Shown here: one piece after another, positions 1 through 64,000 of the stretch
How the letters are laid out: each line of letters opens with the position of its first letter
How positions within the stretch are numbered: position 1 is the stretch's first letter
Assembly: GCA_964252035.1 (NCBI GenBank)
Contig: OZ176205.1
Direction: 5' to 3' (one strand)
Source: Podarcis erhardii
Lineage: Eukaryota
Length of the DNA: 64,000 nucleotides
Translations under genes and position numbers: made by a program
Notes under the pieces: model-generated
The model's input: the letters and a program-made list of their open reading frames with translations, nothing else
The model's database searches: none
What the model was told of the DNA's origin: nothing

Positions 1-1849
1 TAAAACTGTTTTCAGTCACCAGCTATTTGATATACCTTAGAGAATTAGCATAAAGAACAGCAAAAAGTATTAACAGCAAGAGACAGCAGCCCTAAAGTAT
101 ATCTCAAAAGGTCCAACTAAAATGTGTAGTAAAATCAATTAAAGGATATCCTTGTGGCACCCTTTCCCAACATTTTCAGAGCTTGCTAAAATCAGAAGAG
201 AAAAGCAACAGCAGGAATGAGAGACAACCTTGCTTGACCCATAACCGCATATGAGATAAGCAATTCTTTGTAGGAAAACAGCTGGTAATAATTCTGTAGA
301 ACCTCTCCCTTTTGACATCCAAACCAAGGCACGGGGTCTTTATATGAAATAGCTATGTGTTATGATCAAGTAACAGAACTTATTGCTGGGTTCTGCTGGT
401 GTAAACAGTAAGTGTCACAGATGTACTTTTCCAGTGCTTTAATAGCTGGATGATAAATTTACCCACAAGTGCTCTATGATTGGAACTAGACAGATTTTAA
501 AGGAACTAAACTGCCAAGTGTTGGCGCAAATTCTAATTCTCTTGGCTTGTATTTAACTTTACCAAGTATATCAACTTGGATTAAGAGGGGATGGTGCCGT
601 GTGTAAAAAGCAGAGCCATGGCCTTAGAAATATGTATCTACGACAAAGCCAATGATTTCCCAGCTCTGTGAATGTTGAGCTTCCTGGATGTTTAACAGAG
701 CAGACTTTGTTCACCTTAACTGCCAAGAGCTTGCCAGGGGAGAAGAAAGTATTCAAAAATTAGTAGCTTAAGATATTTACACATACTGTGAATGCAAACT
801 GCAGAGTCTAGAACAGTGCTGGTATTCTCCTCCTCACTTAATTGGTGCACATATTTCTAAATGAATACTTTTCCCCCCTCCCACAAATACATAAACACTG
901 AGATGCTATTTTCTATCTCAAGAGGAGGTTCTTAAAATGCAATGTGAGAAGGATTCCAGGAGAGAGGGAGGCAGGCAAAGACCACATTGGAGCCTGCTCC
1001 AGCTGCACTCTCCCCTTCCCACTGTCACAGGGGATCTATCATCAACCGTCCAGAGGAAACAATTCCAGGTGAGAGGGATGCAGGTAAACAGGGCATCAGG
1101 GCACACTCCAGCTGGACTATTTCCTTCCCATCAACTCTCCAGTGGGAAGGATCCTGATGGCAGGATATGTCTTTTGATATTGTTGTGCTTTCCTCCCCTC
1201 CCCCCCCCAATATAGCAACTTAGTGGGCCATTTTTTTGTAAGCCACCCTGGAAGGATTTGAAATATAATTGTAATTATTCAGTCCACTCTTTAGCTGTGA
1301 CCAATGCAAGTGTTTAGTATCAAATACTGTATCCATGGTTGTTTATAGCAGGGTATGGGGAAACTGTGGCCTACTGAATATTGGTGAACTAATGGTTCCT
1401 ATCAGAAACTTTATGGATATTAGTTAATCATGCATACGTCTTGTTAAGCTAAGTCAAGAAGTCTCTCCAAAAAGGCACCTGTGGATCTGGAAGTTCAACA
1501 CCTTCTGCCCTTCTGTTAACACGTGGAAGAAATATGGGAACCAGTTCTCTACAAATTACCTTCTTTCACAAAACCCTGTGGTTCTCTCGATGATAGACTT
1601 GTTCATATTTCAGCTACATAAATCCTGATATATGACACAACATAGGTGTTCTGGGTTTACTCCAATTTTTCCCTCACAGTGATGTGAAGAATTCCTTAGA
1701 AGCATGCTGTGACATATTTGCTACAAATTTAAAGTAAATAGGTCATAGTAACACAGTATTGTGCCCAAAGCACTGTTTAGTCATCCTTTTGTTGGTGGAG
1801 TTTCAGCTCTGGCAACCTGAGGGTGTGGGCAGAGCATCTCACGTGTCTG

Positions 1850-2060
1850 CTTATCACTTGGGTTGGCTGCCTGGGTCCCAAGGCAATAATGCCTTTCTTG
1901 GGAGAGGAAATGGCCCTGTCTGTCCTGAAAATGGCAATTAAAAGGCCACTCCTAAAGAAGGCCTCTCTAGACAACAAGGATTGTAGTAATTATTGGCCAA
2001 GAATGAACATTCACTTCTCAAGCAAGTTGCTCTGGAGTGGGTGACTCTTGGTAGCTGCAG
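1850..2060 (+). mobile_element. Decayed L2-type LINE ORF2 fragment
   Basis: Track ORF 1823..2044 contains RPLLKKASLDNKDCSNYWPRMNIHFSSKLL, a degraded PLLKKPSLDP..NYRPVSNLPFLGK pre-RT motif. Confidence 0.6.
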
Positions 2061-2704
2061 GCATTTTTGGATGAAACTCTTTAGATCCATTCCATGCTGG
2101 CTTCAGGCACAGAAACTGCCTTGGTGGAGTAACCTATGCCAGAGGACAAGGAAGAGCTCCACAGATGCTGCAACCGACTGCAGCATAGAACTTGCAGAGC
2201 ACTGGCTGCGCAGCCACAGTATCTGCAAATATTGTTGCCCCAACTGTTCACACACATTACAGAAGTTGTGTATATGGTAGGCACTGCCCCTGCAATTCCT
2301 GCATCGACTCTTAACATTGCTATGGATTATTTAGTGGTCGCTGGTAAGGAAAATGGCAATGGCAGATAACTTAGGACCATAGTATTGGCTTCCCAGGGAC
2401 AATTCACATACTAGCATCATCGCACTGAAACCAATACCAATATAAGTCGGCCTTTCTCAATTGCTTCCTCAGTCTCAGAGTTTTATAGGTAAGTTTCCCT
2501 TCCACATATACCTTTGAAATTGTGCACTTTCTTACTTGCAGTCATGACAAATGCCAAGATTTTAAAAATTGTTCTGAATTAAAACTAAACAGTAACGTAT
2601 TTAGACATCCTAGTACACAACACCATAAACTGCATTTTTTTAAAAAGCCCACAAAATTGTATTTCACAATTACTGACATATGGACATAAGCAATATAGTT
2701 TTCA

Positions 2705-13814
<11,110 letters not shown>

Positions 13815-15067
13815 GGTTGCAAGCTGAACGTCAGACGGGGCGGAGCGGGACGCGGGCGGCAGCGAAGCCAGGAGAGGCTGGGCCCAAGGGGGGCTGCCCG
13901 ACGGCGTGCAGGGAGGGCGCAGCAGGAGGAGGAGGAGCGCGCACAGCCGGGAGGCGCCAGGGGCGCAGCGGGGCTCTGTTCCTCACGCGGCCACATGCGA
14001 GCCCGGCATGTCGTTCTTCTGAGCGGCAAGGGGGTCGTTCTCTCCCAGCCCCGAAAGAGTAGGCTGCGTCCTCCTGCGCGCCTAAGTCGCTCCCCTGCCC
14101 GGGAAAGGGCGGCGTCGCTTCAGCCAAGCCACCGCGTCGGAACCTGTCCTAAGACACAGAGCAAGCGAGGCACGCGACCGAATTTCCCCCGAGCGCGTAC
14201 AGGATGCCCTTATTTTTTGCTACTCGCCACAGTGCGGGACTAACGCCCAGGTGGGGGCGGCAGGGTAGCAGGGAAACTAGAGTCGCTTGTCTCTCATCAC
14301 GTGTTGAGAAGGGATCACGTGCAGCGCCGCCAACACGCTTGCCGGCCACGTCCGTCGGGGGCGTGAGAAGAGGCCCTTTGCGCAGAGTTATAGGTTCATG
14401 GAGCTCCTTCCTGCGCCTTACCTACCTAGCTGCGCCGCGTGGGGGTGGGCAGGCCCCCCAATCAAATTAATGAATAAATAAAAATACCAAAGTAACAGAC
14501 CAATTGTGGCGCAGATAACCCGGTCCTGGGAGCCCCCAAACATGAAGTCTGCCCCCCCCCCAAATCCTGGCAATGCCCATACCGCCCCCCAATATGATTG
14601 CGTTATAAAGGATGCAACTATAAGGTACATGGAAGACTAGCTTAGCAGTTAATATAAAAGTTACAAAAGTTTTTTCATTTTACATATAAGGAGCCACAGG
14701 CGTTTCCTTAAGTACATAGGTGGTTCATATTATGTGGTTAGCATTAAATGCTGGATTGAATAGGTATAGCTATTACTTTACCAATTTCCATGACTGCATA
14801 GTGGTAATTATTCCCATATGCACTCACTAGAATTACTTTATCTTTTTGGAGCTCAGGGACTGCTCTAGATTGGTGGGGGTTGCAACATGTCATTGATGCA
14901 GTGATAATACATTAATGTTGGATTTGTACAGAACCATCCACACGTTCCACTTTGCGAGTTGTTCTGCTATACTTCCCCCAAAGTAACATGTTAATTGCTA
15001 TCTGGAAAGGCACTCTTATGCTGAATAGTGCAACAAAAAGAACTTCAACAGTAGAACAGACTCCCTT

Positions 15068-15216
15068 CGGCCCAGCTCAGTTGCTTAGACTGTGGTGCTG
15101 ATAAGGCCAAGGTTTTGGGTCCAATCCCCATACAGACCACTTGCATATTCCAGCATTGCAGGGGGTTGGACTAGATGAACCCTTCACGGTCCTTTCCAAC
15201 TCCACAACTCTCTGAA
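15068..15216 (+). mobile_element. tRNA-head / CR1-tail SINE (Squam2-like)
   Basis: agctcagttgcttagactgtggtgctgata head; gggggttggactagatga..ggtcctttccaactccaca CR1-type tail. Confidence 0.65.
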
Positions 15217-15499
15217 AAACAGGACAAACACACACACACACACAAACCAGAACATTTGGGTTATAAAAAAATTATATTATTCCTGCAGGACGCAACAGGA
15301 CAGGCACCGATTTCTGCATTCCTCCCTGAGGCCAACTCATCCAACCGCGGGCCAGAGGCAAAAATGGGGCAGGTAGAGCGGTGGGTGCAACAATGCAGGC
15401 TTATTCGATCCACTTAGAAGCTTGCAGTCTCTCTATGTACACATACAAACACACACCTCTATCCTGGCAAGTCCAGAACATCACAATTCCAAGAACACA

Positions 15500-15720
15500 T
15501 TCCAACCATGACAAAACATCACTGGTGTGTCATTGGGAGGTGCATGACCTGGGCATAGTCCCAACAGTGAGATAATAAAGGGCTGGAGGTTTGCATTTGA
15601 CTTTGGGCTGAGGTTTCCCACCCCTCATTTAGAGCTTTAAAGGCCAGGACCTTGAACTGAGTTTGGATGCCACCTAGTAGCCAGCAACACTCTTTCACTA
15701 CTGGCATAATATGGAGCATG
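15500..15720 (-). mobile_element. L2 LINE fragment
   Basis: Reverse strand has ..TQFKVLAFKALN.. (track ORF 15519..15719), an L2 ORF2 C-terminal motif. Confidence 0.55.
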
Positions 15721-16065
15721 CACCTAGGAATTCACTAGGCAGCTTTGGTTAACCCATTTACTAGCCTTCACTTTCCCCTCGGAGTGGAAATTAGTACTGG
15801 AATGCCAATGCAACATCACATTTTGTGAGACTCTGGCGAAACATCAGATGGCACATGGCATTTGCTGCTTCCGTGCATCTGATATTCTACTGCCAAGCTA
15901 CTATATCATACATAATATTAATAATAAAAACCTACGTATTGATAAAGATACCTCCCTCACTCGTTGCAATCCCTTTGGACTACATTGTGGCAACAGATTT
16001 GGGGGAAGTGGTTATTGTACAGATTTATTATGCACTTCACACAATAGTCATTTCAGAGGTTGAAG

Positions 16066-17118
16066 CTACTTTTCATTACCCACAGGTAACAGGTTCTGCA
16101 TGCTCGGATCCCTATGGGATTCAGAGACATCGAATTCTGCGGTTGGTATGCTTATAACTGGAGCATGTGCAGACCCAGCACTTTGCTCTTCTGAACATGC
16201 GGTCAATTCTGATTTCTGGGGCTCAAGGCTACTATTTACTTCTTCCTGAAAGCTCCTTAGTGATAGTGATGATGTTGGCCCAATTAACCTCTCACTGTCT
16301 TCTTGGATTGGGGACTGGGCTGAGACTTCCATGTTGCTTGCCCCGTTTTCATCCAGAAAAGGTTTCTGGTGTGAATTATCCTGGTGCTTCACTTCAGACT
16401 TGCTGCTTTCCACTGATATGATTTTAGCACAACTATGAGATGAGCATGAACTGCGAGCTGAAGGGACGGAGTTGTGGTGGTTAGCGAGTTTACTTCCAGA
16501 TCTTGGAACTGGAATTGGCTTTGAGATGGGGATGTAGTCCACAAAAAGCACTCTATCCTTCTTACGGGGTTCTTCGGGGGAAGCTAACTCCTTCTCAAAA
16601 AAATCTGGAAGTTGGGATTTTATTCCTGAAATCAGGCTTCTAGATGAAATAGTACGGTATATGGCCAGCGTTGGATTCTCTCCACATACCATAAGGCCTT
16701 CTTTCTGACACTGAGGTATGTTTGTTGAAATACTCCTTTCAGGGACCGTATGTCTGCTGAAAGTTTTTGTGACACTTCCACTCATCTTCTGAACTATCTC
16801 TTTCTGAGAACTTGTGAAGATATCATCACATGGTGTTTTCTTCACAGATAAAATCTGAACAGCGATGCGTTTTGGTTTCCCAGGCTTTTTCTTCCTCTTT
16901 GTAGTTTCATTCGGGGGAGAACTTTGTTTACTTCTGGTGATTGCAGTGGATTCATTATAGTTATTTCGTAGGACCGGGTTTAGCTGCATGCATATTTCAC
17001 CACTCCTATTCACACCATAAAATGCTCCATCCCCGTACATAGAAAGACATGTATTCAATGCATGCTTCTTTACATACCCTTCATTGTGGCAATAGACAGG
17101 AAATGATTCACTTGACTT
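16066..17118 (-). CDS. C1orf141: C1orf141-like last coding exon (351 codons incl. stop)
   Basis: ctctag|AAG TCA AGT GAA...; contains track ORF 16066..17058; AATAAA (minus) at 16024-16029, just past the stop. Confidence 0.85.
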   Translation of the reverse strand, partial: KSSESFPVYCHNEGYVKKHALNTCLSMYGDGAFYGVNRSGEICMQLNPVLRNNYNESTAITRSKQSSPPNETTKRKKKPGKPKRIAVQILSVKKTPCDDIFTSSQKEIVQKMSGSVTKTFSRHTVPERSISTNIPQCQKEGLMVCGENPTLAIYRTISSRSLISGIKSQLPDFFEKELASPEEPRKKDRVLFVDYIPISKPIPVPRSGSKLANHHNSVPSARSSCSSHSCAKIISVESSKSEVKHQDNSHQKPFLDENGASNMEVSAQSPIQEDSERLIGPTSSLSLRSFQEEVNSSLEPQKSELTACSEEQSAGSAHAPVISIPTAEFDVSESHRDPSMQNLLPVGNEK

Positions 17119-20100
17119 CTAGAGAAAGGAGGAGAGAAATGTTAAAACCTTTCACACCAACAAAACTGATATATTCATACATATGTAAGGGAAAAATCAT
17201 ACTGCCACCTAAACTTTTAACTTCTGTTTCCTAGAATTATAAAAACACAGAAAACTGCCTTATACTAAATTTGAATATTGGTCCATTTAGCCCAGTATGG
17301 TTTACACTGACCAGCAACAAATCTCCAGGATTTTAGGCAGAACTCTCTTGGAGCACTCCATTGGAGATGCTAGGGATTAGACCTGGGCCTTCTGTACACA
17401 TATGCTCTGCCTAGCTTAGTGGTAGAGCTCATACTTTGCTTGCCTGGGGTTCAGTTCAGTCCCTGAAAGTCCTGGCTGCTGCCCCAGACATTACAGCAGA
17501 ATAAGAGAAAGACCTTTATTAAAGCGGAGTACAGTACAGGTGCAACAGCAGAAAGGGGTTAACTCAATCCCAAAGCTCCTACAAACAGGATGGAGGAGTT
17601 AACCGAGTTAGGAGCCAGGCTAGAATCCCAAAGTCCAAGACCAGGGCATGAAGTTCACAACCATATGAGAGCAGCGAAGGTGTCCCAACAAGTTCTCCTG
17701 CCCACTTGGCAAGCTTTATTAGCTTGGTGAGAATGTCTAGCTTGTAGGCATGCACACTGCTAGGGCAAGTGCATCTGTTCTCATCAGCAGAGGCATTGTC
17801 TGACCCTGGGGGGTGCTTATTAGACCTGTGCCTACTAAATCCAGTTCAGCCACCTCAAGTCATAGCTCTGAGGTCTCTCCAGCCACCAACAGCACAAGGG
17901 TAGGAAGCAGCTAGAACTCCTGTTCCAGCATTGTTGTCTGCCAGGGAAGAGCTTTCTTCAGAAAGGCTTTGCTCTACTGTCTCAAACCCCCCTCCCCATT
18001 CCTCCAGTCTGCCATCCCAGACCTGAACCCAAAGGCACTAAGTGACTCATGACATGAACATATCCAGGTAGGGATAGGAAGGACCTCTGTCTGAAACTCT
18101 GGAGAGCTGCTGCCAGTCAGTGTAGACAATACTGGATTAGATGGACCAGTGATCTAACATACTGAGTCATACTAAAGCAGTTTTCTTTGTGCATGACCCA
18201 TTCTTCAAAGAGCTCAGACTAGCATTTCAGCTTCACAACAACCCCATGAGATGGGCAAGGCTGTAAGATAATGACTTGCCCAAAAATACACACAGCTTTA
18301 TAGCTAAGTAGCAATTTGACTGAAACGAGATTTCCCATATACAAGCTCAGCATTCTCAGGCACTGTATGACGCTGGCCCCATTTCTGTATTTGTAGTATT
18401 AGTAAAATCCAATCTATATGCTTGGAAAACACATGAAGTCATTTGTGGGGGGGGGGATAGTACTTTGTAAACAAAGTCTTCTGATTGCAATGAGGGTTTA
18501 ATTCAGCAGTAAAATCAATCCCTGTATTTTGTGACACATTTCACTCAGGTCCTATAAAAACATTATATCTGTGGGCTTAGATGTCGGTTAAGCCAGTTGC
18601 TAAAGGTCATGTGAATATGGTCAAGATAACATATAATAAGGCAAGAATGTAAAAAAATTGTATATTACCATCAGCATTAGTTGAAGAGAATGCTGATTAG
18701 CTGCTATCCAATGGGAAATGGGACTTTCTGTGTGGTGTTAGTCCTACTCAGAATAGGCCTATTGAGGTTAGAAATATGACTTAGTTCACTAATTTCAATT
18801 GTCCATGCTTAGCAGTAGTTGGTTGAATACACTTCCCCATAAAAAAAGAGTTTTAAAATATACAACAAAAAATGTCTTCTTTTGGTCCTTCAAATAGGAA
18901 TAACAGGGATAGTTGCACTGTGAAGTCTATTGGTTTATGATGTATTTTAGCAGCCTCTTGCCTAAGACAGCTACTGATTTAACTGATATATTAAGCCACG
19001 GAGATTTCCATTTTTGTCAACCAGTTCTTCATAAAGAATTCTCTTACATTCTGTAATTAGCAATGAGAATTATTTCAAACCATGTAACCTGTTTTTCCAG
19101 TAGATATCTTAACATTGGGATCAGAATGAATGGGAAATTCTTAAGGTAACTACTTTCTTAACCTATAGAATTTTTTTAAAAACCCATTAAACAGGTGGTA
19201 GTGGTAGCGGTGGGGAGATGGTATTACCGGTAAACTGTCACATTTTGGCCTTGAACTGCCAGCTCTGATCACTTTGGCATTTGGTTTTTCTATTTCATCC
19301 TCAATGCACAGAGGTACAGAAACCTTCTTCTTTTTCAGTACTGCATCCTCATAGTGGGTAAAAGTCTTAATATTTTTTTCCTCATTGGTGAAATCATATT
19401 TCCAAAGAGCGTCTCTGCATTTAAAAAAAAAGTGATAGTAATAAGTGGTCACCAAACAATTAAATAAGCAATATTACTGGACATTGCTAGTTCCAACCCT
19501 GATATTACATTCTTCAAAAGTAATGTGTTATCAGCCCAGTCCTGTGGAACACTCTGCCAGTTGAGATTCAGTGAGTGCCTTCTGTGCCCAATTTAAAAAA
19601 TCTGCTAAAAACTTTTCTATTCTGTCAGGCCTATGCAGGCAATTAAGAATACATTCCCACAATGGTTTACTGATGTTTGTTTTTCATTCCTTTTATCTTT
19701 TAACTTGTTTTTTTTTAAAAAAACCTTTTATGATTTTATTGTTTGGTTTGGTTTTTATATTGTTGTAAACCACTGTGATATATTTTTTATGATACAGTGG
19801 TATATAAATGTCTGTATGTATGAATGTATGTGTTCAGATAATGCCTTTTGCAAGAGCACCAGATCAATTATTCACCTGGTATGCTTCAAAGCCAGTAGTA
19901 ATACTACTATTAACAACAACATGCTTTTTCAATGTGTCAAGCACCTTGCACATGTTAATCTCAGTCATTCTTACTACAACCCTAGGTCACTGTCATTGTC
20001 CTCCTATTGCATAGCAGTTCAGCTGCCATGGCTGAGCTGTAATTTAACTTGGGAATCTCCTACATCTACAGCTCCCCCACATTTCATTAAATATATTCTC

Positions 20101-21242
20101 ATTTTTCCATAGGTTCTGGTGCATCCAAGAAACAATGAACATAAAGCAGTTGCCTTGTCTTCTTGTTTGCATCAGAAAAATTGTCGTGAACGCAACTCAG
20201 GGTCTGAGGGAGAAACCACACAGACCAAAGCAATAGTACCAGTTTTCAGAAATACTTTATTAATTCCATCTATTCAAGTGCTCTCGATTTTATAGCACAT
20301 TTGCACATACTCTGTAGGGATATAGCTGCCAAAGACAGCTGCTCTGTCTAATCAAATGGCCAGTTCAACTTTACTGGGTGAGTCTGGAGAAGAAGAAAGC
20401 TGCTCCCTACCTACTTGCTATCCACGCTATGAATAATTGTAAAATATTGTGTCATATTCCCAATTTTACTTGCCTTTTTATTTTAGCTACAAAACCCCAA
20501 ACCTGACCCTGCAGTCCTTCTGTATAGTCCAACAGACATCAAAAGCCACATAAAATAATATTGTAAAGGTGTTCTTGATCCTGATGTCAAAAATGTGTCC
20601 TGTAAGCCTCATAAAAGGGAGGGGCAAGTGTATTGGAGTTTCATATGCCCCATGGATTCCACATTCTTGGGCAAACAGGAGCATTTTTCATACTCAAGCT
20701 GTGGCACTTTGATAGGCTCTGAACAATTCCATATATGTTAGGAGGAAATAAAAGTGAGATTGCCAAAGTGCTCTTTTGTAAGTATATCTGTTATACTTTG
20801 TCATAAGTTTTATTTATTTTCTGACAGAGTGTTACTTTCTTGGAATCAAAAGGGAGGAAAAAGCTTAGCTTTCAACATATAATTGAAGGAAATTTATTCT
20901 GTAGGAAGACTGAGATTTCCATGGACCGTGGACTATAAAACAAAGACATGTAAAGACCCACAAATATTATTAGAGTCAGAGAAGGCATAAAAAGAACAAA
21001 GTATTTATAGAAAAGTGTTCTATATTTGTTACATATTAGAACCATAAGGTACAGGATAAAATACAATCATATGATGTATTGGTTGTTGTGTTAAATGAAT
21101 AGTTGGGAAATATTATCTAAATATATTTTGAAATAATGATACTGCATTAAAATAGTATTTACTGATTTTTATTCAATTGTTTTTATGGGAATTTGTTGAC
21201 TTTGCATTTTATGTGTCCCACTGGTAATAAACAAAACCACTA

Positions 21243-21287
<45 letters not shown>

Positions 21288-24200
21288 ACATATTCCTTAT
21301 TTCTTATGGCAGGGCATCAGGAGAGGGATAGGGAGGAGAGCAATACAGTGGTGCCCCGCAAGACGAATGCCTCGCAAGACGAAAAACCCGCTAGACGAAA
21401 GGGTTTTCCGTTTTTCGAGGCGCTTCGCAAGACGAATTTCTCTATGGGCTTGCTTCGCAAGACGAAAACATCTTGCGAGTCTTGTGATTTTTTTCGCTCC
21501 CCCCCCTTTTTCTAAGCCGCTAATAGCCGCTTAGCCGCTTAGCCGCTAAACCGCTAATAGCCGCTAAGCCGCTAATAGCGCTAATCCGCTAATAGGGTTG
21601 CTTCGCAAGACGAAAAAACCGCTTGACGAAGAGACTCGCGGAACGGATTCTTTTCGTCTTGCGAGGCACCACTGTATAAAACTGCTACAAATGAAGGTCC
21701 TCTCCCCGCTACTTTATATAACCTATTCTATTTCTGAAATTTTGAGGATAATGCCCACGCTAATTTTAGCCAAAATTACACCACCCAAGCACAAATGGGG
21801 GAGGTATGGGCAGAATCTGGAGAATCCCAAGGAAGGCACAAGTAAAAAAAAAAAATCAGTATCATTAAATCACTGCTCACCCACCCACCTGCACTGGCCT
21901 CCTGTCTCCCTGCCTCTGTCTCCCTCCTCTTTGCCTTCCAATGCTGTTGCAATGGTCCAGTGGTCCACAGTGCCATCTGTCTGTGGCCAAGCACACTACA
22001 GCATTATGACACCCTTGCATTTTTATTATATAATAAATTATATGAGTTTTCATTTATAAAAAGTAAGCCTCTAGCCCTACTAGAAGGAACATTATAAAGC
22101 AAAATATGCAAGCATCTTTCTAAGCAATTTCTGTGAACTAGTCTGGTTGCTGCTGCCTTTCAGTGTTTTTAGCCAATGAGTGAAGTCAGAACTATGATTG
22201 ATGAGAGATATTTGGACGCAAGTCCATAAGAATCCTTGTGGTTTTTTCCTATTGGGACAGAACACTGGATGTTGGAAGCAGCTTTATTCTTTTACTGGGC
22301 AATTATTATTATTATTATTTATTGAATTTATATACCGTCCTATAGCCGGAGGTCTCAGGGCAGTTCACTGAATAAAATCAAAATATAAAACCCCATAATC
22401 AAAATAAAAGTAGCAACCCCTCAAAAACGCCCCATTTTAAAAGGGCATAGGAAAATACTGACTCCTTACTATATTATCTACAAAATTTAAAAAAAATAAA
22501 AAATAAAGTATGCCACTCTCCATTCTAGTCTCCTTCTCTCCAGTGCCTACAGGCCTAAGACAACTCCTCTTAGGAATCAATCCCCTGTGTAGTTGAACAC
22601 AAGTAGGACTTGTGCATTGGTAAAACATGCAGTAGACAGCCTAGATTAAGATTGGCTGAAGCCTTGAAGCTATACTAATTTGCAGGGGTGGAGTATCCCC
22701 CAAAATGGACCTTTATATATACCTTTATATATACATCACTTTGGTTAAAGGAACCAAAATTTGATGCCTGATACAAGCACCACATCCTCCTTTGTAGCCA
22801 TTTTATGCCTCCTTCTACATCTTCTCAACAGCCATGTGAGGGCGGTTAGGCTAAGAGTTGGTGATTGACCCAAGCAAAAATGAAAAGGGATTGTGAAATA
22901 TGAAATTGCACCTGCACAGAGTATGCTCTTTTAATCCAAGTTGTCAAAGTGCTTTTTGATTGTGTTTTGGTGAGAGCTGTGAAAATGCACATGCTTTTTT
23001 TGTAGTCCCTGAAAGCTTACATAGTAGTACATTTGTTACATCGATTAATATTTTCCGGCACCGTATTTCATGCATTCCTTCTTGGGAGAAGGGGGCCGCT
23101 ATTTGGGGAACCGCACAAGGGCCCCCAATTTGGTTTTAATTTGGTGTTGCAGCTCATACAATAAAGATGTGACTAAAAATAAAGAAATCAGGTCAGGTTA
23201 TAGCTAACTTGTGGCAGCCCAGATGTCACTGGGCTCGAACTAGCATTAGCCACAGCCGGCACGGCCAATCGTCAGGCAAGATGGGAGCTGTCGTGCAATA
23301 ACATCTGTAGGGCTATAGCTTAGCCACCACTGAGTTAAATGCTATGCTAATGCATTATAACAAGAAATCTATGTGCACTATTATTCCTTGATTATTAATA
23401 GTTACCTTTTGTTCAGGTTATCTTGTAACAAATGGACATTTGTACAGGATTTGACTTTACCCTTTCTCTTCAGTTCCTGATCAACTCCATGTTTGGCTTC
23501 ATCATAAACACCTGAAATGACAATGAAATTTATTACATCTCACAAATACAATGGCATGGACAAGATAAAAGTGGCTTTTCACAGAGAACACTCATAGTAG
23601 CTTATATTAAATAATAACTTGAAGTCAGATAAAGTAGAGAATATGAGGGTGCAGGGTAGCACCGCTGTGGTTCTGTGGTTGGTCTGAGAGCTGATTCAGA
23701 TATGAAAGCTCAGCATGGAGCCTCTGTTATTTATAAGCTGCTTATAAGCTAGCCACAAAGAGAACCTCCATACCTGCCCTAAACTACGGTTTTTCAATGA
23801 AATTATAAGCATCTGGTTTATTTTCATCATAATTACCTATAAATCAAAATATAACTAGGTCAATACATTCTAACAAATACTTTATTTTGTACTCAAAAGG
23901 TTAGGAAATTTGTTTTAAGAAGTGCACGAGATGTACCGAATAATATATGCAGAAATAAATCTTCGTCTGCTCTCCCAGTTTAGGCAAATGCTGCTGGTTC
24001 AAGAACCATCATCGCTAGTTTTCCCAGCCTTTGGGGGCGAAACTCAACAATTGGACTATGACTTTTTCAGTGATGGTCTGTTTCTCACTGAGATGGTTCT
24101 TCAAAATTACTGAGGAATTTGTGAGGCCAAAGTGCTATGTAATGGCTACTATGGTTTTTGTTAGTCATTTTTATTATTTATTTTTCTCCAACCTTTTCCC

Positions 24201-27200
24201 ACAACAGCAGTTGTCCGGCCATCCTCACGACTGGTTCCTGTAAATACACTCCTGTGATAATCATCCATGCCACTCAGAGATTTCCTTTCATCCTGGTTGT
24301 TGGGAAACATTTTTTTTGTGCATATGTCAAAGCAGTTATACAGACTTACAGCAATTATCCTATGCAAGCAATATCACTTTGGGCTACAATTAAATGACAT
24401 AGAGCCATATGAAGACAACATGTCTTTGATATAATTGACTCAAATTGCAAATGTTCTTTTAATACTTTGAGTTAGGTTTTATCATGTCACATGCAAGATT
24501 GTCCCATATCAATTTACACAAGAACTATTCACATTTATTCTGTATTCAAAATGCCTCTGTAGTCAACATAAGGCTATATTTTGAGGGGTGTCTCAGACCC
24601 AAAGTGTAGTGGATGGAGTGTTAAACTAGGAATTGGGAGACCAAGATTCAAATTCCTACTCAGCCATGAAGGTCACTTGGTGACCTTGGGCCAGTCATTG
24701 CCTCTCAGCATAACTTCCTTCACAGGGATGTTGAGAGGATAAAATGTGACGGAAGGGGAACCACGTATTGAACACATTAATATATTTTAAAACATGCAGG
24801 TTTTTAGATCCTCTTTGATCCCAAAACAGAGGATCCTATAAACAGGATTGTATTGCTAAGGTTGATTTCATAGGAAAAATAGTGTGGGCTCTAAATGTAA
24901 TTTGTAATTACAAAAATTACTACTTATGCAAGTATTATACTTATGCAAGTATTATAATTATACCGGTACTTATATTTGTTAAATAAATATTCAAGAAAGC
25001 CTTTGCTATTTCTTTCACTATTCTGATTTCCCCCCTTGAGGCTTATTTGTCCCATTTATATAATCTGCCATTCTAAATTGCATCCCACATAAGAGGAACA
25101 GTGTTGTTTAGTTTAACATTTAATGATTTTTATCTAAAATAATCTTTTTAAAAAATTGTTGGGATTAGCAGGCAACCAGAATTATTGACACTATCCTCCC
25201 CAAGGAGAACATTCCTTTCTTCTGCAGACCATTATGGGAACATTTGGCAGTAACACAGAACTGGTGTATTACGCAACACTGTGCATCATTGTTGAAACAA
25301 CCCAGGCTGCTTAACGCTGTCAAAGCCATGCAAATTTCCTCCATCAGTGGTACAGGGTTGCCATACAATCTACCGTAATTGGCTTCCTCTTTAATACATC
25401 ATGCAAACATATGTTTTGACCAAAAATAACAATGTCTAACTAACCACCACCACCACCGATTAATTTTTCAGCAAATAAGAACCAGTTGACCCATATACCA
25501 GACAAGTGTGCTAGATCGTTCAATAAATTATTTTATAGAAACAGCAAGAAAACGCTTGGCAGCATGGCTCACCTCTGACATTCTCCCAGGTCTTTTCTGA
25601 ACTTCTGTGGCGGAATGAGCAGATTTAAGTCTTTGTTTTAGTTTCAGGAGCGTGAAACCTCCATCTAGAGCCTCCATGTTCACTGAAAAAAACATAAACA
25701 TGTGAATAAATCACATTTTTGATGTTGTCTCTAATGTTATTGGTCACCCACCGAACTCAAACCCAGCTCTGGCTCTTCTGTCGCTAGACACAGATCTAGA
25801 TTCTCTCCCCTCATACGAAGAAAGGAACTCACTGCTATGCTGTTTACTGCTGCCTGTTTAGAGATTGGCTCCCATTGTAAAGACTCCAAAGGACAATTTC
25901 TGACAGGATGGCTAGAAAATGTTTGGGATTTTTGGCTCTTTCTGGGCACTTAATGCAACATGGAAGCGTTATTAGAGGTCAAACTGGACATGATCATTTC
26001 AATAATGTGTGATCACCATGTAAATAGAAGTGATGGCAATGTAAGACCTCCACTACTCATGCTTCCTTATGGAGAGGTTATGTCACAGATAGTTAAAACC
26101 TTGACAATGTGTTCAATGTTTCAGTTATTTTATAGTGTCCCCACTCAACTTTTATTTTTAAATGCAATTGATATATGCATGTAACACTGTACAAGTTTTG
26201 TTGAACTGACCAATGCTATTTTACTGCATTTTTTTTAAAAAAAATTCTATTAAAAAATCAAATTGTACAGCACTGAAGCCCACTGGGATAATTCAGTCTT
26301 CAGTATTCGATGACTGCAGTATTCGATGACTGCAGTGCAAGCATCAAGTACACATCTCTGCATGCTTTAAAATACATCTGGAATGGTCAAATGGATCATC
26401 AGATTTAAGGTAATCCCATATCCTATATTATACTGCATACTAATATTGACCACATTCTCCTAGTGTGGATCCTTTTGGAGTCAAAATGGTGCCATCAACA
26501 CAGAAGAGGAAGGTACCATCAGGCTTGGGGGAACCCTAGTTGCAGAAGTATTAAAAAAAAATGGGGGGGAGAGGGTGTGGAATGTTCCAAACCAATTCCC
26601 TGCTTTAAATAAAAACAGCAAACATACCTCTCTGATTAGTTGGTTTATGTTTCAGGTAGCTTGGAGCACTAAATAGCCTCACAACAGGTTTCCCAGAGTG
26701 ATCCTTCCTTTGTGTTGCCTGAGATTGGGGCCTAACAGTAATACAATAACAACAGCTGTAAACTATGGGAAACATTATATGGCTGGATACGGTTAAATTG
26801 CTTGGGAAAGGCAGCAGAAAAGAATGTCAGCATTTTGTCAGCTTTAAAGAGATTATTTTAATTGACATGTTGGTTTTCACAGGATTACTTTTATTTACAC
26901 ACTAGTTTATTTCTTAAATGTTATAGTCCGTTCTTTCAACATAAAGTTCTTTTTTAAAAAATTAAATTATTTTAAAATAAATTTCAGGACAGATTTCAAC
27001 AAAATCATAAAGCAGTGAACAGAACAACCCAAAATGTAACAAAAAAACATTGTGGGTGGGGGCAGCCATGCAATCCTTGAAGCTGGAGACATGAGGTTGT
27101 TGGACAGGATCACCCTGGGTTCTTATTCACTATATTTATGTCCCATTCTTCCTCCAACAAACTCAAAGCACCAAACCCGGTTCTCTCCCTTTTATTTCCC

Positions 27201-30200
27201 CCCCACTCCCTGTGAGGTAGCTTAGGCCCAAAGCTTAGGCACACATCTCTTACTTTTGGAATGCATGCATGCATATTACATACATACACAATGAATATGT
27301 TCCTGCAAGATAAGGGTTAGTGTAACCTTCAGCAGAAAGGTGGAAGGTATTTGTTCCACAGAAATGTTTGTTTGTTCTGTACAAATTCAACAGACCCGCC
27401 ATGCTAGTAAGCTTTCATTGTGCTTGCAGCATATGCGGGAGCTGGGCTGAGTCCTCCACTTGTTAGCTAACTTATTGTTGTTGGCCAAGGTCCTTGCATT
27501 GGAAGACAAAAATGAGCGAAGGACTGGACACAACATGACAAGTCTCCATCTGCACCAAGACACTGATAAATAAATTCATCCTATTTATTGTAAAAAAAAA
27601 ATAAAAAATTGATCGTTAACCCCCCCCCCCCGATAAAATTATTAGTAAAAACAGCAATTTAAAGCATTCAAATAATAATTAAAATAAATGATAAGCTAAA
27701 CAAAAAATTAAAACACATGTAAAATATTCTACATATCTGAGTAGGCTTGTCTATACAAAAATGGTTTTAAAAGGCACCAAAAAGTACAGTGAAGGCATCT
27801 ACCTGATGCTAATAGGCAGGGAATTCTAAAGTGTAGGTGCTACCATACTAAATGACTGGTTTCTTACAAATTCAGAGCAAGTATTATGCAGCACCTGTAA
27901 CAGTCCCAGTTCCACAGACTGAAGCGGTCCAGTGTAAATATATGGGATAAGGTGAAACCACTGGTAAACTGGTCCCAAGTTGTTAAGGGGTTTATATACT
28001 AATCATATTGTCTTGAACTTGATCTGGTATCAGACTGGCAACTAGTGCAGGTCTCTGAGCACAGGCGTCACATGCTGACAGCGTCTTACTCCTGTAAGTA
28101 ATCATCACTCAAATCAATCATTTTATTTGTATGCCGCCTTTCCGAACTTATAACCATGCTCAAGGTGCCTTACAACTTTGTAGAAATTAAAGAACTACAA
28201 ACATAACAAAAGTAGTCATAAAGAAAACATCAAAAAGTACACAACCAAATGTGGAACCATTTCCACATATAAAAATGTGATACAAAATAAAGATGCGAAT
28301 AATTAACAGCAACAACTCCCACCCCCAACAAACAATACCCCAGCCCAAGATTCTGTTCAGCAACCTCAGCTTTTGTAGCTGGAGTCAGTCAGCGTCCTGC
28401 CCTCCCAGGCCAGGTGGGAAAAGGCCTGCAAGGCAGGGAGCAACTCTTCCAAAACTCACATCCAAATAGATTTGATTTTTATCCATTCTTTTATTAGACA
28501 CAAATTTAAACATAAAACCTATCCTGTACCTGCTGCAAATTGTATACATACATTTATTTATAATGATTATGTCCACAAAGTATTCTAAATTGAGCAAGGA
28601 ATATGAATACATACCTCTTTCTAAATAAGGACCATTTTTTAATGATAAGAAACTACACTAAATCATAAAGAACCACCTTATTTGTTCACCTTACTTACTT
28701 AGTGTATCAGACCAGTCCTCAGGGTTCAGGGAGCAATACAAAGTTTTCTGAGGAGTCAAGTGGGGAAACTATAGTATGAAGATAGTTCAAGAAGATGGAC
28801 TTAACTACCAAAAATAAACACCGGTATGAACTTAAGGGGTGGGTGGGTGTCTCACCTTTGTGACTGCTGAACTGCGCTCTGATCATCTTGAATAACAGGC
28901 TGAGTGGATGGAGTTACAGAAATACTTGATTTTACAGATCGAGACAATTCATAATTCAGATTCAAGTCAAATGTCAGGGGAGTTCTCACACACGGGTTTA
29001 CCTGTACTCTCCCCAGCTTTCGGCACTGTTAATAAAAAAGATACAGCGTTCACTGGTATAGTGTTTCATGCTTTTCACTAAGGGCAGAAAGTTCCAGGGC
29101 AGCTTTATGGAATGGTTTGTTTGAGAGCAATGAGGGCTAGGGGAAAATGGTGTTTTAAGATGTTTACTTTTATACAGGGTGAGTGGGTAGTTAGCAGATA
29201 GTCCCTTCTTCAAGGACTCCCACCAAATGAGGTGTGTGTGTGTGGGGGGGGGTTATAAGTGAAATTGAAACCCTGGTTGTGGAATGTACTACCAGATTGG
29301 TTTGCCTGGGCCTTAACGTTCCATTGCCACAATTTTATTATTTGACTTTAGCGCTTAAATGTTATTCTTTGCTCTTTGTATTTTATCTGAATTTGGAGTT
29401 CGTTTGAACGCTGCTTCAAATTTTATTACTTTATATGAATGTTATTTTTAACCTGTTTGTTTTTTATTATGTAAACTTGGGCACACCTCCTACTGCAGAA
29501 GAATATAGATATGTACACGTGTAAGCCCTCCTTGCATGATGTTATGATGTGGGTCTTCTGGAAAATGTTGAATTGGAAAACCAGGGCAATTTGCCTTGGA
29601 AAATTTTCAGTCTGCACTGGAATTTTTTCTGATGCCCTAGAGAGTGGCTTAATTTAGGTTGTTTACTTTACTTGTATGTAGCAAACAAAGCTAAAAACTT
29701 TGGAGGGGCTAAGGTTGCCTAATATTTTATTTGCAATTGTTATCCATCTGTTGTTTCCAGTAAACCTAGGAATCAGAATTTTTTCAATGGAAAAAGAAAG
29801 CGCTGGGAAATATTCTGCTCCACATCACTACACTCCACAGCCTCTTTTTGTGACAGGGACACTGTATGTGCATAAAGGCATACAGATGTACAAATATACA
29901 TGGAGTTCTAAGGGACCACATACAAGAGTTGCTCTTACAACTTTTCCCATGTAGAACCTGCATACTAGGGACTTAGTCTTGGAAACCTAATGAATAATCC
30001 ATTCACTAGGGTATCTCTATCAATCAAAATGGAAGGGGTTTTTGCCACAAGCACTGATAGCCACAGGTTACAAGAAAGTGCAACATTTCGCCAACGAGTC
30101 TGGGATGTAGAATTTCAGTGTCTTGTGAGTGAGATGAATAAACACCCAGAAATCAAAGACAATGGGAGAGGTTTTACCCCAGCAATATATCTGTCAAAAT

Positions 30201-31364
30201 TACAAATATCTAAATATAGATGTTCATTTACCCTTTCTAGATTCAATGTGCTGCCATCTGCCTTATTGTAGGGCATGTATGTGGGTAAACTGTTTGCAGA
30301 GTGAGTCTGCCCCTGTGGCCTGATAGAGGTAGAAGCCATCTCTCATGTCTTGCTATGATGTCGTTTTTATGAGGATATACGCTCGGTCTTTATCACCCCT
30401 GTTATACAGAAAATTCCAAGTGGGTCTGAATCTCAATGCTTAAAATCCCTGATAGAGGATAAAACCCTACTGGATCCCTGGATTCACTAGGGTTTGGTTG
30501 CAACTGACAGTTATACCACAAGAAACATATTTCAAATACACACTTTTTGAAGATTGCATGTCTTCCAACCACTAGGTAATCCTAACCAAATTGGCTTCAA
30601 TTTACTTATTTTTAATCTACAACACCATCTAAAATTAATCTCCAGCGTTGGTAATATAAATACTGTCATGTTTTTCATTGCTTCTGCTCTTTGCCTAACA
30701 AAGGCACTGTTACAGATAGGTAGCCGTGTTGGTCTGCCATAGTCAAAACAAAATAAAAAAATTCCTTCCAGTAGCACCTTAAAGACCAACTAAGTTAGTT
30801 CTTGGTATGAGCTTTCGTGTGCATGCACACTTCTTCAGATACCTGTGTTTTGCTTAAGGCTTAAGGCACTGTGTTTTGCTTAAGGTTAGAGGCAGGTCTG
30901 CATAACTGTTAGCTTTGGTGTTTCCAAAAGTAGGGGTCAAACATTTGCCACAGAATCTTGGATGTAGCCTGTGACCTGCAGCATCTAGCTGAGAGTTATT
31001 TAGTCAAGTTTGCAATATCCATTTTGGGACTTTGTCTAAATGCATACCGACATGAAGCCATTTTTGTTGTTGTTGTTCTATTTGTTTTGTTTTCGTTTTA
31101 ATTTTCTCTGCCTGTTCCCTACTACAGTACATAACATCTAGCCTGGAGTTCAAGAGAACTTGAAAGCTTGTTCCCTATTCTACAACGGTTTGGTTGACCC
31201 TAATAAAGGTATTGCCCAACTTTAGATTTTGATATATTTCAAAACAAAGTCATAACTGTTCCTATGGCTTATATTATACGTACCTCAATTAGCTCATATT
31301 TGCTAAGTCTTTTCTTCTCATATTGCTTCATAACATCGAGTTTTACCAGTACTCTCTGGACCAT
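16066..31364 (-). CDS. C1orf141: C1orf141-like protein, 8 coding exons, 636 aa
   Basis: join(31284-31364,28856-29025,26628-26731,25573-25682,24193-24292,23406-23511,19228-19414,16066-17118) = 1911 nt, open and phase-consistent. Motifs MVQRVLVKLDVM, TPLTFDLNLNYE, LLQDNLNKR, VPLCIEDEIEKPNAKVI and PVYCHNEGYV align with recalled human C1orf141 (MAEKILEKLDVL, IPLTFDFQLEFE, LLEGDRNKR, LPLCFEDELKNPHAKIV, PIIFHDTEYV). Syntenic position between SLC35D1 and IL23R. Confidence 0.8.
17410..18160 (+). mobile_element. tRNA-SINE split by a ~590-bp LTR-like insert (17464-18054, minus)
   Basis: SINE head tagcttagtggtagagc at 17411 and SINE body tccaggtaggg..gagagctgctgccagtcagtgtagacaatact resuming at 18062; the insert reads TGTCATG...AATAAAG...CA on the minus strand. 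Confidence 0.45.
19228..19414 (-). CDS. C1orf141: C1orf141-like exon (187 nt)
   Basis: atgcag|A GAC GCT...TTA CCG|gtaata; KKKVSVPLCIEDEIEKPNAKVI. Confidence 0.85.
21248..21285. repeat. (CA)n microsatellite
   Basis: Direct reading. Confidence 0.95.
21346..21674. mobile_element. Tc1/mariner (Tigger-like) MITE with internal tandem repeat
   Basis: 22-bp TIRs CAGTGGTGCC(C/T)CGCAAGACGAA, TA target duplications, internal (ccgctaatag/gccgctta) repeats at 21517-21594. Confidence 0.88.
23406..23511 (-). CDS. C1orf141: C1orf141-like exon (106 nt)
   Basis: tttcag|GT GTT TAT...AAC AAA AG|gtaact; GVYDEAKHGVDQELKRKGKVKSCTNVHLLQDNLNKR. Confidence 0.75.
24193..24292 (-). CDS. C1orf141: C1orf141-like exon (100 nt), candidate
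   Basis: accag|GAT GAA AGG...GGA AAA G|gttgga; supplies the phase 0->1 link required between neighbouring exons; donor is weak. Confidence 0.5.
25573..25682 (-). CDS. C1orf141: C1orf141-like exon (110 nt), candidate
   Basis: ttttttcag|TG AAC ATG...TCA GAG|gtgagc; strong splice sites, open only in the phase 1->0 frame. Confidence 0.6.
26628..26731 (-). CDS. C1orf141: C1orf141-like exon (104 nt)
   Basis: gttag|G CCC CAA...CAG AGA G|gtatgt; phase 2->1. Confidence 0.65.
27640..28140 (-). mobile_element. Decayed L2 LINE 3' region
   Basis: ggcagggaattctaaagtgtaggtgctacc.., gtcttgaacttgatctggtatcagactggcaactagtgcagg, as in other L2 copies. Confidence 0.5.
28856..29025 (-). CDS. C1orf141: C1orf141-like exon (170 nt)
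   Basis: ttaacag|TGC CGA AAG...TCA CAA AG|gtgaga; contains TPLTFDLNLNYE. Confidence 0.8.
30000..30500 (+). mobile_element. Non-LTR retrotransposon ORF2 C-terminal fragment with decayed CCHC zinc finger
   Basis: YLSKL..SKYRCSFTLSRFNVLPSALL*G...CPCG..EVEAISHVLL*CRFYEDIR; clade not determined. Confidence 0.6.
30715..30843. mobile_element. Penelope-like element terminal fragment
   Basis: gtagccgtgttggtctg..agtagcaccttaaagaccaac..agctttcgtgtgcatgcacacttcttcagatac, the recalled squamate PLE terminal repeat. Confidence 0.7.
31284..31364 (-). CDS. C1orf141: C1orf141-like first coding exon
   Basis: Exon 31380-31284 (ccctag| ... GAG|gtacgt); AAC ATG G Kozak; MVQRVLVKLDVMKQYEKKRLSKYELIE. Confidence 0.8.
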
Positions 31365-31403
31365 GTTTATTCTTCATTCCCTAGGGCAAAGTTCTTTTTT
31401 CAA

Positions 31404-31434
<31 letters not shown>

Positions 31435-32194
31435 GGGAAAAGTAGCAAGAATGAATCTGCTGCTATTGCTTGGCAGAGATTGGGAGTGGTGCACAACCTT
31501 TGTAACAACGTAAAAATGTCATTCAGAGATGGGGAAAATAGGGACCAGAACAGGAAGTGTTTAAGCTTTTAAATAAATAAATATCTGCTTATGTTACATG
31601 TTTTCCTTTTTGCTCACAGTTGCATAGAAACTGTTTGATCTGCAGGATTGCTCTGAAAGTTTTTCCTTGTTCTATTCATGAATGGTTTGCTTAGAGGTAA
31701 GTCTGTGTTCACCGGGGGGGGGGGGGGGAATTACTCCTAAGTGCTCATAAGACTTCAGCCTTAAAACTGCTATTGCAGCCCTGCTCTGTCTGGTCAAAGG
31801 AGCAGCAACACAACAAGAAGTGGGAAACAGCTAGATTGACCAATGTTTTGGCTTTTTAAAAATCTACACACTGTCTGCTATGAAAGTCACAGAGAAAATG
31901 GTGGCCTTCATTATGCAATGTAGGATACAAGGGATTTTATCTCTCCTGAAAAAGTAGTTACTGTAGTTGTTTTGTTAAATGTATATTCAAATACCAGAAA
32001 TTTAATCTGCTTTTTTTCCAGTTTCACTGAAAGCTTCCACCCCCCCCCCTTTTTAAAATAAGATTCTCTTACAGAATAACAGAAAGCTTCTATTTTTTAT
32101 TCATATTCCTCTCGGAGTTCAGGATTTCATTGTATTTAGCAAAAAGAAAAGGCAGGCTGAATCAGTATGTTTTACACATCTTTCAATTAAAGTA

Positions 32195-32412
32195 CAGTGG
32201 TACCTTGGGTTACAGATGCTTCAGGTTACAGACTCCGCTAACCCAGAAATAGCACCTTGGGTTAAGAACTTCAGGATGAGAACAGAAATTGTGCAGCAGT
32301 GGCGCGGCAGCGGGAGGCCCCATTAGCTAAAGTGGTACCTCAGGTTAAGAACAGTTTCAGGTTAAGAATGGACCTCCAGAACGAATTAAGTTCTTAACCC
32401 GAGGTACCGTTG
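32195..32412. mobile_element. Tc1/mariner MITE (family with CAGTGGTACCTCGGGTTA termini), copy 1
   Basis: TA|cagtggtacc...ggtaccgttg|TA; homologous to copies at 37603 and 52252. Confidence 0.85.
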
Positions 32413-32667
32413 TAACCTATTTTGAAATAACACACAATTTTTTCCTGATAAGAGTAAAATGTTTTCAACTGATATTACTAAAGAAAATGCTTAGATTTTA
32501 ATATATTGTGGTACAGACTGAGAGATGAGTTTGAAAGATATCACTCAATGATCCCATAAACTCAGTGACTCTTGACTGTAAAAGAACAATGATTAGCAGG
32601 AGTATAGAAACCAGTCTGATAAGATCTTCCCCCAAATCCTATACTAACTGCCTCCATATACTGTAAC

Positions 32668-33025
32668 TAAAGGTAAAGGTAAAGGGACCCTTGACCATTA
32701 GGTCCAGTCGTGACCGACTCTGGGGTTGCGGTGCTCATCTCGCTTTATTGGCCAAGGAAGCCAGCGTACAGCTTCCGGGTCATGTGGCCAGAGTGACTAA
32801 GCCACTTCTGGCGAACCAGAGCAGCACACGGAAACACTGTTTACCTTCCCGCTGGAGCGGTACCTATTTATCTACTTGCACTTTGCTGTGCTTTCGAACT
32901 GTTAGGTTGGCAGGAGCAGGGACCGAGCAATGGGAGCTCACCCCATCGCGGGGATTCGAACCGCCAACCTTCTGATCAGCAAGTCCTAGGCTCTGTGGTT
33001 TAATCCACAGCGTCACCCATGTCCC
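32668..33025 (-). mobile_element. Sauria SINE (Squam1), full length
   Basis: taaaggtaaaggtaaagggaccc...cagcgtcacccatgtccc; flanking direct repeat tgtaactaaag (32662 and 33028). Confidence 0.9.
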
Positions 33026-33138
33026 ATTGTAACTAAAGAGATTGCCAAATACAGGTGAAGAAACTAAATTATCTGGATATCCTTCTGGAAGATATGTGTT
33101 TCTTTTTGTTCCCCCTCTTTTCAGCTGCAGGTAATGTC

Positions 33139-33140
<2 letters not shown>

Positions 33141-33186
<46 letters not shown>

Positions 33187-33222
33187 TGTGTGTCTCTGTG
33201 TGTCTCTGTGTGTCTCTGTGTG
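33141..33222. repeat. (TG)n / (TGTCTCTG)n compound microsatellite
   Basis: Direct reading. Confidence 0.95.
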
Positions 33223-34577
33223 AAAGAGAACAAAAGACTTGGGCAGTCTTGAAACTGGACATGAAAAAGGTAGAGACTTGGCTTGCCATCTACTGTGAAT
33301 CAAGTCGTACAGCATTTGGGAGACCCCTAGAAATCTAATGGGGGGATGCAAGATATTTTGGAATATATTGTTGTTGTGAGACTTCCTTCTCATGCTAGAT
33401 GTATACTGTACATCAGTAAATAAAACTTACATCACAGAACCTTTACCACTCTGCAATGGCCTTCAGTCCAAGGCCACCAAACTCAAGGCTCGTGTTCAGA
33501 GGACGCCTGAAACCTCTCACTGCTTAATAATTGGGACACATGTAATAAAATGTTTAAGCAGACTAAAGCCGCTTCCTAATGCTTATTCTTGATGCTAAGC
33601 CTGTTGTTTCCCATGATATAATACAAGTCGTTGTCCACTTGTCCATAGAATCTTTCAGGAAAAAAGCAGATTGGCAAGGCCCGAGGTTCAAACCTAAAAG
33701 GACTCTGAAATTGGTTCTTTTTAATACCTACATCATTAAGAAACTGAAAGGCTGCAAACAATCTCTGCTTTCTCAAGGTGATCTTCATTCCAGAGGCTCA
33801 TAGGATTTGCGGACCAGATAACATGTTAGCCTCTTGGGCATCTATTCCAGTTCCCCAGCGTGAGAAATTCCAGTAGTAGAGACTGGTGAAAAACAAGAAC
33901 CAAAAAAGAAAAGAAAAAGAAAGTACCACAACCAAGTATGTGAATGGAGTGAGATGCAAGGAGCCTAAGGCACTGAATTCTTCCTTGACTTTTAAGGACA
34001 GTCATTCATATGCAGAGTCAAGAAAGATTCATTGAAGCTCAAATTCCTTTGATCCTCAGTGCCTTGAGGCCAGGCCAAGATCAAAGGCCACGATGGCCTT
34101 GCAAGTTAGGAGAACATTCGGAAGAAAGGAAATGCCCCAGGAATCTATGGAGCAAGGTGCAACAGAATCAAGAGGGGATTCTTTACCTGCTGTGCCTCCA
34201 TATAGGCCTTCTGTGACAAACCCCCAAGTGTTCTCTGAAGGTTGGATTCTAATAGAACCTCTCTAAATCCATTATGTCATCATCATCTGTGACTAGCCCA
34301 GCTTCAGAAGAAGCACGCTTCCATTCTAACAAATATCACATGACTAGAAATGAATAGGTTAGAAACTTTTTAACTTCCAGAGTTAATGTTGAATGCATTA
34401 CTTCCAGCAAATGAGCCACCATAGCTGCTAGAGGGCTGTGAAAATTTGTGTCCCAAGCTTTTTAGACCCACCTACCCATGTACTATACGAAACCCAAGTG
34501 CTGCATTGGTTGCCAGATGTGAAATATATTGGCATTATTTTCAGTTCTTCTACCCCACTACAAAGCAGAAGTGATTA

Positions 34578-34743
34578 CCATATTTTTCTGTGTATAACAA
34601 GCCCCTGTGTATAAGACGCCCTCTATTTTTTGGGACTCAAAATTAAGAAAATGCACTATGCACTATCCGTGTATAAGATGACCCCTTATTTTAAACTTCA
34701 AAAATTTAGGAAAAAACATAGTCTTATACATGGAAAAATATGG
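34578..34743. mobile_element. Short Tc1/mariner MITE
   Basis: ccatatttttctgtgtataa ... ttatacatggaaaaatatgg inverted termini. Confidence 0.7.
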
Positions 34744-34877
34744 TGTGTTTAGCAAGTTGTTGTTTTTTTACAAAGCTGATCTACAGCCTTTTCCATTGAG
34801 ATAAATAGGGTGTTAATGCATGCAGCTTGCCAGTAAATAATGTCTATAATAACACAGGACTAAACACATTCAGATAC

Positions 34878-34879
<2 letters not shown>

Positions 34880-34918
<39 letters not shown>

Positions 34919-35240
34919 CTTTTTGTGAACAAAAACCCATGTACACTGTTAGGTCTAAAAATCACATTTGTTTATATTTTGCAGCTATTTACATATGCTT
35001 GAAAAGCATTCCAAGTTGCAGTTTCCAACATTAAAATCCCATTGCACCCTTCTGCCTTTCTGGTCACCATTTTAGAAACATGTTAAATCCTTCCCCTAAC
35101 CCCAATATGCCCCAATGTTCTTTCTAACCTACTAAAGGTATTTATTTTATCAATGGAAGTAAGCAACAATAAAAACTTTACTACTCAGGTGAATTGTTTT
35201 TCTCTGTCCACAACCACTACTGTGGGTAGAACATAGTGAG

Positions 35241-35275
<35 letters not shown>

Positions 35276-35402
35276 ACTCAATACCCTTCTTGTTAATCTG
35301 GTTTTGAAAATACATTCAAGTGGGTTAAATTTAACCATCAGAAAAGGCAGTAGACTCATGATTGCAACTGAAAGGAATTAAAATGTTGATTGATACACAT
35401 TG

Positions 35403-35445
<43 letters not shown>
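34880..35445. repeat. Cluster of CA/TG microsatellites (34880-34917, 35243-35271, 35406-35445)
   Basis: Direct reading. Confidence 0.9.
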
Positions 35446-35447
<2 letters not shown>

Positions 35448-36166
35448 CATCTGCAACAAATGTGGTGAGGTTGCTATGCAACTGCTTGCCAAGGCCACAA
35501 GGGATGAGGGTACGGGGAGGCCAATATAGTTCCCTACCAAGGGCAGAAGGGAGCCTAGGTACCACCTCTGCTTCCAAGAGCAGAACCAGCTCTTCCACTC
35601 ACAGAAAGGCCTTTGTCTCAGAAACGGACGTCATTGCCACCTGTCTTGCTATGGCATCCTCATCTGCTGTGCTGCTGTTTGATGTCCTTCTTAAGTTCTT
35701 ATCGAATAAGATTGGATTTCATATCCTTGTTATTTACTGATGACACTTTCCTCATCCTCAGACCAGCTATCGATGTCCTATTCAGACAGCAAAAATCACA
35801 CCGAATCAAAAGTCAGTTTCTCCATTTCCTCAAAGGTTGCACAGAGCTGGACTTTTCCATTTTGGGTTGTCATGGAGTCAGCCATATCCGGTGGTTCTTT
35901 GAGTGTTTGCAGAGACAGATTAATATCCAGTAGTATGGAACACCAGTTGCAGGTATCCTCGTGGAAGAGAAGAGCAATGATCAGTTTGAATAAAGAGTTG
36001 ACTATCTAGAAACACCCTAGTAGAACCAAGGCTGGACAATTTTGATATGAATACTGCTGAAAACTTGCGCTGGTACAGATAATTAGAGAAAATTGCCCTG
36101 ACAAAATGCTTAACTTTTAATTCACTGTTTTCAAACCCTAAAAGATTAGAAACCTAGACAGCTTAC

Positions 36167-36404
36167 GGTATGGGTAGGCAAACTAAGACCTGGGGGCTGG
36201 ATCTGGCCCAATCGCCTTCTAAATCCAGCCTGCAGACGGTCCAGGAATCAGCGTGTTTTTACTTGAGTAGAATGTCTCCTTTTATTTAAAATGCATCTCT
36301 GGGTTATTTGTGGGGCCTGCCTGGTGTTTTTACATGAGTAGAATGTGTGCTTCTATTTAAAATACATCTCTGGGTTATTTGTGGGGCATAGGAATTCGTT
36401 CACA

Positions 36405-36438
<34 letters not shown>

Positions 36439-36457
36439 ATAGTCCAGCTGACCCCTG
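36167..36457. mobile_element. hAT-type MITE (degenerate, internal duplication and CA repeat)
   Basis: gtaggcaaactaagacctgggggctggatctggcccaatcgcc...gctgacccctg; homologous to 51964-52219. Confidence 0.7.
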
Positions 36458-37602
36458 GCTTAGGGCATGCTATAAATGCAATATTGTGCTCGCTGCAGTT
36501 CTCCAGGCAGTAAGAGTTCCAGGGCTGCAGCATTTACTCTGCTTTCATTACTTTTGGAAGGCAATCTCTAGAGATGTACTGGCATAATATTTGGTTTATT
36601 TACAAATACACATTTTGAGCATAGATGGAAAAATAGCTCAAACACACAACAGACAACCAGAACCCACCATATCAAATCTCCAGCAGCCAAGGATTTATAC
36701 AGAACTCCAACTCAGCTTATTTCCTCTTACTTAAACTGCAGTCTATTTTTTTGTTCTCTTTCAGACAGAGATAAGCTGCTCCCATCCCTAGCTTGCCTTC
36801 TTAGTTCCCATTGAGACAGGCTGCTGGGATATCTATGCTATCAACATCCTTTTGATAAACTTAAGCGAATGGCCAGGTGTTACCCCAGAAAGGAACCCAC
36901 ACTTCATAGAAATCTGATAGGAAACCCGTAACTAAAATTACCTTAGAACCAGGCTTCAAGGAGGTGGGAGGGGTTAGGAGAAAGGAGGCAGATTTTTTTT
37001 TAAAGAGCTGTGGGTTTTCCTACACTGACTCATACAGAGTAGAAGTTTCTTAAACTAGAAACAATATGCTGTTCTCAAATTATTGGTAATGTAGGTCACC
37101 AACTGCTTCTCTTCCCCCCTCTCAGTTGATTCATGCAGCAGTAAATTCTGAATAAGATACATTAGGGAAGAAGGAAAGTTTTATTCTGCAACTATTAGTA
37201 ATGAAATCAAGTTAAGCGTGGAACTGGGACACATGGCCTGATGAAGAATAAGGTAAATCTATCAATATCTTCAAGACAATTGATATGCCTGAACTATGTG
37301 GGGTTGTTTTCCAAATCTTTGTTAGCAGGGTTAAACTACAGTGTATCACAGCTTTTTTTGACTATGCTGTTAATAGGTGGGTGTACATATTTTCCACAAC
37401 AGCTAAAAATTATTAGCATTTGACTGTTATAAAATTTCAGAGCATGCAATGTTAAGATGTTTTGTGCTAAGCTGGTATAATAGAGATGGTCTTGATCTTC
37501 CCATAGACATCAGTTCTTCCTGTTTGACAGGCTTATCCCTTTTTTATCACCTGCCTCTGTTAAGATATTGCTTTTAATCTTTCCCTTGCTTTATTATACG
37601 TA

Positions 37603-37844
37603 CAGTGGTACCTCAGGTTAAGTACTTAATTCATTCCAGAGGTCTGTTCTTAACCTGAAACTGTTCTTAACCTGAAGCACCACTTTAGCTAATGGGGCCT
37701 CCTGCTGCTGCCGCGCCACCAGAGCACGATTTCTGTTCTCATCCTGAAGCAAAGTTCTTAACCCAAGGTACTATTTCTGGGTTAGCGGAGTCTGTAACCT
37801 GAAGCGTATGTAACCTGAAGTGTATGTAACCCGAGGTACCACTG
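37603..37844. mobile_element. Tc1/mariner MITE copy 2 (inverted relative to copies 1 and 3)
   Basis: TA|cagtggtacctcagg...ccgaggtaccactg|TA. Confidence 0.88.
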
Positions 37845-39597
37845 TACACACATCTACACTAGAGTTCTTTAGGATATAGATCCCTCCCCGGACAGATGTG
37901 GTGAAGCATGTACTAGTGCTGAAGCATTCTATTTTAAGATTAAATATTATTTAGATAAAGGTTACATGCCCTCTTGCTGTCCCTAGCTATCAGAGATGGT
38001 CCCTGTTCTTGTTACCTATCCTGTAGGTAACCTTGTAAATCACTGTTCCTATTTTGTCCCTGGCTTTGCTTGTTGGGGATGCCTTGCTTTTGTCAGTGTG
38101 AGCTGCTTGAATTCTGTTTTTTTCAGAGTTCTGCTCTTCCAGCCGGGTTCTCTGCAAGCGAGATCTCTTGTGGAGAGTGTTAGCAGGACTGTTTGTGTCC
38201 CTAATCACACATCAGAGAAACATGCGTATCTACAGATGTAGCTTCAGAAGCAAGATATCTAGGGATCTTTTATCCAGAGTCATTGCACGTCACTGGGGAC
38301 ACTGCACTGCAACTTTAAATCTCTTTAATTAAATGGGGGAAATCAACAAGGAACACTGAATCCCCATTTCAAAGTTCCAAGAGAAAACCTGCATTTAATT
38401 ACAGCACTCAAACAGCATTTGAGAGTAGGATAGTTTTATGTCCTCACTCCTGAATTACAAAATTCAGTGTGTACGGAATAATAAAGTGGTTCAAGTAAAA
38501 TTGTACAAAGACTACCCAAACCATTTAACTGCTTGCTATGATAAAAACAGGAATAGAGGTAGGGAATCTTACTGTTGCAGTTGCACCTCCTAATAGCTGG
38601 TACAGCAGGATTAGAGGTGAGATGGACACTATTGCTAGAGACAGGATGAACTTTAAACTAAGTTTATTGGTTTATTAAAGGGGTGCATAAGGAAATACTG
38701 GTATTTTCACTAGGGTCTTAAAGGTGCATGTTACTGCCTCCCTTCTCCTGATGTTCACCTGACAAACAAGACAGTGGGTATTAATATTTAGCCCTCATCT
38801 TTCTTTGGAAACCCTCACACCTCCCTCATCGGCTCCCTTCTCCTGAAACTCCTCCAGCTGTAAAATCTCAACTGTCTGAAAGCTCCCTCCAATACTTATG
38901 AAAATGACCTTTTCATACCCTTAAATGTAGGTCAAACCTACATTTAACTTGGAATCCAAAGAAATGAACCAAAGAACCACTCAACTGCTTCTACAATACC
39001 AAAGGAGTTTGGGGATGGGATGATGGGTTTGCGGGGAGGTAAAAGTTAAGCATTGAGTTGCTCTTTCCACCCCAGCCTTCTTGTCAGCCTCGCTGATGTG
39101 GTCCAAAGGAAAGCAGAGCAATACATTTGGCACCAGCTGGGCTGCAGGAGTTGCTGGAAGGAGATGTGCAAGGTGTCATCCAACCCTCTTAGGGACTCTA
39201 CTCCAGATTTGTGTAGGGTTTACTCCTTAGCCTTTTCTTATCCTGAAGATATGCTGCAAGGTCTCTCCTAGATGGGCTACCTTCCCATCTGTCCCTTACT
39301 TCCCTCTACAACATGTGCAAAAAAGCCTTCTTGACCACTGGACCCACTATTTGTCTCATCCACTCAATCTGCTGGAGCCAGTCTTCACTTGCAAAGGAAG
39401 TTCTTAACTTACCGAGGGTCTGAGGCCCATCAACTACTCTCACCTGGTTTAGCTAGCCAGTCAAAGTCATTCCTGTGTTGTGGGCACCGCCGCATGCTGA
39501 CAGCTTCTAGGAGCCACAGGTGAAAGCTGAGTGCAGAGTGGGGACCAAAGGTGGACAAACTGCCCCAGAAAGGTACGTCTTCCACCAGAGGTACTAC

Positions 39598-39812
39598 CAG
39601 TGCTATTTTTCTAGAAAAAGAGGTGCCAGAACCAGTGCTTTTTCTGGGGGGTACTCAAGGGTATGCAGTACCAGCACTTTTTCCCCTGGAAGAAAAGCAC
39701 TGGCTGGAACTCACCATGAAAGCCTTCCTTGTTCTCTTATAAGGGCGCTGGTGCCCACCTGGAAGGTGCTGGAACTGAGTTCTGGTGAGTTCTGGCTGGG
39801 GAAAAACCCCTG
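39598..39812. mobile_element. hAT-type MITE containing a nested 70-bp MITE (39633-39702)
   Basis: Inner TIRs cagtgctttt/aaaagcactg flanked by gccagaac/gctggaac. Confidence 0.55.
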
Positions 39813-40266
39813 GGTTCCCTGCCCTAACATACCATCCACCTCAAGTTTCACATTTTCATATACAGTATTCTTCATTCATGTATCCCAATGTTACCTCCTG
39901 AGGTTATCTTAAAATAGAAACATCCTTATATAACTATTGTCCAGCAGGATAATATAAGGCACAAATGAATATTCACTGTACTTAGAAGTTGTCACAAGGC
40001 CTAACCTACATTCAGTGTACTTTTGTTAATGAAGTTTTGTTAACAATTTTGTACTAATTAAAGAGGTAAGTATGGTTGCAGAAACTTATTTCCTATGACA
40101 ATTTCACCGCTTCCAGTTGAATAGGTCCTTGTTCAACATTCTGCCATTGATGTTTTATGGCATTATTTTTCTTTACTCTTTAGGAAATAGTTTAATAGAA
40201 AAAGCCCATAATTTATTTTCCTTTGTTTTTATGCACTGCTTTTTTTTTGCAGATGACATCGTTAGA

Positions 40267-40366
40267 ATGAAGGTTACAGCTAACATTTTAGTGGTGTTAT
40301 ACATACTCTTCTGCAAAATATGCCAAGTCGTCCTTTCTCACCATTGTTCAGCAGTTACAGAGCAAG
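40267..40366 (+). CDS. IL23R: IL23R signal-peptide exon (3' boundary uncertain)
   Basis: Acceptor tttttttgcag| at 40252; MKVTANILVVLYILFCKICQ resembles human IQWDAVIALYILFSWCHG; no clean phase-1 GT donor. Confidence 0.6.
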
Positions 40367-43300
40367 TTAAGTATTATGTCTTCTAAGACACTGGGAGATA
40401 ATGAATTTGTGAAATCTAGAAATTTATATCAGCTGCCGTGTTTCCTATATGCAAGCCTTCAATGGAGCCAGCGTAGGATTTGGCTACTTGGCAATATAGC
40501 ACATAGAGTCAGTCAAATCTCAGTTCAGATATCGGTCTGAGTGGTTTCGGTAAAGTGGCCAGGCTAACTGAGTGTACCTGACACTCAGTGAAAGGTCTCA
40601 GTGAAATGGATAAAAATCCTTTGTCAAATTAAACATCCAAGTTACAAAGCTTATAGACCCCTAGCACTTATATTTGTGCAAATGTGGAGATTTGCTCACA
40701 GTGCGCTCAACCTTTTGAGCCAATACTGGTTATTAACTTGGGTTGCATATGGACGTACCTACCTACAGGGACCAGTGTGGGTTTTTCTGCTGTAGCCATG
40801 CTCTGCTTCCCCCTTCTCTCTGGTATTAACACATCTACCTTTACCCAGGGTTTTAGTTTTCCTTAAAAATATGTGTATCTGGTTTTTCTTTCTTGGCCAA
40901 TTTGAATTGTTGTGGTTTTTTTTTGTTGTTTTTTTTAAAATGTGAAACATTGCTCCAGGAAGAAGTGGGGAAGTGGCTTTGAGACTGGTTGGGCTTGTCA
41001 TAACTGGCAATCTTTCTGTGCAGCTGCTTCTGGAAACAGAGTTGTGTACAAACTATACCTGTAAAGCACATTCGAAACACATTCTTTTCCTCAATGAATC
41101 ATGGGCACTGTACTTCTCCCATGCCCCACAGAATTCCAATTCCCAGTAAACCTTAGCAAACGATAGTGCCCAGAATTATTTGAGGGAAAGAATGTGGTTC
41201 AAATGTGATATAAGGATATAATGTGTACACTTACCCTAGTTGCTGCTTAGCTTGATTCTTTGATGGAAGGATGAATACAGGTACACAGAGGGTTAACCCA
41301 TCAAGCTATGCATTTCTGTACCTATCATTCCTTCACTGCCTAGGGTTCCAATTTTGAATTCCCACATCCTATGGATGAAAAGATTTCCGAGGACGTGACA
41401 CATACTGTAAGAACACGAGAGCTGCCAGATTAGGCCAATGGCCCTTCTAGTCCAGCATGCTGTTCTCACAGTGGCCAGCCAGATCTACTTATGGGTAGCC
41501 CACAAGCAGGACATCACTGCTACATTCCTCTGCCCACCTGCAACTGGTATGCAGAGGCACACTGCCCCGACAGTGGAGGCAGCACATAGCCATTGCGGAT
41601 AGTAGCCATGCCATAGTTTAACTATATGCTGTGTGAGGAAGTACTCCTTGGGTTCCAGTGTTAGGAGAGAGGAAGAAAAATATTTTTGTATCCATCTTAG
41701 GCATGATTTCAGCATTAGGGTCATTCAACAGACAACTGAAGGCTGACCTGGAGAACCTTCATGTAAACAGTAGGGTTGCCATATTGCAAAAAGTAAAAAC
41801 CAGGACACCCCAAATGATTTTCCAATTGATTTGCCTAAGATCCAGGACAAAGTACCCCATTTCAGAAATCCCACCCAGGCATCAATTCTGCCTTTGAAAT
41901 CCCAGTAGAGTCCAGGAAAATCCGGGTGTATGGCAGTCCTGGTAAACAGGGAACATGATAAATTACCAAACATTTGTTGAGTACCTATATTCTCCTTGTT
42001 ACTAGTAGATGTACTCAGCAAAGATGCTTGAGAATTGGGCCATCAACCCATGAGGGCCAAAAGGAAGGACTAGATCTTAGGGGAACACATGGAACTGAAA
42101 TACAGGGTGGGGGGTGAAGGCAGCGATCCTCTGCACACTTACATGGGAATAAGCCTCATTAAACTGAGTGAGATTTACTTCTGAGTGAACATGCTTTGGA
42201 TTGCAATACAAATCAGGGATTTCCTTATAGAGCTCTATGGAGAGTAAACGTTGTCTTCAAACACATGGGACCCACACTCAGAAGAAGTGTAAGTCAATGG
42301 TTAGAGATTTAAGATATGTTAATGTCGTTCTCAGTTAGATATTGCTGAAAATGTGTAGAAACATGGTTCTAGGATGTGCTTTCCGTCTCCTACTCATATC
42401 ATTCCCAAAAATACATTTGTCAGCAGTGATGAAGGGCTCTAATCTTATTTTTAAAATAGTATTTGTATTTTCAGCGATTCAGCTCAAACTGCCATTTCCT
42501 TTTTGATAAAAATCATTTAAAAGGTTATCTTTTTCCTTAGTCAAAAGAGAATTAGTTTATGCCTCTAAATAGATTCCTCAGTGCTTTATCATTAAAACCA
42601 TTAAGACAAAAATAAAATAAAATAAAATATATGAGCAGTAGGAGACTGGCTAGGGAGGTGGTTGGACCTTTGGATGACCAGAGAGCTCAAGGTGTGCTAA
42701 AAGAAGATAAGGAGATTGTAGAGAAGCTAAACCAATTATTTGCAAATTTCTTCACGGTAGAAGATAAATGGCAGGAATGGAGTCTGAGGAACTGAAGCAA
42801 ATAGTGGTGATAAGAGACAAAGTTCTAGGCCTTACTGGCAAAATGAAAACTGAAAAATTACCGGGTCCGAATGGTATCCACTCAAGTGTTCTAATAAAAC
42901 TCAAATATGAATTAATTTTCTAACAAAAGTATGGAACTTGTCCCTAAGTCCCTCGATACCTGAGGACTTGTCAAACATTTCAGATTGTGCTTGTTGCTCT
43001 ATCTTTTCAAGATTTTATTAGATTTTGGGTTTATAGGAGTACCACTGAAATGTTTTGGCCAGATAGTGGGTACCTGATTAGGTTGCGTATGTTTTTTTTT
43101 TAAAAAAAAAAATTGCTAAGATATTTATGGCAATTAATTTATTTCTCCCCCTCAGATACTATACATTGTCCTGGGAAGGTGTGGACGGAACCAGATTCAA
43201 CGATTCCAATGGGCCAGAATATTACTATAAACTGCCATTCCGATAAAGATGTCTGTCAGAATGCTAAAAAACGTATGCTTCTCAATCAAAGGGAGGTCGA

Positions 43301-46300
43301 GGACAGATTGGTGTTGGTTATAAACAAAACTACAGTTCAACTTCAGCTTCATAATTATAACATTTCATTTTCCACAGTCATTTGTTATAGTGTATGTCCT
43401 CCAGAAAAAAGCCAAATAATATGTGGAACAGAATTTTGTGTGGGCCGTAAGTAATTTATGTGTATGCTGTGTAGGTAATTTTGCTGCTTGTAATTCATTT
43501 CCGTTAATTTGGGAAGTAAAATGAGTTATTGATTGAAATGATCAGCCACTGAGGCAAGCATTTGATGAAGTAAACTATAGTCTACAAAATCTTATGCAAT
43601 ATTAAAACTGCTAGTATTTAAAGGCATCACAAGACTCTTTGCTGTGTGTTTTGGCAAAAGACTAACAAGGCTACCCCTTTGGAAATATGCGAGGATGACA
43701 TTTTGCTGGTGGGGCTTTACATTTTTAATTTAAAAATTATTAGCTAAGGGCTTTGATCTTAGGCTGCAGTACTAAACACTCATAATATCTAGGGAACAAG
43801 CCCACTGAACACAGTAGTACTTACTTAGGCCTAAACTTGTTACTCAACAGCAGTAGCTGCTTTATTTATAATTTTACATTTTTTGGTATTTTTGATATTG
43901 CACGCTGCTTTGCTATTACATATGAAAAAGTGTGTGTGTGTGTGTAAAAAATTAAGATCGCACTGCCAAACACATTGATATAAGTTTCACTGACTCAGTA
44001 ACATGTATATTTATATTAAGTAACTTCTACTGTATGCAGTGGAGCTTACTCTGAAATTAACGTGCATAGAAATGTCTTGTTTCCAAGTGAATAATATATT
44101 ACTACAGCCAACAACAATTTCAATACATGCCACTGGTTGTATAAATTAACAACTATTACCGTGAACACTTTTCCATTGATAGTTTACGGTATATCACTAG
44201 CCTCAGTAGCATATTTGGACATACTTCAGTTGGCTTATAATATTGAACCACTGGGAGGAGAGATGCCCACTAGCTGAAAAGTTAAGGCAGATCCGAAGAA
44301 GAAGAGCTCTGAGCTTTAACTTCAGACCAGTAGACTTCACAGCTTGGGCATAAAGATGGTTTAAAAGATGAGCAAAACCTAATCTTACAGTGCTTTTAAA
44401 AATGGCCAGTATTGGCCATTTCTGAGGTAGATTTAAAACAGGACATTATCCTGTAAGCTGTTTCAAGCTTTGACCTTAGAACAACGAATTGCAAGATAAT
44501 AAAGGATTGCATAGTGGTTGCAGAACATTTTAAAATTCTTTGCTAGACTGGTAGCCCACTCCTAAACTACATACCTATAAGTGAACCCCATTCACTTCAG
44601 TATAACTTTCACATTAGTGTGCTCAAGACTGCAACTTCAAACTGCTTAGATTGTTCTATTTCTTCTTAAGGAAAATAGCTCTTTTAAAAGTATTTGGAAA
44701 AGATGTGATTTAGAGTAACAGAAGACATGATAAAGTATTTAGTCACATGATAAGCCACCCACTAACTACCTTTATGTGTTTTGAATCAACAGAATCTTAC
44801 ATGCTTTGTAATTTGTAGATTCACCGGACATGCCAGCCAACTTAACCTGTGTTGTATATGAGTATTCGGATAATATGACATGCACTTGGGACCCAGGCAA
44901 GAACACACAACTAAACACTAGGTACAACCTATACTTGAAAAGGTAAGAAAGTGGATTGAAGCATCTATCTCAAATCAGACTAGATGACCCTCAGGGTCCC
45001 TTCCAGCTCTATGATTCTATGATGAATTTCAACAGTTTTGCATATTTTTTAATGGAAAGTAGCCTTTAGCGGGCTGCAGTTTTGAGCAGAAAAGCAATGG
45101 GTAGGAGGGTGCTTGGTGCTTTTCTCAGCATCATTTTGCTATACATAATCACCACTAGCTTCTGGCCACCCCCACAGAACTTCAGATGATTATTTACAAG
45201 TGTAAATATGCACCTGGAACTGGGTGGGTGACTGTGGAGAGAGGCAGAGATCTGGCTGGGGTGAACGTTTGCAGCTCACTGTAAAACACTTAAGTAAATC
45301 AGCACTCCACTGCTTAAAAATGCAGCCTTCCAAGTCCGGTTCTTTTTTCCCTGTTCTTTTTTAAAGTACATACAAAACATTGTTGGGAAGCTATGTGAGA
45401 AGAATTTGCAGGTAATGTCAAGCTTGCTCCTAAAACTAGGTTAACTGTGAGTTCAACCAAAGATTAAGACATGACAAAGCTGCAACTGACATTGTGGTCT
45501 GACTATGTGGACTAAACCTGTGGTGAGAGACAACTCACAAACCAGTGACGATCGTGCATGTGGTGTAGTGCTGATGACTGAAAAAAAGCCGGTGTCCTAC
45601 TTACATTTTCAGGGAGTGGGGGCGGGGGGGGGGGCGAGCGCAGGTCACCAGAGGTGTCCTTTTGGTGGTAGTCATGATTCACCTCTTATATCAGAGTTCC
45701 ACGCTCAGCAGAAGCGGCAAACATGCTTCAATCTGCAGTCTAGCAGCATGTGCTTTGGCTGAAATTAGTTTCAAGCAGCCAAGGATGGTTGGAGCTTGTA
45801 TAACACTTGAACAGCAGGTCCACAGTCTGCGATGAAAATGCACTTTCAACATGAGTTTCAAAAATAATTTGCGATATGCGATGGCCCAGGGTGGTTCCAA
45901 CTCAAACCCAGTATGTGGGGTGGAGTGTCAAAAGTCCCCAAAACTCTCTTAAAATAGCTTCTCCCAGTCTGTTTTTGTATTACTATTTTTTTGCAAATAT
46001 ACCGTAAACATTATGGCAGCAAATAGGCATGACCCAGACACAGTAAAAAAACAACAACAAAACTCTTGTTCTGCTCACTTCATTCAGGGGATAAATTTGC
46101 TTTGGGCCAAATGGCATGTTACATGGCAGGTCAGTCATCATCTAATTATGGATGAGTGTGATGACCTGGTGTAGATACTGAGATATGAGTAGGAGAGATG
46201 GGTGGGCAGTCCTTACCCTGCTCTGTCTCACTGGATATTTGGTGCAGCACAGACCTTGGCTAGAGGGCCAGGGAAGTGGGTTTGCTGCTGTTCACAATTT

Positions 46301-48443
46301 GTTCTCCCTCACTGGGAAATCTCTGCCTTGGGCAGCATCTGAAGTTGCGTTTTAAGAGACAGGGATATTGTTGGTATGCTGTCCACCCAGCTGCGCAACA
46401 TTCTTCCTGACCAACCTGGCTAAGGTCATCTTGAGAATGGTATTGGTGGATCCCAGACAGTAATTCTGGGTGACTTCAGCATCCATGGCGAAGTTGCCAT
46501 TGGCCTCACCGTTTAATCACAGAAAGGAAGAGGCAAGGGGCCACATGCCTCTAAAACAATGTTAGAACAATACCTACTTCTTATTAATAATATTTTGTTG
46601 CTTTTTGTTTTTTTATCTACTTTTATATGTTTAAATATTTTAGTATGGTTAACAAGGCTTTTAGGCCTTTTGGCTAAGATCAAGTATAATGCAATCTTCT
46701 TTTTCAAAAGCAGCTACTTTAGATTTTTAGTTTACAGTTACAGGAGAGTAATATGCTTCTTGACTGTTTGATCTTTATAGTTTTCAGGGAGAAGAAAATA
46801 AAACATTTCCGGCAAACAATGCTTCAGGTACCATCCCTCTGAATCAAATGGGGAAAAACAAAACATTTTATGTTGGGGTCTACGCTGAAAATCACTTAGG
46901 AACAAACAACTCAGAAGAACTGTATGTTCACCTTGATGATCTAGGTAGTGTGCAGTAATTTCTAAACTTTATTTTTTAAAAGCTGGTTTTGTTTTTAGTC
47001 TAGTATATGACTAAATTTATAAGATTAAGGTCATGATGGAAGATTCGAGAATAGAGTGGCTGGGGAAACCCAGACAGATGGGAGGAGTATAAATAATAAT
47101 AAAATAATAATAGTAATAATAATAATAATTACCTACAAGATGCTCCAACCTATTAATGCCTCCTAATAGGAATATTGGTAGCCAGCCATGCCCACCTACA
47201 GCAGACAAGTCTACACAGCCCCAAATTTCTCCTATTCCCCTCACCATCTGTCAACATTCTGCAGCTATTGAGCCTGCTGAGTACCCACTGGTCTATTTTT
47301 GTTGAGATTTGTCCCCTTAGTTTATTCTGTACTGCTGCAAACCTCTTGTTTTTACAGAGGCCCTCAGCACCTGAGTTTGCTATTAAAAGGAATGATACTT
47401 CTAATGGTTCACAGATACTTGGTGTATATTTATACACATGATCTTAGGTCCAATCTTTGCTCTGTGGATTCTTCTGTCCTGAGAGCTGAAGAGGTTCTTC
47501 CATGAGTGCCTCTTCCTTCTTGTGGGTGCAGGTTTCAACATGCCGTTGCTATAATTTGAAAGAGGCAGTAGTTTTATGGCTATAGTGCTTTGCTCAACTA
47601 CTGGAGACTGCATGATTGATGCCTTGTCTACATTAGGAGTGTGCTCAGATAACAGCTATGCATACTATAAAAGAGGAAGTACAGGAAACAGAATTGCATA
47701 TAGCCTGAAGTTACATTGGGTTTTGTGCAGCACACACCTTCCGCAATTCCAAACCCAACCACCCTAATTTCTTAATCTGCTGTTTATCCTATTGGGGATC
47801 AGAATAGCACTAAGAGATTGTTTCACTCACTGCTGAGCTGAAACAGATTAAACCAGGACCTGGCCTTCAGAATTCATACTGAGAATGTTTAGAAATTAGT
47901 TGTCCCATTTAATTCATCCAGAGCTATTTGGCTTGCTAGCTGGGTTCTGTGCTGCACCTGTCCTATGCATGTGGCAGACAGTGATCTTGGCTTGTGGTCC
48001 AATACTTAAATGCTTGAGGTAAAAAAAAGCTAGAATCAACTACACATAGAGCAACATCTTCTTTGGCGATCACTCGTAGCCGAGTAAGATTGTCTTCCAT
48101 AAACACGGTTTTAACAATGAGTCCGTAAGTGACTGTGGAGGCCAATTCTGGATCCACACAGGGGACATTGGTTCCCGGGTGGAAGTTGATCACGGTGTAG
48201 ATTTGCCAAGCGTGCCTTCCTCTTAGCACGTTTCTCCCTTGCGTTCTGAGTTCGAGTGTCTTCAAAGTCCATGACACCTTTGGTAAAGGCTGTTCCATAC
48301 ATCCCAGTTAGCCACTAGGACATAATTCCTCTGAGTTGGTTAAACTGGCCTTCTGAAATGTACTCCTTTTGCCTTTCCTCCAGTTGCTCCCTGACCTTGT
48401 TTGCAGACGACCTTGGTTTTAATTCTTGAAATGAAAGGCAATA

Positions 48444-48482
<39 letters not shown>

Positions 48483-51400
48483 ACTGGAATTAACATTTTT
48501 TTATCTCTTTTAGTGGTACCAGCTACACCCATTATTATCCGGATTGTAGACTCTACGTTATTTAAGACTACAATACATTGGGAAAAGCAAACTGCAATCA
48601 ATGAAACTTATTGTGAAGAACGATACAAGGAGAAGACAGGCGAAACTTGGCATGTGAGGCAACCCATTCTGGGTTTTGTATGTACCATAAGCAGTGGTTT
48701 GGCTGCCTCTTTTCATTGATTTTGGTGCTAAACCTTCCATACACAACTTTATATAGTAGTAAGATTTCAATAGCTTCCTAGGCAGTCTTACAAATACAAG
48801 AGTTTTACAAAGACATTGATGTGAAATGTTCCCTGCTCCTAGGATGCGTATGTTGCATATATTCATATACCTTCTGCGTTTTGGTGAAACTGATTTTTTT
48901 ATTTCTTATTGTACCCTTTTAATAGACAAATAGTATGTGTCCCTGACAGTTTACCCTGATGGAGTGTGGCCCTCAGCAGGAAAAAGTTTCCTCACCTCTA
49001 TTTTATGAAATAAACTTGCATCCAACAAAGACTTAGAGCCCATCTGTAGTACACTGTCTTTGGATGTTTATTATTAGTGTAAGGATTGATGTCACTGACT
49101 TATGGATACACAACTATATGTATACAGGGCCAGCTCTCCTGTATGTATACGGGGGGGATATATTAGTATACATAAAAAGTTCACACATAATATTTTGTAC
49201 CTACATGAAGAAAACATGCTACCTGGGATAGTATAGAGCAGCCTTCCCAGATGTTAGGTCCCTAGATACTATTGCACTACAGCTCCCTTCATTCCTAGCC
49301 AGCATGACCAGTTGCCAGGGATGATGGGAGTTTTAGTGCACAAACATCTGGGACTACAGTTGTTGGTATAGTGGCTAAAAGACCGAGCATAGTTGCTAAA
49401 AGGATGAACATAACCAGACAGTCCTAGTTTGAATCTGACTTTGTGCCATGAGCTCACAAGGTAGCCTTAGGCAAGCCACTCTTCAGCCTAAGTCCCCTCA
49501 TCTGCTACATGGGAGATAAGAGTGATTTGGCTTACAGGTGTAATTTTATATTGCTTGTGAAGCACTTTGAACACTTGAAAGTACTATGTTGTTGTTTATA
49601 CTAGGAATAGCAATACAGAAAGGAACACACACTTATTTGAGCTTGTTATCATGAGCATACAATTCATACTAACAATTTAAGTTGTAGGTATCTCTCTTCT
49701 ACCTCATGTAAAGTAACTGAGTGAATCAGACTACACCCAGCATAATTCACTCTAATAGTGGTATCCCATCCACTGAAATAGAAGAGAGATTCCTTTGGTA
49801 CAATTTTACTTATATTTAATTGTGAGTGGTCTGAACAGTCCTCATGCAATAAGATAGGTTAATCCAGACCAGTGTCTCCCATTTTTTTTATATAACAGAG
49901 GAACACTACCTTTCTGAACTGAAATTGAAAAAGGATGTTCAACAACAAAAACAAAAAGAAACTGAAGATACGCCTCACCTTTATAAATATACAGAGATCC
50001 ATGACTTTGGGCTCACAAGAGCAAATGCTTTGAAAACATTTTTTTATCTTGACACACCAGAACTTTTTTTTTATGCCGGTGATTTTGTAATCTCTGATCT
50101 AGACAGTGGATAGAACAATACATAATTGTCCTGTCGCTTTTCCATTTTAGGTTAGAAAATGGAATGCTGACTTTAAAAGGGAACATCAAACTGAGTACAA
50201 TTTAGATGCATACATGGAGTATGAGTTTCAAGTTAGATGCAAACTAACTCATGCCCAAAGCTTTTGGAGCAAATGGAGCGAATCTGCAGTGCATATGACT
50301 CCTGAGGCAGGTGAGTTTCACTGCTCTCTCTTCCCTGACCTCCGAGTCCTTTTTTCAGCTGTACAGAGAGGATTGTAACAGGAATGCTTCAAGGGATTTA
50401 AGCTGCAACAAGCCAACCAAGCATAACATTCTGAGCACATTTTCAGCACCAAGTGTGCAAAGGAAGCTGTACCTTAATCAGCTCAGGAACTGGAATACCT
50501 GATTATATCTTTGGTTGCGCTCTTATTTCCTGTGTTGTCTTCTACAGATTGTATCACTTTGGTAGCAAATATTACCTCATTGTGGTGTTATGAATCTTAA
50601 AAGTCCATGGAAAAATCCCCTGATAAGAGAGAGAGTATATACCCTATTTCAGTTTCAGTTGCACAATACAGTGTGAGCTGGAAATTCATTCATAAATCGA
50701 AAAGTGAAATGATTGTGCCTATCCTGTCTCTACAGCAGAGGAGTCAACAACAACCTTTCCCCCTCCTTTGAAGTTCTGTATGCAAATAAAAGTAAATTCC
50801 AGCACAATCCTATGCATCTTCACTAAGAAGTAAGTCCCATTGAGTTCAGTGAGGCATTAGGAGTGGGAAAGCCTCCTTAGACATTATAGAGAATCATAGA
50901 ATTGTCGAGTTGGAAGGGACCCTGAGAGTTATCTCATCCAACCCCCTGCAACGCAGGAGTTTCAATTAAAGTATCCATGACCTATGGCCATCCAATCTCC
51001 GCTCAAAAACCACCAAGAAAGGAGAGTCCACCACCTATCATGGGCGTCAGTTCCACTGCCAAACAGTTTTTACTGTCAAAAAGTTATTCCTGATGTTTAG
51101 TCAATCTCCTTTCTTGTAACTTGAAGCCATTGGTTTGGCTCCTACCCTCTGGAGCAGGAGAAAACAAGCTTGCTCCATCTTCCATGTGATGGCCCTAGCT
51201 ATTTGAAGATGACTATCATATCTCCTCTCACTCTCCTCTTTACCAGGCTAAACATACTCAGTTCCCCCAAATTGTTCCTCATAAGGCAAGTAGCCTTATG
51301 TAACCAGAAGTGGATTTTGTGTGTGGATGGACTATGAGCTTAGTTCTGGTACTTAAAACAAATTCCTACATCCAGAACTGTTTAGTTCTATGTCTTTTTT

Positions 51401-54400
51401 GCACTGACCTCTGGCAGATCTTAGGGTTCTGATCTTTTGTGAAAAGAAACAAAAGTAGATTTTGCAAGCCTGAAATCTGCTCATCCTAAGGGAGCTGTAA
51501 GGCCAGCAAGGCAGGCAAACAAACTTCCCATAGTGATGTGTGTACTATCTTCTATATGAAGCTCCATATTCAACACAGTAATTTAGAAGTTCAGATATTT
51601 ATTAATGAGTAAGTACACACACAATGTGTACAACATCTGTCAATTGGACTCCACTCTTTCTATCAAAGCTGACTACCCGATTTCGTGTGTGTGTTTTACA
51701 GCATCTTAAACTAAGCAGGCTATAAAAAAAAGAAGTTAAACAAATCTACTAGGCCAGGCCGAAATTGCTCTAAGCAGGCTCCCTCTAAGGGGCATGAGAG
51801 TTGCAGGGTGGGCAGCAGCACTAGGCTTTGCTTTGCCTCCACCTGCAGCAACAGTGGCAGCCTCAGAGGGCAGGGGAAGGCCACAACCAAGGATGGCTGA
51901 CAACAGAAGGTGAAACTCTGAGCCACACAGCCTCATTTGCCTAATGTGCCGCTGCAGTGCTCTTAGGCATGGGAAGGCAAACTAAGGCCCGGGGGCCGGA
52001 TCCGGCTCAATCACCTTCTGAATCCGGCCCACGAACGGTCCGGGAATCAGCGTGTTTTTACATGAGTAGAATGTGTGCTTTTATTTAAAATGCATCTCTG
52101 GGTTATTTGGGGGGCATAGCAATTTGTTCATTCCCCCCCCAAAAAATATAGTCTGGCCCCCCCACAAGGTCTGAGGGACAGTGGACCAGCCCCCTGCTGA
52201 AAAAGTTTGCTGACCCCTGCTCTTAGACCTCTAGGAGCCTTTATCACAATACAGTGGTACCTCGGGTTACATATGCTTCAGGTTACAGACTCTGCTAACC
52301 CAGAAATAGTAACTCGGGTTAAGAACTTTGCTTCAGGATGAGAACAGAAATCATGTTCCGGTGGTGCGGCAGCAGCAGGAGGCCCCATTAGCTAAAGTGG
52401 TGCTTCAGGTTAAGAACAGTTTCAGATTAAGAACGGACCTCCGGAACGAATTAAGTACTTAACCTGAGGTAATACTGTAAGCTGTTTTAGTAGAAATAGT
52501 AGTAGTGACCCCTGCTGGCAAAACAAATGAATAGTACAAAGAACTTACCAAGTGCTTCATCCATTTTTGAGGGGGAAATGGCTGGCTTTCAGGAATAAGC
52601 CTCCTGTTTTTACTACCTCTTGCTGCACCTTTAATACATGGCAGGGAGGCATGCATCAGCTAAAGCCGTTCTCCTCACTCCCCTAGAGAAAAGCTGCACC
52701 TCTTGAATTTGTTAGCTGTTAAAATTCTTGGAATTCAGCACAACCTATTTCTGTTTCAGCCAAAACTTGTGGGCATAGTCTGCCAATTAGCGATTACTTG
52801 TTGTTTTGTCAAATAATCAATTAGCCACCATATTGTTGCCTGAATCGGGGCTGACCCAAGATGCTTTGCTACCTGAAGCTCAGTTGCATCATTAAGTAGG
52901 CAGAGTGAGACTACCTCATTGCAGCTGGCTTTGTGTGCCATGAAAAGGCAGCAGTGGATTTTCATTTTATTTTTTTACTGCCTGGTAGGTGGGAGAGGTG
53001 CTTGAGGAATTTTCTGCCTCAGGCACCAGAAAACTTAGCTGGCTTTGGGGACTTTCTGGAGGTGACCAACAATTAGTGCCCAAATACTCGAAGTCAAGGC
53101 GTGTTTTATCTAATTGTGGTCTTGTTATTCTAGTAGATGAGGCAAATGATCTCACATGTCTCTCTTCCTACCTGGCACAGTCATAATAAATTTAATAACA
53201 AGCAATATCCTGCTCTTTCAGAACACCTAAAAATTGACTGCCTCAGGTGGCTGCCTCACTATGCCTAATGATTAGGGTCAGCCTGGCCTGAGGAAGTGAG
53301 GAGTTCAAAAGCCTAACTCACTAAGAAACAAAGCTGTATTCTTGGGAAATACTGTAATGTGGCCTAGCAGTAGAGACCACTAGTAATCCTGAATTCTGGA
53401 TAAGAGCCTGATAATGCCCCATTGGAAGCAGACTCATAGACAGGGTTATGGGCAGAGGCATAACTAGGCTCCCTTGCGCCCTTGGCAAGGAGATGTTGAT
53501 TGCCCAGGGCAGCAAAGGAGTGGCCCTGGGAGCATGCGGGAAGGCAGGCAAGCTCCTAGCCACTTCAAGCCTGAGTGGAGATGTGCAACTTTTGCACATA
53601 CACCCTGTCCCTACACCCTTGGCAAGGGCCAACCTTGTCAGCCGTACCCACCTCCAGGTACACACCTGTTTATGGGCTAAGCACCTTACAAGTCATTGTC
53701 AGCTCAGACAAGGGAACTTTCACAAAAAGTGGCCTATGGCTGGTATATTACCTTGAGACAGGTCTTTCATATGTGACTGAAATGCCCTTAAATTGCAGAT
53801 TTTGGTGGGGCAGTCTTTAGTGAGATTTCTTTAGTAACAAAATAGACCATCACTCCTTCCCCATACCTGATTCTAATAAATCTACATATAGATGTGGATA
53901 GAGATAAAAAAATAAAGAACACATTTGCACCTACTAGTGGCAGCAATAAGAGCTGATTCTAATGTATTTAAATATTCTTTCTTGTTAGTTTTTATGTTTT
54001 TAAAGGTAAAGGTAAAGGGACCCCTGACCATTAGGTCCAGTCGTGGCTGACTCTGGGGTTGCACGCTTATCTCGCTTTACTGGCCGAGGGAGCCAGCGTA
54101 CAGCTTCCGGGTCATGTGGCCAGCATGACTGAGCCGCTTCTGGCGAACCAGAGCACCGCACGGAAACGCTGTTTACCTTCCCGCCGGAAGGTGCTCTTTT
54201 ATATGACGTCCTTTTGAACTGCTAGGTTGGCAGGAGCAGGGACCAAGCAACGGGAGCTCACCCCGTCGCGGGATTCAAACCGCCGACCTTCTGATCGGCA
54301 AATCCTAGGCTCTGTGGTTAAACCCTTTTTATGTTTTTAGCTCTGTACTATTTGATTTTTCTTTTCTTAGCAGAGCCTGTGCTTTTCTGCCAAATAGGAT

Positions 54401-57082
54401 GGTCTAGTGGCAACCTCTAGTCTTTATTTCCCACGCTGCTGTAGATCACCATACACACAGAAAACACCTCATTAGCTCCAAATGTTCACAGTTAGGATTT
54501 TGCAATAGATGCCTTTGCTCTTTTATATATATGGAAGACCAAAACAACAAATAACAGACCAAGCCAGACTTTTTACCATGATTTAAATTGAAAGTCAGTG
54601 GGCAAAAAAACCCCTCATATTCAGATTTATTAATTATTATTATTTTTTGCATTTTGTTTGTTTATCTGCAGAACCTTCTTCTATACTCGATGTGTGGAGG
54701 TTTCTGGGGCCAACGTACCCGAATGGTAGCCAAGAGGTGGTCATCTTAATCAAGGTGATATTTTCCTCCTTTCCAGACTGAACACATTGCAGGTTAAGGG
54801 AGTCCAGGGTGGTTTTATTTTCACAAGGTCTAGAATTCAGAAAGGTATTAAAAATATAAGGCAGTTTCTTCAGTTGGGGCCAATACTGGGAAGAATCTAT
54901 CATGGGGTTGTATTTTGACTCAATAACATCACTCTAAAGGCTAGGAAAAAATACACAACTGCATACAGTAAACATTAGAAATGCCACTTTCTTACTTGAT
55001 TCTAAGAATTTATTTAAATAAGGAAAAACAGCTGGGGAGGGGACAACTTGGAGAGGTGAAGCAGCAGGGAAAGAGTTAAGTAACCCTTCCCCGGCTGCTT
55101 TCCCACACTCCTGGTGACTACAAACAGTGAGGCTCTTCTTTGCAGTGGCTTCTGTTGCAGTGGTTGGCAAGCAGCTAAGGAAATGCAGGTTTAATCACAT
55201 TTTCCCCTTAGCTGCTGTGCATGTGAAACTGCATGAACCCCCCCCCCAAAAAAAACCCCACAATGCAGCTTTCTAAAGGCAATTATCTTCCTTTCTCCTC
55301 CTTCTCTTCCTTCCCACATCCCAGCCATTTTTTCCTAAGGAGAGCAGAGGAAGAATTTTGGGCTACAGGGTGTTCTATGAAAACCAAGGAGAAATTGTGG
55401 ATTTATGTAAAATGACAGAAACAAAATGCCAGGTTTTGGTTCCCCCAGCAGTTACCACTCTCCATGTGACAGCACATAATTCAAAAGGAAGTTCCAAACC
55501 TGCGAATATTACAGTGAACCAACCTCCCCATAGTTTCCATGGTAAGATACTGTACTTAAAAACTTTTGAGAAATGGATAATGCATTGTTAAATTGTGTCA
55601 GAAAAGAAACTGACCCTATGATTTCCCAACATTCAGACCCCCACCAACTGTAAGCATAATGTATTAACGCACAAACAGGACTACTTTCATCCATTACTAC
55701 AATCCCAGTTTTGGAGATGCCAAACCAGATAAGTATTCCATTTCAGCAAAAGTATGAAAGATAAAGCAAAAAGCTGACATCTAAAAATATCAAATTCCAT
55801 TTTAAAATTATGTCTTAGCCATCATGACTTTTAAAAACAACAACTGAGGACATTATGGGAATGACTGCTATCAAGTTTAAAATGAGTTGGAATTCATAAA
55901 GGACTTGATTCCTGGTGTGCTGTGCAAAAGAGGGGGTTTCAGCAGATACAGCTATAGGTAGGGGTGGACTTTGGTACTATGGCGCCCTGAGCTAGGCCAA
56001 AAGTTGATGCCTCTCCACAGCCCTCAGGACATGCTGGGCTTTGGAAAGGAGGTGTGAGGTTTCCGGCAGGGTCCTACAGCCCTCCCACCTCCTCCCCAAA
56101 CTGGATAAGCACTAACTAGGCTTTGGAAAGGAGAACGGAGGGCTCTAGGACCCTAGGAAGCTGTCAGAGCCCTCACATCTCCTTCCCATGGCTGGGCAAG
56201 TGCTTACGGGTCTTCTCTTCTTGACAACCAGTGCAAAGAGAACCAGTCATGTTACCCTCAATCCGCCTCTGCTATATGACAAGCTACACTTGCTGAAATT
56301 CCCTCTTCTGTACAAAAGATGCAGGATCCCTGTTCTTTTTTCCACCTGGTCACCCTAGGTGAATGACAATCTAAGAAATACACCTTTGCAGTCCCATTAA
56401 TGCCAGAGGGGTTTACGACACGGGATTGCACTCCTAGATGGATCCTGTAGAATAATCATGACAATATTTTTGTCATTTCTGCTCTCTCAACATGACAGAG
56501 AAAGCTAGTACTGCAATTCCAAAGTTCTGTCCTGGTTTTGGACAAGCTTCTCCTTTCTAGCTTCACAGGATGCTTCTAGCTGTTCTGCTTTCGTAGGAAT
56601 TGATGGTTCCTAGAGAGTCCAGCTCAGTACAACAATCCCTGAGGAGCAACAGAAATTTTATTCCAGTTAACTATGTGATGCTAAAAGAGGACCTTATCAA
56701 AATTCTAGCTCTTTACCACCATCCACTTGGGTTGTAGATCGGCCTAGAAATGTTGAGAACACAGGTGCTTAACACAGGTGCCCAGGTTTACTCTCTGAGC
56801 TGATTCTCAGGGACGATTCACACCCCAGCCAGCACCTCTTTAATCTTCTACCCTCCGGCAGGAGATATAGAAGTATAATCAGTTGTACCAACAGGCTAAA
56901 AAACAGTTTCTATCCGTGGGCTGTTAGGCTGCTGAACAGAAAATAATATAGTGCAACTGACTTTCGGGGTTGGTGTGTTGTGCGACAAGCACACAGAGTG
57001 CAATGAGATTGAACGTTTGTGGGGGGCGGGAGGGAGGCTCGGTTACTTTCATTGTACACAGGTTGTACATTGACAATAAAGG

Positions 57083-57113
<31 letters not shown>

Positions 57114-58581
57114 CATTCAGCAACTGCAGAAGTGGTAAATATATTATACTTCCAAAATGTCCATCACTTTGATGAGCTTCTCTGGAATCCATGTGTGTAT
57201 ATGAAGGCATTTGTCTTATCTTGCTGCTGCAGGAACAGTAGATCAGAATTTGAGGAGAGGAATGTGGTCATAGTTGGATGACATCATAGGCAAGGGTCCT
57301 AGACACTCTTTTGCCCATTGGTGGATGAGTATAGCTAACAGGGAGCTTGCAGGAGGAGGAGGAGGAGGAGGAGGAGGAGGAGGAGGCGGAGGAAAAATGT
57401 TTCTCTGGGTTCTTTCCCTCCAGTTATACAATTTCCTTGATCCTTATTGACATTGATCTTTCTAGTGTATGCACTTAGCTTAAAGAAAATGTCTATATCC
57501 TCACTTGGTTGATTTCCAGTGTGCCAGATGGAGATAAAGAAGCTGCACTCCACTTTATGCTCCCCATCAATACACCCTTCGCTCATTTCAAGGGCACCTT
57601 CTTCCTATTGCAAAACTATTTCAAATATTTTGCTAGATTTTATACAACAGTCAAGTCATCCCTGATGCTTTTCCCTGTAGATTTCCCACCACCTACCAAC
57701 ATGCAAATGAACCGCGATGAACAGAAAGGGATTTCTGTTGTATGGGAACCTCCCCAACCAATTGGAAAAATAGTTTTGTGGTACATAGTGGAATGGACGT
57801 CTGCAGATTTCAGACGTGGACTTGTGTGGAAAAAAGTCCCCATCCAAAACACAACAACATATATCAAAGGTAAAATATAAGTCAACTCTTTTTAGGGGCC
57901 TTCATGATATGTTGGGCTGATGACATGCATAGCTTCTTAGACCCAGAATAATTGAGCCGCTCAGGAACAGCCAACATGGCGCCCTGCAGATGCTCTCAGA
58001 CTACAACTCCCATCAGTCCCAGACAACCTAGCTTATACTCAAAGACGATGGAAGCTGTTGTCCAATAACATCTGGAGGGCACCAGGTTTGCTACCCCAGG
58101 AGTGGATTTTGCAAACATGAAGAATCACTTTTAGTGAAATCTGTTTTCCTCACCCTTGGTCACCAAAAGACAACAAACATACCAAACCTACAAGCAAACT
58201 TAGCAAAGACTACCAAAATTAACATGGACAAATAGAGCTACTGTAGGAACAAAATATAAGAAACCCACATAGAGCCACCTGAGCTGCTTATTTGGAGAAA
58301 GGGATACAAATGTGATAAAACATTCTAAAATGACTGTCTGCTCCCCCACCCTTCCCCAAGAAGTCAGAACAAAATCATGGGATTAGAATTCATTGGTTCT
58401 TATTTCTGAAGTTTTACTCATGATTCCTTTTTAAAAAATTATACAGTAGAACTTATTTTCATGATTAAAATAAATGAATAAAACCTCATCCTTACAGAAA
58501 ATGTCAGAATGGGGCATAACTTCAACATTTCAGTGTATGTTGTGTATCAAGATGGCATCAGCAAGGCCTGTTCCATCCCAA
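40267..58581 (+). CDS. IL23R: Interleukin-23 receptor (long, gp130/IL12RB2-like ectodomain), 5' part; TM and cytoplasmic exons not in window
   Basis: Exons 40267-~40366 (signal peptide), 43156-43446, 44819-44942, 46781-46944, 48514-48653, 50151-50310, 54672-54754, 55325-55541, 57681-57869, 58498-58581; all from 43156 on are GT-AG and phase-consistent. INKTT, CVVYEYSDNMTCTW and HLDDLV match recalled IL23R (INKTT, CVIYEYSGNMTCTW, HLDDIV). Syntenic after C1orf141. Confidence 0.85.
41408..41770 (-). mobile_element. CR1 LINE 3' fragment
   Basis: taagaac..gagctgccagatt.ggccaatggcccttctagtccagcat.ctgttctcacagtggcca, a CR1 3' end (reverse complement). Confidence 0.65.
42640..42965 (+). mobile_element. 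CR1 LINE ORF2 fragment
   Basis: ggaccttggatgac..gagattgtagagaagctaaacc.attatttgca..ttcttcacggtagaagat; ccgggtccgaatggtatccac (PGPDGIH-like). Confidence 0.6.
43156..43446 (+). CDS. IL23R: IL23R Ig-like domain (D1) exon
   Basis: ccctcag|AT ACT ATA CAT TGT...GTG GGC C|gtaagt; within track ORF 43113..43454. Confidence 0.92.
44819..44942 (+). CDS. IL23R: IL23R D2 exon a (124 nt)
   Basis: ttgtag|AT TCA CCG GAC...TTG AAA AG|gtaaga; SPDMPANLTCVVYEYSDNMTCTWDPGKNT. Confidence 0.93.
46781..46944 (+). CDS. IL23R: IL23R D2 exon b (164 nt)
   Basis: ttatag|T TTT CAG...GAT CTA G|gtagtg; FYVGVYAENHLGTNNSEELYVHLDDL. Confidence 0.9.
48052..48300 (-). mobile_element. RTE-clade LINE 3' end
   Basis: FEDTRTQNAREKRAKRK...CPLCGSRIGLHSHLRTH (track ORF 48111..48302), an RTE terminal C2H2-like finger. 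Confidence 0.8.
48444..48483. repeat. (TAG)n microsatellite ~30 nt upstream of an IL23R acceptor
   Basis: Direct reading. Confidence 0.95.
48514..48653 (+). CDS. IL23R: IL23R D3 exon a (140 nt)
   Basis: ttttag|TG GTA CCA...TGG CAT|gtgagg; KTTIHWEKQTAINETYCEERYKEKTGETWH. Confidence 0.9.
50151..50310 (+). CDS. IL23R: IL23R D3 exon b with WSKWS motif (160 nt)
   Basis: ttttag|GTT AGA AAA...GAG GCA G|gtgagt; YEFQVRCKLTHAQSFWSKWSESAVHMTPEA. Confidence 0.93.
50886..51287 (-). mobile_element. CR1 LINE 3' end
   Basis: gaatcatagaattgtcgagttggaagggaccc..tccaaccccctgcaa, the canonical CR1 tail in reverse. Confidence 0.8.
51964..52219. mobile_element. hAT-type MITE
   Basis: ggcaaactaaggcccgggggccggatccggc ... 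aaaagtttgctgacccctg. Confidence 0.8.
52252..52477. mobile_element. Tc1/mariner MITE copy 3
   Basis: TA|cagtggtacctcggg...cctgaggtaatactg|TA. Confidence 0.85.
54000..54325 (-). mobile_element. Sauria SINE (Squam1), slightly 5'-truncated with an internal deletion
   Basis: Same sequence as 32668-33025; flanking direct repeat tttttatgttttta. Confidence 0.9.
54672..54754 (+). CDS. IL23R: Extra FN3 (D4) exon a (83 nt)
   Basis: ctgcag|AA CCT TCT...ATC AAG|gtgata; EPSSILDVWRFLGPTYPNGSQEVVILIK. Confidence 0.85.
55325..55541 (+). CDS. IL23R: Extra FN3 (D4) exon b (217 nt)
   Basis: cccag|CCA TTT TTT CCT...TTC CAT G|gtaaga; ESRGRILGYRV...VTAHNSKGSSKPANITV. Confidence 0.88.
56795..57110 (+). mobile_element. 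Rex1/Babar LINE, 5'-truncated 3' end
   Basis: ILRDDSHPSQHLFNLLPSGRRYRSIISCTNRLKNSFYPWAVRLLN*, then 3'UTR, caataaag and a (tat)n tail. Confidence 0.85.
57351..57393. repeat. (GGA)n microsatellite
   Basis: Direct reading. Confidence 0.95.
57681..57869 (+). CDS. IL23R: Extra FN3 (D5) exon a (189 nt)
   Basis: ctgtag|AT TTC CCA...ATC AAA G|gtaaaa; ISVVWEPP...WYIVEW...LVWKKVP. Confidence 0.88.
58498..58581 (+). CDS. IL23R: Extra FN3 (D5) exon b (84 nt)
   Basis: ttacag|AA AAT GTC...ATC CCA A|gtaagt; ENVRMGHNFNISVYVVYQDGISKACSIP. Confidence 0.85.
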
Positions 58582-59479
58582 GTAAGTACCATTGGGGCCA
58601 TTGTAAGGGGACTGGCACTATTTCATAGTGTACTGTGTTTGAGCTAAACTTCCTCTATGGTATGGTCATATCTCCCTGACTAAAAATATTTTTCAATGTG
58701 TTGATGTGTATATGGTAATTATCTTATTCAAACTGGAATAAGATAGTTTCGGGGCATTAACTGGAATGAAACCTTTCCTTAAAAGGTGTGGATGAGGACA
58801 TGTTTCATAAATAATGTACAGTACACACATTTGTTTGCTGTATGTACCCATATTGCTCTGTAGAAGATGTGAGAGCCATACTAATCTTTCATGTTCACTG
58901 TGTGTGTATATGTCAGAGCGAGCAGCAACTGGCCCTGATTCACTTGCGTACGTACAGGAAAAAACTAAAGATAAGCATGACTTTCACATAATTAGAAGAA
59001 ACATACTAAATCAGACATTCTTGCTCATTTCTGTTAACTTGCCTTTAGTTGTATTACATCCTTTGATTTTAAAGTTCTTCCATCAGAGATGCTGTATAAG
59101 ACTGTTAGATAACCAAAGCATTTCTACACCATGAATAATAATGCCTTGATAGGAATTAAGGCGAATTTGCCAAGGACAATGAAAAGTAATAAGTTTGCTG
59201 GAATGACTTTTATGCCCAGCCTTGATTAAGCAGATTATTGTGAAATAGTAGATACTGTACCACAATTATGTAAAGTGTTACTGGATTCCATTCAAAGTAA
59301 TACAAAGGCTTTAACTGCTGAATCAGGGGACCCTTCTGTCTATCAAGGTGTATTACTGTGCTCTTACATACAGATCCAACCCCTGTGTCCTCAATAATAT
59401 TAGTAATAAAAATTTTATTATGTTTTTTATATGTCCTGGAAGCCTCCCAGAGTGACCGGGGAAACCCAGCCAGATGGGT

Positions 59480-59800
59480 TTAATATTATCAAATTTATTA
59501 TCTGCCCTTCATCAACAGGTCCCAGGACAGTTTAAAACAGCTGAAAATTAAAAACAGTTAAGGCAGATTACAATCACAAGAACAGGGTGGTCCTGAAAGC
59601 ACAAAGGGTAAAGAGGTGTGTTTCCAGCATTTAGTGAAAGCTGTATTGTGAGGAAGCCAGATACACTTCTACAGGGAGAGGAGTCCACAACTTAGGAGCT
59701 GCCATAGAAAATGCACTCTCCTGGGCCACCACAACCCAAACTTCTGAGAGTGGTGGAACTACCAAGAGGGCACCCTCTGCTGATCTTAACACCCAGGAGT
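59480..59800 (-). mobile_element. L2 LINE 3' fragment
   Basis: gggagaggagtccacaacttaggagctgccatagaaaatgcactctcc..ggcaccctctgctgatctta. Confidence 0.55.
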
Positions 59801-61234
59801 GTCTGAAGGGACGCTCTCTTTAGGTAGCAGGCAGAAAACCAATGTAGCAGGCAGAAAACCAACAGATGGAAGTTTTCTGAACACGAAGATGGAGGAATTG
59901 CATGGGTTCCTTGGCAAATCCATAACTCCAGCCAAAAATGATGAATATTTCATACATACTAAAACCCTTGCAGAAAACATGTTCCTGAGATTGCTTCTCT
60001 AAAGCTCTAACTAAATTTAGAAATTACACCACAGGGTTAATAGCAGCAACATCCCAGTTATTCTAATAATTACCTTTTACTGCCACATCATATTGCATTT
60101 TCTTGTTAGAATTTGCTGTGGCTCCAAAGACCACAAGGCGGCAGTGTTTAATGAAAAATTATAATACGTACAGTAACTATTTTAGGGCTACTGCCGTTAC
60201 CTACATACAGTTCTGTTGTTTGAACAAAATCTCCATTTCTTAAGCATAATGGAGCACAATGCCCACTCAGTATTTCAGTCACAAATGACATTTTGGCCCA
60301 TTCACTCCTGCAGAAATGTGGAGCTATAAGGAGAACTAATGCATTCTTTTAGACTGGTGATGGTGAATATCTAATCATTCTACCATTTGCTGCTGGTGCT
60401 AGTAATATTTTCACTAGAAAAAGGAAAAGTCAAAATGACACTTTCCCTTTTTTGAACTGGAGCTCTCTTGTTTTTCTAATGCTACAAAGAAAATAGCACA
60501 CCCTCTGGAATGCGCTTCCTGAAGAACTGCTGCACATTGCTTCATGCTAAAGCTGAACCAGCTGCTATTAAGTCCCTAAATCAAAGGAATGTAAACTTAA
60601 CACCCCTAAATAAAATGGCAGTGATCCAGAGACATACACATGCAGTTCCCATTGAAAGCTATTGCAGAGTTTTCGGCAGGTGTGGGTGGGTTTACTAGAC
60701 ATGTCATCCAACTACAGAAATCTTCGTTGATTAATCAGTTAAGTTGCAACTGATTTAGTTAGCTAAACTGGTTAAAGTATGCCTATGAATAAAACATTTT
60801 ATCAGAAGAAGAAGAATAACATTTATGTTGTTTTTAAAACATTAATAAGCTTGGCAGATCCGATTGTATTGTCTGGAATGGACAAGTACTCTATCAAAAT
60901 AGATAAATAATAATACTTTCTACACCAGAATTTAATTCAATTACAGTTCCTACCAGGATGGCTACCAACAAACACTCTTTTTGGCAGGGCCAACGTCGGC
61001 ACCTGGTATCCTTAGGCAGCTGCCCTTACATCTCCTCCCCTTCCCCCTCCCCCCAATGCTGGCAGAGCACTTTGAGCAATGCAAAGCATTTGGAACAAGC
61101 CACATTTTCAATTTCGCAGAATGACCTCAACCTGGTATCACTCAGGGGCATTGCAGGAAATGGAAAGGGTGGCTTGATGCAGCTGTTTCACACTGCAGCC
61201 AAGTAAGCCTAGCACTGACAAAGAAGGGGGGCAC

Positions 61235-61375
61235 TTGTTGTTGTTTAGTCATTTAGTCATGTCCAACTCTTCATGACCCCATGGACCAGAGCACGCCAGG
61301 CTCTCCTGTCTTCCACTTCCACAGTTTGGTCAAACTCATGCTGGTAGCTTTGAGAACACTATCCAACCATCTCGT
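61235..61375 (-). mobile_element. RTE-BovB LINE 3' end fragment, interrupted by the copia element
   Basis: ttgtttagtcatttagtcatgtccaactcttcatgaccccatggaccagagcacgccagg...ccaaccatctcgt matches the recalled BovB 3' terminus (reverse complement). Confidence 0.8.
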
Positions 61376-61688
61376 TGTTGGTTTCTGCTCTCTTCACTGT
61401 GCAGCGAAGTGCTTGTCACAAGACAATATTTACATTCCACAGTCTGTACTGTTGGGTTTTCCCATGGGAAAGGGAGACTGGATGTGATGTACACTGGTTT
61501 CCTGTTTTTCACTGTTCTTTGCAGTTCAGTGTGTGCTTTAGAGGAGAGAGGATGCTTTTCTCTGCTCCGGCAGAGGCAAGATGTTTTTTCTGTAACATAC
61601 CAGCTTTGAAGTGTAAATAAAGCAATATACAGTATGTAGCACGTACTCCTCATCCTTCCGCTGTGCACGGGACTACTGCTTATCAACA
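61376..61688 (+). repeat. 5' LTR of copia element (313 bp)
   Basis: TGTTGGT...ATCAACA inverted termini, AATAAA at 61616-61621, followed by PBS. The 3' LTR is outside the window, so the boundaries are inferred. Confidence 0.8.
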
Positions 61689-61694
61689 ATGTTT

Positions 61695-61708
61695 GGTTAT
61701 GGGCCCAG
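61695..61708 (+). other. Primer-binding site complementary to an internal (anticodon-arm) segment of tRNA-iMet
   Basis: GGTTATGGGCCCAG is the reverse complement of CTGGGCCCATAACC in initiator tRNA-Met, as in Drosophila copia. Confidence 0.9.
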
Positions 61709-62110
61709 AAAAACGCAGTCATCTTAAGAATGGGCTCCAGAAGTCGAATCGGAGTGCCGGCAAAGGATCGGAATGCAGGGGGACAGATCGGAACGGAATC
61801 TGCTCTGCGCGTCAAGATGATTGATGAGGTATGTGCTACTGCTCCGGGCAGCCTGCCAGCTTCTAATTAATGGCTTTATGGCTGGACTTTGAACTTTTAA
61901 AGCCGTTTGCCGGGCAAAGTTACTATGCGGGGAAATCGAAAGTAACTTTTAAAAGTGCTCTTGGAGTAAAGCAGCTGCAGAAAATAATGACGCAGCACTA
62001 TTTAAGGCAGCATAGAGAAAGCACTTTAGAACTTTCCTTTTGAACTTGCCTTTGGAATGAAGCAGCACAGATGCAGCTTGTATAAAGCAGCATGATTTAA
62101 AGCAGCAGAC

Positions 62111-64000
62111 ATGACGCAGAAGGCTAATGCCAGAGTCATGATGGCCCTTCAGGATGCTTGTGGAATTCCTAAGCTCAATAAGAATAACTATGCGGACTGG
62201 GTTCTCTATGCAGAGGCTATTCTGCGGAAAGAGGGTCTGTTTGAAGTTATTACAGACACCCCCCCAGCTCCAGTCACAGATGCATGGGAAGCTAAAGATT
62301 CCAAAGCAAGGGGAACTCTTACATTGATAGTATCCCCAGAAGAGCTCTGTCTATTGCGTGATAAGACCTCAGCCAGACAAATTTGGGACGCTTTGAGAGA
62401 GGCTCACTTGAGGACAGAAGCTGGATCCACTATGTTTTACTTTAACAAGCTGCATAATATGGCTCTTGCTGAAGGTGGAGATGTGCGTAAACATCTGATG
62501 GAGATGCAGAATCTGAGACATGAGCTGCAACAGAGAGGACTCAACTTTCCAGAGGCTGTGTATTCCTTCATGATACTACAATCTTTGGGTTCAGGTTGGG
62601 AGTCTGTTGCGACTCAGATTGCTGTACAGCCTACTGCTCAGCTGACAGTGGACTATGTTACTGCCGTAATTCTCAATGAAGCAGATCGCCGTGGTGCTAG
62701 CTGCATGGGCAAGCGGGAGACTTCGCAGACGTCATCCCATAGTGCAGTGGAACCACCAGATGGCGCCAAAGCTTTGAAGGCAGTGAAATGCTACTCGTGT
62801 GGACATCTAGGCCATATGAAGAGGGAATGCAAAAATCCCAGGGCCAAGACAGAGCAGCGCAGTGAAAGCTCATCGCGTGGAAAAGGCCGAGGCAAAGGCA
62901 AAGGTCCAGTGTCCAGGACAACGCAGCCCAAGGCAATGGTCTCACGCTTCACTCCAAAAGTTGCAGAGGTCCAGAAGACGTCTAGATCTTTCTTCGTGGT
63001 TGATTCAGCAGCGACCCACCACATGTGCAACGATAAGCGACTGTTCGTGTCTTTTACACCGCAGGAAGGTGCGATTCACCAGGCGGATGACCACACAATC
63101 CCAAGTAAAGGCTACGGAACTGTTGTTCTTCACAGTTTGGACTTATCGATACAGAATGTGCTTTATGTGCCGGATGCCAAACATAATCTGCTCAGCGTTG
63201 GACAGCTGAATGAGCGGAATATTGACGTTTCCTTTAAGAACAAAAGGTGCATCATCACAAAGAAAAATGATTATGTATTGTATGCTGAATATGTTGATCG
63301 TTTGTATGTTTTGTATTATGATGATGTTGTGCAGGATGACACTTGTTGCATTGCAGGTACTAACAAAAGTTTGCATGCAGAATGTATTCACGATTTTCAT
63401 CGAAAATTTGGTCATTTGCATTTTGAGGCAGTATCTAAGATGCCTGCCTTGGTTGAAGGTATGACTATTAAACCCTGCAGGTACCACATGAAGTGCAAGG
63501 CATGCGCAGCAAACAAGGTAAAAATGGCTGCGAAAGGTAAGGTGTCTAGTAGGCAAGCTACAGAACCATACCAAATTGTTCATGCTGATTTGGTTGGGCC
63601 ACTAGCGCCCTCTTTGGGAGGAAACAGGTACTTCATGGTTCTCATTGATGCATTTTCCAGGTATATTTATGTGTACAATCTCAAGCAGAAATCAGAGGCT
63701 TTTCCTAGGTTCAAGGAATTCTGTGCTTGGTTGGAAAATGTGCATGGTAAGAAGGTAAAGACTCTTTTCAGTGATCGTGGGGGAGAATTCACTTCTCAGC
63801 AGTTTGAAGCTTTTCTGACTGAGAAAGGAATTCAACACGATTTGTCTAGTCCTCGCTCGCCATGGCAGAATGGACTTGCGGAACGAGCAAATCAGACATT
63901 GCTTCAAGGGTTAAAAACCTTGCTGCATGATGCTAATCTTCCAGAGAGTTATTGGGCCGAAGCTCTCTCATGTTTCACTTACAGTTATAATCGCAGGTTA
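62111..64000 (+). CDS. Copia gag-pol polyprotein, N-terminal 630 codons, uninterrupted (absent from the ORF track because there is no stop in the window)
   Basis: Hand translation: gag (IPKLNKNNYADW...IWDALREAH), zinc knuckle CYSCGHLGHMKREC, protease VVDSAATHHMC, HHCC (HRKFGH...CKAC), integrase HADLVGP / SDRGGEF / QNGLAER with D35E spacing. Confidence 0.95.
   Translation, partial: MTQKANARVMMALQDACGIPKLNKNNYADWVLYAEAILRKEGLFEVITDTPPAPVTDAWEAKDSKARGTLTLIVSPEELCLLRDKTSARQIWDALREAHLRTEAGSTMFYFNKLHNMALAEGGDVRKHLMEMQNLRHELQQRGLNFPEAVYSFMILQSLGSGWESVATQIAVQPTAQLTVDYVTAVILNEADRRGASCMGKRETSQTSSHSAVEPPDGAKALKAVKCYSCGHLGHMKRECKNPRAKTEQRSESSSRGKGRGKGKGPVSRTTQPKAMVSRFTPKVAEVQKTSRSFFVVDSAATHHMCNDKRLFVSFTPQEGAIHQADDHTIPSKGYGTVVLHSLDLSIQNVLYVPDAKHNLLSVGQLNERNIDVSFKNKRCIITKKNDYVLYAEYVDRLYVLYYDDVVQDDTCCIAGTNKSLHAECIHDFHRKFGHLHFEAVSKMPALVEGMTIKPCRYHMKCKACAANKVKMAAKGKVSSRQATEPYQIVHADLVGPLAPSLGGNRYFMVLIDAFSRYIYVYNLKQKSEAFPRFKEFCAWLENVHGKKVKTLFSDRGGEFTSQQFEAFLTEKGIQHDLSSPRSPWQNGLAERANQTLLQGLKTLLHDANLPESYWAEALSCFTYSYNRRL

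What the first reader, a model, noticed from the sequence alone, without database searches (positions are those of the whole stretch)
54672..58581. 'Tall' IL-23 receptor: extra gp130/IL12RB2-type membrane-proximal FN3 domains spliced onto IL23R D1-D3
Seen: exon 50151-50310 ends TPEA in phase 1 and continues in frame through four more GT-AG exons: EPSSILDVW..., ESRGRILGYRV...AHNSKGSSKPANI, FPPPTNM...VVWEPP...YIVEW, ENVRMGHNFNISVYVVYQDG. No second set of N-terminal receptor exons lies between 50.3 and 54.7 kb. Established: these motifs parallel IL12RB2 (EPTGMLDVW, EARGKILHYQV, AANSKGSSLP, VTWQPP, YVVEW, ENIKS) and gp130 D4-D5, whereas human IL23R has only Ig plus two FN3 domains and then a short stalk. 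Inference: squamate IL23R keeps the ancestral long ectodomain of the tandem IL23R/IL12RB2 duplication, so IL-23 signalling geometry with IL12RB1 would resemble the IL-12 complex, and the mammalian stalk arose by exon loss. An IL23R-IL12RB2 chimera is the alternative. This may already be implicit in non-mammalian annotations; I cannot check.
Basis: partly seen in the sequence, partly recalled or inferred. Interest (0 to 1): 0.75.

Follow-up and report, generated by a model that had tools for sequence, protein, structure and literature searches.

The report
Five-domain IL-23 receptor of a lizard
The four exons are real, spliced parts of a lacertid lizard's IL-23 receptor gene and encode two extra fibronectin-type domains that mammals lack. 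This taller form is the normal, already annotated state of the receptor in reptiles, birds, amphibians and fish.

Summary
Observation confirmed. Exons at 54672-54754, 55325-55541 (not 55340), 57681-57869 and 58498-58581 continue in frame from the IL23R D3 exon 50151-50310.

Intron-less contigs from public runs of two related organisms join 50310|54672 and 54754|55325.

The gene is IL23R:
- The D1-D3 region of the closest protein (Podarcis muralis, 88% identical) matches human IL-23R at 1.5e-61, against 1.3e-23 for IL-12Rb2.
- In orthologues the new exons sit between D3 and an IL23R-type transmembrane segment and tail.

A recent IL23R-IL12RB2 chimera is rejected. The D4-D5 tree follows the species tree inside an IL23R clade, and the AU test against grouping with IL12RB2 gives p = 0.0008.

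All sauropsid IL23Rs have two membrane-proximal FN3 domains plus a short stalk (WSxWS to TM 227-245 aa). Amphibian, fish and ray IL23Rs have three (306-324 aa), like IL12RB2 and gp130. D4 is the best conserved domain of the protein.

Novelty is low. RefSeq already lists about 780-890 aa IL23R proteins in dozens of non-mammals. Liongue and Ward (2007) reported FN3 domains in zebrafish il-23r. The scan flagged this same stretch once before.

The parts
40267..40366 (+). IL23R exon 1 (start codon, signal peptide MKVTANILVVLYILFCKICQVVLSHHCSAVTEQ). The donor is not canonical in this assembly (CAAG|TTAAGT).
   Evidence: tblastn with P0060, 91% identity. Python has CAAG|GTAAGT at the same place. Enumeration of GT-AG pairs.
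43156..43446 (+). IL23R exon 2, N-terminal Ig-like domain D1
   Evidence: tblastn 92% to P0060. phmmer against the PDB hits only human IL-23R at a significant level, 3e-10.
44819..44942 (+). IL23R exon 3, first half of D2 (cytokine-binding homology region)
   Evidence: Pfam IL6Ra-bind on the orthologue
46781..46944 (+). IL23R exon 4, second half of D2
48514..48653 (+). IL23R exon 5, first half of D3
50151..50310 (+).
   Evidence: Best PDB match is human IL-23R D3 at 1.3e-5. Covered by contigs of runs X1, X5 and X9.
50311..54671 (+). Intron 6. Holds high-copy repeats at about 50836-51387, 51940-52491 and 53964-54331, and no receptor exon.
   Evidence: No tblastn hit. Summed contig depth in these three blocks ranges from about 300 to 460,000 in the runs laid (table 2). 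No tRNA gene.
54672..54754 (+). IL23R exon 7 (B), first half of FN3 domain D4 (EPSSILDVWRFLGPTYPNGSQEVVILIK)
   Evidence: Joined to 50310 and to 55325 in contig record 24 of run X9.
55325..55541 (+). IL23R exon 8 (C, corrected start), second half of D4 (PFFPKESRGRILGYRV...AHNSKGSSKPANITVNQPPHSFH)
   Evidence: Best relative in 1.8 billion representative proteins is python IL23R at 1.8e-23.
57681..57869 (+). IL23R exon 9 (D), first half of FN3 domain D5 (DFPPPTNM...VVWEPP...YIVEW...)
   Evidence: Pfam fn3 at 4.4e-15 on residues 430-511 of the orthologue.
58498..58581 (+). IL23R exon 10 (E), second half of D5 (ENVRMGHNFNISVYVVYQDGISKACSIP), ends in phase 1
58582..64000 (+). Intron 10. The stalk, transmembrane and cytoplasmic exons lie beyond the window. 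The intron holds a sense-oriented Ty1/copia element (open frame 62096-64000 and on).
   Evidence: No hit for residues 516-809 of P0060 and no D6 relic. Pfam Retrotran_gag_2, Pol_BBD, rve. In python the stalk exon lies 4.3 kb and the TM exon 8.1 kb after D5b.

Best explanation
The window holds the first ten coding exons of the IL-23 receptor gene (IL23R) of a lacertid lizard. After the cytokine-binding module shared with mammals (Ig-like D1 plus the two-domain homology region D2-D3), the mRNA continues through four exons. These encode two further fibronectin type III domains, D4 and D5, each built from two exons and bounded by phase-1 introns. In orthologues a short stalk exon, the transmembrane exon and an IL23R-type cytoplasmic tail follow. 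D4-D5 are the rigid, bent 'legs' typical of tall class I cytokine receptors (gp130, IL-12Rb2, LIFR, leptin receptor). They hold the binding module at a fixed height and angle above the membrane, a spacer role that the unstructured stalk plays in mammals. They were inherited vertically from the ancestral six-domain IL23R. Sauropsids lost the third leg domain (D6) and mammals lack all three. Shown here: the exons, the splicing of D3-D4a-D4b, IL23R orthology, the FN3 fold, vertical descent, and domain counts across vertebrates. Inferred: the spacer and geometry function, and the order of the losses.
For: Exon borders and phases. Intron-less contigs from runs of two organism labels and three studies join 50310|54672|54754|55325. 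Exon C finds IL23R of python (73% identity, 1.8e-23), alligator, salamanders, caecilians and sturgeon, always at residues of about 350-415 of 813-873 aa proteins. RefSeq and UniProt hold IL23R of 778-894 aa in more than 60 squamates, turtles, crocodilians, birds, amphibians and fish. The closest is Podarcis muralis P0060, 809 aa and 88% identical over ten colinear exons. D1-D3 of P0060 scores 1.5e-61 (211 bits) against human IL-23R, 1.3e-23 against IL-12Rb2 and 1.6e-21 against gp130. The window's Ig exon matches IL-23R only. D3b to D4 aligns as one stretch with D3-D4 of IL-12Rb2 (5.9e-18), LIFR and gp130. In the D4-D5 tree, bony-vertebrate IL23R forms a clade (89/89) with species-tree order and IL12RB2 is apart (97/96). 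Forcing sauropsid IL23R D4-D5 together with IL12RB2 costs 22 lnL units, AU p = 0.0008. The AlphaFold2 model of D4-D5 has pLDDT 87.7 and pTM 0.83 and shows two seven-strand sandwiches. Foldseek gives TM 0.75-0.80 over both domains to the leptin-receptor FnIII module, gp130 D4-D6 (3l5i) and IL-12Rb2 (8odz_D). Ordinary FN3 tandems reach only about 0.38. D4 is the most conserved domain in every pairwise comparison, for example 62% to alligator against 46-49% for D1-D3. The python gene (L001) has the same exon order, followed by stalk, TM and tail exons. The spacer role of the mammalian stalk is from PMC7600943.
Against: The junctions D4b-D5a and D5a-D5b, and everything after 58581, were not seen in reads of this species. 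The runs laid are only guessed to be RNA and come from related organisms (97-98% identical), not certainly from the window's own. Contigs cannot exclude minor isoforms that skip D4-D5. RefSeq predicts D5a-skipping isoforms in turtles and one snake. Some models omit D4-D5: Podarcis raffonei 657 aa, Varanus Ensembl 555 aa and Pseudonaja 522 aa. The exon 1 donor reads TT instead of GT in this assembly, so the 5' end of the transcript is unresolved. No mammalian IL23R tail or sauropsid IL12RB2 sequence was in hand. Orthology of the tail therefore rests on RefSeq names and on the continuity of the IL23R clade. No functional data exist for any non-mammalian IL23R in the papers searched.
Confidence: 0.9

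Rival explanations
1. The exons at 54.7-58.6 kb belong to IL12RB2, or were recently captured from it. The 'tall IL23R' would then be an IL23R-IL12RB2 chimera or a read-through artefact.
For: In solved structures the best sequence match of D4 is IL-12Rb2, simply because mammalian IL-23R has no D4. An earlier scan note places an 'IL12RB2 Box1 exon' about 38 kb beyond the window, so the two genes are close.
Against: In all orthologues D5 is followed by an IL23R-clade stalk, TM and tail, not an IL12RB2 tail. The juxtamembrane motif is TPKWLFEDYP...NS, against RPQWCSREIPDPANS in IL12RB2. The D4-D5 tree puts lizard D4-D5 with amphibian and fish IL23R, and the AU test rejects a clade with IL12RB2 at p = 0.0008. 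D4-D5 identity to IL12RB2 is 24-33%, against 40-52% to amphibian IL23R. The python gene shows one continuous 40 kb gene with no IL12RB2 exons.
Confidence: 0.02
2. The whole gene in the window is not IL23R but IL12RB2 or another gp130-family receptor that the reader mislabelled.
For: The architecture (Ig, CHR, extra FN3) is that of IL12RB2 and gp130. Several frog, ray and coelacanth relatives are named 'IL12RB2-like' in RefSeq.
Against: D1-D3 is 38 orders of magnitude closer to human IL-23R than to IL-12Rb2. The Ig exon matches IL-23R alone. In the D1-D3 tree the 'IL12RB2-like' frogs group with salamander IL23R (96/92), while true IL12RB2 (elephant shrew, gar) forms its own clade (96/96).
Confidence: 0.02
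3. D4-D5 are cassette exons. The main lizard isoform is short and mammal-like, and the tall form is minor.
For: D4 (300 nt) and D5 (273 nt) are each bounded by phase-1 introns, so skipping a whole domain keeps the frame. RefSeq predicts isoforms lacking the D5a exon in Dermochelys, Chelonia and Ahaetulla. A few gene models lack D4-D5.
Against: The only contigs covering exon A in the runs laid continue into B and C. D4 is the most conserved part of the protein over about 400 million years, which is not expected of an optional cassette. The short models look like artefacts: P0076 reads through the donor at 50310 into the intron, and the Ensembl models are fragmentary.
Confidence: 0.06
4. The gene is decaying in this species, so the extra exons are relics without function.
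For: The exon 1 donor is TT instead of GT. A copia element sits in intron 10. Between close relatives, exons A-C show 7 non-synonymous against 6 synonymous differences.
Against: All ten exons are open, with intact splice sites other than that one donor. Spliced contigs exist in several runs of related lizards. An in-frame cryptic donor is available at 40345. A 7:6 ratio is still below the neutral expectation of roughly 3:1.
Confidence: 0.07

Closest known systems
Annotated IL23R of other sauropsids (Podarcis muralis A0A... 809 aa, Anolis carolinensis 817 aa, Python bivittatus XP_025027520.1 816 aa, Alligator 813 aa, turtles about 792-830 aa, birds about 778-816 aa)
   Same: Same gene, same ten exons and same order of domains: Ig, D2, D3, D4, D5, short stalk, TM, tail. 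Identity is 88% to Podarcis and 57-65% to other squamates.
   Different: Nothing structural. In this assembly the exon 1 donor reads TT and a copia element lies in intron 10.
Mammalian IL-23R (human, 629 aa; PDB 5MZV, 6WDQ, 8OE4)
   Same: Orthologous D1-D3: 1.5e-61 end to end over 291 residues, with a WSxWS-type motif.
   Different: [quoted passage not shown] The lizard has two folded FN3 domains plus a stalk of about 30 aa. No similarity between the lizard or turtle stalk and the human ectodomain chain was detectable.
IL23R of amphibians, ray-finned fish and rays (axolotl 863 aa, Pleurodeles 871, caecilians 873-923, sturgeon 867, flounder 885, Narcine 893; zebrafish il-23r in Liongue and Ward 2007)
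   Same: Same clade in the D1-D3 and D4-D5 trees. D4 and D5 align throughout.
   Different: They carry a third membrane-proximal FN3 (D6). WSxWS to TM is 306-324 aa, against 227-245 aa in sauropsids.
IL-12Rb2 and gp130 (tall class I cytokine receptors)
   Same: Same domain types and exon logic. The D4-D5 model superposes on gp130 D4-D6 and IL-12Rb2 with TM 0.75-0.77. D3-D4 aligns as one stretch.
   Different: Paralogues, not orthologues: 22-33% identity, separate clades, a different juxtamembrane motif and tail, and six rather than five ectodomain modules.

Membership tests
IL23R orthologue group | N-terminal Ig-like domain plus two-domain cytokine-binding homology region that is closer to IL-23R than to any paralogue | tested here: met
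   P0060 D1-D3 scores 1.5e-61 against human IL-23R and 1.3e-23 against IL-12Rb2. The window's Ig exon hits IL-23R only. Exon A is best to IL-23R D3.
IL23R orthologue group | WSxWS-type motif at the end of D3 | tested here: met
   WSKWS in exon 50151-50310.
IL23R orthologue group | Groups with IL23R and apart from IL12RB2 in phylogeny | tested here: met
   Trees of D1-D3 and of D4-D5 and the AU test. No mammalian IL23R or sauropsid IL12RB2 was in the trees.
IL23R orthologue group | IL23R-type cytoplasmic tail (juxtamembrane PKWL.ED.P, GYKPQIS, C-terminal YFPQ) | tested here: inconclusive
   Present in the orthologue P0060 and conserved from fish to birds. The exons lie outside the window. Comparison with a mammalian tail rests on memory only.
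IL23R orthologue group | Tandem position next to IL12RB2 | not testable with these tools
The window ends inside IL23R. The literature reports conserved synteny from zebrafish to human (PMC12162339).
IL23R as defined in mammals (short form) | Stalk directly after D3, with no membrane-proximal FN3 domains | tested here: not met
   D4 and D5 follow D3 in the transcript-like contigs and in the orthologues.
Tall gp130-type class I cytokine receptors | Three membrane-proximal FN3 domains between the binding module and the membrane | tested here: not met
   Only two are present. D6 is absent in all 44 sauropsid IL23R sequences aligned.
Tall gp130-type class I cytokine receptors | D4-D5 tandem with the characteristic fold and inter-domain geometry | tested here: met
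   AlphaFold2 model with pLDDT 87.7. Foldseek TM 0.75-0.80 over both domains to leptin receptor, gp130 and IL-12Rb2.

The most novel reading that the evidence does not exclude
The IL-23 receptor ectodomain was shortened stepwise in amniotes, from six modules (fish, amphibians) to five in sauropsids and three in mammals. In sauropsids D6 would have decayed into a one-exon stalk that still carries an F-strand vestige in crocodilians and turtles. D4, lost in mammals, is the most constrained part of the receptor elsewhere. This implies a leg-domain function, such as a contact with IL-12Rb1 or restraint of ligand-independent dimerisation, that mammals hand over to the stalk. This stepwise picture was not found in the papers searched. 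Liongue and Ward (2007) assigned the lack of FN3 repeats to tetrapods as a whole.
Probability: 0.5. Interest if true: 0.45.

Novelty: already known. Interest (0 to 1): 0.3.

Why it matters
For the window itself, this is ordinary annotation: a correctly spliced orthologue of a gene already modelled in close relatives.

The wider point is modest but useful. Textbook descriptions of IL-23R ("Ig + CHR + stalk") describe a mammalian derivative, not the vertebrate norm. The one paper that addressed this (2007) placed the loss of FN3 repeats at the base of tetrapods. The data here place it within amniotes, with sauropsids as a five-module intermediate.

Synthetic deletion of the mammalian stalk makes IL-23R signal without ligand (Hummel 2017, cited in PMC7600943). 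Natural receptors with two or three folded leg domains are therefore ready-made material for asking how ectodomain height and rigidity set IL-23 signalling.

The result also flags annotation errors:
- Short IL23R models exist in some squamates.
- True IL23R is labelled 'IL12RB2-like' in frogs and a ray.

Tried and rejected
1. Mammalian IL23R could not be obtained. All three word-indexed protein searches returned only non-mammalian IL23R plus a few IL12RB2, gp130 and LIFR. The queries were python IL23R, a 16-sequence profile, and the cytoplasmic region of P0060. The timing of the loss within mammals and the homology of the tail could therefore not be tested.

2. A profile of the sauropsid stalk searched against the PDB found no match to the human IL-23R ectodomain chain (about 330 residues of IL-23R by length arithmetic, so it may include the stalk) at E up to 10. 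The D3b-D4 query aligned to human IL-23R only as far as ...TPEAEP. From memory, parts of the human stalk resemble the turtle stalk and the start of D4. This could not be checked and is not used.

3. Relics of D6 exons, or of the stalk and TM exon, were sought in 58.6-64 kb of the window and in the python introns. Nothing was found above noise.

4. The ESM Atlas look-up with the cytoplasmic tail gave scores of 0.76-0.78, which is uninformative.

5. tRNA and SINE heads in introns 6-9 (50300-58600): ARAGORN found none.

6. Pfam on five other long ORFs of the window (4-20 kb) gave no family.

7. Python locus with 10 kb flanks: no neighbouring IL12RB2 within reach.

Each was searched by reference, and the natural orthologue P0060 stood in where a continuous protein was needed.

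10. The copia element was only observed.

Full report
THE OBSERVATION

- Exon 50151-50310 encodes the second half of a cytokine-receptor D3 domain with WSKWS. It ends ...HMTPEA plus one base.
- Four further exons follow with AG/GT borders and matching phases: 54672-54754, 55325-55541, 57681-57869 and 58498-58581.

The one correction is the acceptor of the second of these. The AG at 55323-55324, behind a long pyrimidine tract, is the one used. It adds PFFPK in frame. This is shown by the closest orthologous protein (...VVILIKPFFPKESRGRILGY) and by transcript-like contigs.

IS IT ONE GENE, AND IS IT SPLICED THAT WAY?

tblastn with python IL23R (P0001) and Podarcis muralis IL23R (P0060) maps ten colinear coding exons on the + strand between 40.3 and 58.6 kb. 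In order they are signal peptide, Ig-like D1, D2a, D2b, D3a, D3b, D4a, D4b, D5a and D5b.

IL12RB2, gp130, GCSFR and amphibian or fish IL23R queries hit only these same exons. There is therefore no second set of receptor exons in intron 6 or anywhere else in the window.

The look-up of sequencing runs found no run on record as RNA. It did find nine small runs holding 6-7% of the sampled words, about the exonic share of the stretch. Four of them were laid on 50100-55600.
- Record 24 of run X9 (2922 nt) lies on 50151-50306, 54668-54752 and 55323-55541 at consecutive record positions 435-590, 591-675 and 676-894.
- The 4 and 2 letters at the joints fit either side, so the joints are the canonical 50310|54672 and 54754|55325.
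- Record 1 of run X1 (1099 nt, another organism label and study) has exon A and exon C separated by exactly 85 letters.
- Contigs without introns can only come from spliced RNA, so the D3 to D4a to D4b path is real in close relatives (97-98% identical).

They rest on the orthologous proteins.

WHAT GENE IS IT?

The exhaustive representative search with exon C (67 aa) returned python IL23R as its best hit (816 aa, 73% identity, 1.8e-23). Next came IL23R of alligator, salamanders, caecilians, sturgeon and birds, always at residues of about 350-415 of long proteins.

Two word-indexed searches then listed more than 60 annotated IL23R proteins of 778-894 aa from squamates, turtles, crocodilians, birds, amphibians and fish. 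The closest is Podarcis muralis (809 aa, 88% identical over the window's exons), so the window comes from a lacertid lizard.

Against solved structures, D1-D3 of that orthologue matches human IL-23R end to end at 1.5e-61. IL-12Rb2 scores 1.3e-23 and gp130 1.6e-21. The window's own Ig exon matches IL-23R and nothing else of note.

In the orthologues, D5 is followed by a short stalk, a transmembrane helix, the juxtamembrane motif TPKWLFEDYP, and a tail that is conserved from fish to birds. This tail is unlike that of IL12RB2.

The python gene, fetched with flanks, shows the same order in one 40 kb gene: D5b, a separate phase 1-1 stalk exon, the TM exon, a juxtamembrane exon and a large last exon. 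In the window these last exons lie beyond 64 kb.

WHAT ARE THE EXTRA EXONS?

Pfam calls fn3 on D5 (4.4e-15). D3b plus D4 aligns as one unbroken stretch with D3-D4 of IL-12Rb2 (5.9e-18), LIFR and gp130.

An AlphaFold2 model of D4-D5 was built on 54 natural sequences. It has pLDDT 87.7 and pTM 0.83 and shows two seven-stranded sandwiches.

Foldseek against the PDB ranks first the leptin-receptor FnIII module, gp130 D4-D6 (3l5i), OSMR/LIFR complexes and IL-12Rb2 (8odz_D, the highest identity at 27-28%). TM-scores are 0.75-0.80 over both domains. Ordinary FN3 tandems such as titin, fibronectin and contactin reach only about 0.38, which means one domain. The pair therefore has the inter-domain geometry of the 'legs' of tall cytokine receptors.

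CHIMERA OR VERTICAL DESCENT?

Separate maximum-likelihood trees were built for D1-D3 and for D4-D5. Each has 21 rows with GCSFR as outgroup. No mammalian IL23R and no sauropsid IL12RB2 were available.
- In the D4-D5 tree, bony-vertebrate IL23R forms a clade (89/89). Its inner order follows the species tree: fish, then amphibians, then squamates against turtles, crocodilians and birds. IL12RB2 of elephant shrew and gar forms its own clade (97/96).
- Holding sauropsid IL23R D4-D5 together with IL12RB2 costs 22 log-likelihood units and is rejected (AU p = 0.0008).
- The D1-D3 tree agrees. It also shows that the frog proteins named 'IL12RB2-like' are IL23R orthologues (96/92 with salamander IL23R).

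The D4-D5 exons were therefore inherited inside the IL23R lineage and were not borrowed from the neighbour.

The distance from WSxWS to the transmembrane helix separates the groups cleanly:
- 227-245 aa in every sauropsid IL23R;
- 306-324 aa in salamander, caecilian, frog and ray IL23R;
- 315 aa in IL12RB2 and 313 aa in gp130.

Pfam finds a third fn3 at about 527-605 in axolotl and sturgeon IL23R but none in sauropsids. The alignment shows a whole domain (D6) missing from all 44 sauropsid sequences aligned. It is replaced by a stalk of 25-40 aa.

The lizard receptor therefore has five ectodomain modules. The ancestral state is six and the mammalian state is three.

An HMM of amphibian and fish D6 scores the crocodilian and some turtle stalks above 1640 shuffled controls. 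Scores were 7.0, 6.1 and 3.0 bits, with empirical p from below 0.001 to 0.004. These stalks carry ...IYTDPVIVSTATGE..., which aligns with the F strand ...FYTAYITASTAAGEGP.... Squamate and bird stalks do not score above the controls. This suggests, weakly, that the sauropsid stalk exon is a remnant of D6.

CONSTRAINT

D4 is the best conserved domain of the protein in every comparison. Podarcis against alligator gives 62%, against 46-49% for D1-D3. Against axolotl the figures are 50% and 30-37%, and against sturgeon 47% and 27-35%. Between close lacertids, exons A-C differ at 7 non-synonymous and 6 synonymous places. The leg domains are therefore not idle spacers in non-mammals.

WHAT IS KNOWN

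Floss et al. [quoted passage not shown] They describe the stalk as a spacer whose deletion gives autonomous signalling.

[quoted passage not shown] A 405-species survey of the IL-12 family (PMC12162339) confirms IL23R-IL12RB2 synteny and lists p19 in a snake. In the passages read, it does not describe the domain difference.

No paper found in five searches describes the sauropsid form. The architecture is thus already in public annotation and, for fish, in print. The refinement that the loss lies within amniotes, with sauropsids as a five-module intermediate, seems not to have been spelled out.

HOW IT MOST LIKELY WORKS

Shown here:
- The receptor has a mammal-like IL-23-binding head (D1-D3).
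- Two folded FN3 legs follow, with gp130-like geometry.
- A short acidic or glycine-rich stalk follows, then one TM helix and an IL23R tail.

Inferred:
- D4-D5 set the height and angle of the head relative to the membrane and to IL-12Rb1, the five-FN3 partner. This is the job done by the stalk in mammals.
- The strong conservation of D4 hints at a specific contact.

Not tested: ligand binding, partner use and signalling in any sauropsid.

LIMITS

- The runs laid are only guessed to be RNA and come from related organisms.
- Minor skipping isoforms cannot be excluded.
- No mammalian IL23R beyond D3 and no sauropsid IL12RB2 were available.
The natural orthologue P0060 was used instead.
- The exon 1 donor reads TT where python has GT. 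This leaves the 5' end of the transcript unresolved in this assembly.
The copia element in intron 10 was only observed.

VERDICT

The chimera alternative is rejected. The novelty is low, because the tall form is the annotated norm outside mammals. The scan had flagged this same stretch once before (s1-224447).

Noticed in passing
window 40360-40372: The donor of the signal-peptide exon reads CAAG|TTAAGTATTAT, where python IL23R has CAAG|GTAAGTATTAT (a +1 G to T change). No canonical GT-AG pair reproduces the orthologues' ...TEQ|DTIHC junction. The only in-frame canonical option is a cryptic donor at 40345|40346. This could be an assembly error, a polymorphism, or a lacertid change of the 5' end.
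   Followed up: partly
window 61400-64000 (open frame 62096-64000, runs off the edge): A sense-oriented Ty1/copia retrotransposon lies in IL23R intron 10. It has an uninterrupted gag, zinc-knuckle, protease-barrel and integrase frame of at least 635 aa (Pfam Retrotran_gag_2 2.7e-29, rve 3.3e-15). Earlier readers noted it too. It was only observed here.
   Followed up: partly
window 50836-51387, 51940-52491, 53964-54331: Three repeat blocks in intron 6 collect summed contig depth from about 300 to 460,000 in the small transcript-like runs, with many variants and joints between them. They look like highly expressed interspersed repeats. ARAGORN finds no tRNA head.
   Followed up: no
P0076 (Podarcis raffonei RefSeq IL23R, 657 aa): This model reads through the donor equivalent to 50310 into the intron (PEAGEFHCSLFPDL...). 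It omits D4-D5 and starts with a 5' exon that lacks a signal peptide, so it is probably a mis-model. Ensembl models of Varanus (555 aa) and Pseudonaja (522 aa) also lack D4-D5.
   Followed up: partly
P0088, P0090 (Dermochelys), P0089 (Chelonia), P0056 (Ahaetulla): RefSeq predicts isoforms that skip exactly the D5a exon (66-67 aa, in frame). This would leave half an FN3 domain. Two of the turtle isoforms also drop a 25-aa stalk segment.
   Followed up: partly
P0015/P0042 (Discoglossus), P0024 (Spea), P0021/P0128 (Narcine), P0020 (Latimeria): The frog proteins named 'interleukin-12 receptor subunit beta-2-like' fall in the IL23R clade in both trees. The ray protein stays outside the IL12RB2 clade, and its placement within IL23R is not rejected. 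The coelacanth fragment was not placed in a tree. The tall architecture probably misled the naming.
   Followed up: partly
It may be that exon rather than a relic.
   Followed up: no
window 57085-57112 and 57352-57392: (ATT)n and (GGA)n microsatellites lie in intron 8.
   Followed up: no
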